From a virus (Duplodnaviria > Heunggongvirae > Uroviricota > Caudoviricetes), in IMG/VR virus record IMGVR_UViG_3300006052_000001: a DNA stretch of 64,000 bases; one strand, given 5' to 3'. The position numbers and the translations under genes are program-made. Numbering within the stretch: position 1 is the first letter of the stretch; every line of letters starts with the position of its first letter. This document shows, piece after piece, positions 1-64,000 of this stretch. Below the pieces are notes generated by a model. It ran no database searches. It saw nothing but the letters and a program-made list of their open reading frames with translations, and was not told where the DNA came from.

Positions 1-292
1 AAAACGGTGAAGGTGAGTGGGTGTGTACAGAGTGCATTATCTAGCTTAGACCTAGCCTGTCTAGTGTATTCCCGGCGAAATGGGAATATGCTAGGCAGAG
101 ATGGCCTAATCTGGCGATCAAGGACAGGTTCCACCTTCTAGTGATGATCTGCTCATTGAGCGCAGAAGAGCCCTATTCGGACTACACCATCCGAGAGCGG
201 GAACTTCCTACCGAAGCGGACATTACCCGCTACATGAACCATCTCATAAATTCAGCCGCAGACCGCCTCAACTAGTAGCAGATAGGAAGAAA

Positions 293-466
293 ATGGACAA
301 CTACATCGTTCTAGCCTCTTACCGTGACGATGAGGGTAAAGTCGTCAGGTATGAGGGCAAAGGCACATACAATGAGTGTCTTACGGCACTTCAGGAGCTT
401 TCAGGCAAGAAGGTAATCTCTGTGGAGATTAGCCACATTATCGCCACAGTCACCACCAAGAGGTAG
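293..466 (+). CDS. small hypothetical protein (57 aa)
   Basis: ATG with AGGAAGAA upstream; below ORF-track size cutoff; ends 11 nt before next gene. Confidence 0.3.
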   Translation: MDNYIVLASYRDDEGKVVRYEGKGTYNECLTALQELSGKKVISVEISHIIATVTTKR

Positions 467-476
467 GAAACGGACA

Positions 477-989
477 ATGATCACAAAGGATCAGGCACTA
501 GACACTCGGTACTTTCACTACGCAGTCGGCCTTCGCTGTGACAGTTCGGGCGGAAGGGTCGGATGGCGACGAAACGGTAAGACTCAGACATGGAAGACAA
601 GGCCGGACGAATTCAAGGTTCCGGTCAAATGGGGTCTTCACTCCTACTCCTACGTAACTAGCGCAGATGCCGGAAACTGGTACACACCGGACGAATGCCC
701 AGTGTGTAACTCAAAGGAGACAAAGGTGGACAACATGCCAGGTACGGTGGAAGTTACGTACAAAGGTATCTCACAGTCACAAGTTATGGGATGCCGGTTC
801 ATCGCGGCATTCTGGATCGAAGAGGACGAAGCCGTAGTTATGGCTTACAGGGACGATAAAGACGAATACATTACATGGAAGGGCGTACCAGGCAATTGGT
901 ACGCAGGCCGCTACTTTAGTGGCGAAGACAACTATTCCGGGGCAAAGTGGGACTTTGCCACACGAATCGGGGCAGCACAGAGCATGTAG
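477..989 (+). CDS. hypothetical protein, GNWY-motif family (paralog of 1082..1714)
   Basis: 170-aa ORF; shares GNWY/GPGNW motifs with downstream ORF; CxxC. Confidence 0.55.
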   Translation: MITKDQALDTRYFHYAVGLRCDSSGGRVGWRRNGKTQTWKTRPDEFKVPVKWGLHSYSYVTSADAGNWYTPDECPVCNSKETKVDNMPGTVEVTYKGISQSQVMGCRFIAAFWIEEDEAVVMAYRDDKDEYITWKGVPGNWYAGRYFSGEDNYSGAKWDFATRIGAAQSM

Positions 990-1081
990 TTCGGTAAGGT
1001 GATGTTTGGGGTCAAGCTAATACAGTTGACCCCATTCACCGTCTAACCGGACGGAATAGGACAAAAGGGAGAATTCGGACA

Positions 1082-1714
1082 ATGTATGACGATCCGCCAG
1101 TAGACGACCAAATCCTCGTATTCACCAACAATCGTGAGCGAGAGGTCAAGAACTACTACGATTTGCCTGAAAAGGTACGAACAGACCAGTTCTACTACAT
1201 CAACGCACAAAAGGCGGCAGAAGGGGAGGAAGGCACCGAATTCGTCAAATACCGGGGAAACTGGTACGACCTGGAAGATAACGAGGGAAGGTGGACAGGA
1301 CCGGGCAATTGGGACGGTTACTACTCAAACTCGTTCTTTTCGGGAGTAGTGTTCAGATATCCCCGCGAAGAGGGTTATCCCGGCGCACTCATCTCAGACT
1401 ACGTGATAATGGGACAATACTACGTAGGTCAGCCCAAGTGGGCACTAACCGGCGAATTCCGGCGCAAGTCAGAAGCAATCGACTATCTTACCGCAGATGG
1501 TAACCTAGCCGTACCATGTAGCCGATACGGTAAGGATTCGGCTGAATGCGCTCAAGTAGCATGGAGGCTCGCATACCTCCTATGCCGGGAGATTGGTGAG
1601 TTTCCGGTCAAAAGGGACTTGCTAGACGATGTTATGTCACTTGTGGTCAATGACCGTGATGACGTAGCATATGTCATCAGAACCTACGGAAATCGGCAGT
1701 ACCGGACAAACTAG
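1082..1714 (+). CDS. hypothetical protein, GNWY-motif family
   Basis: 210-aa ORF, GGGAGAA RBS-like upstream; repeated GNWY/GNWD motifs. Confidence 0.55.
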   Translation: MYDDPPVDDQILVFTNNREREVKNYYDLPEKVRTDQFYYINAQKAAEGEEGTEFVKYRGNWYDLEDNEGRWTGPGNWDGYYSNSFFSGVVFRYPREEGYPGALISDYVIMGQYYVGQPKWALTGEFRRKSEAIDYLTADGNLAVPCSRYGKDSAECAQVAWRLAYLLCREIGEFPVKRDLLDDVMSLVVNDRDDVAYVIRTYGNRQYRTN

Positions 1715-1728
1715 CTGATTGATGATGT

Positions 1729-2259
1729 TTGGGGAGGAACTTGCTATCCCTCCCCATTCACCACCAATCACGGTGGATTGCCCGCAAACAGGAGGAACTA
1801 GTGAAAACTAGGACATACGTGGTCACAATCGCAGTTTCCGACCTAGATGAAGACCTTTTCGGCAACATGCCAGAATTCATCACAAATCGGCTCGATACAG
1901 GAGCTATCAGCGTAAATTCGGTCAGAATGACAGATAACCAGCAATTCGGTCAGAATCTCGCTTCTGCCTCAACTAGCACCAAGAGGCTCAGTCCTACCGA
2001 AGTCGATGCAAAATGGCCCATAGGCATAACATACCCCAATGCCGCCACAAGAGACGTAATCAACCACAGATTGCACGAAGGCAGGCGAATCTCAGCAATC
2101 ACCGCATACCGGGATTACATGGGCAAAACGCTAGAATACGGCACTGTCACCCTGATTGGGTGCAAGAACGACATCGAGTGCATTGCCGGGGCATTGTACC
2201 CCACGATGTACCCAATGTGGGCAAATCGGTGCAGGATGGACAAGCACGCCCACAGCTAG
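1729..2259 (+). CDS. hypothetical protein
   Basis: 176-aa ORF tightly following previous gene. Confidence 0.5.
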   Translation: MGRNLLSLPIHHQSRWIARKQEELVKTRTYVVTIAVSDLDEDLFGNMPEFITNRLDTGAISVNSVRMTDNQQFGQNLASASTSTKRLSPTEVDAKWPIGITYPNAATRDVINHRLHEGRRISAITAYRDYMGKTLEYGTVTLIGCKNDIECIAGALYPTMYPMWANRCRMDKHAHS

Positions 2260-2360
2260 CAAATTCGGGCAAAACGGGACGAAAACGAATGCGCGGCGCT
2301 TATGATGATATGCCCGTTATGCGATTTGACGTGTCCGTTTTGGCCTGATATGATCGGTCC

Positions 2361-2819
2361 ATGACCGATTTGAAGCGTTGCCAGGCAGGCCAGCAGGCCA
2401 GCCGCGCCCGAATCGGACATATGCCCCAGGAGGGTACAATGCCTGCTAACTCCACCGCAACCCCCGCGAACGTCCCGAACAAGGCCAAGTCGGACATCAA
2501 GGACAACGAGGCCCCAATCGAGACAACTGCCCCAGCGGCGGAAGTTCCGGCCGAAGTGGACTACAAGGCCATGATCGAGGCAATCCGGTCAATCTTCACG
2601 GAACTGGGCGGAGGGAACAAGTTCTCCCAGAGCCTCCAAATGGCTCTTAAGCCGCGAATCGCCGAACTCACCGATTTCTTCGTATTCGTGGACAAGGGGT
2701 GGGGAAAGCCCACAGACGAGATGATCGTGGTCATTTCGGACCTACGGGACGCGGCGGTCAAACTGGGCGAGGCCGCACTAATCCTCGCAACTGCGGCAGA
2801 CCCCAACAACCGGGGCTAA
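2361..2819 (+). CDS. hypothetical protein
   Basis: 152-aa ORF followed by strong terminator. Confidence 0.5.
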   Translation: MTDLKRCQAGQQASRARIGHMPQEGTMPANSTATPANVPNKAKSDIKDNEAPIETTAPAAEVPAEVDYKAMIEAIRSIFTELGGGNKFSQSLQMALKPRIAELTDFFVFVDKGWGKPTDEMIVVISDLRDAAVKLGEAALILATAADPNNRG

Positions 2820-2834
2820 TCGCCACATAACGGG

Positions 2835-2869
2835 AAAGCCCCCCTCAAAGCACCGAGGGGGGCTTTTTC
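2835..2869 (+). terminator. rho-independent terminator
   Basis: GC stem AGCCCCCCTC...GAGGGGGGCT followed by TTTTTCG. Confidence 0.75.
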
Positions 2870-3084
2870 GCGCCTTTAGTGCTAATTGCGACAAGTAACG
2901 ATTGTCTAGGGCATACTGGTACATACTAGGACAGAAGGGCACGAAAGGGCACAAAAGGGTAGCAACTAGGCGAAAGCGGACATTCCCTCCCAGCCTGGCC
3001 CAAATCACCACAAACCCTCTCAAACCCTCCCATAACTACTCAGTGTCACCCAAACTACCACATTTACCCCCATTTCGTCACAAT

Positions 3085-3330
3085 CTGTGGCAAATCGGAC
3101 ATACAGGACGAACCCCCCCATAGTTAGACATGTCGGATATGTCGGATATGGGGCCAGGAAAAACGATTAGGTTTTATGTCCGATTGTTACACAGTGTCAC
3201 CATTTAGGGTAAATGTATACGATATTTACCGTATAGAAATACAAATATCGTGACAGACAGTGACATTTAGGTGGTTAGAGACGTTTTTAGGGCTACATAG
3301 GCTCTTATAGTGATAAATCGGACATAGGAG
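3085..3330. repeat. non-coding convergent region with AATCGGACAT and ATGTCGGAT repeats and an AT-rich palindrome
   Basis: AATCGGACAT at about 3092 and 3314 (also 2410); tandem ATGTCGGATATGTCGGATATG at 3131; TATACGATATTTACCGTATA palindrome at about 3217. Confidence 0.5.
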
Positions 3331-3363
3331 GGTAAGCCACGAAGTTCTGTGGCTTATTTCCTT

Positions 3364-3567
3364 TTATTCGTCTGGCATTTCTAATCCTTCCGCGAAGTTA
3401 TTTACTTCGTCAGCTAGTTTTCTGTAAAATAGCTCGCTGGGGGTATTTGTATCTCCATAGAGCTTATAGTACCCCCTTCCCCATCTAGAGGCTTCTACTT
3501 CAAGCAGATGAGCTATATGCTTAGCCTGAGCTACCGCTATTGTACTAGCCGGGGAATTTACCACCAT
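3364..3567 (-). CDS. hypothetical protein
   Basis: 67-aa ORF, last gene of minus-strand block. Confidence 0.4.
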   Translation of the reverse strand: MVVNSPASTIAVAQAKHIAHLLEVEASRWGRGYYKLYGDTNTPSELFYRKLADEVNNFAEGLEMPDE

Positions 3568-3776
3568 CTGTTATCCTCATAACCAGCCCAGAGATTATAT
3601 ACCTGCCATCCCTGCTTTTCCGTTAAGCCGTATTTTTCTTCTATCGTCTTTATTACAGCTTCCCTGGCTAGCTCATCAGCTAGTTTCCTGTTAGCAACAT
3701 ATTCGTCATTCTTACGCTTATTCTCAGCCATTCTTTCCTTGTCGGCACACTTCTTGCACTTCTCGAAGTCTGTCAT
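3558..3776 (-). CDS. hypothetical protein (Lys/Glu-rich)
   Basis: 72-aa ORF, start/stop overlap with neighbours. Confidence 0.45.
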   Translation of the reverse strand: MTDFEKCKKCADKERMAENKRKNDEYVANRKLADELAREAVIKTIEEKYGLTEKQGWQVYNLWAGYEDNRWW

Positions 3777-4024
3777 TTACTTACCTCCGAATCAGTAACG
3801 GTATATCTAGCCTCACGGTATGTCCCTGGCGAAAAAACTGCTGTTGTGGTGTAAGCACCAGGATTATCGGAAAAAGCCTGACGGATCAAGATTGCTGGAT
3901 CGTCGGCTTGCAAATAGGCATTCCTGAATATCTCAGTACTACCATCTGTCTTAATCACTATTACGTTTCTGTTACTCATAGTTCCTCCAAAGCTGCCAGA
4001 ATTCTGTTGTTTACGTAATACCAC
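3773..4024 (-). CDS. hypothetical protein
   Basis: 83-aa ORF in operon-like array. Confidence 0.45.
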   Translation of the reverse strand: MVLRKQQNSGSFGGTMSNRNVIVIKTDGSTEIFRNAYLQADDPAILIRQAFSDNPGAYTTTAVFSPGTYREARYTVTDSEVSK

Positions 4025-4242
4025 GGACCTATCTGGGAAGTTCCATCAGGCCAGGTTATCGTGTACATCACTCTTGGATCACCTAGATTTATCAGTTCTC
4101 CCTCAGCACCGTCAGTGTATACGTCGCAAATTTTGTCACCTTCGTTGGTTACAATGACCCACCGAAGGCTGTAATCTTGCTTTATGTAGTCATACAACTT
4201 TACTAGTTCCGGCAATTTCCTCCCCCTTTGAGTGAGTATCAC
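3976..4242 (-). CDS. hypothetical protein
   Basis: 88-aa ORF; 5' overlap means the true start may lie downstream. Confidence 0.4.
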   Translation of the reverse strand: MILTQRGRKLPELVKLYDYIKQDYSLRWVIVTNEGDKICDVYTDGAEGELINLGDPRVMYTITWPDGTSQIGPWYYVNNRILAALEEL

Positions 4243-4507
4243 AAATATTCAGTACTTCCCTGCGAATACCGTCTCGGTCATAAACTGCCTCACAACCACA
4301 AGAAACCAGGAGCCGGGAAACCCCTCTCTGGTTAATCTCATCTTCCAGTCTGGTCATGAAAACTAAAATCCGGTCGAGTAGCTCTTCTTCTACTCTGTAG
4401 GCAGGAGTATCCCAGTCGTAGTCAATCTTAAATTGCCCGGCATCGTAATGGTATACCTGCTTAAGTTCTTCCTTAAGAGCTAACCATGCTGCTTCCCACA
4501 AGTCCAT
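4190..4507 (-). CDS. hypothetical protein
   Basis: 105-aa ORF. Confidence 0.45.
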   Translation of the reverse strand: MDLWEAAWLALKEELKQVYHYDAGQFKIDYDWDTPAYRVEEELLDRILVFMTRLEDEINQRGVSRLLVSCGCEAVYDRDGIRREVLNICDTHSKGEEIAGTSKVV

Positions 4508-4800
4508 CAGTCAGCCGAATCTGCTTTTGCACGCAAGCTGGGATACCAGTTATCGCCATCTCCCTCAAGATAGGTAGCTTCACTTTGAACCCAGGTTCCA
4601 TCTTCAGCCTTATCCATGAATACAATCTTGGCTGGCTTCATGGTAACTGGTATAAGAAACTCTCCCGGCCAGATTTTATGAAGGACTTCAGCAGGAATCA
4701 TCTCTTCAATCCTGCCAATTCTGTCTATCATAATATCCAGAATTTCACCCTGCAAATTAAGGCGTTCTTCCAGTTCCGCAATCTTTTCCTGATCTGTCAT
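4507..4800 (-). CDS. hypothetical protein
   Basis: 97-aa ORF, GGAGG RBS (reverse complement) upstream. Confidence 0.5.
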   Translation of the reverse strand: MTDQEKIAELEERLNLQGEILDIMIDRIGRIEEMIPAEVLHKIWPGEFLIPVTMKPAKIVFMDKAEDGTWVQSEATYLEGDGDNWYPSLRAKADSAD

Positions 4801-4852
4801 TGTTCCTCCAAAGGTAAAAGCCGGGGTAGGAGTTACCCTACCCCGGCTAGTA

Positions 4853-5212
4853 CTACTTAGCCTTAGCGTGAATAACTGTACCTGGACGGAAAACTAGCGT
4901 TAGGTCAGTAGCCACGCAACCAATGCCTGCAATAGCGTCGGCAATAGTAGTTTCCTCGCCGTCTACGTCATAGAATTCGCCATCACCTAGAACGTGGAAA
5001 TGCTCACCATTAATACGCCAGACATCGTGAATCTCGGCAGGCCAATGCTCGGGCCTGTCCTGGCGAACAATAGTTACGTCACCATCAAGAGAAACGGTAT
5101 CGTAATCGTCTGTCTCAACAGAGTTGTACGCGGTGTCAACTGCCATTACGGTAACCGTAGTGGTAACGCTAATCTCATCGCCTGGTAGCAGGTCGTCAAT
5201 AATATTTCTCAT
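4853..5212 (-). CDS. hypothetical protein
   Basis: 119-aa ORF, GGAGGA RBS (rc). Confidence 0.5.
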   Translation of the reverse strand: MRNIIDDLLPGDEISVTTTVTVMAVDTAYNSVETDDYDTVSLDGDVTIVRQDRPEHWPAEIHDVWRINGEHFHVLGDGEFYDVDGEETTIADAIAGIGCVATDLTLVFRPGTVIHAKAK

Positions 5213-5228
5213 GGTTCCTCCTGAATAG

Positions 5229-5432
5229 TTAAATATCTTCGTCTTCGCCGGTCATGCCAAGGTCAGTCATCCTGGCTATAATTGACTTCCAGATGGACTT
5301 TGCTTTTTCATCCGGTTCGGCTTTTTCCCTGGCTTTGGCCCATGTGAACAAAGTCCAGTTTGAGCTATCTCTTTTGTCCAGTTTTCTCTGGAACCAGTCC
5401 AGCATGTCATCTGGATCACCGTTCTGTTTCAT
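5229..5432 (-). CDS. hypothetical protein
   Basis: 67-aa ORF. Confidence 0.4.
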   Translation of the reverse strand: MKQNGDPDDMLDWFQRKLDKRDSSNWTLFTWAKAREKAEPDEKAKSIWKSIIARMTDLGMTGEDEDI

Positions 5433-5631
5433 TTTCCTCCACCTTGTAGAAAACCGGCAGAGGATGAGCCTCTACCATAATCCAGCCTTCCTGGCCCATC
5501 TGGTGAAGGAAGAATCTTACGTGTTCCCCATTCCAGATGCAGTCGTTATATCCTACCTGCCTAGGTGTACCATCGCACAAATAGGCAGGTAGCCACATTT
5601 TGGGGTCTACTTGGTAGAGTACTTCACTCAT
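5416..5631 (-). CDS. hypothetical protein
   Basis: 71-aa ORF. Confidence 0.4.
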   Translation of the reverse strand: MSEVLYQVDPKMWLPAYLCDGTPRQVGYNDCIWNGEHVRFFLHQMGQEGWIMVEAHPLPVFYKVEENETER

Positions 5632-5893
5632 CGTCGTCTGACTCCACGAAAATATCCCACCACTTCTTGTTCTTATTTTTCTCTACGGACATCAGCCACT
5701 TAGGTACAAGACCCATAGCCCTGAGAACACTTGCGCCAACTTCGGCCTTTTCCCAGGCTTCCTTTTCGGAATCAGCGGATGACCACCATCTTTTAGGTGA
5801 CATTGCCCTTACCCTTTTCGTCGTGTTCAAAAGTCTTCTTGAACATGAGATTTCCGGCTGTATGGAAAACCACAACACCCTCTGGATTATCAA
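5624..5893 (-). CDS. hypothetical protein
   Basis: 89-aa ORF; overlaps ligase gene 3' end. Confidence 0.35.
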   Translation of the reverse strand: MIIQRVLWFSIQPEISCSRRLLNTTKRVRAMSPKRWWSSADSEKEAWEKAEVGASVLRAMGLVPKWLMSVEKNKNKKWWDIFVESDDDE

Positions 5894-6371
5894 ACTTAAA
5901 TCCTAGTCTTGCAGCAGCAACGCTTCCCTTTAGCTTAAGAGCATTCATGGAAACGTCAATGACGCCTCTGTTGAAGCGATCAGAAAAAGCTAGAACAGGA
6001 ACGCAATCAAGCTTTGGGGTGGTAAATTCTACTCCATCCCAGCGAGAGGTATTGAATAGCGAGAAAACCTTGTAAGGTACGTTGTAGCCTCTGTTAACAC
6101 CGCTACCCCACCATTCTCCGAAGTGCAGGCCAGGACCAAGATCGGTAACAAGAGTTTCCTTATGTTCCTGTACCCAGCCAGCAAAACCGTAGTTATCGGT
6201 TGCCTTGCCAGGAGTAATGATACGGCTTCTGGACTGTGCCCAGACTGTAACCTCTCCATCTTCCTCATGGATACCGATAGCTGCATTGGTGCCGTCTAGC
6301 TTCTCAGTGACGATAATAGGACGGTCTAGCCTGGCAATTGGGGGCCATCCTGTAAATTCTGGGACAAACAT
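5793..6371 (-). CDS. ATP-dependent RNA/DNA ligase-like nucleotidyltransferase (minimal Rnl-type)
   Basis: 192 aa with motif I EKLDGTN, motif III FGEWWG, motif IV EGVVVF, motif V LMFKK in canonical order. Confidence 0.6.
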   Translation of the reverse strand: MFVPEFTGWPPIARLDRPIIVTEKLDGTNAAIGIHEEDGEVTVWAQSRSRIITPGKATDNYGFAGWVQEHKETLVTDLGPGLHFGEWWGSGVNRGYNVPYKVFSLFNTSRWDGVEFTTPKLDCVPVLAFSDRFNRGVIDVSMNALKLKGSVAAARLGFKFDNPEGVVVFHTAGNLMFKKTFEHDEKGKGNVT

Positions 6372-6379
6372 ATTTCCTC

Positions 6380-6802
6380 CTATAGTTGTTCCTCGATCAG
6401 ATCAGAAATCATTTCGAATGAGTATCCATAGCTGTCGTTGACCTCATCCAGCGTTACTTCTATAGTCTCCGCTTCTACGTATCCGTATTCGTCTTCATGC
6501 GCCGGAATCATCACATATGGACTAGCGTGAATAAGCCCAGCCCATTCCATGACCGGCTTAGGCAAGACACCTACCTCACTGAGAGTTCTGGCATTTCCGT
6601 ATTTGTCTGTGCCAGCCCACGAATAAATATACAAGCCTCCAAATAGTACTGGAGGCTTGATAACGCCCTCTTCAACAGCGATTTCACAAAGAACGTCCAG
6701 ACAGCACTGGTTACCTTCTTCATCTCTGAGCATATTAGTACCTTGGGTTCTCGTACCATCTCTTAGGTACTCAACCCACTTACTTTTAATTCTGGCATCC
6801 AT
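6380..6802 (-). CDS. hypothetical protein
   Basis: ORF-track ORF trimmed to internal ATG (MDARIKSKW) with GGAG RBS to avoid 89-nt overlap. Confidence 0.45.
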   Translation of the reverse strand: MDARIKSKWVEYLRDGTRTQGTNMLRDEEGNQCCLDVLCEIAVEEGVIKPPVLFGGLYIYSWAGTDKYGNARTLSEVGVLPKPVMEWAGLIHASPYVMIPAHEDEYGYVEAETIEVTLDEVNDSYGYSFEMISDLIEEQL

Positions 6803-6803
6803 G

Positions 6804-7298
6804 TCAGACTCCGAAAACACATGCGGGATTGCCGCAGTAGCAGGTAGATACCTTTTCTGGCTTAGACACACGCTCACCAGTACTAGGGTCAATTCCTAGT
6901 ACATTGATAATTGCCCGCCTGATGTCAGTTATGGTATTATCGCCGCTAGTGATACGAAACATCTGATCAGGGCTAATACCGAATAGGCTAGTAAGCCTTC
7001 CTTCAACGGAAATTACTGAGAAAACGAGGTCATGTTCAGCGTGAATCTTCCTAATCGACCACTCAGATTCTCCCGGTCTGGCAATTACGTGATTGTAAAA
7101 GCCATTACAAGGATCATCTGTTACCCAGATTCCTCCGTCAAGTGCTACTACATGACCACCCCAGCAAAGCTGAGTGCCGCATCTGGTAGGGTCTGGTGAC
7201 CTCCATGCTTCCTGTCTCCACTGCTCAGGATGATTCTTGATAAGCTGCCATGCTTCTACGGCTAGCCTCTCAGGATGTGATAGATGTGACAAATCCAT
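6804..7298 (-). CDS. hypothetical protein
   Basis: 164-aa ORF, GGAGGAAAT RBS (rc). Confidence 0.5.
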   Translation of the reverse strand: MDLSHLSHPERLAVEAWQLIKNHPEQWRQEAWRSPDPTRCGTQLCWGGHVVALDGGIWVTDDPCNGFYNHVIARPGESEWSIRKIHAEHDLVFSVISVEGRLTSLFGISPDQMFRITSGDNTITDIRRAIINVLGIDPSTGERVSKPEKVSTCYCGNPACVFGV

Positions 7299-7309
7299 AT
7301 TTCCTCCTA

Positions 7310-7609
7310 TTATTTCCAGTCTGGTAGTGGTATCGGTGGTTCATCTCCTGGGAGATTACCCCAATTCCAGTCTTTCCATTCCTCAACGTTACCCCAGTCT
7401 TCATTAAGAAGCATTCTGAGATAAACACATTCAAAGTCTGTTAGTTCCCATTCATGTACTAGTACTCCATTTTTATGATGAGTAATACGTACTACATTGA
7501 ATGGCAGGTGTTCTATCTTCATAGAACCACCAAGATAGATTGTCTCAGCCATACCGTACCTCCTGGTTTGTCCGGTTACGTCCTCCATACTCTCTCTCAG
7601 TATAACCAC
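7310..7609 (-). CDS. hypothetical protein (first gene of leftward block)
   Basis: 99-aa ORF, AGGAGG RBS (rc) at about 7560. Confidence 0.5.
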   Translation of the reverse strand: MVILRESMEDVTGQTRRYGMAETIYLGGSMKIEHLPFNVVRITHHKNGVLVHEWELTDFECVYLRMLLNEDWGNVEEWKDWNWGNLPGDEPPIPLPDWK

Positions 7610-7671
7610 TGTAGCGCACTACCGGCCCGGCGTCAAGAGGTTCGGCTGGAAAAGTTTTCTCGCCTTGGCTC

Positions 7672-7705
7672 TTGACAACCTCCCCCCGCGTAGGCTAGAC
7701 TGGCT
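7672..7705 (+). promoter_or_regulatory. sigma70-like promoter (TTGACA family)
   Basis: TTGACA ... GTAGGCTAGACT; sits in the divergent region between minus and plus gene blocks. Confidence 0.45.
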
Positions 7706-7760
7706 CTCCTACGAGGCCAGGAGACAATTGTGCCTGGTCACTGATAAGTGCAGGAGGATA

Positions 7761-7847
7761 CATGGTACTTACTGTAATTTTCATCGTGGCGGTTTGCTGG
7801 CTAGCTTACGTCACCATCGAAAAGATTGTTAAGAGCGTGAAGAAGTG
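7761..7847 (+). CDS. 28-aa hydrophobic peptide
   Basis: ATG after strong AGGAGGA RBS; MVLTVIFIVAVCWLAYV... single TM. Confidence 0.3.
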
Positions 7848-8054
7848 AGAGAGCGGCTACTGGCACTTGCCCAGACTACTCATAACATTTCAGTTCATAC
7901 TCCCGCTGTAAACACCGGCGCTCTTATTTTTGCCGTCGTTGCTGCTATGGGAGTTATGTGGGCAGCTAAGAGGCTAAAGGGATTCTTCCCGATTATTTTC
8001 GCTGTTATCGGAGCAATCGCTGTGCTGCTGATTATCAGCGGCAACCTCAAGTGA
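7845..8054 (+). CDS. small membrane protein
   Basis: 69-aa ORF (GTG start) with hydrophobic C-terminal half. Confidence 0.4.
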   Translation: MRERLLALAQTTHNISVHTPAVNTGALIFAVVAAMGVMWAAKRLKGFFPIIFAVIGAIAVLLIISGNLK

Positions 8055-8437
8055 CCTTTGCTCTCCTTGTTATCGCTAGTGTGTTTTTTGGCTTTTGCTA
8101 TGTGGTTTCACTTAAAGTTAAGGAACACACTAGAGGTACTGGTCTTGGAAGAAGACTAGCGGCTGGTGGCGAGAGCAAGGAAGCGCAACTAAAGCGAGAA
8201 GAACGATACATCAAGGGTGCTTCTACTGAGGCGAGAGCTAAGAGAGATAAGTACGATCGTCAAGCTCGCAGAACCAGAAGAGCTAAGCGCAGGGAAAAAG
8301 CTAAGGCTATGATGGCGCACTGGGATGGTGTTGCTAAAGAGCATGAGCGCATAGCAAAGGCAAACCTCGGAAAAGCCGGGGAAAAGAGCCACGGTATCCG
8401 CCGTGCAGGAACAGAGAAGGGGAGGCCGAAACTGTAA
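8051..8437 (+). CDS. membrane-anchored highly basic protein
   Basis: N-terminal TM then Lys/Arg-rich tail (ARAKRDKYDRQARRTRRAKRREKAK). Confidence 0.45.
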   Translation: MTFALLVIASVFFGFCYVVSLKVKEHTRGTGLGRRLAAGGESKEAQLKREERYIKGASTEARAKRDKYDRQARRTRRAKRREKAKAMMAHWDGVAKEHERIAKANLGKAGEKSHGIRRAGTEKGRPKL

Positions 8438-8730
8438 TGGCAACTAAAACACGCGATCCAGTTTTCGAAATTAGCGCTCCTGGTGAGCCTGTAAGATGGC
8501 TTAATCAGAAATACCGTGTTGGCGGAACGGCTCCCAGACATAATAAGCACTCTGATAATCAGGGAAGAAACAGGCATAAGGTAAAGGGAAAGCCAAACTC
8601 TCACGTTCAGAGAGTACTTTATATGCCTGACGCTTATAATGGTCATACTCGAATGATTTCCTACGAGGAATATCTAGAACTTCTTTTTACTCCAGCAGTA
8701 GATGAGGGACCATATTACGATCAGGCATAA
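8437..8730 (+). CDS. hypothetical protein
   Basis: 97-aa ORF, start overlaps previous stop. Confidence 0.45.
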   Translation: MATKTRDPVFEISAPGEPVRWLNQKYRVGGTAPRHNKHSDNQGRNRHKVKGKPNSHVQRVLYMPDAYNGHTRMISYEEYLELLFTPAVDEGPYYDQA

Positions 8731-8773
8731 TATAGTATCCTTATAGTGTCTAAACGGCACTATAAGGAGCTTT

Positions 8774-9202
8774 ATGTCAGACAATACAGCAGTGCAGGCA
8801 CATACGCAAGTAGCGTCACACCGCTACATGATGCACTACCCAGAACATCCTGCAAGAACTTCAGACCCTCATTACGTAGATTTTGAGGCATACAGGAAAA
8901 AGACACACGCAACAGCTAAGTGCGCTATCGGTGATCACAGAAACGATTTCTCAGAATGCTCAGGCGGTCTTGAACTTCACCACTCACATGTAGAATTTTC
9001 GCTACAGAACGGTGTTGATCTTGCCTGGCTAGAGGTTGACTATCCTGGTATATCCGATCCTGCCAACGTAGGAGCGTGGGTTGAATCTGCTATGAACCTA
9101 GAGTGGCTGTGTGAATTCCATCACAGAGGTCATTCGGGAGCACACGTTGCAAGTGCTAGTGATTATGAAGCTATGAAATATGTTCGTGGTCTGATATCAT
9201 AG
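8774..9202 (+). CDS. His/Cys-rich protein (possible HNH-like nuclease)
   Basis: 142 aa; CAIGDH...ELHHSH...N...CEFHHRGH pattern. Confidence 0.4.
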   Translation: MSDNTAVQAHTQVASHRYMMHYPEHPARTSDPHYVDFEAYRKKTHATAKCAIGDHRNDFSECSGGLELHHSHVEFSLQNGVDLAWLEVDYPGISDPANVGAWVESAMNLEWLCEFHHRGHSGAHVASASDYEAMKYVRGLIS

Positions 9203-9206
9203 GAGT

Positions 9207-9677
9207 ATGAGAAACACCAAAACATGCAGCATCAAAGGATGCGAAAAATCACATAGCGCAAAAGGTTACTGTAAGGGTCATTATGACAGGTGGCTCAGGA
9301 AAGGTGATCCTCTGTGGCAGAATCCAAAACCTCTCGGTAGTCTGACAGTACAAGGTTACCGAGAGGTTTACATACCTCTTAATTCACCGTGGGCTGAAAT
9401 GGGAAGACCAAGGCAACACGGAGGATTATCAGTATTAGAACATCGTCTAGTTATGGCTAAGCATCTAGGTAGAGTCTTATTCAGAGACGAAAATGTTCAT
9501 CACAAAAATGGAAATAGATCAGATAACAGGATCGAGAATCTTGAACTGTGGGCAAGAATACAACCTGCTGGACAGCGAGTTGAAGATTTAATTGTTTTCG
9601 CTCATGAGATTCTTGATAGGTATGGAGGAAAAATTGACAAACTTAGGTATGAGAACAGTAACACCAGAATTAGCTAA
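9207..9677 (+). CDS. HNH homing endonuclease
   Basis: N-terminal CxxxGCx..GYCxxHYxRW zinc module; HHKNGNRSDNRIENLELW HNH motif. Confidence 0.7.
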   Translation: MRNTKTCSIKGCEKSHSAKGYCKGHYDRWLRKGDPLWQNPKPLGSLTVQGYREVYIPLNSPWAEMGRPRQHGGLSVLEHRLVMAKHLGRVLFRDENVHHKNGNRSDNRIENLELWARIQPAGQRVEDLIVFAHEILDRYGGKIDKLRYENSNTRIS

Positions 9678-10452
9678 GGACTGGCTGGATAACGCACCAA
9701 AGCGATCTGATGGCTCTTTTGTTAATAGAACGATTGATGAAAAGCGAGTTGGAGGTTACGCTCGAAGTATGGAACGAGACGAGTGGAGTCCTCTTGTTGG
9801 AAAGATTCTCTTTGGAGAAAATGGTGATCTACTTGGAGGATATCATACTCTTTCGGCTATAGTTAAGAGTGGAGTGACACTAGAAATTCCGGTTGTAACT
9901 GAAGCAACTGAGCAGGATTTTGTTAATGAGGGTGTTGGTAGAAACCAAACTCTTACTGACAGAATGAAACATAAAGATATCACATTTTATGTGGAAAGTT
10001 CCCAGCTTGCGAGATTGTTGTTTAGTTTGGATATTGAGGGTGAGTATAATTTCTCAAATTCAAGAGTCCTACCAGCACAGATAGAATTACTTGATTTAGT
10101 CATGGCTGAACCTCTTCGAGAGGAAGCTTGCACTTATATGAAAGCTGTTAGTAAAGATTTACCTGTCAATAAGGGACCGCTTGGGCTTGCTTACATAGTA
10201 TTCATGCGTCAAGACCCTGAAAAGGCAAAGGAATTTCTAACAGGGTTTAGAACGGGAGCAAATTTAGCAGAGGATTCCCCAATTTATAGAGTTCGAGAAT
10301 TCTTTCAGAAGAATAGTCATACTAAGATGAATCAGTACAAACAATTCTATTTTATTTTGGATGCGTGGAAGAAGTTCTTAGCCAGTGAATCCTGCCCACG
10401 TAGAATCAATAATGTCAAAGAGACTAAGTACACTAAGGCGTCAATTAACTGA
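9649..10452 (+). CDS. ParB/sulfiredoxin-like nuclease domain protein (putative)
   Basis: ORF 9592..10452; start uncertain (9622 or 9649); KRSDGSFVNR...LLGGYHTLSAI resembles the ParB N-terminal GxHR region. Confidence 0.45.
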   Translation: MRTVTPELAKDWLDNAPKRSDGSFVNRTIDEKRVGGYARSMERDEWSPLVGKILFGENGDLLGGYHTLSAIVKSGVTLEIPVVTEATEQDFVNEGVGRNQTLTDRMKHKDITFYVESSQLARLLFSLDIEGEYNFSNSRVLPAQIELLDLVMAEPLREEACTYMKAVSKDLPVNKGPLGLAYIVFMRQDPEKAKEFLTGFRTGANLAEDSPIYRVREFFQKNSHTKMNQYKQFYFILDAWKKFLASESCPRRINNVKETKYTKASIN

Positions 10453-10542
10453 GGTCATGGCGGCGTCCATGTAGCAGCAGCCTCAGATTTCGAGGCTGAA
10501 AAGTACGTGAAAGAGCTAATTTCAAAAAATTAAAAAACGCCA

Positions 10543-10571
10543 TTGACACAGGGACGACTGTATGGTACAGT
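10543..10571 (+). promoter_or_regulatory. promoter, TTGACA-N14-TGgTACAGT
   Basis: A-rich UP-like stretch, TTGACA, 14-nt spacer, extended -10; 40 nt before the 10610 gene. Confidence 0.6.
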
Positions 10572-10609
10572 CGTCCCTGTAGCGTTACAACGATCCCCTA
10601 GGAGGGAAA

Positions 10610-10987
10610 ATGTACAATGATAACGAAATTAACGACCTTAAGAGCAAGCTTGCTCCGATAGTCGATGATCTAAAGAATGACTTCGTTAGCTATCTTCTTG
10701 GCTCGGAGTTCAACGATATAGTTGATGAGCGATTCGGAGACTACCTGACGGACAACCAGAAGGTTGCTGTGACCGCCTTCATGGTAGATATGTTCGAGCA
10801 GATTAACGATCAGCCTGATAGTGATTTCTACAACGAGCAGCTTAAGGCATTTGCCGATAGGATTTCGTCTTCGATTATGGCGGCACTAGTTCTGCGTTCT
10901 GCTGGTGGGGTTTCAGCTTTTGAAGAGTCGGAGTACGCAAGGGACGTTTATGACGGCCTTGTGGAATTCGCTCGTATACAAGAGTAA
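10610..10987 (+). CDS. acidic hypothetical protein
   Basis: 125-aa ORF, GGAGGG RBS. Confidence 0.5.
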   Translation: MYNDNEINDLKSKLAPIVDDLKNDFVSYLLGSEFNDIVDERFGDYLTDNQKVAVTAFMVDMFEQINDQPDSDFYNEQLKAFADRISSSIMAALVLRSAGGVSAFEESEYARDVYDGLVEFARIQE

Positions 10988-10998
10988 CAGGAGGAACC

Positions 10999-11214
10999 AT
11001 GAGATGCCCGGCAACAAAGCTGCTGACTGATGTTGATGGAGAAGTAACTCTATCTTGCGACATTCCAGTACCCCACGATGATTTGCCTGTTCACAGGACG
11101 TTTGAACTTCATTATGACGCGGTTCACAACCTTAGATGGGTAGAGCCAGAGGTTAAAGTTAACGCTTGGTCGCTGGCTTCCGTTCCTAGAAAAGAGATGG
11201 AAGAGGCAGCTTAA
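10999..11214 (+). CDS. hypothetical protein
   Basis: 71-aa ORF, AGGAGGAAC RBS. Confidence 0.45.
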   Translation: MRCPATKLLTDVDGEVTLSCDIPVPHDDLPVHRTFELHYDAVHNLRWVEPEVKVNAWSLASVPRKEMEEAA

Positions 11215-12011
11215 TGTATTATAAACTTGATTACGTTGGCATAGCAGGAGACTGGCATAGCAACGTGACGTGGGCATCCACAGCGGTTCACAGAATAGCG
11301 GATCAAATTCGCTCTCATGGTGAAGATGAGGTTGTCATTTTCCAGCTTGGGGACTTTGGTTTCTGGCCCGGAAGTCACGGAGAACGTTACCTAGAGCAGC
11401 TTAACCTAGCTCTGGAAGACGTAAATGCTAGTCTATACTTTATAGACGGAAACCATGAGAATCATGTCTTGCTGAGAAAGCGCGCCGAGAAGCAAGGTGT
11501 TCTAGATCAGCAGGTTCCTGTTGATATTACAAGCAGGATTACCTGGCTTCAAAGAGGTACTAGATTTACCCTAAACGGAAAAATCTGGCTTGCCCTAGGT
11601 GGTGCAGCTTCGGTTGACAGGACTTACAGAACAGAAGGACAATCCTGGTTTCCAGAGGAAAGAATTACACCTGAGCAAAGAGATTTGGCAATAGCTGGTG
11701 GTGAAGCATTTGTTCTGCTATCGCATGATGCACCGGCTGGTCACCATATCAACTTCCCTCCGTATCCCTCATGGCCCGAAAAAGACCTAGCTCTTTCACA
11801 GGTCAATAGGGATTACCTGCAAGATGTCGTTGAGGCTACTGGTGTAGAATACCTTATGCATGGGCACATGCACATGTCTTACGAGGTAATTATGCCCAAG
11901 ATTGGTCCTAACAATGTTGATGTCCGAATGAATTGTTTTAACTGTGATGGTGCCACAGGAAACTGGGGTATCCTTGACTGTAACACAATGGACTGGGTTT
12001 ACGGAGAGTAA
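11214..12011 (+). CDS. calcineurin-like metallophosphoesterase
   Basis: GDWH, GDFG, GNHE, GHMH motif series. Confidence 0.65.
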   Translation: MYYKLDYVGIAGDWHSNVTWASTAVHRIADQIRSHGEDEVVIFQLGDFGFWPGSHGERYLEQLNLALEDVNASLYFIDGNHENHVLLRKRAEKQGVLDQQVPVDITSRITWLQRGTRFTLNGKIWLALGGAASVDRTYRTEGQSWFPEERITPEQRDLAIAGGEAFVLLSHDAPAGHHINFPPYPSWPEKDLALSQVNRDYLQDVVEATGVEYLMHGHMHMSYEVIMPKIGPNNVDVRMNCFNCDGATGNWGILDCNTMDWVYGE

Positions 12012-12191
12012 ATGCTCAGAGACGGTTTAAAAGAGATTAAGGTACTCGCAGACGAGTACTTCGACCAAGTTGATTCTCCTGATGAGGGTTTAAACGAGGA
12101 AGACCAGGCTCGTCTGCGAGGTATCTTAGATGAGGTTAGCTTGCTTATGGAGGAAGCATTAAGTTCGCTTGCTAACCAGTAAGGGGCTAAT

Positions 12192-12410
12192 ATGACAACA
12201 GAAAATGAGGCAGTGCCCCAGGAATCCCAGATTCCTGATTTGTCATTTTCGGATACATGCGATAAGTGCCAGGTACAGGCTTATGTACGAGTTATGATTG
12301 GAACGAGTGATTTGCTTTTCTGCGGCCACCACTTTAGGGAAAATGAGGCCGCTCTAGCGGCCAGAGGTTATCCCTTGCGTGACAGCAGATATATGCTTAC
12401 ACGCAAGTAA
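12192..12410 (+). CDS. small CxxC zinc-binding protein
   Basis: 72 aa; CDKCQ ... CGHH. Confidence 0.45.
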   Translation: MTTENEAVPQESQIPDLSFSDTCDKCQVQAYVRVMIGTSDLLFCGHHFRENEAALAARGYPLRDSRYMLTRK

Positions 12411-12424
12411 CGTTTGGAGAAGCT

Positions 12425-12910
12425 ATGGTGCGTACAGATGAAGACATTATCAAAGCAGCGGTTGAGACATACCGGCTTGAAAAATTGATGGACCCAGACG
12501 CTAAAGCGATTGACGCTGCCCTTGCAGCAGGTCTTTCACACCACGAAAGATCAGTTATTTCCCGAATTGCCGATCAGGCAGAGGAACTAGCAGAGCATCT
12601 TAAGACAGAAGACGATCCTCCCTTTGAGGGAATCGCCGTACTTGAAATCTTTGCCAGGGACTTGAGGGATCAGATTCCAAGGCAAGATCGTTATGAACCC
12701 CAAGACGACGATATTGTTCAGGTTATCATTACTGGAACTGTAACTCTATACGACGAGGAATGTCCTAATTGCGGGCATGATCAAGATAAGACTATCTTTA
12801 GCGTAACTGACAGGGCATCAGGAGCAGAATACTTCTTTGACCCACATGAGGCAAAGAGCCTGAAAGTGAGAGTAATTTCACCCGCAGGAATAGACGAAAT
12901 GCTAAGTTAG
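12425..12910 (+). CDS. hypothetical protein with C-terminal CPNCGH motif
   Basis: 161-aa ORF. Confidence 0.5.
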   Translation: MVRTDEDIIKAAVETYRLEKLMDPDAKAIDAALAAGLSHHERSVISRIADQAEELAEHLKTEDDPPFEGIAVLEIFARDLRDQIPRQDRYEPQDDDIVQVIITGTVTLYDEECPNCGHDQDKTIFSVTDRASGAEYFFDPHEAKSLKVRVISPAGIDEMLS

Positions 12911-12954
12911 TTGTTCTATACTAGAGGTATTATCCACTAGTATAGGAGTCTTGA

Positions 12955-13725
12955 ATGAGACAGCCAGGTAAGTACGGCAAGACCGCTCCCCACCCAATTG
13001 AGACACACCCAAGAGTAGTACTGGACAACTACACCGATTTCTTAGCTCTGCCAAGAATCCCGCGAGATGTTGACAGAGAATCAAAAGTATCTAACTGGCC
13101 TATGTATATGAACGACCAGCTAGGAGACTGCACCTGTGCAGCGGTTGGTCATCAGATTCAGGCATGGACAGCTTTTGCTGGCAGTGAGGCAACTATTGCT
13201 GACAGTGACGTACTGAACCTTTACGAAAAGGTAGGAGGTTACGTACCGGGTGATCCTTCAACAGACAACGGTGCTAACATTCAGGACGTTCTGACTTACT
13301 GGCACGCAAATGGTGTAGCAGGCCACAAGATTTCTGCTTTCGCGCAGATTAGAGATTGCACTAATCCGTGGAAGCTGAAGGAAGCACTGTATCTATTCGG
13401 ATCGGTGTACCTTGGTATCCAGTGTCCTCTATCTGCTCAGCAGCAGTTCCAGACAAACTCTCCCTGGACTTATGACCCGAATTCCCCAATTGAAGGTGGA
13501 CACGCTATCGTACTACAGGAGATGGTCCCTGTTGGTACACAGTACGGCGTGATGGAGGTTGTAACATGGGGAGCATTGCAGAGGATGACTCTTCCTTTTG
13601 CAGAGCATCTAATTGATGAAGCTTGGGTTATTATCACACCTGACTGGATCACAGCTAACGGCACAGACATTGACGGTATTGACCTTAAGACCCTGATGGC
13701 AGATTTCGCGGCCATCACAGCGTAA
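12955..13725 (+). CDS. hypothetical protein, possible Cys/His peptidase
   Basis: 256 aa; NDQLGDCTCAAVGHQ ... GGHAIVLQ is a tentative Cys-His pattern. Confidence 0.45.
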   Translation: MRQPGKYGKTAPHPIETHPRVVLDNYTDFLALPRIPRDVDRESKVSNWPMYMNDQLGDCTCAAVGHQIQAWTAFAGSEATIADSDVLNLYEKVGGYVPGDPSTDNGANIQDVLTYWHANGVAGHKISAFAQIRDCTNPWKLKEALYLFGSVYLGIQCPLSAQQQFQTNSPWTYDPNSPIEGGHAIVLQEMVPVGTQYGVMEVVTWGALQRMTLPFAEHLIDEAWVIITPDWITANGTDIDGIDLKTLMADFAAITA

Positions 13726-13745
13726 AAGAAAGTTAGAACAGGCTC

Positions 13746-13776
13746 TTGACAAACGAGGCCGCATGTGGTAACGTAG
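13746..13776 (+). promoter_or_regulatory. promoter, TTGACA-N14-TGgTAACGT
   Basis: conserved promoter family; upstream of structured leader and tRNA-Asn. Confidence 0.55.
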
Positions 13777-13887
13777 TATCTACCGGGTCGGTGGACAAGG
13801 TAACAGGCACGGCGAATGTGACTAGTCACGCTGTTATCGGAAGCTCGCTCAGTCATAGCGGGGTTTAGAACCCGATCCGGTGACCAT

Positions 13888-13959
13888 TCCGGTGTAGCTC
13901 AGCGGTAGAGCAGCACCCTGTTAAGGTGAAGTGCGTTGGTTCGAATCCAGCCACCGGAG
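13888..13959 (+). tRNA. tRNA-Asn (GTT)
   Basis: cloverleaf: acceptor TCCGGTG/CACCGGA, loop CTGTTAA, T-loop GGTTCGAATCC. Confidence 0.8.
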
Positions 13960-13992
13960 CGTAGTACAAATGGAGCAGTAAATGGAGGTTAT

Positions 13993-14160
13993 ATGAAGAA
14001 GTTTTTCGGAATGCCAAAACATCCTGACGTACTGTTTGCAGGACTAGGCGCTCTTGCAGCGGAGGCATATTTTCTTACTCCTATTATTAGCGCGGAGTAT
14101 GTTCTAGTTATCGGTGCTGTGACAGCACTAGCTACGTATCTGGGAATGAATAAGGACTAA
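13993..14160 (+). CDS. small membrane protein (55 aa)
   Basis: GGAGG RBS then ATG; the ORF-track start at 13936 overlaps the tRNA. Confidence 0.45.
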   Translation: MKKFFGMPKHPDVLFAGLGALAAEAYFLTPIISAEYVLVIGAVTALATYLGMNKD

Positions 14161-14339
14161 TGCCTACGTATGAATTTAAGTGCTCTTGCGGAGAAGAAAA
14201 AGCAACTTTCTTTGATTCAATTCAAGAGCACATTGTACTTCCAGTTTGTACTTGCGGGAAAAAGATGAAAAGACAATTTTCCCCGCCAGGTATAATATTC
14301 AAAGGTGGTGGCTTCTACAGCACTTCTAAGAATAAGTAA
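14160..14339 (+). CDS. FmdB-type zinc-ribbon protein (59 aa)
   Basis: MPTYEFKCSCGEE...VCTCGKKM with a paired CxxC; ATG overlaps previous stop. Confidence 0.45.
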   Translation: MPTYEFKCSCGEEKATFFDSIQEHIVLPVCTCGKKMKRQFSPPGIIFKGGGFYSTSKNK

Positions 14340-14340
14340 T

Positions 14341-14414
14341 GCCCTTTTAGCTCAGGGGTTTAGAGCAGCTCACTTGTAATGAGCAGGTCGTGGGTTCAAA
14401 TCCTACAAGGGGCT
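14341..14414 (+). tRNA. tRNA-Thr (TGT)
   Basis: acceptor GCCCTTT/AAGGGGC, loop CTTGTAA, T-loop GGTTCAAATCC. Confidence 0.8.
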
Positions 14415-14438
14415 CTTTTCTTAAAGGAGGATAGAAAA

Positions 14439-15026
14439 ATGAGTAACGTATGGTTTACTTCAGATACGCACTTTTCGCATAAGCTTGTATCGCAAATTCG
14501 CGGATTCGTTGCTAATGATGAAGTAGATGTAAACAGACATGACGAAACCATTATCCGTAACTGGAACGGTGTAGTTAGACCTGATGATATTGTGTACCTG
14601 CTAGGAGATGTTTCGCTTAAGTCTCCAAGGGTATACGCACCACTTACCGTAAGGCTCAATGGAACTATCCATCTTGTCTATGGTAATCACGATCCCGGCT
14701 TTGGCGGAATTCGCGGTGGTGAGAAGCTAACCAGAGAGTACCTAGATGCTGGATTTGCTTCAATGCACGAATTTCTGAGGAAGAAGATCGACGGAAGAAA
14801 CGTGCTTATGTCTCACTTCCCGTACTCAGGGGATCGCGGTGATGACAGAGCTACACAGTATCGACTAAGGAACGAAGGTGTTCCTATTCTTCATGGTCAT
14901 ACTCACCAGAACGAAGTCATTTCAAGGGATAACGGTACTCTGCAAATCCATGTTGGACTGGATGCGTGGGGTTTGTTTCCCGTTAACATAGATGATATTG
15001 TGGAGATTCTTCGACAGGAGGCGTAA
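14439..15026 (+). CDS. calcineurin-like metallophosphoesterase (second copy)
   Basis: AAAGGAGG RBS; SDTHFSH, GDVS, GNHD, GHTH motifs; ORF-track start trimmed off the tRNA. Confidence 0.65.
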   Translation: MSNVWFTSDTHFSHKLVSQIRGFVANDEVDVNRHDETIIRNWNGVVRPDDIVYLLGDVSLKSPRVYAPLTVRLNGTIHLVYGNHDPGFGGIRGGEKLTREYLDAGFASMHEFLRKKIDGRNVLMSHFPYSGDRGDDRATQYRLRNEGVPILHGHTHQNEVISRDNGTLQIHVGLDAWGLFPVNIDDIVEILRQEA

Positions 15027-15028
15027 AA

Positions 15029-15250
15029 ATGAAAGTTCGCGCCGACATGTACGTTGAAATGGATTGTACTAACCACGTAGGCACAGGAGAAAAGCATTAT
15101 ATCGCCAAAGAACTAATCGGAGGCGAGTGCATTCCTGGCTTTGCACACTTTTTCCAGATTTGGGATGAATCCGAAGTTATGGAAAGAGCTAAAATGATCA
15201 TGGATATGGGTCATACGCTAGAACTAACCTATCTACAGGAGGAAAAATGA
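15029..15250 (+). CDS. hypothetical protein
   Basis: 73-aa ORF tightly coupled. Confidence 0.45.
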   Translation: MKVRADMYVEMDCTNHVGTGEKHYIAKELIGGECIPGFAHFFQIWDESEVMERAKMIMDMGHTLELTYLQEEK

Positions 15251-15414
15251 GTGCTCTCGCTCTTTTGAAGGAAATTGACCACATGCTTAACACCTGGCTC
15301 GCTGCTGGTGGGGGCACAAATCACAAGGTTGCGACTCCGCTTGCGGAATTTACGTGCATTTTCGGGCTTATGAAGACGTGGGCATTGCACAACCTTGCTG
15401 CTCTTGTTCGATGA
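15247..15414 (+). CDS. small hypothetical protein (55 aa)
   Basis: strong AGGAGGAAAAATG; competes with the 15354..15656 ORF in another frame. Confidence 0.3.
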   Translation: MSALALLKEIDHMLNTWLAAGGGTNHKVATPLAEFTCIFGLMKTWALHNLAALVR

Positions 15415-15682
15415 GTCAGTTTCACGGTCCTCAGCCTGGTTTTAAAGGCCGCGATTCTCTTAATAAAGGTGTAATGCGACGTAGAAAAGAGCAAAAAAGG
15501 CTTGAAGCGGAAATCAGGGACGAGAATTTGGCTCCTGATGACCCTAGAAGGCGCAAAATCAGGCTAGGAATCACTCCTGAGCCACCAAAAAAGCGCCACA
15601 GAAGCCGAAATAAAGCTCAAGGACCGCTCTCAGTTCAAGTTTTAGAGAGTGTATAATTGAATAAAGCCGGGAAACCGGCCAT

Positions 15683-15753
15683 TGCAGGATAGTATAACGG
15701 CAGTACACATCGCTCTGGACGATGTAGTTGAGGTTCGAATCCTTGTCTTGCAG
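15683..15753 (+). tRNA. tRNA-Gln (CTG)
   Basis: acceptor TGCAGGA/TCTTGCA, loop CTCTGGA. Confidence 0.7.
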
Positions 15754-15789
15754 CTTGCAGTAAATTCACAATCAAAAAATGGAGGAAAC

Positions 15790-15918
15790 ATGGCATTTAA
15801 CATGGATAAAATAGCTGATTGGGATGACTGCCCGGTATGTGACGGAACTGGCAGAGTAAATGGTCAGGTTTGTGACAATTGCAACGGGCTGAGCATGATT
15901 CTTGTTCCCCGTTCCTGA
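15790..15918 (+). CDS. small zinc-ribbon protein (42 aa)
   Basis: GGAGGAAACATG; CPVCDG...CDNCNG. Confidence 0.4.
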   Translation: MAFNMDKIADWDDCPVCDGTGRVNGQVCDNCNGLSMILVPRS

Positions 15919-15990
15919 TGGAGAGTGGTCTAACGGTAGGACACATGACTTTGGATCATGCTAGTGTTGGTTCGAATCCAGCCTTTCCAG
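15919..15990 (+). tRNA. tRNA-Gln (TTG)
   Basis: acceptor TGGAGAG/CTTTCCA, loop CTTTGGA. Confidence 0.75.
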
Positions 15991-16004
15991 CGTAGGGAGT
16001 TTAT

Positions 16005-16139
16005 ATGAGTAAGCAAGATGGCTATTGTGATAACACAAGGCAGCTAAAAGACGTAGATCATATGTGCAGTTGCGATCTATCATGGCGGCACTTTGACTGG
16101 CACAAGTGCTATATCTGCGGGAGAAACTGGGGCTTTTAA
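16005..16139 (+). CDS. small Cys-rich protein (44 aa)
   Basis: GGGAG RBS; CDN...CSCD...CYICG. Confidence 0.4.
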   Translation: MSKQDGYCDNTRQLKDVDHMCSCDLSWRHFDWHKCYICGRNWGF

Positions 16140-16156
16140 AAAATTTCCTCAGCCTC

Positions 16157-16186
16157 TTGACAGACAGGCTCGGGTGTGGTAAGGTA
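16157..16186 (+). promoter_or_regulatory. promoter, TTGACA-N14-TGgTAAGGT
   Basis: conserved family; drives Y-RNA-like and tRNA-Trp/His. Confidence 0.55.
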
Positions 16187-16211
16187 GTACCAAGACGTGA
16201 GAGACAAGGAC

Positions 16212-16333
16212 TTGGCTGGTCCGAGGGTTCTCGATATGGATTGCTCATTCTGTGGTTGGCTTGGGGCGGAATTGAGCGAGGGTGGATAGCACTTTATCGG
16301 CAGGGGTAAAACTTGCTAGGTAGGGCCAGCCTT
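16212..16333 (+). ncRNA. Y RNA-like ncRNA (metazoan-type Ro-binding stem)
   Basis: starts CTTGGCTGGTCCGAGGG; GGCUGGUCCGA matches the Y RNA 5' consensus; 3' strand ACTTGCTAGGTAGGGCCAGCC pairs GGCTGG/CCAGCC; begins about 25 nt after the promoter. Confidence 0.5.
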
Positions 16334-16371
16334 CTACAAACCGGGTTTGCGGTCCTGGAAAAAACCGCTGT

Positions 16372-16443
16372 GCGGAGATAGTTTAATGGAAAAACAAGAG
16401 CCTCCAAAACTCTTAGATGTGGGTTCGAATCCTACTCGCCGTG
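16372..16443 (+). tRNA. tRNA-Trp (CCA)
   Basis: anticodon arm AGAGC-CTCCAAA-ACTCT, D-arm GTTTAATGGAAAAAC, T-loop GGTTCGAATCC; acceptor has one mismatch. Confidence 0.65.
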
Positions 16444-16518
16444 CGTGAGGATCAGTGCAGAATAGGTAGCACCAGCATTGCCGCTGGAACCTCTGATTGT
16501 AAGAAATTTCTGCGACAT

Positions 16519-16592
16519 GGTGGGTATAGCTTAATTGGAAAAGCGCAAGGTTGTGGTCCTTGTCCATCTGAGTTCGAGTCTCAGTATTCACC
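16519..16592 (+). tRNA. tRNA-His (GTG) with G-1
   Basis: acceptor GTGGGTA/TATTCAC plus extra 5' G pairing discriminator C; loop TTGTGGT. Confidence 0.75.
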
Positions 16593-16662
16593 CCAAGGCT
16601 GTAGTTAGCCTGTAAAGAGAATCGACAACCGGAAAAGTCTCATTAATCAAATAACTACACTT

Positions 16663-16734
16663 GCCGAATTCGTTCAATGGATAGGACATACCGCTACGGA
16701 CGGTATGATAGGGGTTCGATTCCCTTATTCGGTA
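16663..16734 (+). tRNA. tRNA-Arg (ACG)
   Basis: loop CTACGGA, T-loop GGTTCGATTCC; G1-U72. Confidence 0.7.
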
Positions 16735-16816
16735 CGCTTAGAATCTCCGTCATAGTAGGCCAAGGAAAGCGCGCCTTACCTGAGATTTGGGACGTGAACC
16801 GTAGCTATGACAACTT

Positions 16817-16889
16817 TGGCCGTTATATCAGCGGTGAGATAGCTCGTCTGATACGCGAGAGGTCGATGGTTCGAATCCATCACGGCCAA
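16817..16889 (+). tRNA. tRNA-Ile (GAT)
   Basis: acceptor TGGCCGT/ACGGCCA, D TATC/GATA, loop CTGATAC. Confidence 0.8.
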
Positions 16890-16921
16890 CGCAACAACTA
16901 AATAATATCTCGGAGGCTCAT

Positions 16922-17074
16922 ATGTATTCGGCAAAAATGCTAGCTAAGGAACACGAACGTCCTGGCTGCTGCACTTTCGATGACCCTTATTACGCGCCGA
17001 AGATGCACGTTCTACGTCGCAGAATCCAGCGCAGAAGAGAAGATAGAAGTTGGAGAAAAGAATATGGTGTGTGA
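16922..17074 (+). CDS. small basic protein (50 aa)
   Basis: CGGAGG RBS; overlaps the next mini-ORF. Confidence 0.3.
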   Translation: MYSAKMLAKEHERPGCCTFDDPYYAPKMHVLRRRIQRRREDRSWRKEYGV

Positions 17075-17171
17075 TCATTGTGGCGGGCAGATGACTAGAA
17101 CGTTCTCTGATATGACTAAAGATATTTACAGATGTTCGTCCTGTGGTTCTGTAGTAACAGAAGATAAGTAG
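17064..17171 (+). CDS. zinc-ribbon mini-protein (35 aa)
   Basis: GGAGAAAAGAATATG; CDHCGG...CSSCG; followed by GCCCTTCGGGGC hairpin. Confidence 0.4.
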   Translation: MVCDHCGGQMTRTFSDMTKDIYRCSSCGSVVTEDK

Positions 17172-17185
17172 CCCTTCGGGGCTTT

Positions 17186-17257
17186 GCCCCTATCGTTTAA
17201 TGGATAGGACAAGAGCCTTCTAAGCTCTTTGTGGGGGTTCGATTCCCTCTGGGGGTA
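17186..17257 (+). tRNA. tRNA-Arg (TCT)
   Basis: loop CTTCTAA; D-arm like tRNA-Arg(ACG); G1-U72. Confidence 0.7.
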
Positions 17258-17288
17258 CGCTTGGGAAGCTGATTTTCAGGAGGTAAAC

Positions 17289-17462
17289 ATGGGTTTGTCT
17301 GAGTGGATTCCTAGGGAAATGCGCCAGGCCAATGAGGCTAGGCACAAAAGAGAGCGCGAGATGGCTCGTATGGGTCTTATTGAGTGGCTGTTGAAAGACC
17401 ACGCAGACGACCCAATACCAGAAGAGAAGAAAAGCTGGCTTAGAAAACAGCTTGAGAAATGA
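17289..17462 (+). CDS. small charged protein (57 aa)
   Basis: CAGGAGG RBS then ATG. Confidence 0.45.
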   Translation: MGLSEWIPREMRQANEARHKREREMARMGLIEWLLKDHADDPIPEEKKSWLRKQLEK

Positions 17463-17616
17463 GAAGACATGATAGGTAACTTGCTTCACCAGATTGCGGC
17501 AGCGATTCATCTGTACGAGATTGGTGGTGCCCGCAACCTACCCGGACTGATTCATTTTATTAATCAAACTTGCGAGCATATCACGGATATCATCAGGACA
17601 CGCAAGTAGAAAAAAT

Positions 17617-17689
17617 GCGGGTATAATTCAGAGGATAGAATATTCGTTTCCTAAACGAACAGTCGGGAGTTCGAATCTCTCTACTCGCA
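17617..17689 (+). tRNA. tRNA-Arg (CCT)
   Basis: acceptor GCGGGTA/TACTCGC, D ATTC/GAAT, loop TTCCTAA. Confidence 0.8.
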
Positions 17690-17757
17690 CAGAGGTAATG
17701 GGAAAAACCCTCTGGACCTTACGAGGCTCACAAATACCAGTAAATATTTCCCGTCAA

Positions 17758-17830
17758 GGTGGCATAGCATAGTGGTTAATGCACCAGCCCGTCAAGCTGG
17801 ATTACGAGGGTTCGAATCCCTTTGTCATCG
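17758..17830 (+). tRNA. tRNA-Asp (GTC)
   Basis: D GCAT/ATGC, loop CCGTCAA (C33), T-loop GGTTCGAATCC. Confidence 0.7.
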
Positions 17831-17928
17831 CTCACTTAGGTATACAGTTGTAGCTGCCGCCGATATAGAAGCGTAGGTGACGTGGAGCAGTGGCTCACTG
17901 ATCAGGCAACTGTACACCGGAATTCTGC

Positions 17929-17999
17929 CGCTGGTTCCTGAGTTGACATATGGGGCTTGGTACGCTTCAGAGCCGGGTTTGATTCCCGGTGGCGGCTCT
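17929..17999 (+). tRNA. tRNA-like element (possible Thr-GGT, aberrant D-arm and T-loop)
   Basis: acceptor GCCGCTG/TGGCGGC, T-arm CCGGG-TTTGATT-CCCGG, candidate anticodon arm GGGGC-TTGGTAC-GCTTC; D-arm does not pair. Confidence 0.3.
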
Positions 18000-18012
18000 T
18001 GGTTCTAAACTT

Positions 18013-18083
18013 GCCCCATAAGCATTAAGGTGATGCAGAAGACTTTTAATCTTCGGAAGAGCGGTCGGTACGTTCATGGGGTA
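18013..18083 (+). tRNA. tRNA-Lys (TTT) with non-canonical T-loop
   Basis: acceptor GCCCCAT/ATGGGGT, D GCAT/ATGC, arm GAAGA-CTTTTAA-TCTTC; T-loop GTCGGTA. Confidence 0.55.
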
Positions 18084-18094
18084 CGCACGGACTT

Positions 18095-18167
18095 GGGCCG
18101 GTAATTCAGCGGTGAGAAATTCCGTCTTATAAGCGGGAAGTCCTAGGTTCAACTCCTAGTCGGCCTA
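18095..18167 (+). tRNA. tRNA-Ile (TAT)
   Basis: 73-nt canonical cloverleaf; loop CTTATAA; T-arm CTAGG-TTCAACT-CCTAG. Confidence 0.6.
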
Positions 18168-18185
18168 CTTAGCCTTGGAGGGTTA

Positions 18186-18557
18186 ATGAATAGCTGGTAT
18201 CATGCAAAATCTGCCGCCCATAAGTGGGGAGGCAAACCAGAAGATTACATAGAAATAGAAGAGTTCATAGACTCTTCTAAAAAGGTAATAGGCGATTCCC
18301 GCCACAGATCAATGTATCATCACACTTTAGGTGTGTGGCTGTGCCAGGAAATTTTCGGCAGGACAATTCAGGTGGCTGAACATAAGGTAGTTCCTGTTCG
18401 CCTGATAGCTGAGCAGCATATCATAGAAGACCTTGGATGGCTGCCATCTCCTGCTGATTACATAAACAACATGAACTTGGTGCCGTGGATGAGCGGCGCT
18501 CAGAAAAAGACTTACTCACTCGATGAAATTTTAGATGCAGGAGGACTCATTGGATAA
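18186..18557 (+). CDS. hypothetical protein
   Basis: 123-aa ORF, GGAGGG RBS. Confidence 0.5.
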   Translation: MNSWYHAKSAAHKWGGKPEDYIEIEEFIDSSKKVIGDSRHRSMYHHTLGVWLCQEIFGRTIQVAEHKVVPVRLIAEQHIIEDLGWLPSPADYINNMNLVPWMSGAQKKTYSLDEILDAGGLIG

Positions 18558-19122
18558 TGAAGACGGCGTTCTAGGTCTGCCGGTTAAAGGCAGTATAAGC
18601 CACTATGGAACTAAAGTTGAGCAGCTACCTACTGAGCAATTGCTAGAAGCAATTAAGGCTTTGCTTGAAGACGACAAGATAGGCACTTTCGGATGGGTTC
18701 AGCAAACTCCGTATTTTAATGACGGTGACGCTTGTGAGTTTGGTGTTAAGATGGTATGGGTTCGCCCTGCTGTTTCTGACAGTGACAGAAGAACACTTTC
18801 TGTTTCGCCTAATATGCTCAAACCCGGTGACATTATTGAAGCTACTTCGGATGAGGATGAATACGAATTCCTGACAGTATCTCGTCGTATAGAAGATATT
18901 GAAGAGCTAGACGAATACTACGAAGACAGTGACGACTACAAGTACGAAGTAAGAACGTATGCTTACGGTGCTGAGTCAAAGTCACCCGAGCATCATTTAG
19001 CTCTAGCTAAAATGCTAGAGAGTGGTCATTACGATATCTGGCTGGAAAATACTTTTGGTGACCCTGCTAGAGTAGTTTTCCATAAGGACCACATTGAGAT
19101 CGAGTTCTACGATCACGACTGA
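18535..19122 (+). CDS. acidic hypothetical protein
   Basis: 195-aa ORF overlapping previous 3' end. Confidence 0.5.
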   Translation: MQEDSLDNEDGVLGLPVKGSISHYGTKVEQLPTEQLLEAIKALLEDDKIGTFGWVQQTPYFNDGDACEFGVKMVWVRPAVSDSDRRTLSVSPNMLKPGDIIEATSDEDEYEFLTVSRRIEDIEELDEYYEDSDDYKYEVRTYAYGAESKSPEHHLALAKMLESGHYDIWLENTFGDPARVVFHKDHIEIEFYDHD

Positions 19123-19170
19123 TATGTTATACTAGTACCAGAGAAGCCGACTCTTATAAAATCGGCGCAT

Positions 19171-19242
19171 GGGCTGTTGGCATGAAGGGGAAGCACTTGC
19201 TTTGCACGCAAGCACATAAGGGTTCGAATCCCTTACGGTCCA
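19171..19242 (+). tRNA. tRNA-Ala (TGC)
   Basis: arm CTTGC-TTTGCAC-GCAAG, T-loop GGTTCGAATCC, acceptor GGGCTGT/ACGGTCC with two GU pairs. Confidence 0.65.
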
Positions 19243-19426
19243 CGATCAGCTAGAGTAATAGACTGGTAATCTATGAGGGTACTGATAGAATGACGGAATC
19301 TATTTTCAGTCGTATTGGACCGTCCGCGATTAGAAATGGCTGAAAGAATATTTCTCCGGAAAAGTAGACGAGTAGGGGCTGTTTACCAACAGTCTATTTT
19401 CTGAAAGCGAAATAACGACGAAATAT

Positions 19427-19501
19427 CTGGGTATCGCCTAGTTTGGTATGGCACCTGATTTGGGGTCAGGAATAGCGCAGGTTCAAATCCTGCTACTCAG
19501 A
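19427..19501 (+). tRNA. tRNA-Pro (TGG)
   Basis: acceptor CTGGGTA/TACTCAG, arm CCTGA-TTTGGGG-TCAGG (G37), long D-loop. Confidence 0.65.
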
Positions 19502-19505
19502 CGGT

Positions 19506-19543
19506 GGAGGGGTGGTCTAGACCACCCCTCCAAACCCATTTTA
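19506..19543 (+). terminator. 12-bp perfect hairpin, terminator-like
   Basis: GGAGGGGTGGTC-TA-GACCACCCCTCC then AAACCCATTTT. Confidence 0.5.
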
Positions 19544-19595
19544 GGAGGAAAGTGTGTGGTAGAATGTAAGTGGAATATTCCGATTCGAAAGGACC

Positions 19596-19976
19596 ATGAA
19601 AATGGCACTTACAGTTAAGACTCTATCGAACTACCCTCAGTTTGGTAACGCTCTTGGCCTGACAAACGTGGACGCATCTGCATTCACGTTCACTAATGGT
19701 GTTTCTACTACATACACAGGTTATGTAGCAGGATACCTTGATGGTGAAGGTCGCGCTAAGCTATTCTACACTGATGGTCAGTCAGTTGCCCTTCCTTCTA
19801 TGGTTAAGGCTACTCAGGTATCTCAGGTAGACGCAGCAGGTAACACAAAGACTGGTGGATACTACATCACTCTTGGTTCATGGGCATCTGCTTCTCCTGA
19901 CTCAGCATCAGCTAACTCAGAGATTTACCTAGACCAGATGGGCATGATCATCGCCGCTTCCACAGCATATGGGTGA
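19596..19976 (+). CDS. Thr/Gly-rich small protein with hydrophobic C-terminus (paralog of 21063..21686)
   Basis: 126 aa; similar N-terminus and C-terminal ...AASTAYG tail to the 21063 ORF. Confidence 0.5.
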   Translation: MKMALTVKTLSNYPQFGNALGLTNVDASAFTFTNGVSTTYTGYVAGYLDGEGRAKLFYTDGQSVALPSMVKATQVSQVDAAGNTKTGGYYITLGSWASASPDSASANSEIYLDQMGMIIAASTAYG

Positions 19977-19999
19977 TCACAAAAAAGTTTTAAAACGGC

Positions 20000-20029
20000 T
20001 TGACAGACCGCTCCCGGTCTGGTAGGCTG
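20000..20029 (+). promoter_or_regulatory. promoter, TTGACA-N14-TGgTAGGCT
   Basis: conserved family; precedes structured leader and tRNA-Tyr. Confidence 0.55.
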
Positions 20030-20032
20030 TTC

Positions 20033-20110
20033 TACAGAGCGAGGGTCCGTTGCTAAGCGAACGCATGAAACACGGCTACGGACTTAGAAATGTACAAGAC
20101 CCTCGCTCTT
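20033..20110 (+). ncRNA. structured leader / candidate small RNA
   Basis: 12-bp long-range helix AGAGCGAGGGTC...GACCCTCGCTCT enclosing about 50 nt; contains GGGTCCG. Confidence 0.3.
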
Positions 20111-20114
20111 CCAA

Positions 20115-20195
20115 TGCGGTTTACTCAAGCGGCCAACGAGATTTGACTGTAAATCAAATGCGAAAGCTACGGGGGTTCGAATCCCTCAACCGCAA
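20115..20195 (+). tRNA. tRNA-Tyr (GTA)
   Basis: acceptor TGCGGTT/AACCGCA, loop CTGTAAA, long variable arm. Confidence 0.8.
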
Positions 20196-20470
20196 CGTTA
20201 ATCAGACAACTGAGGCTGGCTGATTAAAACGGGACACGTTGACAGCGTGAACTTATACATACCGGATAGATAGCCCGTATACAGGCCGGTACTGCTTTCC
20301 GTAACTTACTGTCAATAAGTTGCAGATAAGTCTTAGCCTAGGCGGAAAACGGCTTTGACAATAACCGCTCTTTCCCTTGTGGTCAGAGTCTAAATATTTT
20401 TTCTCTGGTGGTAGTCAGGCAACATATAGGGTCTGACAAGTGTACAAGGGTGGCTAGGTACACAACTTTT

Positions 20471-20553
20471 GCCCCGTTGGCGAAACGGCAGACGCGCTGG
20501 TCTTAGGAACCAGTTCCAGTTATGGAGTGAGGGTTCAAATCCCTTGCGGGGTA
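20471..20553 (+). tRNA. tRNA-Leu (TAG)
   Basis: class II; arm CTGGT-CTTAGGA-ACCAG, long variable arm, T-loop GGTTCAAATCC. Confidence 0.7.
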
Positions 20554-20566
20554 CGTATTAAAACTT

Positions 20567-20638
20567 GGGTTGTTAGCTCAGTTGGTAGAGCGCTGGTCTG
20601 AAGAACCAGGCGGATAGGTTCGATCCCTATACTTCCCA
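20567..20638 (+). tRNA. tRNA-Phe (GAA)
   Basis: D GCTC/GAGC, arm CTGGT-CTGAAGA-ACCAG; acceptor has two U-U mismatches. Confidence 0.65.
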
Positions 20639-20643
20639 CTTAT

Positions 20644-20716
20644 GGCGTCTTAGTCCAACGGCAGAGACAATACACTCAAAACGTATCAAGTTTGGGTTCA
20701 AATCCCAAAGACGCTA
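20644..20716 (+). tRNA. class-I tRNA with anticodon CAA (atypical)
   Basis: 72-nt cloverleaf, 5-nt variable loop, loop CTCAAAA, A73. Confidence 0.55.
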
Positions 20717-20739
20717 CTTTAATAGGCTGATTTAGATAA

Positions 20740-20812
20740 GGCTCTGTATCCCAATGGCAGAGGAAGAGAACTTAAAATTCTTTCAGTAAGGGTTCGACTC
20801 CCTTCAGAGCTA
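20740..20812 (+). tRNA. class-I tRNA with anticodon TAA (atypical)
   Basis: 73-nt cloverleaf, short variable loop TCAGT, loop CTTAAAA, A73. Confidence 0.55.
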
Positions 20813-20833
20813 CGCCAATTTTAGGAGGTTAAA

Positions 20834-21022
20834 ATGGAAATTGAGAAAGCAGAAGTCACTTTTATGACAGCGAATGAGCTAAGAAAACTCGCTGACGCTT
20901 TAGATGATTTTCCGCTTTATCAAGGAGGCGTCTATTACAATGGTGAAAAGGGTCGTGTCTGTGTCATTACAGATAACACAGTAGCTCTAGTCTCTAATTT
21001 TGCAAGACCCTCTTCGCAGTAG
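20834..21022 (+). CDS. small hypothetical protein (62 aa)
   Basis: TAGGAGGTTAAAATG. Confidence 0.45.
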   Translation: MEIEKAEVTFMTANELRKLADALDDFPLYQGGVYYNGEKGRVCVITDNTVALVSNFARPSSQ

Positions 21023-21062
21023 GGTACAATAGAGTCAGAATATTTCCGAGAAAGGTCTTATT

Positions 21063-21686
21063 ATGGCTCTATCTATCGCAACTTTGTCGGGCTTCCCAGT
21101 AGCTAATACTACTTTTGCCTCAACAAAGGTTCCATCTTTTTACCCAACTGGTGTCGCCGTAACTGGTACTAACAGCCCTTCGCCAACAGTGGCAGCAACT
21201 TACTCATACTCGCTTAGCTCAACTTTCCCGTACAACGGAAAGTATGTTTACACAGCGGGTGCTAACGTATGGGTTGCTGGTATTATTGACTCTCAGGGTG
21301 TTGTACCTTCACGTATCTTCTATGCGAACAATGGTTCGGGATACTACACAAGTACTCAGCCACTACCAACACTTCTGAATGTAATTCAGAACCAGTACAC
21401 AGACCCTTACGGATTAACTGAGTACGGTGGCTACGTTGTTACTCTAACTCCTGCTGAGCCTGGTCAGGATGCTGGTTCACCTTCATCAACAGGTAACCTT
21501 AACCAGTTCGGTCTGACAAACGCAACTTCTCAGTTCCCTAACGAGCCTATTCTTGTACCAGCACAGGGTTATCCTTCTGGTGTAGGAACAGGACCAAGCC
21601 CAACATCAGGATACCCACAGCCTTACATGACATTCTATGTGTCAATGGCAGCTATGCTAATCCTGGCTTCTACACAGTACGGGTGA
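21063..21686 (+). CDS. Thr/Ser/Gly/Pro-rich protein with hydrophobic C-terminus (paralog of 19596..19976)
   Basis: 207 aa; ends MAAMLILASTQYG. Confidence 0.5.
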   Translation: MALSIATLSGFPVANTTFASTKVPSFYPTGVAVTGTNSPSPTVAATYSYSLSSTFPYNGKYVYTAGANVWVAGIIDSQGVVPSRIFYANNGSGYYTSTQPLPTLLNVIQNQYTDPYGLTEYGGYVVTLTPAEPGQDAGSPSSTGNLNQFGLTNATSQFPNEPILVPAQGYPSGVGTGPSPTSGYPQPYMTFYVSMAAMLILASTQYG

Positions 21687-21875
21687 TCTGAATGGCTATT
21701 GTTTACAATCAGGTAAGCGTGGATGACACAGCTATTGGTGCCTATGCCCTAAACTGGTCACAGACTGCATGGACAGTGCAGACACTAGTTTCTGCGGCTC
21801 AGGTAACTGCTACTGGCGGAACATACGCTTAATAAATGTGCCCTAGAACCGAGGCCAGAACATATCGGTTCACAT

Positions 21876-21947
21876 GTGATCGTAGCTCAACGGTAGAGCA
21901 CTACGTTGCCAACGTAGCGGTTACGGGTTCAAATCCCGTTGGTCACT
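21876..21947 (+). tRNA. tRNA-Gly (GCC)
   Basis: acceptor GTGATCG/TGGTCAC, D GCTC/GAGC, arm CTACG-TTGCCAA-CGTAG. Confidence 0.8.
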
Positions 21948-21971
21948 CGCAATTTTTAAAGGAGGAATAAA

Positions 21972-22967
21972 TTGACACCTAACTATATTAACCATATCGT
22001 TTTAGTGTTAGATGCGTCATCTAGCATGACCAATCATGCTAAGAAACTAATCGAAGTGGCAGACAGTCACGTAGCTTACTTAGCCCAGAGGTCAAAAGAT
22101 TTAGACCAGGAAACACGTATCACCGTCTACTCGTTTAGCGATAGGAACAGTGCCCGTTGTCTTGTCTATGACAAAGACGTTCTGCGTATGCCAAGTATTG
22201 CTAATCTGTATAAGACCAATGGAATGACGGCTCTGGTAGATGCTACCATCCTGGCTATTGAAGACCTTCACCTAACCCCTCAGAAGTACGGCGAACACGC
22301 TTTTCTTATCTACGTGCTAACTGACGGTCAGGAGAATGACTCTCACGCCAGACCAGATGTTCTTAAGAACAAGATTGCTGCTCTTCCTAATCACTGGACT
22401 CTTGCGGCTTTCGTTCCTAACCAGCACGGTATCTTTGAAGCTAAGAAATTTGGTTTTCCGCCGAACAACATTGCTATCTGGGATACTACTTCTGTAGCTG
22501 GAATGGTTGAAGTTGGCAACACAATCAAGAAGTCAACTGAGCAGTTCATGGTTAACAGGACCAAGGGTATCCGAGGCACCACTAACCTATTCCAGCTTAA
22601 CGTTCTGTCCCCAGATGTCATTGAAGCGTCTTTGCCAAGTATTCCGCCAAGTGAGTTCCGTATGATTCCTGTTCGTCAGGAAGGAAGAATTGACGACACA
22701 GTACTGAATGAGCTAGGCATACCCTACGCTGTAGGAAAAGCGTTCTATCAGCTAACAAAGACTGAGACTATTCAGCCCCAGAAGGAAATTGCTCTTCTGG
22801 CAAATGGCAGAGTCCACGTTGGCAGCAACGCTCGTAAACTTCTAGGACTTCCAGATGACCATGTTAAGGTCAAGCCTGGTGACCATCCTGGTTACACTAT
22901 CTTCGTGCAAAGCACAAGTGTTAACAGGAAGCTACTAGCAGGAACAAACTTGCTAGTATTTAAGTAG
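21972..22967 (+). CDS. von Willebrand factor A (vWA) domain protein
   Basis: AAAGGAGG RBS, TTG start; N-terminal MIDAS motif LVLDASSSM with TDGQEND. Confidence 0.6.
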   Translation: MTPNYINHIVLVLDASSSMTNHAKKLIEVADSHVAYLAQRSKDLDQETRITVYSFSDRNSARCLVYDKDVLRMPSIANLYKTNGMTALVDATILAIEDLHLTPQKYGEHAFLIYVLTDGQENDSHARPDVLKNKIAALPNHWTLAAFVPNQHGIFEAKKFGFPPNNIAIWDTTSVAGMVEVGNTIKKSTEQFMVNRTKGIRGTTNLFQLNVLSPDVIEASLPSIPPSEFRMIPVRQEGRIDDTVLNELGIPYAVGKAFYQLTKTETIQPQKEIALLANGRVHVGSNARKLLGLPDDHVKVKPGDHPGYTIFVQSTSVNRKLLAGTNLLVFK

Positions 22968-22993
22968 GAGTTATATTGAACATTAGATCAAAG

Positions 22994-23614
22994 ATGGCTG
23001 TTGCTCTTGTAGCAGCAGTTAGTATCATCAGTCCAGTTGTGGCTACCACCACCGCATATGCTTCTCCTGTAGCAGTGTCAGCACCGCTAATTAGCGGTCA
23101 GCAAGTTTGCTCAGACACTGGTGCAGGTCTATGTATACAAGGTGCTGCCGGTGACGGTGATGGAGTATTAAATAACAACAGCCAGCCGAGTTCCGATATC
23201 CAAAGATGGAAAGTTGTTTTCGCCACTAGTTCTTGCAACAGCGGCGATGTATCCTACCCCGGTGATCAGTATGGTGGCACTACTTGGTGCCCATTTACAA
23301 ATCACTCTTATGACACTCAGTACGATGGGTACGCTATTACTCACTTTACTGAGCAGTACGATTCTAATTATTGTATAGGTGCAAAGACTTTCGGGCCACC
23401 AATTGCTGACACTTTGCCAACAGTGGTAAATTGCGGTGGAGGTACGGGAGTTAACTTCGTGCAGACTGGCACATACACATACACAAATGTATACCTGTCG
23501 AATACCGCAGGTATCCCCGGAAAATACGATCTTTGCTCAGACGGATTTTCCGGTGATAACATGGTATTCGAAACTTACCAGGCTGTCTATTGTCAGCTAG
23601 CCTGGGTCGGTTAA
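22994..23614 (+). CDS. secreted Cys-rich protein with ricin-type (QxW) lectin-like motifs
   Basis: ATG within ORF 22976..23614; predicted signal peptide; many paired Cys; QRWKV motif. Confidence 0.5.
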   Translation: MAVALVAAVSIISPVVATTTAYASPVAVSAPLISGQQVCSDTGAGLCIQGAAGDGDGVLNNNSQPSSDIQRWKVVFATSSCNSGDVSYPGDQYGGTTWCPFTNHSYDTQYDGYAITHFTEQYDSNYCIGAKTFGPPIADTLPTVVNCGGGTGVNFVQTGTYTYTNVYLSNTAGIPGKYDLCSDGFSGDNMVFETYQAVYCQLAWVG

Positions 23615-23623
23615 AGAAAATTT

Positions 23624-23663
23624 CCACAAGGGCTTGACAGACCGGCCCGAGTGTGGTACAGTA
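23624..23663 (+). promoter_or_regulatory. promoter, TTGACA-N14-TGgTACAGT
   Basis: conserved family. Confidence 0.55.
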
Positions 23664-23734
23664 GTAACTGTGAGCGGGGAGGGTTCGTTCTTTCCATGCT
23701 AGGTTCCTTCAGACCTAAACCGTTCACAGCTTAT

Positions 23735-23812
23735 GCCGCTGTTACTCTGCTGGCAAGGGGTAACCAGATTTTCACTCTGGGTAGGACGAGGGTTCAATTC
23801 CCTTCAGCGGTA
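23735..23812 (+). tRNA. tRNA-Glu (TTC), probable
   Basis: acceptor GCCGCTG/CAGCGGT, arm CCAGA-TTTTCAC-TCTGG, T-arm GAGGG-TTCAATT-CCCTT; D region irregular, 7-nt variable loop. Confidence 0.5.
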
Positions 23813-23900
23813 CGAGTGTTAGATGCGAAGACACAGGGTTACTTCTATCATATGGGATAATCAAAGACACCCTAGTCGCTTTATTCACTAACACATTAGA

Positions 23901-23974
23901 CGCGGGTTAGAGAAGTTCGGTATCTCACCAGCCTCATAAGCTGACATTGCATGGGTTCAAATCCCATACCCGCT
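23901..23974 (+). tRNA. tRNA-Met/Ile2 (CAT)
   Basis: D GAGA/TCTC, loop CTCATAA, T-loop GGTTCAAATCC; 1-72 mismatch. Confidence 0.65.
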
Positions 23975-24052
23975 ACTTAGGTTAGGCCAGGAGTCAAATT
24001 GCCCGACGTAGCTAGTTCGATTCCAGCATCATACTTGGTGTATAGTAGGGTC

Positions 24053-24083
24053 TTGACAGTGTGGTATCCATTAGGATATTATG
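24053..24083 (+). promoter_or_regulatory. sigma70-like promoter TTGACA-N18-TATTAT
   Basis: canonical -35 and -10. Confidence 0.5.
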
Positions 24084-24119
24084 GACGGGACTGTTGAAAT
24101 AAACAGCGAACAGCCTAAC

Positions 24120-24227
24120 CTTTAAGTTTAAAGTTCTAGATGCGGTTATTTGAGTTTCATCAACGCCAGGGACCGACACACTCAAGTATGTGTGTCCTCT
24201 AGAACTATTGTTGGTCGGTCCCACCCT
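24120..24227 (+). ncRNA. structured RNA candidate (interleaved long-range helices)
   Basis: AGTTCTAGA(24132)/TCTAGAACT(24198); GGGACCGACA(24168)/TGGTCGGTCCC(24213); central CACAC...GTGTG hairpin; sits between the promoter and tRNA-Met. Confidence 0.3.
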
Positions 24228-24300
24228 AGTCGGTAAGCCAGAGGCATAAGGCACTAGTCTCATAAGCTAGTATTCATCGGTTCGAATCCGATACTGACGA
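24228..24300 (+). tRNA. tRNA-Met/Ile2 (CAT), second copy
   Basis: arm CTAGT-CTCATAA-GCTAG, T-arm ATCGG-TTCGAAT-CCGAT; 1-72 mismatch. Confidence 0.6.
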
Positions 24301-24445
24301 CTTGGTTTGATGTGAAGAATACGGTTACTTCTAATAAAGGGAACTGGATGTTATAGGTTCGAATCCTATCTGACCGGCTTCATCGGTCAGTAGCTCAATG
24401 GTAGAGCGCTAGTCATATAAAAAGCTCCGTTTTCGATTTTTTCTC
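24301..24445 (+). ncRNA. YrlA-type Y-RNA-like tRNA-mimic, unit 1
   Basis: box TGATGTGAAGAATACGGTTACTTC(24309-31); T-arm ATAGG-TTCGAAT-CCTAT; capped acceptor hairpin CTGACCG-gcttcat-CGGTCAG (24369-91); D-arm TA-GCTC-AATGGTA-GAGC; ends pair GGTTTGA/TCAAACC. Confidence 0.45.
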
Positions 24446-24454
24446 AAACCTATC

Positions 24455-24596
24455 ATCTTGCTAGATGTGATAGAACAAACAGTTACTTCTCATTCAAAGA
24501 GAGAGTTTGCGGTTCGAGTCCGCATGTCGGCTCCACTTGCCGATATAGCTTAATGGTAAAGCGCTAAAAACACTGTAGTTCGCTTTGTACCCTAGC
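24455..24596 (+). ncRNA. YrlA-type Y-RNA-like tRNA-mimic, unit 2
   Basis: box TAGATGTGATAGAA...GTTACTTC; anticodon-like hairpin TTCTC-ATTCAAA-GAGAG (TCA); T-arm TGCGG-TTCGAGT-CCGCA; acceptor hairpin TGTCGGC-tCCActt-GCCGATA; D-arm TA-GCTT-AATGGTA-AAGC; ends pair TTGCTAG/CTAGCAA. Confidence 0.45.
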
Positions 24597-24603
24597 AAAT
24601 AAC

Positions 24604-24721
24604 TTAATATCTGATGCGATAGAATTTGGTTACTTCTAGTGAAAATGGCAAACACAATCAACATCAAATTGATATATCTGGGTTCAAACCCCAGGAAGAT
24701 TAAAACACCAAGTTCGCATTT
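24604..24721 (+). ncRNA. Y-RNA-like repeat unit 3 (no acceptor/D module)
   Basis: box CTGATGCGATAGAATTTGGTTACTTC; T-arm-like CTGGG-TTCAAAC-CCCAG; terminal pairing GATGCGA/TCGCATT. Confidence 0.35.
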
Positions 24722-24737
24722 GTTCTCAGGTATATTT

Positions 24738-24808
24738 GGCACCTTGACCGAGAGGCTAGGTGGCGGTCTGCAAAACCGTATACAGCAGTTCAATTCTGCT
24801 AGGTGCCT
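24738..24808 (+). tRNA. tRNA-Cys (GCA)
   Basis: acceptor GGCACCT/AGGTGCC, arm GCGGT-CTGCAAA-ACCGT, T-arm AGCAG-TTCAATT-CTGCT. Confidence 0.7.
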
Positions 24809-24811
24809 CTT

Positions 24812-24932
24812 TACTAGTTGCGTCTGAGTTCGGTTACTTCAGTTCGAATCTGATATGCCCCTCCAATCATGGGGCATAGCGGTCTGGCCGCTAAACCACC
24901 TGAAAGGGTGTCCCACCCGAAGTCGTTTTATC
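24812..24932 (+). ncRNA. Y-RNA-like repeat unit 4
   Basis: partial box GGTTACTTC; T-arm-like TCAG-TTCGAAT-CTGA; acceptor hairpin ATGCCCC-tCCAatcat-GGGGCAT (24855-77); terminal pairing GAGTTCGG/CCGAAGTC. Confidence 0.35.
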
Positions 24933-24954
24933 CTCTAGTATTAAAATTAAATAG

Positions 24955-25070
24955 CTTTACCAGATGTGAAGACATACAGATACTTCGCTACCAAAATAGG
25001 CGGGCCAGGGTTCGACTCCCGGCCTAATGGGACGGTTCCCTTTCTGTGGTCGATAATGTTCTCTGGTATT
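24955..25070 (+). ncRNA. Y-RNA-like repeat unit 5 (degenerate)
   Basis: box CAGATGTGAAGACATACAGATACTTC; T-arm-like CAGGG-TTCGACT-CCCGG; terminal pairing TACCAGA/TCTGGTA. Confidence 0.3.
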
Positions 25071-25139
25071 TTTACTACCGTCAGAAGCGTAGTTATCGGA
25101 TACTTCATCGCTGGTTAACATACCTGTGCAACAATAGAC

Positions 25140-25167
25140 CGATTACGTCTTTTACTCTGACGGTTTT
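25140..25167 (+). terminator. weak terminator-like hairpin plus T-tract
   Basis: CGTC-ttttactct-GACGG then TTTTTTG; also a long-range CCGTCAGA/TCTGACGG pairing. Confidence 0.35.
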
Positions 25168-25187
25168 TTGTATTCTAGGAGGTAAGA

Positions 25188-25466
25188 ATGAAAACTAGTT
25201 CTGCTTATGTAGATCCTTTCTCTGAAATGGAAAGATGGTTTTACAATCTTCCCTGCCGTTATCTAAGTAATATCTGTCATTGTGGCTCAGGTAAGCCGGT
25301 TCTATATTGGTCACCAGATGACGGAACAGGTTGTGAAGATTGCAGAGGATCGTTGTTTGTTTATATTCCGGCTGCAACGATGTACAACATAATGAATAAA
25401 TTTAACTTCCCTCCCGAACTTCAGAAAGCTGTATATGACCAGCTAGACGGAGATTTGGCAAGATAA
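25188..25466 (+). CDS. Cys-rich small protein (92 aa)
   Basis: TAGGAGGTAAGAATG; CHCGSG...CEDC. Confidence 0.5.
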   Translation: MKTSSAYVDPFSEMERWFYNLPCRYLSNICHCGSGKPVLYWSPDDGTGCEDCRGSLFVYIPAATMYNIMNKFNFPPELQKAVYDQLDGDLAR

Positions 25467-25482
25467 AAAGGAGATGTGAATT

Positions 25483-27117
25483 ATGGGAAAGCTAAACAAG
25501 TACACACCAAAGACAGTTACTTCACCTATTCAGATGAGCACGGTTCCTAACGCTCATACTGCTCTAGGCGGAATTGGTTACGCACCAGCAAACGCTGAGA
25601 GCGAGCTATTCGATCTTGGTATCAACCTTTTTGCCGGTGAGGACAACTACCATGAGTCAGGACAGGCAAGAGATAATCGTTTCACCCGTCTAGTTGAGGC
25701 TGTTGCGGTTAGCAATCCTGCTTGGATTACCGGATTCCTGGGCTGGCTAAGGTCAGAGGGAAACATTCGTACTGCTTCTATTATGGGTGCGGTTGTAGCT
25801 GTACATGCCCGTCTTAACGATCCAAGGTCTGTTGAGGCAGACAAGAACAGTGCCTCTCACGGTCCCTCTTGGAACCGTAGAATCGTTGATGCTGTTTGTC
25901 AGCGTGCAGATGAGCCTGGTGAGTTTATCGCTTACTGGACACAGAGATATGGTAAGAACATTCCTATGCCAGTAAAGCGTGGTCTATCTGACGCTGCTCG
26001 CAGGCTATACAACGAGTACTCATTTATGAAGTATGACAGTGACAAGGCTGGCTGGCGTATTGGTGACGTTATTGAGTTTGTTCACCCTAAGCCAGTTGAC
26101 AACGATCAGGCAGCGCTTTTCGGTTACGCGATTTCTGCCCGTCATGGAAATGCCTTTGAGGACATGTCTAGGCTTAGCAGAATTGAGGCCAACAAGGCTC
26201 TTAGGGAAGAGTTCAAGACTAACCCTGATGTTCTGCTAAACACAGGATTTCTGAAGAAGGCCGGTTTCACCTGGGAGGATGCTCTGTCTCTGGCAGGTAC
26301 AAAGGTGGATAAGGCTAAGCTATGGGAGTCTTTGATCTTCGCAAAGGCAGTGCCTATTTTCGCGCTGATCAGGAATCTAAGGAACATGGAGCAGGCAGGA
26401 ATTAGCCGCGCTGCTATGACAGAAGTTTGCAACACTATTGCTAACCCAGAAGTGATTGCAAAGTCTCGTCTATTCCCATTCCAGATTTACGCGGCTCACA
26501 AGTACGCTCAGTCAATGCACTGGAAGTCTGCTCTTGAGGATGCTATGACATATTCAACCCTGAATGTGCCACAGCTTGACGGAGACACTTTGCTGCTTAT
26601 TGATGCTTCTGGCTCAATGTTCGGCACAAAGCTTTCCGGCAAGAGCGATCTAGAGCGCGTTGAAGCTGCTGCTGTATTTGGTGCTGCTTTCGCTGTGCGT
26701 AACCCTGATACAACAAAGGTAGTGACTTTCTCTAACGACACCAAGATCGTTCCGGTGACAAAGGGAATGTCAATGCTTGGGCTGACAGATAAGATCATGC
26801 GTACTGCCGCAACTCAGCAAAGTGGTACTGCTACTGCTGCTGCTCTTAAGGCAAGTTACACAGGACAGAAGAGAGTTATCATCGTAACTGATGAGCAGTC
26901 TTCTGGTTCTTACGGTTACTACTCAAGAGGTAGCGTTTCTGATAAGGTTCCTGACAGTACATACCTATACTCATTCGACCTTGCTGGACACCGCATTTCT
27001 GACATTCCTTCGGGAAAGAATCGCAGGCACCAGCTTGGAGGTTTGACTGACAAGTCATTCGGCATGATCCCGCTCCTAGAGCGTGGTAACAGTGCAAGAT
27101 GGCCTTGGGAAAAGTAA
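25483..27117 (+). CDS. rsr: Ro60/Rsr-like ribonucleoprotein (TROVE-like N-terminal region plus C-terminal vWA)
   Basis: 544 aa; C-terminal vWA with MIDAS LLLIDASGSMFG; the large N-terminal region fits the Ro60 TROVE+vWA architecture; follows the tRNA-like array; GGAG RBS. Confidence 0.55.
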   Translation: MGKLNKYTPKTVTSPIQMSTVPNAHTALGGIGYAPANAESELFDLGINLFAGEDNYHESGQARDNRFTRLVEAVAVSNPAWITGFLGWLRSEGNIRTASIMGAVVAVHARLNDPRSVEADKNSASHGPSWNRRIVDAVCQRADEPGEFIAYWTQRYGKNIPMPVKRGLSDAARRLYNEYSFMKYDSDKAGWRIGDVIEFVHPKPVDNDQAALFGYAISARHGNAFEDMSRLSRIEANKALREEFKTNPDVLLNTGFLKKAGFTWEDALSLAGTKVDKAKLWESLIFAKAVPIFALIRNLRNMEQAGISRAAMTEVCNTIANPEVIAKSRLFPFQIYAAHKYAQSMHWKSALEDAMTYSTLNVPQLDGDTLLLIDASGSMFGTKLSGKSDLERVEAAAVFGAAFAVRNPDTTKVVTFSNDTKIVPVTKGMSMLGLTDKIMRTAATQQSGTATAAALKASYTGQKRVIIVTDEQSSGSYGYYSRGSVSDKVPDSTYLYSFDLAGHRISDIPSGKNRRHQLGGLTDKSFGMIPLLERGNSARWPWEK

Positions 27118-27130
27118 TTTACAGAAACTC

Positions 27131-27160
27131 TTGACAGCAGGGTCCGTCCGTGGTAGGCTA
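27131..27160 (+). promoter_or_regulatory. promoter, TTGACA-N14-TGgTAGGCT
   Basis: conserved family. Confidence 0.55.
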
Positions 27161-27197
27161 GTGCTTGCCACGGACGGACGGCACCAGGAGGAACAAG

Positions 27198-27377
27198 ATG
27201 CCCGAGCTAATTATAGGTTCTTTAACAAGCGTGACAGCAGGATTTATGATCCTGTTCGGAATGTACTACAGCCGCACGCATCCTTCGCCTAAAGTCCTTA
27301 AGAAAAAATTGAGGAAAAGGTACATCAAGTCAGGGCACCTTGAAGACCTTGACGAATTAGTTAGGTTGGAGGGGTAA
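27198..27377 (+). CDS. small single-pass membrane protein (59 aa)
   Basis: CAGGAGGAACAAGATG; internal ATG of ORF 27165..27377; TM then Lys-rich tail. Confidence 0.45.
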   Translation: MPELIIGSLTSVTAGFMILFGMYYSRTHPSPKVLKKKLRKRYIKSGHLEDLDELVRLEG

Positions 27378-27378
27378 T

Positions 27379-28296
27379 ATGAGCATGTTTATGTTCATTC
27401 TTTCTATGATCCTTTTTCTGGGAGCAATTGCTACAGGTGTATACTTTGCTATCAGTATGGAGCTATCAGCCGCAGGAATTGGAGCAGCGCTTCTAGTTGT
27501 TGGCCTGATTTTCTTCGGCTGGTCAGGGGTCAGGGAAGTCCCGACCAATAGTGTTGGTGTTCCAACAGCATTTGGTAGTGTTGAGCCTGCGGTAAATCCC
27601 GGTTTTCATTGGATGGCTCCGTGGACTAGAGTAAACATCATTGACAAGACTGTGCAGACTACTTACTTCACTGGTGGTTTTGACAAGAACGGCGTTTGCA
27701 CAAACGGTCTGGATGTTCGTATTGGTGGTCAGCAGCAGGCATGTGGTGACATGACAATTAAGTGGCAGGTCACTGATGCTGGTGCCCCAGTACTATTTAA
27801 GCAGTATAGTAACGGCGGAGATGTTATGAGCAGCATTCAGAATTCGCTGGTTATCACTGATCTGCAAACAGTAGCGAACAAGGTACTTGGTGACTACAAT
27901 CCTATTCAGGACGTGGCGCTAACTACTGGTGCTGGAAACAGCCAGTTCTCTACATTCGGTCCTCTTATCGAAGCTCAGATGAAGCAGCTTTTCGGCCAGG
28001 ATATTAAGGTCGTAGGCTTCAATATGTCTTTGCTTCATTATGACACTGCAACACAGACTAGGCTGAATGCTATTCAGCAGCAGTACGGTGACACCGCTAT
28101 TGCTCTTGAACTGCTTAAGACTAACCAGGCGCAGGCTAAGGCTAACGCAGCTATTGGTACTCCAAGCCCGTCGCAGATGCAGTATCTTTGCTTCCAGCTT
28201 ATTCAGACAGCAGAGAAGACCGGATATATGGGCCTTCCCGGTTCGCTTAGCTGTGGTACAAGCAGCGGCACAACCATTGTGTCTGCCCATCCATAA
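27379..28296 (+). CDS. SPFH/band-7-like (prohibitin/stomatin family) membrane protein
   Basis: two N-terminal TM segments then a conserved periplasmic-type domain; GGAGGGG RBS. Confidence 0.5.
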   Translation: MSMFMFILSMILFLGAIATGVYFAISMELSAAGIGAALLVVGLIFFGWSGVREVPTNSVGVPTAFGSVEPAVNPGFHWMAPWTRVNIIDKTVQTTYFTGGFDKNGVCTNGLDVRIGGQQQACGDMTIKWQVTDAGAPVLFKQYSNGGDVMSSIQNSLVITDLQTVANKVLGDYNPIQDVALTTGAGNSQFSTFGPLIEAQMKQLFGQDIKVVGFNMSLLHYDTATQTRLNAIQQQYGDTAIALELLKTNQAQAKANAAIGTPSPSQMQYLCFQLIQTAEKTGYMGLPGSLSCGTSSGTTIVSAHP

Positions 28297-28302
28297 AGTA
28301 GC

Positions 28303-28332
28303 TTGACAAACGGGGAGTGTCGTGTTACTATA
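28303..28332 (+). promoter_or_regulatory. promoter, TTGACA-N14-TGtTACTAT
   Basis: conserved family; precedes the tRNA-Gly/Ser/Lys group. Confidence 0.55.
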
Positions 28333-28352
28333 AATATGACACTCCCCCACAT

Positions 28353-28423
28353 GCGTCTTTAGTTTAGAGGCAAAACCGCTGACTTCCAATCAGCCATCGC
28401 GGGTTCGATTCCCGCAAGACGCT
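28353..28423 (+). tRNA. tRNA-Gly (TCC)
   Basis: acceptor GCGTCTT/AAGACGC, arm GCTGA-CTTCCAA-TCAGC, T-arm GCGGG-TTCGATT-CCCGC. Confidence 0.8.
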
Positions 28424-28434
28424 CGCACAGTTAT

Positions 28435-28521
28435 GGAATCTTCGCCTAGTCTGGTTTATGGCGCGTCACTGCTAATGACGTTGAGGTAATACTCTCGTAG
28501 GTTCAAATCCTACAGATTCCG
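28435..28521 (+). tRNA. tRNA-Ser (GCT)
   Basis: class II; acceptor GGAATCT/AGATTCC, arm CGTCA-CTGCTAA-TGACG, long variable arm. Confidence 0.8.
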
Positions 28522-28544
28522 CTCTGGATTGCGCCGTGCAGGGC

Positions 28545-28612
28545 ACGAACAGGTCTTGAAAACCTGGGTATGGTGAAGAGCCATAGGGGATCGTTACCTC
28601 CGCTCTCCGCGT
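28545..28612 (+). pseudogene. truncated tRNA-Ser (TGA) remnant
   Basis: arm CAGGT-CTTGAAA-ACCTG, variable arm, 3' acceptor GCTCTCC; no matching 5' acceptor or D-arm. Confidence 0.35.
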
Positions 28613-28622
28613 AGTAAATTAA

Positions 28623-28694
28623 GCCTCTTTAGCACAGCGGTAGTGCAGCAGACTCTTAATCTGTGGGTCATTGGTTCGAATCCAATAAGGGGTA
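28623..28694 (+). tRNA. tRNA-Lys (CTT)
   Basis: D GCAC/GTGC, loop CTCTTAA, T-arm ATTGG-TTCGAAT-CCAAT; G1-U72. Confidence 0.7.
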
Positions 28695-28772
28695 CGCTAC
28701 AGTAGGAAATGAAAACCCCCGTATCTGATAGCACCACCGGTAACCAGTCCGGGGCGTAAACGGGGTTACAAT

Positions 28773-28846
28773 GCGAGCATAGAGTAATAGGTTAACTCAC
28801 CACTCCCTCAAAGTGGAGACTGCGGGTTCGATTCCCGTTGTTCGTA
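28773..28846 (+). tRNA. tRNA-Glu (CTC), probable
   Basis: acceptor GCGAGCA/TGTTCGT, arm CCACT-CCCTCAA-AGTGG (C33), long D-loop. Confidence 0.5.
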
Positions 28847-28980
28847 CCCGGCGCAACAGCTAGGTAATTAATGAAGCACAAGTGCATGTATCTTCTTCCC
28901 GGCAAGGTAGTGATACAATCAACCGAAGATGGATACAAGCTTCAGCAGCTATGGCTTTGTATTATCTGCCGGGAAACTAA

Positions 28981-29052
28981 GGGCGGTTAGCTCAGTGGAA
29001 GAGCAGGACTTTTACACAGTCAAGGTCAAAGGTTCAATCCCTTTACTGCCTA
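28981..29052 (+). tRNA. tRNA-Val (TAC)
   Basis: D GCTC/GAGC, loop TTTACAC, T-arm AAAGG-TTCAATC-CCTTT. Confidence 0.75.
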
Positions 29053-29073
29053 CGTAGCGGTTCCGCTATAGAA

Positions 29074-29104
29074 AGCCCCGGCCAAAACCGGGGCTTTTTT
29101 CGTT
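29074..29104 (+). terminator. rho-independent terminator ending the tRNA island
   Basis: AGCCCCGG-ccaaaa-CCGGGGCT then TTTTTTCG. Confidence 0.8.
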
Positions 29105-29119
29105 TAAAGAAGGGGTACG

Positions 29120-30175
29120 ATGTTAACACTGAACGATATGGCAGAAAAATTTCCGACCATTAAGAACACGCTTAACAATCTAGAATTCGGAAACACAGAA
29201 GCCGCAAGCTCAATTAATTACTTATGTAAGAACTTCCTAGAAGATTACGATGTTGCATTTCAGCGGTTCACTACATCAGAAACTTCGGTTCGCAGATGGC
29301 GTCGCACCAAGGTAGCAGGACTAGCCCTAGACGGCTCTGAGAGCGACGCTGAGGCACAAACAGAAGTGGCCCTAGGTAAGAGTGAGGGTAGCGATCCTGA
29401 CATGGCAGAGGCCATCTCAGAGCCGCGTCTGCCGAAGGTACTTTTGATAGACATTGAAACTTCTCCTAACCTAGTACACGTATGGCAGATGTGGCAGGTA
29501 GATGTTAATTCTGATCACATTGTCAGCCCAGTTAGGATGCTTTGTTTCTCGGCCAAGTGGCTAGGAGATGAGGAAGTTCTTTTCTATTCTGAGTTCCATG
29601 ACGGCAAAGCTCGTATGCTAGATGCTCTATGGCAGCTACTAGATGAAGCTGATATAGTCATGCATTATAACGGTAAGAAGTTTGATATCCCTCATATCAA
29701 CAGGGAATTCCTGATGCGAGGATATACACCACCGTCTCCGTACAAGCAGATTGACTTGCTGCATACGATTAGAAGGCAGTTTAATTTTCCGTCTAACAAG
29801 TTGTCCTACGTGAGCAAGGCCCTAGGTACTTCGGGGAAACTTAATTCGGTAGGGTACGATACGTGGAAAGCCTGTATGGTAGATGATCCTGTTGCCTGGC
29901 AGAAGATGAAAAAGTACAACATCCAAGACACGGCAGTACTTGAGGAAATCTACATGAAGATCAGGCCGTGGATTCAGAACCATCCTAGTTTTTCCGCTAT
30001 CTCAGGTAAGTCTTTGCCCAACTGTCCTTACTGCGGCGAAGACAGGCTGAAGCCTGATGGGTTCTACTACACGTCTGTTTCTACTTACATTAGATATAAT
30101 TGTACTAATTGTGGAGCTTATTCAAGAGGAACAACAAAAACAGCAGGAACAAACGTAGCAGGAGTGTCACCCTAA
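29120..30175 (+). CDS. RNase H-like 3'-5' exonuclease (PolB-exo-like) with C-terminal zinc ribbon
   Basis: LLIDIETSP (Exo I), HYNGKKFDIPHI; CPYCG...CTNCG. Confidence 0.55.
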   Translation: MLTLNDMAEKFPTIKNTLNNLEFGNTEAASSINYLCKNFLEDYDVAFQRFTTSETSVRRWRRTKVAGLALDGSESDAEAQTEVALGKSEGSDPDMAEAISEPRLPKVLLIDIETSPNLVHVWQMWQVDVNSDHIVSPVRMLCFSAKWLGDEEVLFYSEFHDGKARMLDALWQLLDEADIVMHYNGKKFDIPHINREFLMRGYTPPSPYKQIDLLHTIRRQFNFPSNKLSYVSKALGTSGKLNSVGYDTWKACMVDDPVAWQKMKKYNIQDTAVLEEIYMKIRPWIQNHPSFSAISGKSLPNCPYCGEDRLKPDGFYYTSVSTYIRYNCTNCGAYSRGTTKTAGTNVAGVSP

Positions 30176-30450
30176 TGTACATAAATGACCCGTTCGACAA
30201 AGCCATTCCACCCTCTCTTGAAGAGGTCATATTAGATGACGAACCCAGAGATTACCATGAGTATTTCTGGGATGAGTACGTCGAGCGTGGTCAGCGTGTT
30301 TCCCGAAAGCAAAAGCTTTACACTCAGGTATGCAGATTTGATCAGAATGGTGATCATATAACGATGGCAAAAGATTGTCCTCACTTTGATGCTGAGGATG
30401 AGGAAGGTCGTAGAATTCGACCAGGATGGACGGTGCAAAGTGGCATGTAA
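30175..30450 (+). CDS. hypothetical protein
   Basis: ATG overlapping previous stop; internal start of ORF 30109..30450. Confidence 0.45.
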   Translation: MYINDPFDKAIPPSLEEVILDDEPRDYHEYFWDEYVERGQRVSRKQKLYTQVCRFDQNGDHITMAKDCPHFDAEDEEGRRIRPGWTVQSGM

Positions 30451-30618
30451 GAACGATAGCTGCCGGTGGGTCTGGCTTCCGAATAGAGGTATCTATGTCT
30501 GCTATAACTGCGGCTCTAGCAAAGAAAGCTGACCCCTGGCGCTCTGAATGCAAGCACAGAAATATTATGACGGTTGGTACTGTTAAAGTATGTAGTGATT
30601 GCGGAAAGGTGATAATGG

Positions 30619-30978
30619 GTGGCTAAGAGAAAAGGATTGCCAAAACTAGGTAAGACTCTTCGCCCTACTGCACAGGGTATTGAGGCTAAAAAGTTCGCGT
30701 CAAGTCAGGCCATAGGTGATGAAATTCTTATGACCTATGATCCTACTGCTACCACCTGGCCCCAAAATGGCTGGGATCACAGAAGGACAACTGCGGCTGG
30801 ATATGATAAAACTACCGGCAGACTCAGAATAGAATTTTTCACGGATGGCTCTCTCTACGATTATGGTACATCAAGACCAGTGCCACCAGAAGTGGCTAGA
30901 CAATTCCGTAGAGCGGAGTCGCCGGGCAGTTTCATTAATCAGATATTGGAGGGTTATGGCTATGAGAGAGTACGATAG
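30619..30978 (+). CDS. hypothetical protein
   Basis: 119-aa ORF. Confidence 0.45.
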   Translation: MAKRKGLPKLGKTLRPTAQGIEAKKFASSQAIGDEILMTYDPTATTWPQNGWDHRRTTAAGYDKTTGRLRIEFFTDGSLYDYGTSRPVPPEVARQFRRAESPGSFINQILEGYGYERVR

Positions 30979-31011
30979 ACAGCCAGAATTAGAGGCTGAG
31001 GGGAGAACTAT

Positions 31012-31368
31012 ATGGGAATATTTAATGGGAAAAACGGAAAGCGACAAGAGCAAGCCGAAGATTCAGTTGGCTACGATAAAGGCAAGATTAATGAAAGCCC
31101 AAGCATGAACGTTTATTTCAATGCTTATAAGGGCGAAAGAGGCGACATAGCAGCAAATGGCGTCTGGCTAAAGGAATACAACGGGGTTCTAATTCATCTA
31201 GAAGACGGCAGAGGCGTGGTTGTCTTCTGTACTGGAGAAATACTTAGATTTGATAGAGACGGAAAATTCATAGCAAATGAAGACGTATGGAAAGCCAGTA
31301 TTCATAGCATTTCCTCACCTGAAGAGGGAAGCACCGATATATCATCAGGCTCCGACAACAGAGATTGA
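31012..31368 (+). CDS. hypothetical protein
   Basis: GAGGGGAG RBS; 118 aa. Confidence 0.45.
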   Translation: MGIFNGKNGKRQEQAEDSVGYDKGKINESPSMNVYFNAYKGERGDIAANGVWLKEYNGVLIHLEDGRGVVVFCTGEILRFDRDGKFIANEDVWKASIHSISSPEEGSTDISSGSDNRD

Positions 31369-31508
31369 GTATCCTTGGCGAGTATGTAAGAAATCTCATA
31401 TAATAAAATTCCCAGGGGGCAGGGGCCTTATTATAGGTTTATGGCGAACCAATAACGAGCATTGGGAAAAACGATTAATGGAAGCACTAAAAGGAAGAGA
31501 AGCAGACT

Positions 31509-31811
31509 TTGAAGATACCATTGAGGCGTCCATCGCAGGACGAGTTACTGAAAACGTACCAGAGGATAGAGAAAATCTGGGACACGCCGGAATATAGAAC
31601 TGCTTGTAAGCGTGTGGACAGTATGAGTGCCCACACTATTATCGGCAGGTTAGATGACATAGTACTTGCGATGGCTAAGACATTGTATGAGTACTCTGGT
31701 GAGAGGGACGAGCAAATCAGACGGCACTTGCTCAATGAACTCAGGTTAGCAACATCTAGTCTTCAAGCTGGTATTGAAAAGTTACTTAGTCTTGAAGGCG
31801 TGATACAATAG
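31509..31811 (+). CDS. hypothetical protein
   Basis: 100-aa ORF; competes with 31277..31597. Confidence 0.35.
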   Translation: MKIPLRRPSQDELLKTYQRIEKIWDTPEYRTACKRVDSMSAHTIIGRLDDIVLAMAKTLYEYSGERDEQIRRHLLNELRLATSSLQAGIEKLLSLEGVIQ

Positions 31812-31902
31812 GAATTAGAAAATTAATGAGCGGAAGACTTGTGTTGTTCCACGAAAAGGAGTAAGGCTAACGTCTTCCTCCTTTACCTATTGGGGCTTGT
31901 AA

Positions 31903-32262
31903 GTGGCTAATCTAGAGTCTATGCCGACAACTACTATCACATATGCAGTGGCCGACATTCTTCAACGTATTGAGTCTAAATTAGACCATGTATCTTCCCG
32001 CTTGGAATCCAAAGCAGAGAGTTCCGAAGTGGCGCTTGTTGCTGACCGAATTCACACAATTGAAATCGAAGGCACGATTCATAGCAAGCAAATTGCCAGC
32101 GAAGTTAGGGATATTGAGCAGCGTCTACGTGAAGTGGAGAAGACATCGACTTCACTACAGGCAGTTGATGGAGCGCTTTTTCGAGCTAAGGCCGCTATGT
32201 ATTCTGCCCTTGGTGCTGTAATAGCAGCCGTCACAGCGTTAATCCTTTATCTGCATAAGTAG
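31903..32262 (+). CDS. coiled-coil protein with C-terminal TM segment
   Basis: 119 aa. Confidence 0.5.
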   Translation: MANLESMPTTTITYAVADILQRIESKLDHVSSRLESKAESSEVALVADRIHTIEIEGTIHSKQIASEVRDIEQRLREVEKTSTSLQAVDGALFRAKAAMYSALGAVIAAVTALILYLHK

Positions 32263-32267
32263 GAAAT

Positions 32268-32462
32268 ATGAGCAAGCAGCACACATATGAAAATAAAATT
32301 CATATCAGGGAATCAAGAGTAGGGACATTCACTGCTGCTGCTACAAAACACCACATGGGAGTACAGCAGTTTGCTGCTACTGTTCTAGCCAACAGGAGCA
32401 GGTACTCTTCTAGCGTGGTAAAGAAAGCCAACTTCGCCAGGAATTTCGGCGGACACAAATAA
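32268..32462 (+). CDS. small hypothetical protein
   Basis: 64-aa ORF. Confidence 0.4.
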   Translation: MSKQHTYENKIHIRESRVGTFTAAATKHHMGVQQFAATVLANRSRYSSSVVKKANFARNFGGHK

Positions 32463-32524
32463 ATAGATTTTTATGATAACCTGATAGGTGACCACCTATC
32501 AGGTTATTTTTATTTGGGGCTAAT

Positions 32525-34114
32525 GTGGAGAATGAGTTTTTAGACGACGAGCTATCAGATGAGACAGATGCAGAGAGGGAAGCTAGAGCAGGCACAGAGG
32601 TTATCCTAGATGAAACAAGCAAGACCTTTGTGGAAAATCTTATCGACAGGCTTCTTATTGTATGCGAGGAAATGTCGGGTCATAGGTTCTATGAATATCA
32701 GAAGCCCTTTGCTCGCAGAGTTTTTGAATCTTTAATTATTGATGACGGCGCAACTATTACCGCGCTATTTTCGCGCCAGTCAGGGAAGACAGAGACAGTT
32801 GCTAATGTAGTTGCAACAGCAATGGTTATGTTTCCAAGACTAGCCAAGGTATTCCCAGAGCTACTGGGCAAATATAAAGAAGGCGTTCTAGTAGGCGCAT
32901 TCGCACCTGTTGACGAACAGGCTGACAACCTTTTTGGCCGTGTCGTAGCTAGGCTAGAGTCAGAAGCTACAGCACGTATCCTGGCTGATCCTGAGATTAA
33001 CGACAGGCTCGAAGGCAGAGGCAGGACTATGGTTCTGAAGAACTGTGGTTCTCTTGTGCGTAAGACTACTTGCCATCCTAGAGCCACAATTGAAGGACGT
33101 ACCTATCACGTTATCTTAGTTGACGAGTGCCAGTTTGCCGACACTTATGTTATCAACAAGTCGGTTGCTCCTATGGGTGCGTCAACCAACGCTACCATGA
33201 TCTTTACCGGAACACCGACATACTCAAAGAACGTGTTCTATACGACTATTCAGAACAACAAGAGACAGGCTACAAAAGCAGGCGGTAAGGTTAATCACTT
33301 TGAGATTGACTGGCGTTCTGCTGCCAAGGAAAATCCCCAGTACAAGAAGTACATATCAAGGGAAATGCTACGATTAGGAGAAGACTCTGATGAATTTAAA
33401 CTTTCCTACCGAATCCAGTGGCTTCTGGACAAAGGTATGTTCACAACTTCAGAGCGGCTGGATTCACTCGGAGACACTTCTATGCAATCTGTGGTTCATG
33501 CTTATCATAGAACGCCCGTTGTCGCAGGAATTGATTGCGGACGAAAGCAAGACAGAACGATTGTTACTGTGGTCTTTGTGGATTGGGATAATCCTGACCC
33601 CTTTGGCTTTTATCACCACCATGTTCTTAACTGGCTTGACCTAGAAGGAATGGACTGGGAAGAGCAGTATTTCCGCATTGCGGAATTCTTGTCTAACTAT
33701 AATATCTGGAAAGTAGGAATCGACATCGGAGGTCTGGGAGATACAGTATCTCAGAGACTAAAGATCATGATGCCGCACGTAGATATAGTAGAGCTAGGTT
33801 CCGCTCAGTCAGAGCAGACAGTAAGATGGAAGCACCTGAAGCAGCTTCTTGAGACAGGTAATATTTCGTGGCCTGCTGGTGCTAAGGTACGAAGGCTAAA
33901 GGTTTACAGAAGATTCCGTCAGGAAATGGAAGACCTTGAAATACTTTTCAAGGGGCCATACGTCCTAGCTGAAGCGCCCCACGAAACAGATGCACATGAT
34001 GACTACCCTGATTCACTGTCAATGGCGTGTGTTTTAACCACAATGGAAGAGACAAAAACAGAAGAAGCAGAGATGTACGATAACCTTCTGTATAGGCGTA
34101 ACCCAAGAAGATGA
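32525..34114 (+). CDS. terminase large subunit
   Basis: Walker A SRQSGKTE, Walker B VILVDECQF, C-terminal acidic nuclease-type residues; 529 aa. Confidence 0.75.
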   Translation: MENEFLDDELSDETDAEREARAGTEVILDETSKTFVENLIDRLLIVCEEMSGHRFYEYQKPFARRVFESLIIDDGATITALFSRQSGKTETVANVVATAMVMFPRLAKVFPELLGKYKEGVLVGAFAPVDEQADNLFGRVVARLESEATARILADPEINDRLEGRGRTMVLKNCGSLVRKTTCHPRATIEGRTYHVILVDECQFADTYVINKSVAPMGASTNATMIFTGTPTYSKNVFYTTIQNNKRQATKAGGKVNHFEIDWRSAAKENPQYKKYISREMLRLGEDSDEFKLSYRIQWLLDKGMFTTSERLDSLGDTSMQSVVHAYHRTPVVAGIDCGRKQDRTIVTVVFVDWDNPDPFGFYHHHVLNWLDLEGMDWEEQYFRIAEFLSNYNIWKVGIDIGGLGDTVSQRLKIMMPHVDIVELGSAQSEQTVRWKHLKQLLETGNISWPAGAKVRRLKVYRRFRQEMEDLEILFKGPYVLAEAPHETDAHDDYPDSLSMACVLTTMEETKTEEAEMYDNLLYRRNPRR

Positions 34115-34149
34115 TAGAATATAGACAGAATATTCGACCAGGGAGATAG

Positions 34150-35007
34150 ATGAGCTATCCAAATATTGCACAGCAAACCATCGGGGAGCCTTTAGCTAAC
34201 CCTTGGTATACACCTGGCTTTACATCACAGATGCCCAACTATCAGGTTATTCCATCTAACCAATATCAGTTGGCAGGATTTCCCTCAGCAGCTACGTATG
34301 TAACCGTAACAGGCAACTTCTTCGATGAAGACGGTAACCCTATCTCTGGATACCTGACGTTCTACCCTAGCTCTTCATTGACTATGACTTACAACTCAGT
34401 AACAACAGTTATTCCGCAGAGATTTGTTGGTCAGAATCTTTGGGACGTTCCTGGTGCTTTCTGGGGTACAGGAAATATGTACTTGCATGACGGCAACCTT
34501 CTGGTTAGCTTGCTAGCTACTGACAACGCAGCAGTGGCTATGGTCCCTACGACTTTCACATATGCTGTTGTAGAAAATTGGCTGGGAGGAAGAACCTACA
34601 ATATAACGGTTCCCTCAACTAGCACAAGTCCTGTTGATATTAATTCACTTATTATTCCAGGTTCTACAGCAGACGAGGAAGTTGCAGAGTCAAGTACGAT
34701 TACTCTTGCTGCTACTTCAACCGAGTACATCCCTGCAAATATCAGCGCAAATACAGGCGGAATGAGTTTCAACCCAACAAGTTACACTGTGCAGTTTGCG
34801 TTCATTGCAGGATCAACTCAGCCGCAATCAGGAGACTGGCACACTGGTTCCTGGTCGTCATCTAACGCTCCGTATATTGCTGAGATTCTAGTTGGCCCGG
34901 CGAATGGTGGTCTTGTTCTGGCAGCAGGTTCATACGTGATCTGGGTTAAGGTTATTAGCAGCCCCCAAGTTCCTGTCTTCCCTGTCGGAACACTCGTTAT
35001 TTATTAA
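34150..35007 (+). CDS. Ser/Thr/Gly-rich virion structural protein
   Basis: 285-aa low-complexity ORF. Confidence 0.5.
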   Translation: MSYPNIAQQTIGEPLANPWYTPGFTSQMPNYQVIPSNQYQLAGFPSAATYVTVTGNFFDEDGNPISGYLTFYPSSSLTMTYNSVTTVIPQRFVGQNLWDVPGAFWGTGNMYLHDGNLLVSLLATDNAAVAMVPTTFTYAVVENWLGGRTYNITVPSTSTSPVDINSLIIPGSTADEEVAESSTITLAATSTEYIPANISANTGGMSFNPTSYTVQFAFIAGSTQPQSGDWHTGSWSSSNAPYIAEILVGPANGGLVLAAGSYVIWVKVISSPQVPVFPVGTLVIY

Positions 35008-35016
35008 GGATTTATC

Positions 35017-35490
35017 ATGGCCGTAACTTCCCACGTCTTCCCATCGGTAGACACCGCACTACTTGGCAAGCTTGCCAAGTTCACAGCCACAAGCGACACT
35101 CTTCAGGTGCTTCTAGTAGCTAGTACATCTCCTGCATATACATGGAATGGTACTTCCCAGGGCCACGCAACCGTAACAAACTTCCTTGCTGGTTCTGGTG
35201 CAGGAGCACTTACTGAAGTATCTGGTGGTGGATATTCACGTCAGACTCTAACATCAGTTACAGCGACAACTACTGGTCTTGTGACTACGCTGACTTGCGC
35301 TAATCCTTCATGGGCAGCCTCTACAATTTCCGCTACATATGCGTTGTTCTTTGACAACACTATTGGTGGTACTGACTCTACTAACCAGATCATTTGCTAC
35401 TGGGATTTCGGTGGTACTCAGGCTACTACAAGCGCAACATTCACACTAACAATCAGCGGTTCTGGTCTTGTTACCTGGACAGCAAGCTAA
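35017..35490 (+). CDS. Thr/Ser-rich structural protein
   Basis: 157-aa ORF. Confidence 0.5.
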   Translation: MAVTSHVFPSVDTALLGKLAKFTATSDTLQVLLVASTSPAYTWNGTSQGHATVTNFLAGSGAGALTEVSGGGYSRQTLTSVTATTTGLVTTLTCANPSWAASTISATYALFFDNTIGGTDSTNQIICYWDFGGTQATTSATFTLTISGSGLVTWTAS

Positions 35491-35502
35491 AGGAAATTAA
35501 AT

Positions 35503-36117
35503 ATGTCTTTCTTCACAGGTACAGTTGGCGAAGTAATTTACAACATGCCGGGTGCTGGTACTGCTTACAACACAAGCACTTCAGCTACAGTTATCTCAGC
35601 TAACTCCGCATCTAACCCACCTTTCCAGATGCCTACTCCGCTATGGCAGCCTTCATATGCGTCAGCACGTCTTCTTAGAATCGTTGCTGGTGGTACATAC
35701 GGTACTACAGTCTCAACACCGACACTTATCATTGGTGCTTACCTAGACCCAACACAGAACAGCACAACCTCTCAGATTGCCCTTGCAAAGACTGGTACAT
35801 ACACCATGCCTGCAACAGCTATCACAAACGGTAGCTGGCTGATGGATTTCTACGTAACAGTTAACCAGATCGGTGTTGGTGCTGGTGCATATGCTACTCT
35901 TGTATACACCAACGGTCTTCTGAACTTCTACCCTAACGGTAACAACGCAGCTACAGTTAACACAGGTAACGCAACAATTGGCATCGGAAGCCCTGGTGCT
36001 ACAATCTCTATCAACCCAATGGCTACTTACTTCCTAGAGCTTTGGGCAACATGGGGTACATCTTCAGCTTCTAACACAATTCAGTGTACTCAGTTCACCG
36101 TATTCGGTCTTAACTAA
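35503..36117 (+). CDS. Thr/Ala/Gly-rich structural protein
   Basis: 204-aa ORF followed by a hairpin. Confidence 0.5.
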   Translation: MSFFTGTVGEVIYNMPGAGTAYNTSTSATVISANSASNPPFQMPTPLWQPSYASARLLRIVAGGTYGTTVSTPTLIIGAYLDPTQNSTTSQIALAKTGTYTMPATAITNGSWLMDFYVTVNQIGVGAGAYATLVYTNGLLNFYPNGNNAATVNTGNATIGIGSPGATISINPMATYFLELWATWGTSSASNTIQCTQFTVFGLN

Positions 36118-36130
36118 AAGCCGCAAAATA

Positions 36131-36175
36131 GAAATACTCCTTAGATATACTCATGCTCTAAGGAGTATTTCGCCA
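36131..36175 (+). terminator. stem-loop (terminator-like)
   Basis: ATACTCCTTAGA...TCTAAGGAGTAT inverted repeat; no T-tract. Confidence 0.35.
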
Positions 36176-36196
36176 TACCTTAGAAGCTGAGATAAC

Positions 36197-38458
36197 GTGG
36201 CTTTACAGATACCAGCATCATCAGCGTATGTTACCTTACCACTTGCGCTTAGGTACAATAATTCGCTAATTGCGCTGAAGCAAACATATCCTAATGAGCG
36301 ACCCGCTCCTGTAAATATTGCTGGCCCGACAGCCGGAATTCTTGTACAGGCTCCCGGTTCGCCCATCGGTAACCCATACGTTATCTCAAATCTTTCAGCT
36401 ACATCTGCTTCTACCTCACAGGTTTTCGCTGCTCAGAATGCGTCTAACTCTCCTGATGCTATTGTCGTAGCTCTTTCACAAACTGGTACTGTCCAGGTTA
36501 CTGCTGTTGCTGATTCAAAGGGAAATACCTATAAGCAAGTTGCTATTTCAACTACTCAGATGAACGGCCATCTGTGGGTTGCTGTTGGTAATATAGTAGC
36601 GCTGACAACTGCTAATACTTTTACAATCACGTATAACTCTGCAACTTCCTGTACTAAGACGCTCATTGCTATTGGTGCCCCCGGCGCTGCTGCCATTGAC
36701 CGTCACCAGAGCGGTTCGGGTAACAGCACTGCTCCTACAGTTTCTACTGGTGTTCTTACTCTTCCATACCAGATAGTTATTGCACAGATAGCATCGGGCA
36801 ACGGGGCCAACCTGCCTGCGTCTTTGTCATTTAACCTATTAGCTCAGCAAGTTTCCGCACAGCAAGCATCTACCGTTGGGTACACCATAACCCAATACGG
36901 TAATAGCACGCAAACAATGTCTGGAACATTGCCACTAACAGGTCAGTGGTCAGCACAAGTAGTCTCTCTAGCCCTATGGCTTCCTCTTGAACTTCCGGCT
37001 CAGAACTGGCCTAGCAATGTAATAACTAATCCGTCCCTGAGATTTAACCCTGGATTAGTTCTTCAGCCTACCCCAACTCTTCCCGGTAATTACACCGTAG
37101 TTCCTGGTCCTACAGCAGCCAACATAACTGTATCTGGTCCAGCTAATAGCAACATCCATACAGACGCACCTTTCGTAAGTCCTGTATACAGTACGCAGCT
37201 ACCGCCTTCTTTCACCTACAATAATTCATTTACCGGGCTAAGACAGCAGTTCCCAACTGCTCCTGTTCCTACAAGCGTTCCTTATCCAGCGCCAGCTAGC
37301 GTAACGATAACAGCCGCGCCTGGTAATAATATCCATACAGATGCGCCGTTCGTCGTACCAATAATGAGTACGATACTTCCATCCTTCATGGAATTTAATC
37401 CGGCTCTACAGAATATGATGCCTCAGTATCCTGCGGCTCCTGTTCCTACGTTAGTACCTTATCCTTCCGCAGCTAGCATAACTGTAGCTGCTGTAGCAGG
37501 TTCTACGGTTGACACAATACCAGGAACAGTTTCGTCAGTAAGCGTTGCCGGAATTGCCGGTTCGACTATTGATATAATTCCTGGGTCTGTTGCAAACGTA
37601 AGTGTGGCCGGATATGCAACAGACGCATTTATTTCTGCCGTTGGAACTGTATCTCAGGTAAACGTTGCTGGTGTAAATGGTTCAATAGTTGTCGGCTTTA
37701 ATGCTGCACCATTTGTTTACCCGGTAACAAACACAATAGTACCGGCTTTTATGCGGTACAACGCTGCCTATCTTGGTCTAAAACCTAACGTTGTACTGCC
37801 TTTGCCGCCAACACCGATCTTTGTTGTTGGCACAACGTCTAGTGTTTCTGTAGCTACTATCTCAGGTTCGCTTCTAGTTTCCCCGCAGGGAACAGTACCT
37901 AATATAACTGTAGCTGGTGCCTCTGGTGTCATAAGTATTGCACCTTCTGGCACGGCTTCTGGGGTTTCAGTAGCCGGAAATTCTGGCGGTATAATTGTCG
38001 CCACAATTGGATCAGTAGGTTCTGTAACTACCACAGGAGTTAGCGGAATAATACAGATAAGCCAGTCTGTTCCTGCACCTAATGTTTCTACTGCTGGGTA
38101 TCCTGGCGGATTCATAATTAATCTAGCGGGCACAACAGCAGGAGTTTCTGTAGCTGCTCCTAATTTGTGGGTTGCTATATCAGTATCAGCAAGTCCAGCT
38201 ACCATAAGTACTCAGGCAGTAAGCGGATTTCTTCCTGTCTTTGGTACTACTGCTGCTGCTGTCAACGTTAAGTCTTACCCTGGAATAGCGGGTATTCTGG
38301 ACTTCAATGGTACACTAGATACGAATACCTGGAATGGAAGTGTAGGTAATATGTTTGGTGGTACAGTAGGAAATATCGGGTGGAGTGGTTCTGTAATTTC
38401 TTACGATGAAACATTTACGGTAACTGGCGGCGATGTGGACGCTTCTAGTAGTGACTGA
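36197..38458 (+). CDS. large repetitive structural protein (fibre/decoration-like)
   Basis: 753 aa; tandem NIHTDAPFV..P..ST.LP.F repeats and VS(V)AG(I/V) repeats. Confidence 0.55.
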   Translation: MALQIPASSAYVTLPLALRYNNSLIALKQTYPNERPAPVNIAGPTAGILVQAPGSPIGNPYVISNLSATSASTSQVFAAQNASNSPDAIVVALSQTGTVQVTAVADSKGNTYKQVAISTTQMNGHLWVAVGNIVALTTANTFTITYNSATSCTKTLIAIGAPGAAAIDRHQSGSGNSTAPTVSTGVLTLPYQIVIAQIASGNGANLPASLSFNLLAQQVSAQQASTVGYTITQYGNSTQTMSGTLPLTGQWSAQVVSLALWLPLELPAQNWPSNVITNPSLRFNPGLVLQPTPTLPGNYTVVPGPTAANITVSGPANSNIHTDAPFVSPVYSTQLPPSFTYNNSFTGLRQQFPTAPVPTSVPYPAPASVTITAAPGNNIHTDAPFVVPIMSTILPSFMEFNPALQNMMPQYPAAPVPTLVPYPSAASITVAAVAGSTVDTIPGTVSSVSVAGIAGSTIDIIPGSVANVSVAGYATDAFISAVGTVSQVNVAGVNGSIVVGFNAAPFVYPVTNTIVPAFMRYNAAYLGLKPNVVLPLPPTPIFVVGTTSSVSVATISGSLLVSPQGTVPNITVAGASGVISIAPSGTASGVSVAGNSGGIIVATIGSVGSVTTTGVSGIIQISQSVPAPNVSTAGYPGGFIINLAGTTAGVSVAAPNLWVAISVSASPATISTQAVSGFLPVFGTTAAAVNVKSYPGIAGILDFNGTLDTNTWNGSVGNMFGGTVGNIGWSGSVISYDETFTVTGGDVDASSSD

Positions 38459-38519
38459 CAGCAAAAGCATGGTATTATGAGAAAAGAAATTTCTATTACG
38501 TTAACGTAAGGACGAATCA

Positions 38520-39182
38520 ATGGTTCTAACACCAGTCGCCGCTGATGGCGTGCAGACAATCATTCCTGGTTGGACTAACCAGTCAGCCTCACCTTATTCA
38601 ACAGGTCTGGAAAGTTATTCCAACACAAGCGCTCCGCTATTCGATCCGCCACAGGCGAATAACTACGTAGCGTGGACTCTTATTCCTGATGACGCTATTG
38701 GTACAACAAACCACGTAGCATCAACTCACGGACAGCTTTCAAGAGTTTTTATACCAGCCAACGGCTCTGTTGGTCACCTTGACTTCCTGTTCACAACAGC
38801 AGGTACAGTTACGGTTTTCTATGCTGGTATTTACTCAGCAACAGGTGTACAGCTAGCGGTTACCGCTGAGTCTCATGCATCTATTTCTGGTTCAGCGATT
38901 ACGGCTCTTGCCCTTACAGCAGCTACAAACCTAACTGGCGGAACATTCGTTTACGTGTTCACCACAATGACTTGGAGCGTCCAGCCAGTTCTTGCCGGTG
39001 TTAACTACGCATCTGCTGGTGGAGCTACAAACTACGCTATCGCTATGGCTAACGCTGGTCTTACAGTAGCAACTGCTCCTAACTCTTCTGACTACGGTGT
39101 GCAGGCAACACTGCCAGCTTCACTAACAATGTCTGGTCTAACTGGTTACGGTTCAAAGCCTTGGATCGGTCTGAGAGCATAA
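38520..39182 (+). CDS. structural protein (Thr/Ala-rich)
   Basis: 220-aa ORF. Confidence 0.5.
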   Translation: MVLTPVAADGVQTIIPGWTNQSASPYSTGLESYSNTSAPLFDPPQANNYVAWTLIPDDAIGTTNHVASTHGQLSRVFIPANGSVGHLDFLFTTAGTVTVFYAGIYSATGVQLAVTAESHASISGSAITALALTAATNLTGGTFVYVFTTMTWSVQPVLAGVNYASAGGATNYAIAMANAGLTVATAPNSSDYGVQATLPASLTMSGLTGYGSKPWIGLRA

Positions 39183-39185
39183 TTT

Positions 39186-39599
39186 ATGGCTACCTTTTCT
39201 ATTAGTGGAACCTTAGTAGCCACTACTAATCAGGAAGTAGTACTAACTCCTAGATGGTCCTACGTTACTGTGGAAAACACAGGAGCCTCTGGTACTATCT
39301 ATCTTAGAACTGACGGTACTGCTGCTACTGTTGCGGGTACTGATTGCTATAGCCTTCAGCCGGGAGAGCGTGGAGTATTTGCTAATCAGCTTCCTCTTTG
39401 GACACAAGCAGCTACAGTTATTGCTGCTGGTACTGATGTAGCTAATCCATTAGCTGCTGGTTCACCAGGCTGGCCCGGTACTCCTGCATCTCCTAACATT
39501 TATGGTGCTTCACTATATGGTGGAACATCTAACCCAGGAACAAAGGTAGACCTAATTAGCTCTGGTACTCCAACATTTACAGTTTCGGCTGCCGGATAA
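39186..39599 (+). CDS. structural protein
   Basis: 137-aa ORF. Confidence 0.5.
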   Translation: MATFSISGTLVATTNQEVVLTPRWSYVTVENTGASGTIYLRTDGTAATVAGTDCYSLQPGERGVFANQLPLWTQAATVIAAGTDVANPLAAGSPGWPGTPASPNIYGASLYGGTSNPGTKVDLISSGTPTFTVSAAG

Positions 39600-39613
39600 G
39601 AAAGAAGATTAAA

Positions 39614-40036
39614 ATGGCAGATACAAGAAGTCCAATCGCTCCTTCAGGTATGTATCCTGAGCGTCCTGGCACAGCTTATGAGCGTAAGATGGGACCAGAT
39701 CGCGCTGGCGTTGTTGGTCCTCTACGTTTTGAGGAAGGTCTGGCTACAGATACAGACATTCCTAACGAGTACACTAAGGGCTTCATGCAGGGATTTGTTA
39801 CTGCTCCTGGTCGCCCAAATCACAACGCAAACGTATACGAGAAGTGGCCGGAAGAGACAATGCGTGAGCGCGCTCACGTAGGTTCTGCCGCTTGGGTAGA
39901 GGCACCAACTTACCTTGGTGAATTTGCTCATGGTGCTGACTCTGTTGTTACAGAGAAGAAGTACGAGATGGTAGACCGTAGCGCTCCTTATGGCCGTCGT
40001 TACGAGCGTCACAATCCTGCTGAGGTAATGGACTAG
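39614..40036 (+). CDS. hypothetical protein
   Basis: 140-aa ORF. Confidence 0.5.
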   Translation: MADTRSPIAPSGMYPERPGTAYERKMGPDRAGVVGPLRFEEGLATDTDIPNEYTKGFMQGFVTAPGRPNHNANVYEKWPEETMRERAHVGSAAWVEAPTYLGEFAHGADSVVTEKKYEMVDRSAPYGRRYERHNPAEVMD

Positions 40037-40053
40037 TCCATTAGGAGATTCCA

Positions 40054-40257
40054 ATGGCACAGCCAAACGCTCTCAATAATCATCAGTTTAAAGCCCGTTT
40101 AAGAAAAGACCCCATTCACGACACAAGAAAGCCGTCGTTTAAGGGTTCTGATGGGTCCAAGACGATGCGTGTTGATACTGGCAAGGGCTTGCCTAGGCCG
40201 CAGGAAAGACACCGCCACCATAGGCATAATGCTCCCAGGACACGCAGAGCAAGATGA
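40054..40257 (+). CDS. small highly basic protein
   Basis: 67 aa; HRHHRHNAPRTRRAR. Confidence 0.4.
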   Translation: MAQPNALNNHQFKARLRKDPIHDTRKPSFKGSDGSKTMRVDTGKGLPRPQERHRHHRHNAPRTRRAR

Positions 40258-40520
40258 TTGAGTTTAATGATCGTCGTAATCTCGGGCACCTTCCAAAGCC
40301 AGAAGATTACGAAACCCCTTTGACAAAAGCCAGACTGACGGAAGCCAATAGGCGCTTCCGTCAGTCTGGTGTTCCTAGGGTAGTTAGTACAGACAGAGAA
40401 AAAGCTGCTAATATAGTTAGCATTGTGACTAAAGAACGTCGCAAAGGGACAATTAATCCGGGTCAGACAGTTGGAGAATACCTTGAATTCCTTAATTCAA
40501 TTTCAGAGAGCCGCGAATAG
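40254..40520 (+). CDS. hypothetical protein
   Basis: 88-aa ORF. Confidence 0.4.
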   Translation: MIEFNDRRNLGHLPKPEDYETPLTKARLTEANRRFRQSGVPRVVSTDREKAANIVSIVTKERRKGTINPGQTVGEYLEFLNSISESRE

Positions 40521-42251
40521 ATGAGTATTGATTTCGTATCCCCAAGTATGCGGGCTTCGGGTTCAGACCTTACTATCGCTATATCTCCACTTGGATTGGT
40601 GGAACTATCAGACGAAGAGTTTGAAGTACACGGACCAAGACTAAATAGATATGCTCAAGCTTGGGCTTTCTACCTTGGTCATCATTGGGCTTACCGCAGA
40701 GAAGCGGGAGAGCCGCAGATCACATTTAACTATGTGAGGGCGTTGTCAGACTGGCTGACTAACTTTACTTTCTCAAAGGGCGTGACATTCCGCTCTGTAC
40801 CTAAGTATGCACACACTATCCCCGCATTACTTCAGCGTATCTGGGATAAGGATAACAACAAGCAGCAGATCATCTGGGAAATCGGGAACCAGGGATCAGT
40901 ACAGGGTGATGCTTTTGTTAAGATCGCATACGAACCAGCTTTCATTGACGGAGTTGGTGTTCCTCATCCCGGTCGTGTAAGAATCCTGCCTCTTAATGCT
41001 TCATTCTGTTTCCCAGAATGGCACCCTCACGACAGGCAGAGACTAATCAGGTTCAAGCTTAAGTATCGTTTCTGGGGAACTGCCCCAGAAGGAACGAGAC
41101 AAGTTTACACATACGTAGAAATCATTACAGATGATGTAATTGAAGAGTACGTAAATGACGAGCTTATTGATCGCAGGGAAAATCCCCTAGGTTTTATTCC
41201 AGTAGTGCATATCGCCAACCGTATTGCATCTGCTTCTCCTTGGGGTCTTTCAGATATCATGGATGTTATTCCGCTGAACAGAGAGTTCAATGAGAAGGCA
41301 ACTGATATCTCGGATATTGTAAACTACTACACCGCTCCGGTCACTATCATTACAGGCGCTAAGGTTTCCAATCTGGAACGAGGCGCTAACAAAATGTGGT
41401 CCATCGCACAAAAGGATGTTAAGGTTGAGAACCTTTCCGGTGGATCAGAAGGTTTACCCCCTGCCCTAGAGTATCTTCAGATGGTGAAGATCGGTATGCA
41501 CGAAATGATCGGCATTCCCGAGAACTCACTAGGTATGGCTCAGCCAATTTCCAACACTTCAGGTGTTGCTCTGGCTATCCAGTACATGCCAACAATGATG
41601 ACTTATGATCAGAAGAGAACACAGTATGAAGTGGGCTTTAAAGAGATAAGTAAAATTGCGCTGAAGACGCTCTTTCTTTTTGAGCCAGACACGTTAATAT
41701 ATGATCCAACTACAGAGGGTATACTAGAGAATGTAGATCAGCCAATTGTGATTGATCCTACTGACCCAGAAGTTTATGACATATCTTGTGTTTGGCCGCC
41801 GCCTTTGCCAGTTGATAAGACTATTCAGCTAACAGAGCTACAGGCAAAGGAAGCACTTGGTCTTGAGTCAAAGATCGGTATGCTAAGAGAACTTGGATAC
41901 GAGTTCCCTGATGAGAAGCTAGCCGAGCTATTTGACGAAAGAGTAACAGACATGGAGCAAGCTGCTGGAATGCAGATTAGGCAAGCTATGGTAGCTGCTC
42001 TTATCACTAGACTTACAGGTCTTGTACCTGAAGGTTACGCTGAAGAGGAACCACCGCCAGCGCCGAATGCAGATGGAACTAAGCCGCCATCAGCACCGGC
42101 AAGGCCGATGGATAAGATGCCTCTACCAGCACTGCCATCATTGGGAGATATTTCGGGGCTGGGTGGCAGCAACGTTCTAGAGAATATTAACACCTATGCG
42201 TTTGGCACAAAGCTACCGCAAAGAAGAAATGTAAATAACACTAACGATTAA
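40521..42251 (+). CDS. portal protein (putative)
   Basis: 576 aa directly upstream of scaffold and capsid genes; Pro/Ala-rich flexible C-terminus. Confidence 0.5.
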   Translation: MSIDFVSPSMRASGSDLTIAISPLGLVELSDEEFEVHGPRLNRYAQAWAFYLGHHWAYRREAGEPQITFNYVRALSDWLTNFTFSKGVTFRSVPKYAHTIPALLQRIWDKDNNKQQIIWEIGNQGSVQGDAFVKIAYEPAFIDGVGVPHPGRVRILPLNASFCFPEWHPHDRQRLIRFKLKYRFWGTAPEGTRQVYTYVEIITDDVIEEYVNDELIDRRENPLGFIPVVHIANRIASASPWGLSDIMDVIPLNREFNEKATDISDIVNYYTAPVTIITGAKVSNLERGANKMWSIAQKDVKVENLSGGSEGLPPALEYLQMVKIGMHEMIGIPENSLGMAQPISNTSGVALAIQYMPTMMTYDQKRTQYEVGFKEISKIALKTLFLFEPDTLIYDPTTEGILENVDQPIVIDPTDPEVYDISCVWPPPLPVDKTIQLTELQAKEALGLESKIGMLRELGYEFPDEKLAELFDERVTDMEQAAGMQIRQAMVAALITRLTGLVPEGYAEEEPPPAPNADGTKPPSAPARPMDKMPLPALPSLGDISGLGGSNVLENINTYAFGTKLPQRRNVNNTND

Positions 42252-42284
42252 TTTGTGGCTTATTCGGAGAACTTAAAGTATTAA

Positions 42285-43118
42285 ATGAAAGGGACAGAAA
42301 TGACAACACCAGGAACAATCATTGGTTACCGTAAGAACGGTATGCCAATAAGATTGCAGGCAGGCGGAAGTGAGCCAACTCCACCGGCAGTTCCGCCAGT
42401 TACAATTAACATGCCTCCTGCACCGCCAACTGGTGAGCAATATTTTACAGCCGCTCAGCTAGAGGCAGCAAGACAGCAGGAAAAAGACAAGGTGTATGGT
42501 CGCCTAGAAGCGGCAGAACAATTAGCACAGGCTATGAGAGCCGAAGTAGAAACTCTCAAGTCTAAAGAAGCCCAACGCGAAGCTGAAGTTGCAGCAAGGC
42601 AAGCTGAAGCAGAAGCGGCAGCTAGAGCAGCAGCAGAAGAAAAGCTTTCTGTTGCCGAGCTAATTGCGGCTAGAGAAAAGGAACTACTTGCAAAGCAAGA
42701 AGCTTTCGAACAAGAAATGCGTCTAAAGCAAGCAGTTATCGAAAAAGAACAACAGTTCATTCAGATGCAGGCATACATTAGTAGCCGTGTAAATGAAGAA
42801 ATGGCTCAGGGTAATCTAGCACCTGAGTTCCTAGATTATATTACAGGTAATACTACTGACGAAGTTGAAGCAAGTATTACTAAAGCCAAGGAAAAAACTG
42901 CTAGTATAGCAGAAGCGAGAGCAAAAGCGCTAGGACATACACGTCCTGGTGTATCCCCAACAGGAGCAGGTCTAACAGGACCAATGGATCAACTACTAGG
43001 ACAACCGCAAGAGCCAACTGACGCGCAAATTGCAGCGATGAGCATGGCCGAATATGCACAATACAGGGCAGCTAGGGGAATTGACAAGGCAGGAAAAGAT
43101 CGAGGAATGTTCGGCTAA
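42285..43118 (+). CDS. scaffolding protein
   Basis: Ala/Glu/Gln-rich coiled coil between portal and capsid genes. Confidence 0.6.
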   Translation: MKGTEMTTPGTIIGYRKNGMPIRLQAGGSEPTPPAVPPVTINMPPAPPTGEQYFTAAQLEAARQQEKDKVYGRLEAAEQLAQAMRAEVETLKSKEAQREAEVAARQAEAEAAARAAAEEKLSVAELIAAREKELLAKQEAFEQEMRLKQAVIEKEQQFIQMQAYISSRVNEEMAQGNLAPEFLDYITGNTTDEVEASITKAKEKTASIAEARAKALGHTRPGVSPTGAGLTGPMDQLLGQPQEPTDAQIAAMSMAEYAQYRAARGIDKAGKDRGMFG

Positions 43119-43480
43119 TGCTTCTTCGTTGTAACGCTTGCGGCGAAGAAAAAGATTCCTCAGAGTTTTACGCAAGAAAAAGTACTCCACGAGGCTTTAG
43201 ATACGAGTGTAAAATTTGCGAGAACCATAGGCGTAACGTAAACCGATATGGTATAACTAAAGAAGACTTTAAAAAACTCTATGAGCAGCAAGAAGGCGCG
43301 TGCGCCGTTTGCGGTAAGTTTCTTGAGTACAATGGTCTTGATACGCACATAGATCATGACCACGATACAGGAAAAGTGCGTGGCATTCTTTGTTCGAACT
43401 GCAATACTGCTTTAGGTTTACTAAAAGAAAACGTTGAAATCATATTGGCGCTGGCCATGTACAAGCTAGCCAGCGAATAA
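43118..43480 (+). CDS. endonuclease VII-like (HNH) nuclease
   Basis: CNACG...HIDHDHDTGKVRGILCSNCN. Confidence 0.65.
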   Translation: MLLRCNACGEEKDSSEFYARKSTPRGFRYECKICENHRRNVNRYGITKEDFKKLYEQQEGACAVCGKFLEYNGLDTHIDHDHDTGKVRGILCSNCNTALGLLKENVEIILALAMYKLASE

Positions 43481-43510
43481 AAAACTAGCCGTCCTGAAAG
43501 GAAACAAAAC

Positions 43511-44512
43511 ATGGCCGGTTCAGCCCTAACAGGAACCAGCTTTCTGAGCGCGTCACCAACAGCTTATAGTGGTGGCGGTAATCAGCTTACAGCAGCAGTT
43601 CAGACAATCTGGTCGAAAGAAATTTTGTTCCAGGCAATGCCGATTTTAAGATTCGAACAGTTCGCTGTTAAGAAGACAGAATTGGGCGTTCAGCCAGGAC
43701 TTACTATTCACTTCATGCGTTACAATAACCTAGGTGCGGCTTCGCAGCTAGTTGAAGGTGTACGTATGGAAACATTCCCTCTAACCGCTTCTCAGTTCGA
43801 CATCACTGTCGCTGAGCAGGGTTACGCTATTGCGGTTTCAGAACTGCTGCTAAACGCATCTTTCGATGACGTTATGGCATCTGGTTCTAGACTACTTGGC
43901 CGTAACATGGCGCTGTACCTTGACGGTTCAGCTAGGGACACGCTATACCAGGCTTCATCAATGATCTGGGGATACAACAAGTTCGCGCTTTCAACAGCAG
44001 TTCGTACTCCACTTTCACCATATGACCACGGTGCAGCCGCAACAGCAACAGCAACTCTAAGCGCTGGTAACTACAGCTTCACAACTGCCGTAGTTAAGGA
44101 CGCTCAGGAGACTCTTGCTACTAAGAACGTGCCACGTCTAGGTGAGACATATGTATGTTTCATTCACCCTCACCAGTCACGTCAGCTACGTGATGACCCT
44201 GAGTTCATTGAGGTAACAAAGTATGCCGCTCCTGGTAACTTCCTCCTAGGTGAAATCGGTCGTCTAAACGACGTTGTATTCATCGAGACAACTCAGGTCT
44301 ACAACAACTACGTATCTGGTACTTCCGGTCCTCTATACTACAACGCTATCTTCATCGGAGACAATGCGTTTGGTCACGCTATTTCACTTCCTGTGGAACT
44401 ACGTGATGGTGGTATTCTAGACTTCGGTAGAGAGCACGCACTTGGTTGGTATTCAATTTGGGGTCTTGGTATTATTACTGACCAGGCTGTTCTGATCGCT
44501 CAGACAAACTAA
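43511..44512 (+). CDS. major capsid protein
   Basis: 333 aa after the scaffold gene; followed by a strong hairpin. Confidence 0.6.
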   Translation: MAGSALTGTSFLSASPTAYSGGGNQLTAAVQTIWSKEILFQAMPILRFEQFAVKKTELGVQPGLTIHFMRYNNLGAASQLVEGVRMETFPLTASQFDITVAEQGYAIAVSELLLNASFDDVMASGSRLLGRNMALYLDGSARDTLYQASSMIWGYNKFALSTAVRTPLSPYDHGAAATATATLSAGNYSFTTAVVKDAQETLATKNVPRLGETYVCFIHPHQSRQLRDDPEFIEVTKYAAPGNFLLGEIGRLNDVVFIETTQVYNNYVSGTSGPLYYNAIFIGDNAFGHAISLPVELRDGGILDFGREHALGWYSIWGLGIITDQAVLIAQTN

Positions 44513-44526
44513 GCTTTAAATTTTGA

Positions 44527-44548
44527 TGGGGCCGGGTAAAACCGGCCC
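44527..44548 (+). terminator. GC-rich stem-loop after the capsid gene
   Basis: GGGGCCGG-gtaaaa-CCGGCCCC; no clear T-tract. Confidence 0.4.
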
Positions 44549-44589
44549 CATATAAAACAACATATGAACAAGTAATTAGGGATAGAAAA

Positions 44590-45027
44590 ATGACAGAATC
44601 AACTCCATCATCACCACGTACACAGCGTAAGCGCCCAGCGGACTTCACCGGGATACAGTCTGAAAGACTGAATGAAGAAAAGAAAGTCGAGCGCGCTGCT
44701 TCTAAAATCGCTATGGTTAACGCAGTAGATGAGGTTTCAGGTCCACAGTTTGTTGACTACACTGGCGCTGATATTCCGCTTCCAGAGGTAGAAGTACATG
44801 AAGTGGAAGTAAACAACCCATACCGCACAATCAGAGTTAACACAAAGATTGAGCAGATGACATTCGGCCGAAGAGTTATGGACCCAGGCGACCCGCAACA
44901 CGGAATTCCGCCTATCATGGGTGACCTGCCAATGTACAACTTCGATGAAGGTAAATCATATAGAGTGCCTAAAGATATGGCAGAACATCTTGAGGCCAAG
45001 GGCTATCTAGCTTACATAGGATCATAG
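44590..45027 (+). CDS. head-associated protein
   Basis: 145-aa ORF, GGGATAGAAAAATG. Confidence 0.45.
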   Translation: MTESTPSSPRTQRKRPADFTGIQSERLNEEKKVERAASKIAMVNAVDEVSGPQFVDYTGADIPLPEVEVHEVEVNNPYRTIRVNTKIEQMTFGRRVMDPGDPQHGIPPIMGDLPMYNFDEGKSYRVPKDMAEHLEAKGYLAYIGS

Positions 45028-45028
45028 A

Positions 45029-45436
45029 ATGACAGGAACAGCACAAAGCGGAGCGCAAGACGCTCTTAGCGCAATGGTGGGATCAGGTGTCTCATCTGGT
45101 ACATATTACTTTGCTCTCCTAACTGCTGATCCTACTGGTTTAACTACAGTCGCAGCGCTAACAGAAGTAACGACTTCTGGTTACGCAAGAGTAGCAGCAG
45201 CTTGGGGAAGCCCAACTGCTGCATATCCTTCGGTAATTGCAAACAGCGGTACAATTACGTTCGGTCCAATGACATCAAATATGCTTCTACCCGCGCAGTG
45301 GATTGCGCTAGTAACCTCTTCATCTGGTACGGGTGGTTCGCTCAAATATACTTGGACATTAAATGCGCCACAGCAAGTAGCGAGTACGCAATCAATCGTT
45401 ATCGCTGCTGGGGCACTAACAATCACGCAAAACTAA
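45029..45436 (+). CDS. structural protein
   Basis: 135-aa ORF. Confidence 0.45.
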   Translation: MTGTAQSGAQDALSAMVGSGVSSGTYYFALLTADPTGLTTVAALTEVTTSGYARVAAAWGSPTAAYPSVIANSGTITFGPMTSNMLLPAQWIALVTSSSGTGGSLKYTWTLNAPQQVASTQSIVIAAGALTITQN

Positions 45437-45445
45437 GGAACTATT

Positions 45446-46021
45446 ATGACCGCGATTGTTTCTACAGATATTCTGTATTACTTAGCAGCACCAGGCGCTT
45501 CAGCAGGTTTTACGACTACAGGAACCGCAGGTAACTCCTGGGGTAACTTTATCTCAACCACTCAGGTATCCGCCACTCCGCTAGACAACCTATTCCTAGA
45601 CATCACAGGTGCCCAGAACGCCGCGAGTCAGGTAGACTACGCATGTGTTTTCATTCTGAATAACACATCGAGTGGTAACTCAATGCTTAACACTGTAGCC
45701 TGGCTACCCCTTTCGCTCTACGTTGCGGGTGGCGCTACTGTACAGCTAGCCGCTGATCCAACAGCAGCAAGCGCAAAAGCTTCAGGAACACAGCAGGCCG
45801 TGAAAATTACGGCTGGTACTAATGCTCCTGCTGGTGTATCTGGCTGGGTTTCTCCTACAAGCACAGCACCGTCTTACCCTTCATACACTAACGGTATCCA
45901 GCTTGGTACAATTGCACCAGGATACTGCAAGGCAGTTTGGGTAAAGCGCTCAGCAGCTAACACCGCTCCTGTCAACAACGATGGATTCACTATCGAAGTT
46001 GACTTCGATACACAAGGCTAA
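45446..46021 (+). CDS. structural protein
   Basis: 191-aa ORF. Confidence 0.45.
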   Translation: MTAIVSTDILYYLAAPGASAGFTTTGTAGNSWGNFISTTQVSATPLDNLFLDITGAQNAASQVDYACVFILNNTSSGNSMLNTVAWLPLSLYVAGGATVQLAADPTAASAKASGTQQAVKITAGTNAPAGVSGWVSPTSTAPSYPSYTNGIQLGTIAPGYCKAVWVKRSAANTAPVNNDGFTIEVDFDTQG

Positions 46022-46031
46022 GGTTTAACCA

Positions 46032-47690
46032 ATGGCTCAGAACAGATATTATAGCTCTGTTGCATTTCCTACTTACCTGACTTCAGCGCTTGGTGCTTCT
46101 GGAAATCCGCAGGTAGCGAGCATCGCAGGACTACCATCTTCGTACCCTTACACAATGCTAATTGACTGGGGACTTTCTACTCAGGAAGCTATCTCAGTTA
46201 CATCAGCACCTACAGGTACAGGTCCGTACACACTTCCTTGCACAAGAGGTATTGACGGAAGCACTGCACAGTCTCACAGCCAGAATGCCGTTGTTGTTCA
46301 TGGAGTAACAGCAGAAGACTACAACGAGCCACAGGTTCACATTTCTACTGGTACTTCGGGTGCGAGCTACCCTAACGTTATCCACGGACTTGCAAACGGT
46401 AGTGCTGTTGTAGGAACAACAGACACACAGACTCTTTCAAACAAGACTCTGGCTGGTGCTACTCTTACCGGCGCGATTACAATTTCCGCTAGCGCAACTG
46501 GCGGTCTATTAGAGACTGTAACTAACACTCACTCAACACCTACTGCTCCTAACATCAAGTGGGTTGCTAATGCCTCTGCTGATCTTCAGCTAGGTATTTT
46601 TGTTTCTGGTGATACAGTTAACAGATTCCAGTCTGACTCTAATGGTAAGCTTCAGTGGGGTGCTGGTGGTGCTTCAGCAGTTGACGCTAACTTCTACCGT
46701 AGCAGCGCAGGAACACTGAAGACTGACACAGCTTTCACAGTTGGAACTACTCTTACAACAGCTACAGAAGTTATTTCTAGTGGTCAGGCTGCTGGTGCTC
46801 TTATGCAGATAACCAATACAACTTCTGCCCCATCCGCTCCTAATGTGCAGTACGTAGCAAATGCGGCGGCTGATGCAACTACTGGTATCAAGGTAACAGG
46901 TGATACTCAGTTCAGACTTACTGTTGACTCTAACGGTAAGATGTCCTGGTCTTCTGGTTCAGCCGTTTCTGACGTTAACCTTTACCGTAGCGCAGCGAAC
47001 ATTATTTCTACTGACAACTCTTTCACTGCTACAACAGGTATGCAGGTTGGTGGAACTACAACTACTTACGGATCAGGCTCAGGTGGTATTCTTGGTATCA
47101 CTAACGCTTCTACTCCACCTTCAGCAGCGTCTATCTCTGGTGGTCTAGCAGTATTCGCCCAGAGTGGTTTGCTTCGTTACATGAACGCAAATGGTCTATC
47201 TCAGGTTATTACAGGATCACAGCTTGGCGGTACTGTAACGTATGCTAATGCTACAGCAGAAACAGCACTGGCAACTCTTACCGTTCCGGCTAACGATCCT
47301 ATTGCTGGTGCTGTGTACTTTATGCAGGGTTTCGGCGTTGTAAGTACAACAGGTTCTCCTACTCTGACCTGGAAGACAAGATGGGGTGGTACATCAGGTA
47401 CTTCCCTAGCTACAACAGCAGCGCTTACTCAGGGTACTGGTGTAACAACATTGCCATTCTTCTTCACAATACAGGTTCTATTCACAAGCACAACTCAGTG
47501 CATTGCTTCAATGAATCTTGGCTACTTTACAGCAGCGGGTACAGTACCTACAATCAACTACCAGCAGGGTACGGCGGTTTCTACTGTTACAACTAACGCC
47601 AGCGAAGCGCTTGTATTCACAGGTACTTGGTCAGCAGCAAGCTCATCCAACACACTAACTACATGGTATTCAGCAGAACGTATCTCATAA
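46032..47690 (+). CDS. tail fibre-like protein (N-terminal domain shared with 50244..52472)
   Basis: 552 aa; N-terminal 110 aa (MAQNRYY...LPSSYPYTML...GPYTLPC) repeats in the tailspike. Confidence 0.5.
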   Translation: MAQNRYYSSVAFPTYLTSALGASGNPQVASIAGLPSSYPYTMLIDWGLSTQEAISVTSAPTGTGPYTLPCTRGIDGSTAQSHSQNAVVVHGVTAEDYNEPQVHISTGTSGASYPNVIHGLANGSAVVGTTDTQTLSNKTLAGATLTGAITISASATGGLLETVTNTHSTPTAPNIKWVANASADLQLGIFVSGDTVNRFQSDSNGKLQWGAGGASAVDANFYRSSAGTLKTDTAFTVGTTLTTATEVISSGQAAGALMQITNTTSAPSAPNVQYVANAAADATTGIKVTGDTQFRLTVDSNGKMSWSSGSAVSDVNLYRSAANIISTDNSFTATTGMQVGGTTTTYGSGSGGILGITNASTPPSAASISGGLAVFAQSGLLRYMNANGLSQVITGSQLGGTVTYANATAETALATLTVPANDPIAGAVYFMQGFGVVSTTGSPTLTWKTRWGGTSGTSLATTAALTQGTGVTTLPFFFTIQVLFTSTTQCIASMNLGYFTAAGTVPTINYQQGTAVSTVTTNASEALVFTGTWSAASSSNTLTTWYSAERIS

Positions 47691-47700
47691 AGGAGACACA

Positions 47701-47907
47701 ATGGAAGTAACACCGGAAGAACTATTAGAGCAGTCAAAGACATCAGCACTTGAAGCAGCACTTTACAAAAGCAGAGCGCAGAAGGCATCAGGATTCTACA
47801 AGGCTCTTTACGAAAAAGTAAAGCACGCTTCTGAAGACGCCAAGACAGATGCACAGAAAAAGCATTTCGAGTTTCTAAGTAATTTCCCCGAGACAATAGA
47901 AGTTTAA
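47701..47907 (+). CDS. small helical protein
   Basis: 68-aa ORF. Confidence 0.4.
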   Translation: MEVTPEELLEQSKTSALEAALYKSRAQKASGFYKALYEKVKHASEDAKTDAQKKHFEFLSNFPETIEV

Positions 47908-47941
47908 GGGCCACAGACATTTGCCAGGATAGGAGACTAAT

Positions 47942-49423
47942 ATGAGCGTCACATTAGTCTACTCTCCTGGCATTTCTGCGCCTATAGTAATGCCGATTGA
48001 CGATGCGTTCATTGCTACGTCATCTGTACTACCGGCAACCTGGAATATTCTAACCAGAGTATCGAGCCAATCTTCTTACTCATGGAAGATAACACAACAG
48101 CAAGTAACTGCAACTGTGGCTTGTGCGTGGAACACAGAATTCCGCGTTAAGTCTAATACTCTTGGTGCTAGTCAAGCAGGTCTTACTGCTCCTGTTGTTC
48201 ACCCTATAACATGGTCATATAGTTCGGCGCAATTTAGATGGAACGCGGACAAGAGGCTGTTCGTCTACTTCCTTGGTAACGAGGTAGTTCCACAGGATCA
48301 GACAAGTAATCCCGGTCTTAGATTCCCTGTTGACAGACCTCTGCTATGGAGTTACACTACGACAGCTAAGACTGTCGTAGCTAATTGCAGCACGTTCGTC
48401 TGGAACATAACCCAGACTAAAATTTCCCGCAAGTCATTTGGCTGGAATGTACGTTCTCTAGTTCATACATCAAAGCAGGTAGCCTTCAGGGCTTTGCAGA
48501 GAGTGTACTCTCCTGGCAACGTACCAGAGAACTTCTACAACGGTATTGCTCAGGCAATCGTTCACCCTATTGACAACACCAATTACGTAGGTCCAGCTAA
48601 GTACACCTGGAATGTTAATGCCAGACGTTACAGTCAGGAAACTGTAAGATACAACGTCTTGAGTACCAGAGTTTCCCAGAAGGCGTTTGCTTTCAAGACC
48701 CTGTGTACTCATGTTGTAACTCAGGTGGCGGCGACTTGGATGCTACGCAAATCTGTAGTGTCAAGAAAAGCCTCTTCGTGGGCTATGCAGCTTCGTACAT
48801 ACAGGCGTCTAAAGACAGCATGGAATGTCCTTAATCCTGTTGTGTCTCAGAAGGCAGTAGCCTTCAATGTCAGGAATCTAGTACGAGTACTTAAGGTTCC
48901 GACAACAAACTACATGCTGACAATGCCTATCGTACATCCGATAGACGTGTACCAGACAGCTACCATAGAATTCCAGTGGGCAGTAGTAAAGCGCCAATCA
49001 AGTAAGCTAAAGGTTGCTTACAACGTAGCTCTACGTGATCCGGCCCTTATGAAGTCCTCTTGGAACACACTATTCAGGGTAACGATACCAAACCCTGATG
49101 CTATTTACGTGCCTGGTGTTACACAGCCTGTCGTGCATCCAATCACTGAGAAGAGATACAACTGGGGTCCGAGGTTTACCTGGAATCTTGGTGTTACTCA
49201 CGTAGTAACACAGCAGCAGTTCGCTTACAACGCTCTGAATAAAGTAGTTACAAAGAAGGCTTGCAAGTGGAATACAAGCCAGAGATACCCAACCTATGCC
49301 GCTGTTTCTTTCAATACTCTTATGTCAGTCGTATCTCAGGATACAATGGACTGGAATGTTGGTCAGGCTTTGCCGCAGTATATAAGACAGACAGCTATGG
49401 CCCGCGAAGATTTTGCCTACTGA
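47942..49423 (+). CDS. repetitive structural protein (about 20 tandem WNV..RV.SQKA.AF repeats)
   Basis: 493 aa. Confidence 0.5.
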   Translation: MSVTLVYSPGISAPIVMPIDDAFIATSSVLPATWNILTRVSSQSSYSWKITQQQVTATVACAWNTEFRVKSNTLGASQAGLTAPVVHPITWSYSSAQFRWNADKRLFVYFLGNEVVPQDQTSNPGLRFPVDRPLLWSYTTTAKTVVANCSTFVWNITQTKISRKSFGWNVRSLVHTSKQVAFRALQRVYSPGNVPENFYNGIAQAIVHPIDNTNYVGPAKYTWNVNARRYSQETVRYNVLSTRVSQKAFAFKTLCTHVVTQVAATWMLRKSVVSRKASSWAMQLRTYRRLKTAWNVLNPVVSQKAVAFNVRNLVRVLKVPTTNYMLTMPIVHPIDVYQTATIEFQWAVVKRQSSKLKVAYNVALRDPALMKSSWNTLFRVTIPNPDAIYVPGVTQPVVHPITEKRYNWGPRFTWNLGVTHVVTQQQFAYNALNKVVTKKACKWNTSQRYPTYAAVSFNTLMSVVSQDTMDWNVGQALPQYIRQTAMAREDFAY

Positions 49424-49431
49424 GGATACTT

Positions 49432-50244
49432 ATGTTAATTACCGATGCTATTTCAAGAGTTAGAGCAGAGATTGGTGACCCACTACAGCCGTTCCTGACT
49501 AACTCTCTTGGTGATGGACTGACTTCTCTATATGATCTTCCTAAGCAGAATCTAGATGCTAGCACTATAACGGCTACTATAGTAAATGGCGCTACGACAA
49601 CATTACTGAATTCTCAGACAGACTACGTTCTAAATACGGAACTGGGATTCATTCAGCTAACTAATCCTGTACCTAACGGAGCTAACCTTATCATTCAGGG
49701 CATGGCTTGGGCGCTATTTACAGATGAGGAACTTGAAACTTACATCAATGACTCTGTGAATCAGCACTGTTATAACCAGTTCATAGAAATTCGCAGCCAT
49801 GACAAGCGCGGATTTATTATGTACCGGGAAGTTCCTAAGAACCTGGACAATCTGCCAAGTATTGAAGAGCCTCTTATTGTAATGCTTAGTACGTACAATG
49901 TTCTTTGGGTTCTAGCTAACGACGCTGCTACTGACGCTAACATTCAAACGGCTGAGGGTACGAATATAGATCGTGTATCTAGGTATCGTCAGTTGATGGA
50001 CCACATTATGATGCTTGAAGACAGGTATCAGCGTTACTGTGGTCAGCTAAATGTTGGCGCTTTCAGGATTGAAACACTTAAGCTTCGTCGCGTATCTCGT
50101 ACAACAGGCAGACTTGTTCCGCTATTCAAAGAGCGCGAGTACGACGATCACGCTTGGCCGTTGCGTGAACTGCCACAGATTGACAGGCACAACGCGGACG
50201 GTAGCGGTATACCTTCACCACTTTGGAATGCGAGCGGTTACTAA
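49432..50244 (+). CDS. structural/assembly protein
   Basis: GAGGA RBS; internal start of ORF 49261..50244. Confidence 0.45.
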   Translation: MLITDAISRVRAEIGDPLQPFLTNSLGDGLTSLYDLPKQNLDASTITATIVNGATTTLLNSQTDYVLNTELGFIQLTNPVPNGANLIIQGMAWALFTDEELETYINDSVNQHCYNQFIEIRSHDKRGFIMYREVPKNLDNLPSIEEPLIVMLSTYNVLWVLANDAATDANIQTAEGTNIDRVSRYRQLMDHIMMLEDRYQRYCGQLNVGAFRIETLKLRRVSRTTGRLVPLFKEREYDDHAWPLRELPQIDRHNADGSGIPSPLWNASGY

Positions 50245-52472
50245 TGGCCCCAAACAGATATTACGGAACAGGTGTTCCGGCAACTACTCTGTATCAGAAT
50301 CTTGGTTCAACAGGAAATCCTGTTATCCCTGCTTCTTACAATATTGCACAACTTCCTTCTAGCTATCCTTACACGATGCTGCTGGACTGGAATGTTACAA
50401 ACTCATACGAGGTAATCACTGTAACTGGTCCTCCTACTGGTGGCGGTCCTTACACACTGCCATGTTTGCGCGGGCAAGATGGTACTACTGCTGTGTCTCA
50501 CACTGCTGGTGCTGTAGTTAATCATGGAGTTTCGGCTAGAGATTTTCAGGAGCCGCAGAATCATCTAGGCGCTTCCTCTGCTGTTCACGGTTTAGCTGGC
50601 ACAGTTGTTGGCACAACCGATACTCAGACACTAACTAACAAGACTTTCACTAACAGCAATTTCGCCGGGGTTAATAACGTTTTCCCTGGTGTTAGCTGGG
50701 TTAATGTAGTAACACAGTATGGTGCTGATCCAACAGGAGCTACAGACTCAACAGCAGCTATTCAGGCCGCGCTTAATGCTACTCCCCTTGGCGGAATTAC
50801 ATACGTTCCTGCTGGTAAGTATGCAGTTAACTCTCAGATTACTATTCCAAAGGGCGTTACTCTAAGAGGCGACCAGTCCTATCGTGCAGCGGCTAACTCT
50901 AACTCTTACATCAGGCCAAGTGCTACCTTTGCTGGTGCATCTGTTTTCACTTTCATTGCTGGTACTCCATCAGGTGCTATCGAAAATCTAGTTATTGACG
51001 GTACGAATCTCCCTGGTGGAAATACTGTTGACGGTATTGATATTACAGGTGGTGCAAAGTTCTGGCAGCTTATCGGCCTACAGGTAAGAAACTTCGGCGG
51101 ATACGGAATCTATATCTATGCATCGGGTGGTAATCCTGATGGTGGATATATGCGTGATCTATCTGTGTCAGGTAACACACTAGATGGTATCTACTGGTCA
51201 TACTGTGTTGATGGTTATGCAACCTCTCTTCACGTTGACGGTAATGGTGCATCTGGTATTCACCTTGGCAATATGAACAACACCATTCTCGTTGGTTGCA
51301 AGGCCCAGCAGAACACCAACCACGGTTACTATATGACGGGTTCATCTGACAAGGCTAACGGGGCATTCATTGGCTGTGACTCAGAAAACAACAGCCAGAA
51401 CGGATTTAGTATATCTGGCGTTGGCAACGCTGGTGCCTTGTCATTCGTGGGTTGCTCAACAAGAGACGATGGTGTGTCTGGTACGAGCGGTTCTGGGTTC
51501 ATTGGATTCAACATAGCTAACACATCTATTGACATCCTAATGACAGGCTGCTCTAACTACATCACAGCTTCTACTGCTGGACCTGACTATGGACTTAATC
51601 TTACAAACGTTACAGGATCGGTTGCTGTTAGTGCCTGTACTTTCATCGGAAGCGTAGCAGCTTACCACAGCGGAGGCGGAAACTCTCACGTTAATTTTGA
51701 TTCGACAACAATTTTTGCAACTGGTCAGTCAGATGCTACCAGGACAGTACAGACTAACTTGTATCTTCCAACTGTAAGTGCTACCTCTGTAGCTACAGGT
51801 ACATCTGGTGATGCGTACCCTAGAGTTAACGTAGACAACACAGGAAAGATTAACTTCGGCTCAGGTGCTATTGCTACAGATACAGACTTGTATCGCGGTG
51901 GCGCGGGCATCTTGACAACAGATAGCTCACTTGATGTTATAGGTCACTCTCTAGGTATCGCCACTCCTAGAGATTTCGGGCTTATCGCGTGGGCGTTCGA
52001 CCCTGTTGGTATCAGCGCTAACCAGTCTCTAACCAGCGGTACTATTTATCTGTCAGGTTTTTATGTCAGCAGGTCTGTGTCCATCTCTAACATTTTGTGG
52101 GGCCTTAACACTGGTGCTACTGGTGTTACAGCTTCCCAGAACTACATTGGTATCTACAACTCTAGCGGTGTTGTACAAGGTTCACCCATTGGCATCGACT
52201 CAGCTATTACCGGCTCAGGAGTTGTTGTAACTGCAACAGGTGGTATCTCAGTAACTCCTGGTTTCTATTGGATAGGATGGGTTGTAAACGCTACAGGTTC
52301 TCCTGCTCTATCAAGAAGCTCATCATCTAACATTGGTGCTGTTATTAACCTTAACACTTCCAACGCGGCTTCTCGTTTTGCGACTAACAGTGTGTCGCAG
52401 ATTACTCTGCCAACCATTACTACTTCTTCAAACACTAAGACAACATACGGAATCTGGTCGGCGGTGTCATAA
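50244..52472 (+). CDS. tailspike with pectate-lyase-like beta-helix (putative depolymerase)
   Basis: GADPTGATDSTAAIQAAL; multiple NxxDGI/GxxLG beta-helix coils; shared N-terminus with 46032. Confidence 0.6.
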   Translation: MAPNRYYGTGVPATTLYQNLGSTGNPVIPASYNIAQLPSSYPYTMLLDWNVTNSYEVITVTGPPTGGGPYTLPCLRGQDGTTAVSHTAGAVVNHGVSARDFQEPQNHLGASSAVHGLAGTVVGTTDTQTLTNKTFTNSNFAGVNNVFPGVSWVNVVTQYGADPTGATDSTAAIQAALNATPLGGITYVPAGKYAVNSQITIPKGVTLRGDQSYRAAANSNSYIRPSATFAGASVFTFIAGTPSGAIENLVIDGTNLPGGNTVDGIDITGGAKFWQLIGLQVRNFGGYGIYIYASGGNPDGGYMRDLSVSGNTLDGIYWSYCVDGYATSLHVDGNGASGIHLGNMNNTILVGCKAQQNTNHGYYMTGSSDKANGAFIGCDSENNSQNGFSISGVGNAGALSFVGCSTRDDGVSGTSGSGFIGFNIANTSIDILMTGCSNYITASTAGPDYGLNLTNVTGSVAVSACTFIGSVAAYHSGGGNSHVNFDSTTIFATGQSDATRTVQTNLYLPTVSATSVATGTSGDAYPRVNVDNTGKINFGSGAIATDTDLYRGGAGILTTDSSLDVIGHSLGIATPRDFGLIAWAFDPVGISANQSLTSGTIYLSGFYVSRSVSISNILWGLNTGATGVTASQNYIGIYNSSGVVQGSPIGIDSAITGSGVVVTATGGISVTPGFYWIGWVVNATGSPALSRSSSSNIGAVINLNTSNAASRFATNSVSQITLPTITTSSNTKTTYGIWSAVS

Positions 52473-52775
52473 ATGCCAGCTAAGGATATGCTGAGTGACA
52501 TTCAGTTTCACTACGAAAATGCCGGTGGAATAGCTAGTATAGAAGCTCATCATCCCGAACATGGATTGGTCGGTCACCTATACTGGAATACAAATCCTAA
52601 CTACAAAGGTGCGCCTATGCACTCTGTTACTAGTGTTGCTGTATCTCATCCACGTCAGGGAATAGCTACAGCCATGTGGCAAGAAGCTAAGAAGATAGAG
52701 CCGAACATTCAGCACGCCCCACCGAGCCAGAGAACCGCACAGGGTAAGAAATGGGTTAAGGCGGTTGGGGACTAA
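52473..52775 (+). CDS. GNAT-motif mini-protein (copy 1)
   Basis: 100 aa; HPRQGIATAMW resembles the GNAT acetyl-CoA motif; paralog of next ORF. Confidence 0.4.
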   Translation: MPAKDMLSDIQFHYENAGGIASIEAHHPEHGLVGHLYWNTNPNYKGAPMHSVTSVAVSHPRQGIATAMWQEAKKIEPNIQHAPPSQRTAQGKKWVKAVGD

Positions 52776-53083
52776 TGGCAGCTTCAGACCACCTTAGTCC
52801 TTACCAATTCGAAGAAATTCCTGGCTCAATGTTTAGTTCAGTGCTAGCTAAACATGATGGCAAAAACATAGGCAATTTAATGTGGAGAACAAGTAGTTAC
52901 GAGATAAAGTCAAAGCCAGAGGATCAGGGTAGGGTTTTCGACGTATCTGTTGATTCGGACCACCAGAGAAAAGGTGTTGCCTCAGAGATGTGGAGAAAAG
53001 CTAAGCAAATAGACCCTGGTATCCACCACTCTAGTAATCAAACATCAGCAGGAAAAGCTTGGGCTAAGAAGGTTGGAGACTAA
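52775..53083 (+). CDS. GNAT-motif mini-protein (copy 2)
   Basis: 102 aa; HQRKGVASEMW; same C-terminal KKVGD. Confidence 0.4.
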   Translation: MAASDHLSPYQFEEIPGSMFSSVLAKHDGKNIGNLMWRTSSYEIKSKPEDQGRVFDVSVDSDHQRKGVASEMWRKAKQIDPGIHHSSNQTSAGKAWAKKVGD

Positions 53084-53610
53084 TGGGAAGACTGGACTGG
53101 AAGCGTGGCAGATGGTCAGCCGATCAGGAAACTGATCGTATGTTTAAAGCCATGCGGGGATGGCGTGATGTTTCTGGTGACTGGATAGACTACTATAGAT
53201 TTGATCAGGCATCTACTATTCTTGACCCCATTTACGATGAAGCTATTGGTTCGGGTAGAATTTATAAGCCTGCTGTTAGAGTACCTTGTATGCACGTACA
53301 AGACATTAAAGGCGAGAACGAGAACACTGACACAGGTTTCTACTACAACGATACACTGGTAGCAACCATAGCGTTCGATCAGTTCACAGGAGTTGGCATG
53401 AGCCATGCTGACATCCTTACCGGAAATTATCTTAACGATAGATTGTACTACGACCAGCGAATTTTCCGCGTAGTACAGCTATCTATTAGAGGGCAAATTC
53501 AGCAAAGAGATATTATAGTTGGTCTGGACGCAACACAGATGAAGCCAGATGAACTAGTAGACGACCAATTATTCGCTCAGTGGAGCGAAGGAAATGTGAA
53601 ATACAGATGA
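53083..53610 (+). CDS. hypothetical protein
   Basis: 175-aa ORF, ATGA overlap. Confidence 0.45.
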   Translation: MGRLDWKRGRWSADQETDRMFKAMRGWRDVSGDWIDYYRFDQASTILDPIYDEAIGSGRIYKPAVRVPCMHVQDIKGENENTDTGFYYNDTLVATIAFDQFTGVGMSHADILTGNYLNDRLYYDQRIFRVVQLSIRGQIQQRDIIVGLDATQMKPDELVDDQLFAQWSEGNVKYR

Positions 53611-55034
53611 CAGTTCCTACACTGCCAGTTGACGGACAGACAGCATGGGGAGACGAGCTTAATGCTGGTATCCTTACTGTTAATACTACTGCTAACAACG
53701 CTGCTTCAGCGGCAGCAAACCACGCAGCTAACGTGCCCGCTGATCCTCATGGAGACAGAGCTTACTCACTATCTCTTGTTTCTCCAATCACAACAGGAGT
53801 AAACGCGGCTAATGGATATGTTAAGCTGGACAACCACGGACACCTTGCAGGCTCAATGGTTTATGCTCTAGGTGGTTCTTTCACTAACGTATATGATGCT
53901 GTTGCTAATTACGGTGCTGTTCCCAACACAGGAGCAGACCAGACAGCAGCTATTCAGTCAGCCCTTACAGCATGTAGTTCCGCTGGTGGTGGAGTTGTGT
54001 GGCTTGGCGCTGGTACATTCTCACTAGCTGGATACCTAGTTATTGGTAGCAATACAATGCTGCTTATGTCTGAGGGAACTGTACTGAGCAGAATTTCTGG
54101 TTCTCCAACACCGCCTTATCTTATCAGCAACGTGCAATTTGGGACATCAAATACTCCATCCACAAACGTTAAAATTGTTGGCGGAAAGCTGGACGCTATC
54201 GGAGCTAGCAACCTTACAACTGCTTGCACTCCTATCTTCCTTATCCAGTCTGGTAAGACAGTAATCGAAGATGTCATCATCAACAACGTATTTAATAATC
54301 CGGCTATCGAGCTAAATGGTGTACCACAGGCTTACCTGGCTAACCTAGATCTAACTGGTAAAGGTTCGGCTGTTACACAGGCTACAGTTCCTAGCATCAG
54401 AGTTAACGTATCTAACACGCACACAACTCCAACAGGTCTTGCTGGTGGTATCTATAACAACGCTACTACTAACAACGTAGTTGTAGTAGGATGCCGCTGG
54501 ACAGGTAGTACAACATTCGCTAACTGGGGTAGCTTCCTGGCTATGGATATGACTTACGGTGGTGCTACTTGCTCTAACATATCAGTTATCGGCTGCGAGA
54601 CAACTATGCCAGCGAACAACGGAATCCCTCTTCCTTCTGCTAACATATCAACATTCTCAAATGCTGGTTGCATATTTGCTGATTATCCGGGTCTAGAGTG
54701 GTCGCCAATTACTCTTAGTGGTCCTACAGGTTGGAGTAATTCCGGTTTCGGTCCAAACTTCCAGTACAGAATTGTCAATAGTAACACCCTTGAAGTTATC
54801 GGTGATCTGAGTGCGGGTACTATAACAGACGGTACGCCTATTAACTTCGTTGGCATTCCATTCTACTCAAAGAGCCCACAAACTCTCAGCATAACTCTGC
54901 CTAATGCTTCTAGTAGTGCGCCACAGGCAAGAATTTACTGGAATGGAAGCGGCACGTTCTCTATCGCCGGCATTTCGGCTCTAACAGGTACTCCAAGAGT
55001 TTCTGTTCACGGTTTCATAAGCCTAGACGCCTAG
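53607..55034 (+). CDS. second tailspike with pectate-lyase-like beta-helix
   Basis: ANYGAVPNTGADQTAAIQSAL...GGGVVWLGAGTF; internal start of ORF 53580..55034. Confidence 0.6.
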   Translation: MTVPTLPVDGQTAWGDELNAGILTVNTTANNAASAAANHAANVPADPHGDRAYSLSLVSPITTGVNAANGYVKLDNHGHLAGSMVYALGGSFTNVYDAVANYGAVPNTGADQTAAIQSALTACSSAGGGVVWLGAGTFSLAGYLVIGSNTMLLMSEGTVLSRISGSPTPPYLISNVQFGTSNTPSTNVKIVGGKLDAIGASNLTTACTPIFLIQSGKTVIEDVIINNVFNNPAIELNGVPQAYLANLDLTGKGSAVTQATVPSIRVNVSNTHTTPTGLAGGIYNNATTNNVVVVGCRWTGSTTFANWGSFLAMDMTYGGATCSNISVIGCETTMPANNGIPLPSANISTFSNAGCIFADYPGLEWSPITLSGPTGWSNSGFGPNFQYRIVNSNTLEVIGDLSAGTITDGTPINFVGIPFYSKSPQTLSITLPNASSSAPQARIYWNGSGTFSIAGISALTGTPRVSVHGFISLDA

Positions 55035-55120
55035 TGTGATAGAATGTTCTTATGATTTCCAAGCGAGAAATCATCTTGTTTTGCGCTTTACTTTTTGCTA
55101 CTTAGATTCTGAGGTTTCGC

Positions 55121-55303
55121 ATGTCCGAATATGCTAACGCTCCTGGCGTAACGATAGACCAGGGACGTATTTCAGATTTCCTGTCTGGTGTTTACGACAC
55201 CAAGCAAGCGAGTAAAGCAAAAGCGGGGAGGGATGCTGTCAAGATTGTGCTAGCTTTAACTGCTTACGAGATGTATAAGCGCGGCAAGAAGGGCAAGAAG
55301 TAA
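55121..55303 (+). CDS. small hypothetical protein
   Basis: 60-aa ORF. Confidence 0.4.
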   Translation: MSEYANAPGVTIDQGRISDFLSGVYDTKQASKAKAGRDAVKIVLALTAYEMYKRGKKGKK

Positions 55304-56019
55304 TGCCCTGGCTTCTAAATGAAGATGCTGCTCTTAAGCTAAAGCTTCAAGGTCTTACAGTATCAGACGCTAATTCATCTAACCGTCCTGTTCCGGTTAG
55401 ATTCAGGCTGCCAGAAACAGAAGTGGCTGACCTGACCTTTCCCATCATTGTTATCTCACATGATGGATGGTATCCTGCCCCAGAAAGAATGCATAGTGGT
55501 TACGCTAAGCTACCCTATGCACCAGAGGGATACAACCCTTGGTTTGCCGACACAGGAGCGGCCACCACAACATTTGATCCAACTGATAGTCCTTATTATT
55601 CATGGTTTCCTGTGCCATATAACTTTGACTACCAGATAACAGTGTATGCGCGTTTAATGCATGAGCATACTATCCCGTTAGTATCTGCTCTAGCGCAATA
55701 CTCTCGTCTTGACCCAAGAATCGGCTTCCTAGATATTCCCCAAGATGGAACCAAAAGAACCATGCAATTGCTTGGTGGTCCTGAGCTACAGACTGGTAAA
55801 GACAACAACGGCAAAAGATTGTTCTGGGTTAACTATAAAGTAAGAGTTTTCTCAGAGCTAGTTCCATCAGTAATTCAGCCAATTTTGGCTAATAGAGTTA
55901 ACCTAGATTTAAGTGTCTACAACTCCACACAAGACCTGAGTATCACTGATCTTATTGAAGTTAAGGCACTGCTAAGTGTAGGCTCACCTGCTATTAGCTG
56001 GAACACTGCTAGCCTATAA
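55303..56019 (+). CDS. tail-associated protein
   Basis: 238-aa ORF upstream of the sheath gene. Confidence 0.45.
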   Translation: MPWLLNEDAALKLKLQGLTVSDANSSNRPVPVRFRLPETEVADLTFPIIVISHDGWYPAPERMHSGYAKLPYAPEGYNPWFADTGAATTTFDPTDSPYYSWFPVPYNFDYQITVYARLMHEHTIPLVSALAQYSRLDPRIGFLDIPQDGTKRTMQLLGGPELQTGKDNNGKRLFWVNYKVRVFSELVPSVIQPILANRVNLDLSVYNSTQDLSITDLIEVKALLSVGSPAISWNTASL

Positions 56020-56033
56020 CTATAGGAGTAATC

Positions 56034-57596
56034 ATGTCAGTACCTTACGAGTACCCAGGTATTTTTATCGGGGAAACTCTAGCGCCGCTGAATAGCAACA
56101 TCAATAATGTTCCCGGTCTAGCAGTAGCTACATTCGCTGCGGCATACAACCAGGGTCCAACAGTACCTACTTTCGTGCAGTCATGGAATCAGTACGCACA
56201 GCTATTCGGTGGTTTTGCAACAGCTAATGGTAACCTTCTACCATACGCTGTATACCAGTATTTCAACAACGGCGGAACCGGCTGCTACATTCTTCGTGTT
56301 CCAAACACAGATGCAGTCTCCGCTTCTCTAACTCTTCAGGACGTAAACACTCCTGCCGATAACGTTATGACAGTTACAGCTAAGTCTCCTGGTGCGTGGG
56401 GAAACACAATTTATATTTCCATCACAACAGCAGGTAACACAGGCCGCTTTAACTTCGTAGTTTACTCGGGTGGAACTGCTGCATCTAACGTAGTAGAAAA
56501 CTTCCTAGACCTTAGCATTAACCCTGCTGATCAGAGGAACGTATCTGCGGTTGTTAACTCACCAGTTTCCGGCTCAAACTATGTAACGCTTAACGTAACT
56601 CTTCCTGGTGCTTACACACTAGGAGTTTACGACCCGGCGCTTATCTCTCCCACTCTTCTATCAGGTGGTAGCGATGGTGTAACTGCTCCGAACCTTTCAA
56701 GCGTTGTACCTACTCAGCTAGACTCACTTCAGGGCGTAATCATTAACCTGAATCTTCCTGGCGTTTACGCAAGTACAACCATTAACCCTATCCTGGCTTG
56801 GGCAGCAGGACGTGGCGACGTTATGATGGTTATTGATGGACCTGCACCGTCATTCCCGACAACAAGCGCTACGGTTGTACAGAACTATGTCAACCTAGTT
56901 ACAGGTGGTTCTGCAATTACCCCATCTACTTACGCGACAATTTACGCGCCGTGGATTCAGGTACAGAACCCAGGTTCTTCCGTTGCTAACGCTACAATCT
57001 GGCTACCACCTGGCGGTTCAGTTCTTGGTGTATGGAACAGAACAGATAATCAGGTTGGTCCTCAGCAGACTCCTGCCGGTGTTGAATATGGTCAGGTTAA
57101 CCTTATCAACCTAGAGGCTCAGTTCACAGCAGCAGACCTGACAAACCTTGAAGCATACAACATCAATCCAATTAGATTCGTTCCTGGTTATTACCCGGCA
57201 ATCATGGGTGGTCGTACTCTTCAGCAGAGCTATCCAGACCGTTACATCTCAGTACGTCGTGAGCTAATCCAGCTAGAGCATGATTTCTCTCAGCTTCTAC
57301 AGTTCGCTCTATTTGAGCCTAACGACCAGACCTTGTGGGACCAGATCATTTACGTGATCACTAACTATCTAAATCAGCAGCTTCAGGCTGGTGTTTTCGG
57401 TGGTAACACACAGGCCAATTCATTCAGTGTTGTGTGTGACTCCACAAACAACACACCAGCTACAACTGTTGCCGGTATCGTTAATGTTAACGTTGCTGTA
57501 TCGCTTCTGAACCCTGCTGAGTTCATTCTAATCAACATCAGCCAGTTCCAGAACACAGGTACTACAATCACATCTACAACTACTTCAGCACAGTAA
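56034..57596 (+). CDS. tail sheath protein (putative)
   Basis: N-terminal YEYPGIFIGE resembles the sheath PGVYIEE motif; 520 aa; followed by tube, chaperone and TMP genes. Confidence 0.55.
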   Translation: MSVPYEYPGIFIGETLAPLNSNINNVPGLAVATFAAAYNQGPTVPTFVQSWNQYAQLFGGFATANGNLLPYAVYQYFNNGGTGCYILRVPNTDAVSASLTLQDVNTPADNVMTVTAKSPGAWGNTIYISITTAGNTGRFNFVVYSGGTAASNVVENFLDLSINPADQRNVSAVVNSPVSGSNYVTLNVTLPGAYTLGVYDPALISPTLLSGGSDGVTAPNLSSVVPTQLDSLQGVIINLNLPGVYASTTINPILAWAAGRGDVMMVIDGPAPSFPTTSATVVQNYVNLVTGGSAITPSTYATIYAPWIQVQNPGSSVANATIWLPPGGSVLGVWNRTDNQVGPQQTPAGVEYGQVNLINLEAQFTAADLTNLEAYNINPIRFVPGYYPAIMGGRTLQQSYPDRYISVRRELIQLEHDFSQLLQFALFEPNDQTLWDQIIYVITNYLNQQLQAGVFGGNTQANSFSVVCDSTNNTPATTVAGIVNVNVAVSLLNPAEFILINISQFQNTGTTITSTTTSAQ

Positions 57597-57608
57597 GGGA
57601 GATAGAAA

Positions 57609-58178
57609 ATGCCAGTAACACAGAAGTCATCTATCGCCCATCTAAGTACCGATCCGCTACGTAACTTTAAGTTCGTAGTAAACATTAATCCGCCGTCAGG
57701 TAGGACTGTATCTCTTGGTTTCATGAGTGTATCTGGTCTTAATATTACGGTTGACGTTATTGCGTATCGTGAAGGTGGGTACAACACCACAACTCAGAAG
57801 ATGCCAGGACAGGCAGACTTTTCACCGATTACCCTATCGCGTGGAGTGGCAGTTGGACACACAGAAGACATTAACTGGATGAGTCAGTTGTTCACAGTTA
57901 TGCAGGGTGCTGGTACTACAGCAGCAGGCACAGATTTCAGAAGAACACTTGACATTCAGATTCTAGACCACCCTGTTACAACCGCAACTGTGCCTATTAA
58001 GGCATGGTTCCGCGTGTACAATGCGTGGCCTACAAGCGTGGCTTGGTCTGACCTAGACGCGGGAGCTAACCAGCTATTTATTAGCCAGCTAGTTCTAGCT
58101 CACGAAGGTTTTGACTACTCACTCGCTACAAAGATCGGAAACGTTGACGCAGGTAAGCCTTCTGGCGCATCTGCTTAA
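57609..58178 (+). CDS. tail tube protein (putative)
   Basis: 189-aa ORF right after the sheath gene. Confidence 0.5.
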   Translation: MPVTQKSSIAHLSTDPLRNFKFVVNINPPSGRTVSLGFMSVSGLNITVDVIAYREGGYNTTTQKMPGQADFSPITLSRGVAVGHTEDINWMSQLFTVMQGAGTTAAGTDFRRTLDIQILDHPVTTATVPIKAWFRVYNAWPTSVAWSDLDAGANQLFISQLVLAHEGFDYSLATKIGNVDAGKPSGASA

Positions 58179-58194
58179 TTGATAAGGAAAATAA

Positions 58195-59088
58195 ATGGCT
58201 ACAACACGAACATCTAAAGTTGTAAAATTACCTGATGCTGACTGGATTAACCCAGCAGAGAATCCAGAGAGAGCGAACGCAGAAATAGCTGCTCTTCTAG
58301 CTGAAACTACTCGCGCAGATATTCCTATTATCGAGCCACCGGAAGATGATTTAGTACATCTTCCGGGTGGCTTGGTTAAAGGCGGTAAAGTTCATAGGAC
58401 CGCCGTTGTAAAAGAGCTAACAGGAGAAGATGAAGAGGCTCTAGCAAGAGCTAGTCAGTCATTGAACCCTTACCACTTCATTGATCGTCTTCTTAAGTGT
58501 GGTGTTGTGCAGATTGGTGACCTACCAGAACACCAGACAGAAGCACATCTAAAAGACTTGCTAGTAGGAGACAGAGAGCAGCTAATTCTGGGCATCAGAA
58601 GAGCTACTTATGGTGAAGAAGTAGAAGTACCCGACTGGCGCTGTTCTTCTTGCGGAAATGTAGCTACTCTGACTATGGAACTTGATGACATCCCAAGTGT
58701 CTCCCTAAGTAATCCGCTTGAAGAGATTAGCTTTGACGTATCTCTAAGAAAAGGTGGAGTAGCCAGAGTAAGACTAGCAACTGGTGAAGATCACACCGCT
58801 ATATATGAGAACAAGGAAATCACTCAGGCTCAGAGAGAAACCATCCTTCTATCTCGCTGCGTTATGAAGATTACTCAGCCATCAGGCATGGAGCAGAACG
58901 TAGCCGGATATCCTTCTATCGTAAGAAACATGTCAGTACCCGACAGGCACAAGATTCTAAGAGAACTAAGGAATCGTCAGCCTGGTCCTAAGTACGACGA
59001 CATTCACTACACTTGTGAGGCTTGCGGGGAGGAAGTAACCGTTGTCGTTGGCATCGGTAATTTGTTTCTCGACTTCGGATGGCTCTAA
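58195..59088 (+). CDS. tail assembly chaperone (putative)
   Basis: 297 aa between the tube and TMP genes. Confidence 0.45.
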   Translation: MATTRTSKVVKLPDADWINPAENPERANAEIAALLAETTRADIPIIEPPEDDLVHLPGGLVKGGKVHRTAVVKELTGEDEEALARASQSLNPYHFIDRLLKCGVVQIGDLPEHQTEAHLKDLLVGDREQLILGIRRATYGEEVEVPDWRCSSCGNVATLTMELDDIPSVSLSNPLEEISFDVSLRKGGVARVRLATGEDHTAIYENKEITQAQRETILLSRCVMKITQPSGMEQNVAGYPSIVRNMSVPDRHKILRELRNRQPGPKYDDIHYTCEACGEEVTVVVGIGNLFLDFGWL

Positions 59089-59236
59089 AGGCTTGAATTA
59101 TCCTCTGCTTTACAGAGAGATAGAAACGATTGTCGAAGTTTTCCCGGCTTGGACAGTTAAAGATATTAAGTCCCTAACCGTGCGTGAACGTAAGCATTGG
59201 TTCAAAAGATCAGAAGCGAAAGTTAGGTCAGTGTGA
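59042..59236 (+). CDS. overlapping ORF, candidate frameshift extension of the chaperone
   Basis: 64-aa ORF overlapping the chaperone 3' end by 47 nt in another frame and ending at the TMP start. Confidence 0.3.
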   Translation: MSLASVICFSTSDGSKGLNYPLLYREIETIVEVFPAWTVKDIKSLTVRERKHWFKRSEAKVRSV

Positions 59237-62200
59237 CAACACCAACAGGAGATGGCGGATGGCCGGTAGCTGATCCTGCCGGTGGTACTCTCATGGGTAC
59301 TAACGTATTGCAATCGTCCATTGATAGTCTTACCAGCGCAGTTAACAACCTTAATACCGCTATCGGCCGCATTAATTTTAGCGGAGTTGGCGGTACTACA
59401 GGTGCGCCCGCAGGTACAGCAGCTAATGGAGGAATGGCGTCATCATTTGGTGGCGGTGGTGGAGGTACATCTAACGTAGCACCAGCTAGACCTTTCGGAG
59501 CCGGTGGAAAATTCGTCGCCTACACTGCTGCTGTTGCGTCATCTTTTGCGGCGTATGGTCAGGGTCAGCTTCCTGGTCAGCTTGCTATTAACTCGTTTGC
59601 TACAACAACAGCAACAGCGCTAGGCCAGACATCCAATAACTTCACTGCTCAGTACAAGCAAGCCTTTGGATACCAGGGTAAAGGTATTAATTTCATGGCA
59701 AGTAGTGTCATGGATGCCGCCCAAGGTACTCAGATGCTTCAGTACGCGGGAGGAATGTACACTAACAGCCCGCAATACCGTGCCGCTTATGGTGCTGCCG
59801 CTGCTATGAACAGCGCTAATCCGCTCTCTAGCATGGCTCAGTCTGCCGCATTTGCACAGCAATTTTATAGCGCAAATACAAGCATGAACATGTATGCTAT
59901 GGGTTATGGTGTTACTCCTAGAACAGCATTCAGGCCGGGAGCTAACGGAACTGGTGCTGTTATTCAGGGTATGCTGCAAAGGTGGTATGGCACCGGGAAA
60001 GTTAATCCATATACACTAAACCAGGGACTAGCAGAGAACGGAAGGCTTTCAACTATCAACCTTCCTGCTGCTGGTCTGAATGCTCAGCAGATGACTCCTA
60101 TTCTTAGAGAGTACAACACGCTGTTCAATGCTGGACTTACACCAGCACAGGCTGACGCTCTTATTAACAGAGCCAACAACGGAAGTTTAGCCTCAGCTAG
60201 ATCAGCACAGTCACAGCTTGCGTCTTACGGCATTAAAACAGCTAACAACAGCGTGCAGAGCATGAAGAATAACCAGTCTATTCTTACAGCTAGAGACGCC
60301 AACGTAGCTAGTGGTTTCGCAAGAGGCTTGCAGGATGCTACAACCATGCTGTCCCAGTTCAATAACGCTCTTAGCGCTATTATGACAACACTCCACCTTA
60401 ACGGCATCACTGGATTTGCTGGTGGATTCGGTGGCATTATGAGCGGTACTAATACTTCTGGTCTTCTAGGATTGGGTGGAGGTCTAGGACTCGCGTCTAT
60501 GGCTATGAGACTTGGAGGAACTGCTCTTGGCGGTGGTGGAATGCTAAGTGGTCTTAGTAGCCTATTCGGTGGTGGTTCTGCCGCTGCTGCCGGTGGTTCT
60601 GCCGCTGGTGGCGCTGCTGCGGCTGGCGGTGGTCTATCTCTAGGTGGTGCCGCTGCTGTTGGACTTCCTATTGCCGCTCTAGCTGCTGCTATTTATTTTG
60701 GCAATAGAAACGCCAGCATTCCTAAGTGGAATCCTCCTGGCTTCCACGCAAATAAGAATACCCAGTACCATATGGAAATGCGCGCTGCTGGTAAGGGTGC
60801 CTACAGCATCATGGTTCCCAATGGCTATGCATCAGGAGGAATCGTACCTGGATATGGTCCTGGTGTAGATAATGTTCCTGCTATGCTTTCCAAGGGTGAG
60901 TCAGTACTTACACCTGGCGCTACAATGGCTATAGGACCAGGAAGAATTTCCGCTCTTAATGCTATGTACAGTCCTCCTGGTTCTAAGAGCGGAATTAGTG
61001 GTGGTGTTCTTCACGCTGGTTCTGGAACTGCTGGTGGTGCGGTTGGAAGCAATTACGCTAACCCATTCAGAAGCGTTAGCGGACTTACACCAGAGCGAGT
61101 TGACATGGGAGTTGACTACGCAGGTTCCGGTCCCGTATATGCTATTGGTCCTGGTGTTGTTAAGAATCTTTACAACAGTGGTTGGCCTGGTGGTGGATTC
61201 ATTTCTTATCAGCTATCTGGTGGACCAGATGCGGGTAAATATGTTTATCTTGCCGAAAATGTGAAGCCTACTGTGAAAATCGGGCAGAGAGTTAACTCTA
61301 ATACTGTCATTGGTAACATGGGATTTGGTGGCATTGAAACAGGCTGGGCTGAACCTCCTGGTAGTGGCTGGGCTTTAGGTCGTCATCAGTATAACGGCAG
61401 CAACGCAACAGCTTATGGTGTTAACTTTAACCAGCTTCTAAAGTCCCTTGGTGCGCCTGGTGGTATAGTAAGTGGCGCTGTTGGAGGTAATCTTCCTGGT
61501 AACTGGGGTAACGTTACATCAGGTATGTCTGGTGGTTCTAATGGAAGTTCGTTTGGTGGTAATACCATCACTGGTGCTGGTTCTGTTGGTGGCCTAGGAT
61601 TTAATGAGTCTTCTCTTATACCTATGTTCAGTGAACTTTCCGCTCTTATGGGTGGCGGTGGAGGAAATGCTGGTACTCTAGCTGGACCAACATCTAACGG
61701 TACTTCTAGTGGTACTCCAAGCACAGGTTCTTCATCTTCTCCAACTTCTACTAACGGCAGCTTCGGTACGGTGCCTGGTGTTGGTGGAACTCCTGCTCAG
61801 AACAAGGTTCTTATGCAACGTCTAGCAGCAGCTAGAGGATGGGGAAGCGGGTCTGAATGGAATTCTCTTAACACGCTTGTTATGCACGAATCTGGGTACA
61901 ACAGCAACGCACAGAACCCAACTTCTACAGCGTATGGTATCGGTCAGTTCCTAGATTCGACTTGGGCTGGATATGGTCCTAAGACATCTAATCCGCGTCT
62001 TCAGGAAATATACATGCTAGAGTATATTAAGAACAGGTATGGCGACCCTAATCACGCTTGGGCACAATATTATCAGCATCCTGGTGGTGTAGGATGGTAT
62101 GGTGCTGGTGGTCAGCTAGGAGATGGTGTTAGCATCGTTGGTGATCGTGGACCTGAAGCTGTGACAAGAGACGGTCAGGTTATGAGTAATGCTAAGACTA

Positions 62201-62457
62201 TGGCTCTTCTAAAGGGGCACACAGCTAAGCCTACTCAAGCTCCTTGGTCTGTTGGTAACAATTCTGTTCCACATGCAGGTCTTGGTCCTGCGGTTAAGGT
62301 AACTTTTGGTAAGGAATCTGTTGTCGTTAAGATTGACCACGTAGCTAGCGGAGATACCTCTGCTGCTGGTCGTGAAATTGCCCACCAGATAGCTAAGCAT
62401 CTTGACCAGGAAATAATGTACGCAGCAATCAGATCAGGAGATAAGAATGGCTTCTAG
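59233..62457 (+). CDS. tape measure protein with lytic transglycosylase (SLT-like) and M23-like regions
   Basis: 1074 aa, Gly/Ala-rich; MHESGYNSNAQNPTSTAYGIGQFLDSTW is SLT-like; GVDYAGSGPVYAIGPGVV is M23-like. Confidence 0.7.
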   Translation: MTTPTGDGGWPVADPAGGTLMGTNVLQSSIDSLTSAVNNLNTAIGRINFSGVGGTTGAPAGTAANGGMASSFGGGGGGTSNVAPARPFGAGGKFVAYTAAVASSFAAYGQGQLPGQLAINSFATTTATALGQTSNNFTAQYKQAFGYQGKGINFMASSVMDAAQGTQMLQYAGGMYTNSPQYRAAYGAAAAMNSANPLSSMAQSAAFAQQFYSANTSMNMYAMGYGVTPRTAFRPGANGTGAVIQGMLQRWYGTGKVNPYTLNQGLAENGRLSTINLPAAGLNAQQMTPILREYNTLFNAGLTPAQADALINRANNGSLASARSAQSQLASYGIKTANNSVQSMKNNQSILTARDANVASGFARGLQDATTMLSQFNNALSAIMTTLHLNGITGFAGGFGGIMSGTNTSGLLGLGGGLGLASMAMRLGGTALGGGGMLSGLSSLFGGGSAAAAGGSAAGGAAAAGGGLSLGGAAAVGLPIAALAAAIYFGNRNASIPKWNPPGFHANKNTQYHMEMRAAGKGAYSIMVPNGYASGGIVPGYGPGVDNVPAMLSKGESVLTPGATMAIGPGRISALNAMYSPPGSKSGISGGVLHAGSGTAGGAVGSNYANPFRSVSGLTPERVDMGVDYAGSGPVYAIGPGVVKNLYNSGWPGGGFISYQLSGGPDAGKYVYLAENVKPTVKIGQRVNSNTVIGNMGFGGIETGWAEPPGSGWALGRHQYNGSNATAYGVNFNQLLKSLGAPGGIVSGAVGGNLPGNWGNVTSGMSGGSNGSSFGGNTITGAGSVGGLGFNESSLIPMFSELSALMGGGGGNAGTLAGPTSNGTSSGTPSTGSSSSPTSTNGSFGTVPGVGGTPAQNKVLMQRLAAARGWGSGSEWNSLNTLVMHESGYNSNAQNPTSTAYGIGQFLDSTWAGYGPKTSNPRLQEIYMLEYIKNRYGDPNHAWAQYYQHPGGVGWYGAGGQLGDGVSIVGDRGPEAVTRDGQVMSNAKTMALLKGHTAKPTQAPWSVGNNSVPHAGLGPAVKVTFGKESVVVKIDHVASGDTSAAGREIAHQIAKHLDQEIMYAAIRSGDKNGF

Positions 62458-63304
62458 CAAAGGCGTAGCTGCTGTTACACATCCTCCATTTGATACGAGG
62501 ATTAAGACTCTTGCGTTCCCGCTTGAGGGAAAAGGTCAGTTCGGCCCTCTTAAGAGAGGCTTTATGATCTGGGATAAGCCTATTCCTGGTTACACAACAA
62601 GAGCGCAGGTTAACTTCTTGTATAACCCAAGTTCTATTAACGCTTCGTATGGTTTCGACTCTGGTATCGCTGCTACTCTTGCTTTCCCTAATCCCGGTGA
62701 CACAGCTAACCTTACGGTGCCTCTTTCACAGACGGTAACTTGGTCTGTGCTGTATGATAGAACCTATGAACTATGGGGGCAGTACAACACAGACGGTACT
62801 CCTAAGCAAAGCGTGTCGGGTAACCCATTTAATCCGGCAGTTTATGGTGTGCTAACAGATATCTATATGATGCAGCAGTTCACAGGCATGAAGGTGCAGT
62901 ACACAACCCAGTCTGGTACATCAACACCAACTACTAGTACTTCATCTACATCAACGACTACAACAACTGGTGCTGCTACAAACGCTAACCCTAACAACTA
63001 TCAAGGTATTCTTCAGCTTGTGCCGATGCATGTATATTTTGGCGATCAGACAAACTTGACATACTATGGATACATTACTAGCTGGGACGTGACGATTACT
63101 CACTGGACACAGTACATGGTTCCTATGAGATGCGTAGTAGATATCACAATGAATTTACTACCGCCACCGTACAACCAGACCAGCGCAAACATTGGGCCTA
63201 CAGGTGTGAGTCCTGGTACTCACATTAACGGCGGGCCTACTGGTCATCTCACTGGTCCTCCCGGCTCTTTGCAAACTTCGAATGGAAATAAGAGCGGCAG
63301 ATGA
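62447..63304 (+). CDS. distal tail/baseplate protein
   Basis: 285-aa ORF overlapping the TMP stop. Confidence 0.45.
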   Translation: MASSKGVAAVTHPPFDTRIKTLAFPLEGKGQFGPLKRGFMIWDKPIPGYTTRAQVNFLYNPSSINASYGFDSGIAATLAFPNPGDTANLTVPLSQTVTWSVLYDRTYELWGQYNTDGTPKQSVSGNPFNPAVYGVLTDIYMMQQFTGMKVQYTTQSGTSTPTTSTSSTSTTTTTGAATNANPNNYQGILQLVPMHVYFGDQTNLTYYGYITSWDVTITHWTQYMVPMRCVVDITMNLLPPPYNQTSANIGPTGVSPGTHINGGPTGHLTGPPGSLQTSNGNKSGR

Positions 63305-63576
63305 TTTCGTCAACATCAAGATACGCGAACAGCAGCGTTGTTACGATAGAAAATGCTGCCGGAAATCACGTACAGGTTATAGTTCCTGGCGAGCAGGAGA
63401 GTTTCACATTCAGCTATGTCTATCATGTGGTAGCTGCTCAGGATAGAATTGATCTAGTAGCAGACGCTTACTACAATGACCCTCTTCAGTGGTGGAGAAT
63501 TGGTGACGCTAATCCAGAAATTCTGGACTGGTCAGCTATGCCTGTAGGTACTCAGATAAGGGTGCCTAACGCATGA
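63301..63576 (+). CDS. LysM-like domain protein
   Basis: DRIDLVADAYYNDPLQWWRIGDANP...GTQIRVP. Confidence 0.45.
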   Translation: MISSTSRYANSSVVTIENAAGNHVQVIVPGEQESFTFSYVYHVVAAQDRIDLVADAYYNDPLQWWRIGDANPEILDWSAMPVGTQIRVPNA

Positions 63577-64000
63577 CTCTACCTCTTGGCCCTGTTGTGT
63601 ATTCCATCTGGATTAACGATCAGCTTGTCACAGACACCCCACTTGACGTAGAGCTACGTCAGGGATGGGGAATGCACGACATGTTTTTCCTGCGGATTGA
63701 GTATTACAGGCAGTATCTTCTTACGCATAGGCTACCTCTATGGCCTGACAATGCACCAATCAGAATTGTCTGGGGAATGCGCCCCTCAAACATTCAGACT
63801 TGGTATGGATATGTAAACCATCATACCGTTGATGCTAACGCTGACTCTGGCTCTCAGGCTATGCAGATTACCTATGTGTGCCTTGGTACGTCTAAGCCCA
63901 TGAATACAGACAAGAGCCGTCAGTGGGGTGCTGTAACTCCAACGTACATCGCCAAGAAAATAGCCGGTGAGTACGGTTTCAGGTGTGTTCTTACTTCTAC
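63573..64000 (+). CDS. baseplate/tail protein (partial, runs off the window)
   Basis: ATG overlapping previous stop; ORF open to the window end. Confidence 0.4.
   Translation, partial: MTLPLGPVVYSIWINDQLVTDTPLDVELRQGWGMHDMFFLRIEYYRQYLLTHRLPLWPDNAPIRIVWGMRPSNIQTWYGYVNHHTVDANADSGSQAMQITYVCLGTSKPMNTDKSRQWGAVTPTYIAKKIAGEYGFRCVLTS

What the first reader, a model, noticed from the sequence alone, without database searches (positions are those of the whole stretch)
24455..24596. Unit 2 carries an anticodon-like hairpin reading UCA and a genomically encoded TCCA; unit 4 also has TCCA
Upstream of the T-arm of unit 2 is a perfect 5-7-5 hairpin TTCTC-ATTCAAA-GAGAG with U33, triplet TCA and A37. That is the anticodon of tRNA-Sec and opal suppressors. 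The 3' acceptor strand is followed by T-CCA (GGC-T-CCA-CTT), which also occurs in unit 4 (CCCC-T-CCA-ATCAT). None of the about 30 bona fide tRNAs in the island encode CCA. An encoded CCA inside a capped acceptor hairpin hints that these RNAs are processed to expose a tRNA-like 3' end, or that they mimic one for CCA-adding, modifying or repair enzymes.
Basis: seen in the sequence. Interest (0 to 1): 0.6.

Follow-up and report, generated by a model that had tools for sequence, protein, structure and literature searches.

The report
Phage Y RNA carrying a permuted tRNA
Unit 2 is one of seven small Y-type RNAs encoded just upstream of a phage Ro60 gene, and its business end is a complete but circularly rearranged tRNA look-alike whose closed acceptor loop encodes the tRNA 3' tail CCA, so it is probably cut open like a tRNA; the UCA "anticodon" itself is not conserved.

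Summary
The hairpin UUCUC-AUUCAAA-GAGAG is at 24487-24503. U-CCA is at 24532-24535, in the 7-nt loop closing a 7-bp acceptor-like stem. Unit 4 has U-CCA at 24862-24865.

They lie in an array of about seven Y-RNA-like units (23820-25170) directly upstream of a Ro60/Rsr gene (25483-27117), inside a phage tRNA island. Unit 2 is a YrlA-class tRNA mimic with all four tRNA arms in permuted order; undoing the permutation in silico gives a canonical cloverleaf.

The hairpin is real. Three orthologues keep it with compensatory changes, a 7-nt loop and U33. The triplet is UCA only here (GCA, GCG, GCG elsewhere), so the Sec/opal reading is not supported.

The CCA is more than chance. N-CCA sits at tRNA positions 73-76 in 9 of 25 closed acceptor loops from related phages and at no other loop register, against 2 of 87 true tRNA genes. 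Within unit 2's own orthologue group, though, only the window has it.

The loops read like a tRNA 3' trailer fused to a 5' leader. Mycobacterium smegmatis YrlA, with the same 7-bp stem, is cut by RNase P and gains CCA in vivo. Processing to a free CCA end is therefore the most likely mechanism, inferred and not shown. It is a new variant of a known kind.

The parts
24460..24596 (+). Y unit 2 as a whole: a Y-RNA-like ncRNA whose effector module is a complete, circularly permuted tRNA mimic.
   Evidence: Sequence and MFE fold. The Rfam YrlA model matches the core 24505-24562 at 23 bits, E = 0.04. The orthologue alignment A1 shows covariation.
24464..24489 (+). 5' strand of the Y stem: GAUGUGA (24464-24470), helix-2 strand ACAGU (24479-24483) and the conserved UUACUUC (24483-24489).
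   Evidence: The motif GATGYGA...G(T/A)TACTTC recurs at the head of every unit, and as a pair it is found only in this array. It is shared with Streptomyces phage LuckySocke units and resembles the M. smegmatis YrlA 5' end (primer sequences).
24487..24503 (+). Anticodon-arm mimic: stem UUCUC/GAGAG with the 7-nt loop AUUCAAA (24492-24498). The triplet UCA is at 24494-24496.
   Evidence: It is conserved with compensatory changes in L125, L132 and L134, where the loops are AUGCAAA, AUGCGGA and AUGCGGA.
24504..24524 (+). 4-nt variable-loop equivalent AGUU (24504-24507) and the T arm UGCGG-UUCGAGU-CCGCA (24508-24524).
   Evidence: 5 bp, of which 3 pairs covary.
24525..24545 (+). Closed acceptor hairpin. 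The 3' strand is UGUCGGC (24525-24531), followed by U73 (24532), CCA (24533-24535) and the linker CUU (24536-24538). The 5' strand is GCCGAUA (24539-24545). The predicted RNase P site lies between 24538 and 24539.
   Evidence: 7 bp, of which 5 pairs covary. The cleavage site is inferred from M. smegmatis YrlA.
24546..24563 (+). U8-A9 equivalents, the D arm GCUU-AAUGGUA-AAGC (24548-24562) and a G26 equivalent.
   Evidence: ARAGORN draws a canonical cloverleaf from the un-permuted sequence.
24572..24596 (+). 3' strand of the Y stem: ACUGU (24572-24576), UCGCUUU (24580-24586) and the basal CUAGC (24592-24596).
   Evidence: It is complementary to 24460-24483 and partly formed in the MFE fold. The same 3' consensus UCGNUUU..UUCUC..CURG is seen in all units.
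24813..24939 (+). Y unit 4. It holds the T arm (24838-24854) and the closed acceptor AUGCCCC (24855-24861)-U(24862)-CCA(24863-24865)-AUCAU(24866-24870)-GGGGCAU(24871-24877). These are followed by the D arm (24879-24891) and a GAAA-tetraloop hairpin (24897-24910). The Y stem enters at the variable-arm position.
   Evidence: fold z = -3.2, 0 of 200 shuffles fold as well. CCA is kept in the close orthologues L127 (A-CCA-AAUCAU) and L128 (G-CCA-ACAU). It is absent in two distant U4-type modules, L144 and L148.
24307..24441 (+). Y unit 1: classic YrlA layout (T arm, closed 7-bp acceptor CUGACCG-GCUUCAU-CGGUCAG, D arm). It has C74 but no CCA.
   Evidence: Rfam YrlA RF02553 matches 24312-24439 at 36.8 bits, E = 5e-6, below the gathering score of 69.
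24611..24722 (+). Y unit 3: a tRNA-like module in normal arm order whose 4-bp 'acceptor' continues into the Y stem. Its anticodon-like loop is CAUCAAA. ARAGORN calls it tRNA-SeC(tca).
   Evidence: (tRNA model positions 4-67, 35.5 bits).
23820..23884 (+). Y unit 0: Y stem only, with no tRNA-like module.
   Evidence: The homologue is in L125 at 2383-2450.
24961..25170 (+). Y units 5 (degenerate T arm plus a small hairpin) and 6 (no tRNA module). Unit 6 is enclosed by an 8-bp outer stem followed by a T run, which looks like the terminator of the array.
   Evidence: unit 6 fold z = -3.0. Homologues are in L125, L127 and L128.
25483..27117 (+). rsr: the Ro60 orthologue (544 aa; TROVE plus vWA domains), the presumed protein partner of the units.
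   Evidence: Pfam TROVE E = 4e-17. It is 36-40% identical to the 'Ro-like RNA binding protein' of Streptomyces, Gordonia and Arthrobacter phages. 1240 homologues score at E <= 1e-20.

Best explanation
Unit 2 (24460-24596) and unit 4 (24813-24939) are two of about seven tandem Y-RNA-like ncRNAs. They are probably transcribed with interleaved tRNAs, directly upstream of a phage Ro60 (rsr) gene.

Shown by sequence and comparison:
- Each unit has a conserved stem made from its 5' and 3' ends, the presumed Ro-binding part.
- Most units also carry a tRNA-like module. Unit 2's module is a complete tRNA in circularly permuted order: anticodon-like arm, 4-nt variable loop, T arm, 7-bp acceptor stem closed by a loop, then D arm. 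The Y stem is attached at the nucleotide 26/27 junction. In unit 4 the Y stem sits at the variable-arm position.
- The acceptor-capping loop is built like a tRNA 3' trailer (N73-C74, here the full CCA) fused to a tRNA 5' leader (ending in U, usually CAU).

Inferred mechanism, by analogy with M. smegmatis YrlA:
- RNase P cuts 5' of the first acceptor nucleotide, between 24538 and 24539 in unit 2 and between 24870 and 24871 in unit 4.
- 3' exonucleases then nibble the 3-5-nt linker back to the encoded CCA.
- This leaves a nicked, Ro-bound RNA, held together by the acceptor and Y stems, that displays a tRNA with a free N-CCA end.
- Units that encode only C74 would be completed by the CCA-adding enzyme.

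The anticodon-like arm completes the tRNA disguise. Its triplet (UCA here) is not itself selected. What the displayed tRNA recruits is not known. A tRNA-binding effector, or protection of the RNA ends from exonucleases, are the possibilities.
For: - Ro60 gene immediately downstream on the same strand.
- Rfam YrlA matches to unit 1 (E = 5e-6) and to the unit 2 core (E = 0.04), and to orthologous units in L125, L131, L132 and L133 at 31-38 bits.
- Closed-acceptor modules occur only in this array within the 64 kb.
- Syntenic arrays sit upstream of rsr in eight further genomes with Ro60 43-54% identical.
- Covariation in the unit 2 family: 15 pairs, 100% paired, 11 with compensatory changes, 0 of 500 shuffles; RNAalifold finds the same helices.
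- The un-permuted unit 2 is drawn by ARAGORN as a canonical 74-nt cloverleaf.
- N-CCA is at register 73-76 in 9 of 25 loops and at no other register. It occurs in all six orthology groups, with the discriminator (U/A/G/C) and the linker varying. Only 2 of 87 true tRNA genes of the same genomes have it (Fisher P = 1.5e-5).
- C74 is present in 22 of 25 loops and 87 of 87 true tRNAs. U(-1) is present in 17 of 25 loops and 72 of 87 tRNAs. CAU precedes +1 in 13 of 25 loops and 18 of 87 tRNAs.
- Almost all modules have a 7-bp acceptor directly abutting a 5-bp T stem. The authors of PMC4201824 hold this feature responsible for RNase P cleavage of M. smegmatis YrlA.
- That RNA is cleaved in vivo into an 82-nt and a 65-nt half. 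Both halves stay Rsr-bound, and the 5' half gains CA to give CCA (restated in bioRxiv 10.1101/312249).
Against: - No RNA-end data exist for this phage, so cleavage is inferred only.
- S. Typhimurium YrlA and D. radiodurans Yrn1 are not cleaved.
- In unit 2's own orthologue group CCA is absent from the other three members (UCAA, UCAU, UCAA). CCA there could be a recent neutral change from UCAA.
- Two distant U4-type modules (L144, L148) and the cultured-phage modules (LuckySocke, VanLee) lack CCA.
- The units score far below the Rfam YrlA gathering threshold.
- Ro binding is assumed from gene adjacency and the shared stem motif, not shown.
- The single-sequence fold of unit 2 is not better than shuffles (z = -1.2).
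Confidence: 0.6

Rival explanations
1. Closed-loop mimic that is never cut. The acceptor hairpin stays capped, as in S. Typhimurium YrlA. The loop's N-CCA is either a relic of descent from a tandem tRNA junction or works within the loop. It might be contacted by a CCA-recognising protein, or act as the known CCA anti-determinant against RNase Z, so that the loop is NOT opened.
For: - YrlA RNAs are described as mostly closed, permuted tRNA mimics that are poor RNase P substrates.
- CCA is patchy across orthologues, in 10 of 33 modules.
- Unit 2's relatives have UCAA or UCAU.
Against: - A pure relic would not be enriched 15-fold over the phages' own tRNA genes (9 of 25 against 2 of 87).
- A relic would not be confined to one register while the flanking discriminator and linker vary.
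- The 7-bp acceptor, U(-1)/CAU leader and G+1 are RNase P substrate features (my own knowledge of RNase P). The one YrlA with a 7-bp stem that has been tested is cut.
Confidence: 0.25
2. Literal reading: unit 2 is a working permuted or split tRNA with anticodon UCA. After processing it would be aminoacylated and would read UGA, as an opal suppressor or for selenocysteine.
For: - All four arms, U33, A37, a 7-bp acceptor and an encoded UCCA are present.
- ARAGORN labels the un-permuted sequence tRNA-SeC(tca).
- Chen et al. raise possible aminoacylation of cleaved M. smegmatis YrlA.
Against: - The triplet is not conserved: GCA, GCG and GCG in orthologues.
- Related anticodon-like loops carry at least ten different triplets.
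- It lacks Sec architecture: 7/5 stems and a 4-nt variable loop.
- The chain is interrupted at position 26/27 by a long Y stem, so the product would be two pieces.
- TGA is a normal stop codon, ending 8 of 45 ORFs, and long ORFs are intact under table 11.
- No selenocysteine-pathway domain turned up among the 37 ORFs scanned with Pfam. That scan was not exhaustive.
Confidence: 0.03
3. No function: the units are decaying tRNA-gene debris or dimeric-tRNA junctions in a tRNA island, and the hairpin and TCCA are coincidences.
For: - The region is packed with tRNA genes.
- Chen et al. note that dimeric tRNAs can score as false-positive YrlA hits.
- The unit 2 fold z-score is unremarkable.
Against: - Compensatory changes maintain the hairpin, T arm and acceptor.
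- The Y-stem motifs are conserved from this 46% GC phage to Streptomyces phages and a high-GC locus.
- The array is linked to rsr in every genome examined.
Confidence: 0.03

Closest known systems
Mycobacterium smegmatis YrlA (Chen et al. 2014, RNA 20:1715; PMC4201824)
   Same: [quoted passage not shown]
- It has a T arm, a capped 7-bp acceptor and a D arm.
- It is cut at the RNase P site in the acceptor loop, and its 5' half ends in CCA.
- Its 5' end (…GGUGAUGUGAG…) and the internal …CACUUCUAAUGGAAUGG… resemble unit 1's GAUGUGAAG…UUACUUCUAAUAAAGGGAACUGG.
   Different: - The 5' half was found to carry an additional CA, giving CCA, so the genome is read as encoding only the first C. Units 2 and 4 encode the whole N-CCA.
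- No anticodon-like arm has been reported for it.
- M. smegmatis has two reported Y RNAs; this phage has about seven, interleaved with tRNA genes.
- I could not retrieve the M. smegmatis locus for a direct alignment.
Salmonella Typhimurium YrlA (Rfam RF02553; crystal structure, Wang et al. 2018, bioRxiv 10.1101/312249)
   Same: It is a Ro-bound Y RNA whose effector domain folds as an L-shaped tRNA with a closed acceptor stem-loop and a permuted arm order.
   Different: - Its acceptor stem is 6 bp, it has no free CCA, no anticodon loop, and it is not cut by RNase P.
- Its Y stem replaces the anticodon stem. In unit 2 a separate anticodon-like arm exists and the Y stem joins at position 26/27.
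- The Rfam model scores the units at only 23-37 bits against a gathering score of 69.
Circularly permuted tRNA genes of the red alga Cyanidioschyzon merolae (Soma et al. 2007; cited)
   Same: The 3' half precedes the 5' half. The acceptor ends are joined by a short intervening loop that is opened by RNase P and RNase Z.
   Different: Those precursors are circularised by the splicing endonuclease and ligase at a bulge-helix-bulge motif and become ordinary continuous tRNAs. Here the break is flanked by a long conserved Ro-type stem in a bacterial virus, and no such ligation step is indicated.
Two-piece tmRNA from circularly permuted ssrA genes (alpha-proteobacteria and some cyanobacteria; my own knowledge, not tested here)
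   Same: In a permuted gene the acceptor 3' strand with encoded CCA lies upstream of the 5' strand. Excision of the joining loop gives a two-piece RNA with a tRNA-like domain and a free CCA end.
   Different: tmRNA is alanylated and works on ribosomes with SmpB. It has no Ro-binding stem and no anticodon arm, and it is unrelated in sequence.
Deinococcus radiodurans Yrn1 and Thermus phage phiLo Yrl1/Yrl2 with phage Ro60 (PMC4201824; PMC12135203)
   Same: - They are Y RNAs that tether Ro60 to PNPase.
- Yrn1 can be drawn with a 5-bp 'anticodon arm'.
- A phage Ro60 binds phage-encoded Y-like RNAs and host PNPase in vitro.
   Different: - The Yrn1 loop is 6 nt and the orientation of its arms differs.
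- The searched passages of the phiLo paper ('tRNA' occurs twice in its text, 'YrlA' not at all) mention no tRNA-like module, CCA or tRNA island for the Yrls.

Membership tests
Bacterial/phage Y RNA of the YrlA class (RF02553) | Encoded next to a Ro60/rsr gene. | tested here: met
   rsr lies at 25483-27117 on the same strand, 886 nt downstream of unit 2 (TROVE E = 4e-17). The same linkage holds in the twelve other rsr loci with upstream sequence that were read.
Bacterial/phage Y RNA of the YrlA class (RF02553) | tRNA-like domain in the order T arm, closed acceptor stem-loop, D arm, with tRNA-type conserved nucleotides. | tested here: met
   The T loop is UUCGAGU, the D loop is AAUGGUA, and U8/A9 equivalents are present. 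The Rfam YrlA alignment covers model positions 28-81. Covariation supports the T and acceptor stems.
Bacterial/phage Y RNA of the YrlA class (RF02553) | Reaches the Rfam gathering score for YrlA. | tested here: not met
   Unit 1 scores 36.8 bits and the unit 2 core 23.2 bits against a gathering score of 69. Relatives score 31-38 bits. The units are divergent, and unit 2 carries an extra arm.
Bacterial/phage Y RNA of the YrlA class (RF02553) | Stem formed by the 5' and 3' ends that carries the conserved Ro-binding motif (GNCGAAN0-1G in Chen et al.). | tested here: inconclusive
   The complementary 5' (GAUGYGA…helix 2…UUACUUC) and 3' (helix 2'…UCGNUUU) strands are conserved in all units and in relatives. 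The published motif is matched only loosely: GCGAAG in unit 0 and GUGAUAG in unit 2.
Bacterial/phage Y RNA of the YrlA class (RF02553) | Bound by Rsr/Ro60. | not testable with these tools
   Needs co-immunoprecipitation or EMSA.
RNase P-opened, CCA-tailed YrlA (M. smegmatis type) | 7-bp acceptor stem stacked on a 5-bp T stem. | tested here: met
   In unit 2, UGUCGGC/GCCGAUA directly follows the T stem UGCGG/CCGCA. In unit 4, AUGCCCC/GGGGCAU does the same.
RNase P-opened, CCA-tailed YrlA (M. smegmatis type) | tRNA-like 3' trailer (at least C74) and a leader suited to RNase P inside the loop. | tested here: met
   Unit 2 has U73-CCA-CUU|G and unit 4 has U73-CCA-AUCAU|G. C74 is in 22 of 25 loops, U(-1) in 17 of 25 and CAU in 13 of 25. 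This mirrors the true tRNA genes.
RNase P-opened, CCA-tailed YrlA (M. smegmatis type) | Cleavage in the acceptor loop and a CCA 3' end observed on the RNA. | not testable with these tools
   No transcript data are available for this phage.
tRNA-Sec / opal-suppressor tRNA | Anticodon UCA maintained by selection. | tested here: not met
   The triplet is UCA only in the window. Orthologues have GCA (L125) and GCG (L132, L134).
tRNA-Sec / opal-suppressor tRNA | Sec-type architecture: 8/5 or 9/4 acceptor/T stems, a long variable arm and an extended D stem. | tested here: not met
   The un-permuted cloverleaf has 7/5 stems, a 4-nt variable loop and a 4-bp D stem.
tRNA-Sec / opal-suppressor tRNA | Gene gives a continuous RNA with free acceptor ends. 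| tested here: not met
   The acceptor is capped by a loop and the chain is broken at position 26/27 by the Y stem. ARAGORN does not call unit 2 on the genomic sequence.
Circularly permuted tRNA gene (C. merolae type) | The 3' half lies upstream of the 5' half, joined at the acceptor by a short loop. | tested here: met
   The order is anticodon arm, variable loop, T arm, acceptor 3' strand, UCCA-CUU, acceptor 5' strand, D arm.
Circularly permuted tRNA gene (C. merolae type) | Termini form a splice (bulge-helix-bulge) motif and are ligated to give a continuous mature tRNA. | not tested
   The termini form a long conserved Y-type stem. No bacterial splicing endonuclease is known. The phage does encode an RNA ligase domain protein at 5793-6371, but nothing links it to the units.

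The most novel reading that the evidence does not exclude
The array makes Ro60-tethered, RNase P-opened, complete tRNAs with free CCA ends and fast-changing anticodon loops. The phage would use them as baits or adaptors for tRNA-directed enzymes.

One version is a decoy for host anticodon nucleases. Another is a way to bring cleaved tRNAs to Ro60-PNPase or to the phage's RNA ligase and phosphoesterases.

The loop architecture (7 nt, U33, purine 37, A38) is kept in nearly all of about 27 arms while the triplet turns over. That would fit selection to match changing targets. The extreme form, in which some of them are aminoacylated, is also not excluded.
Probability: 0.12. Interest if true: 0.85.

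Novelty: new variant of a known kind. Interest (0 to 1): 0.55.

Why it matters
Y RNAs with tRNA-like domains are known, but what the tRNA disguise is for remains open. This phage clade offers three features I did not find described in the papers I could read.

- **Full tRNA modules.** Some modules have all four tRNA arms, including a canonical anticodon loop.
- **Variable attachment of the Y stem.** It joins the tRNA at different points in different units: in place of the anticodon stem, at the nucleotide 26/27 junction, at the variable-arm position, or as a continuation of the acceptor stem.
- **Encoded N-CCA.** Acceptor-capping loops encode N-CCA about 15 times more often than the phages' true tRNA genes do.

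Together these suggest that a free CCA end is a selected property in these RNAs, not a peculiarity of M. smegmatis. That makes the question "which tRNA-binding factor does a Y RNA recruit?" testable with defined constructs.

There is also a practical point. Such units are being annotated as tRNAs: 'tRNA-SeC' here, tRNA-Ser(gct) in Streptomyces phage LuckySocke and tRNA-Arg(tct) in Gordonia phage VanLee. This inflates and distorts phage tRNA repertoires.

Tried and rejected
- **Megablast** of the array against 50,697 phage records found no match.
- **The search for related loci** with Ro60 in viral contigs found no relative.
- **Degenerate motif scan** GATGYGA-N(4-14)-GTTACTTC in viral contigs gave 120+ single hits, as expected by chance for about 15 specified bases. 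These loci (L001-L120) were discarded.
- **M. smegmatis YrlA locus.** Two attempts to fetch it from genome contigs with primer-derived strings both found nothing. The first string probably carried a T7-derived G. A direct alignment with the experimentally cleaved RNA was therefore not possible.
- **U4-signature scan** of viral and metagenome contigs returned mostly true tRNAs or coding matches. Only L144 and L148 were Y units, and both lack CCA; they are counted against the CCA claim.
- **Specific parent tRNA for unit 2.** Its identity to the 29 phage tRNAs is 62-66%, no higher than tRNA against tRNA (mean 59%, 90th percentile 65%). No parent was identified.
- **Enrichment of stop-codon-reading triplets** among the anticodon-like loops. 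There are 3 of about 22 (UCA twice in the window, UUA in L134) against about 1 expected. This is not significant, and I dropped it.
- **Y-like half-site over the rsr start** (GATGTGA at 25473, ACAGTTACTTC at 25513), considered as possible autoregulation. It is not conserved in relatives and is treated as probable chance.
- **Supplementary tables** of Chen et al. 2014 and the two Wolin reviews were not available.
Full report
**1. What is there.**

The window is part of a tailed phage. It encodes a terminase, portal, capsid, sheath and baseplate and has 46% GC. An identical Ro60 protein sits on a 116-kb contig and on four shorter ones read. The array is 100% identical on all four loci fetched; the shortest, L124, covers only part of it.

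ARAGORN and Rfam find 29 true tRNAs on the + strand between 13.9 and 29 kb.

Between 23820 and 25170, interleaved with tRNA-Met, tRNA-Met and tRNA-Cys, lie about seven units. They share:
- a 5' motif, (CYAG)AUGYGA … helix … UUACUUC;
- a 3' motif, helix' … UCGNUUU … UUCUC(CURG).

As a pair, these motifs occur nowhere else in the 64 kb.

Directly downstream, at 25483-27117 on the same strand, is a 544-aa protein with TROVE and vWA domains (Pfam E = 4e-17). It is 36-40% identical to the 'Ro-like RNA binding protein' of Streptomyces, Gordonia and Arthrobacter phages.

Rfam's Y RNA-like model YrlA (RF02553) matches unit 1 (24312-24439; 36.8 bits, E = 5e-6) and the core of unit 2 (24505-24562; 23.2 bits, E = 0.04). 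Both are below the gathering score of 69.

The finding therefore concerns two members of a Y-RNA array that belongs to a phage Ro60 gene.

**2. Check of the observation.**

The hairpin TTCTC-ATTCAAA-GAGAG is at 24487-24503. It has four Watson-Crick pairs and one U.G, and the loop reads A32-U33-UCA-A37-A38.

T-CCA is at 24532-24535 in unit 2 and at 24862-24865 in unit 4.

In both units the seven nucleotides after the T stem pair with seven nucleotides further on: UGUCGGC/GCCGAUA in unit 2 and AUGCCCC/GGGGCAU in unit 4. T-CCA therefore occupies exactly tRNA positions 73-76, and a 3- or 5-nt linker (CUU, AUCAU) closes the loop.

One supporting statement is slightly wrong. tRNA-His (16520-16595) does encode C73-CCA. 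Also, the 'tRNA-SeC(tca)' that ARAGORN calls at 24630-24702 is Y unit 3, not a tRNA.

**3. Anatomy of unit 2.**

Read 5' to 3', unit 2 consists of:
- the Y-stem 5' strand (24460-24489);
- the anticodon-like arm (24487-24503);
- a 4-nt variable loop, AGUU;
- the T arm (24508-24524);
- the acceptor 3' strand, then U-CCA-CUU, then the acceptor 5' strand (24525-24545);
- U8-A9 equivalents;
- the D arm (24548-24562) and a G26 equivalent;
- an 8-nt linker;
- the Y-stem 3' strand (24572-24596).

This is a complete tRNA, circularly permuted. Its acceptor end is closed, and it is opened between nucleotides 26 and 27, where the Y stem is attached.

I then joined the pieces in tRNA order, using the natural UCCA. 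ARAGORN draws a canonical 74-nt cloverleaf with 7/5 acceptor/T stems, a 4-bp D stem and a 4-nt variable loop, and labels it tRNA-SeC(tca) from the anticodon alone. The architecture is not that of tRNA-Sec.

The un-permuted sequence is 62-66% identical to the phage's tRNAs. That is no more than the tRNAs are to each other (mean 59%, 90th percentile 65%), so no parent tRNA can be named.

The other units attach the Y stem elsewhere:
- Unit 1 has the classic YrlA layout, with the Y stem in place of the anticodon stem.
- Unit 4 has the Y stem at the variable-arm position: T arm, closed acceptor, D arm, then a GAAA-tetraloop hairpin.
- Unit 3 has normal arm order, with the Y stem continuing a 4-bp acceptor.
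- Units 0 and 6 have no tRNA module.
- Unit 5 has a degenerate one.

**4. Relatives.**

No close DNA relative exists in the phage collection or in IMG/VR. The protein search found 1240 Ro60 homologues at E <= 1e-20.

I fetched the loci of ten of them, at 45-54% identity. Eight have syntenic arrays of tRNAs and Y units in the 1-2 kb upstream of rsr: L125, L127, L128, L129, L131, L132, L133 and L134. L183 and L184 were added later.

The cultured Streptomyces phage LuckySocke has four homologous units upstream of its Ro gene, and Gordonia phage VanLee has two. L183 is a high-GC locus with Lsr2 and GntR neighbours, and it carries the same motifs.

The M. smegmatis YrlA primers printed in Chen et al. 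(…GGTGATGTGAGCCG; CACTTCTAATGGAATGGTCGC) resemble unit 1. The units therefore belong to the actinobacterial/actinophage type of Y RNA, although the host of this 46% GC phage is unknown.

**5. Is the hairpin real, and does UCA matter?**

Orthologues of unit 2 were recognised by flanking sequence, acceptor loop and D arm. They are L125 3143-3290, L132 3600-3754 and L134 3313-3465.

In the MAFFT alignment, the hairpin's three alignable pairs, the five T-stem pairs and the seven acceptor pairs are 100% paired. Eleven of the fifteen pairs show changes on both sides. No shuffle out of 500 reaches this, and sliding the 3' partners drops pairing to 32-42%. RNAalifold predicts exactly these three helices on its own.

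The loop is always 7 nt: AUUCAAA, AUGCAAA, AUGCGGA and AUGCGGA. The arm and U33 are therefore conserved, but the 'anticodon' reads UCA, GCA, GCG and GCG.

Across all units of all genomes I read about 27 anticodon-like arms by eye. Nearly all have a 7-nt loop with U33, a purine at 37 and A38. The triplets include ACG, AUG, AUC, AAC, UUG, GAA, GAU, GUA, GUU, CAU, CAA, GCA, GCU and UCU.

TGA ends 8 of 45 ORFs and long ORFs are intact under the standard code. The Sec or opal-suppressor reading is therefore not supported.

**6. Is the CCA more than chance?**

A script collected every T arm that is followed directly by a perfect closed hairpin. This gave 25 modules in nine genomes.

Each loop was written as N73 + 3 nt + linker. 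CCA occupies positions 74-76 in 9 of 25 loops and occurs at none of four other registers. The binomial P is about 1e-11 for p(CCA) = 0.013. All six orthology groups contain at least one CCA member, and the discriminator (U, A, G) and the linker differ among them.

The closest unit 4 orthologues keep it: U-CCA-AUCAU, A-CCA-AAUCAU and G-CCA-ACAU.

Later loci added one more CCA module (L183: C-CCA-CAU) and seven without it: L144, L148, L183b, L184, two in LuckySocke and one in VanLee. The total is 10 of 33.

By contrast, only 2 of 87 true tRNA genes in the same genomes encode CCA (Fisher P = 1.5e-5).

The loops otherwise copy the flanks of the true tRNA genes:

| Feature | Closed acceptor loops (n = 25) | True tRNA genes (n = 87) |
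|---|---|---|
| N-CCA at 73-76 | 9 | 2 |
| C74 | 22 | 87 |
| U at -1 | 17 | 72 |
| AU at -2, -1 | 14 | 49 |
| CAU before +1 | 13 | 18 |

There is a caveat for unit 2 specifically. Its three orthologues read UCAA, UCAU and UCAA, so its CCA may be a recent single-base change. The case for selection rests on the family as a whole, and most strongly on unit 4.

**7. Mechanism.**

The loop is a tRNA 3' trailer fused to a tRNA 5' leader, on a 7-bp acceptor stacked on a 5-bp T stem. This 12-bp minihelix, with U(-1), is the substrate that bacterial RNase P recognises (established knowledge of RNase P; not tested here).

The decisive precedent is experimental. M. smegmatis YrlA is found in vivo as an 82-nt 5' half and a 65-nt 3' half, both immunoprecipitated with Rsr. 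The 3' half begins at the RNase P site. The 5' half carries an added CA that completes CCA, and M1 RNA cuts the transcript at that site in vitro. The authors attribute this to its 7-bp acceptor stem. The Salmonella and Deinococcus RNAs are not cut (PMC4201824; restated with 'exonucleolytic nibbling and CCA addition').

I therefore infer three steps for units 2 and 4:
- RNase P cleavage at 24538|24539 and 24870|24871;
- trimming of CUU or AUCAU back to the encoded CCA;
- a nicked RNA, still held together by the acceptor and Y stems and bound to Ro60, that shows a free N-CCA end.

Units with only C74 (unit 1, for example) would need the CCA-adding enzyme, as in M. smegmatis.

Three things are not shown: any of these steps in this phage, Ro60 binding, and the effector that the tRNA module recruits. 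Chen et al. suggest that the CCA end protects the cut RNA from exonucleases, which is the most economical function.

The main rival is that the loop stays closed and CCA acts within it or is a relic. I put this at about 0.25.

**8. Comparison with what is known, and novelty.**

Y RNAs next to rsr in bacteria and phages, their tRNA-like T/acceptor/D domain, and RNase P opening plus a CCA tail in one species are all published.

Relative to the papers I could read, the following seem new:
- (a) tRNA modules that also have a canonical anticodon arm, so that the mimic is a whole tRNA. Wang et al. state that YrlA 'lacks the anticodon loop'.
- (b) Different attachment points of the Y stem among paralogous units.
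- (c) Genomically encoded N-CCA in the capping loop, enriched over the phages' own tRNA genes.
- (d) An array of about seven units interleaved with tRNAs.

I could not see the supplementary alignments of Chen et al., so some of this may already be visible there.

I rate it a new variant of a known kind, with interest 0.55.

Noticed in passing
window, all 29 true tRNA genes (13888-29053); also L125-L134: Every true tRNA gene with a clean 7-bp acceptor (87 of 87 in nine related genomes) encodes a C immediately after the discriminator. Only 2 encode the rest of CCA; positions 75-76 are mostly U/G then U/C/A. Such a strict 'N73-C74 only' rule is unexpected and suggests a particular 3'-end processing or RNase P requirement in the unknown host.
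   Followed up: partly
window 24630-24702: ARAGORN's 'tRNA-SeC(tca)' is Y unit 3. It is a tRNA-like module with only 4 acceptor pairs (CUUC/GAAG) that continue into the Y stem, and A instead of U at position 33. Orthologous units are called tRNA-Ile(gat) in L127 (3079-3151) and tRNA-Stop(tta) in L134 (3198-3270).
   Followed up: partly
L135 3274-3347 (Streptomyces phage LuckySocke gene 36); L136 2704-2775 (Gordonia phage VanLee gt001): The GenBank features 'tRNA-Ser(gct)' and 'tRNA-Arg(tct)' overlap Y units. Each has the Y 5' motif, an anticodon-like arm and a T arm, followed by a closed acceptor hairpin and a D arm. These appear to be Y RNA 5' halves mis-annotated as tRNAs. No Y RNA is annotated in either record.
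   Followed up: partly
window 23977-24135: A structured element lies between the first tRNA-Met and the next unit. It has a long-range stem UUAGGUUAGGC/GCCUAACC enclosing a T-arm-like hairpin (GCUAG-UUCGAUU-CCAGC) and a near-consensus promoter-like site, TTGACA-18-TATTAT, at 24053-24082. It is conserved in L125 (2851-2985), where it sits at a different place in the array. Its function is unknown.
   Followed up: no
window 24139-24227: A truncated Y 5' motif (GAUGCGGUUAUUUGAG) is followed by a 9-bp hairpin (GGGACCGAC…GUCGGUCCC). It abuts and partly overlaps the 5' end of the second tRNA-Met (24228). Counterparts are in L125 (2745) and L127 (2533).
   Followed up: no
window 5793-6371 (-), 11214-12011 (+), 14379-15026 (+): The phage encodes an RNA ligase domain protein (PF09414, E = 5e-10) and two calcineurin-like metallophosphoesterases beside the tRNA island. 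Together with Ro60 this looks like an RNA (tRNA) repair toolkit, and it hints that the phage faces tRNA-cleaving host defences.
   Followed up: no
window 25473-25523: GATGTGA overlaps the rsr Shine-Dalgarno/start region. ACAGTTACTTC, identical to 11 nt of unit 2's 5' strand, lies 30 nt into the rsr ORF. This could be a Y-like half-site for autoregulation, but it is not conserved in ten relatives (only L129 has GGAGATGTGCA before its start), so it is probably chance.
   Followed up: yes
L127 8580-8924, L128 7895-8263, L132 483-887: Three relatives encode small (114-134 aa) RF-1-domain (PF00472) proteins within a few kb of rsr, in the tRNA island. The 37 window ORFs scanned did not show one.
   Followed up: no
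window 21972-22967 and 27379-28296: A vWA-domain protein lies upstream of the array and an SPFH/Band-7 protein lies downstream of rsr. Homologues keep these positions in several relatives: Band_7 in L125, L128, L131 and L133, and vWA in L134. They may be further conserved members of the locus.
   Followed up: no
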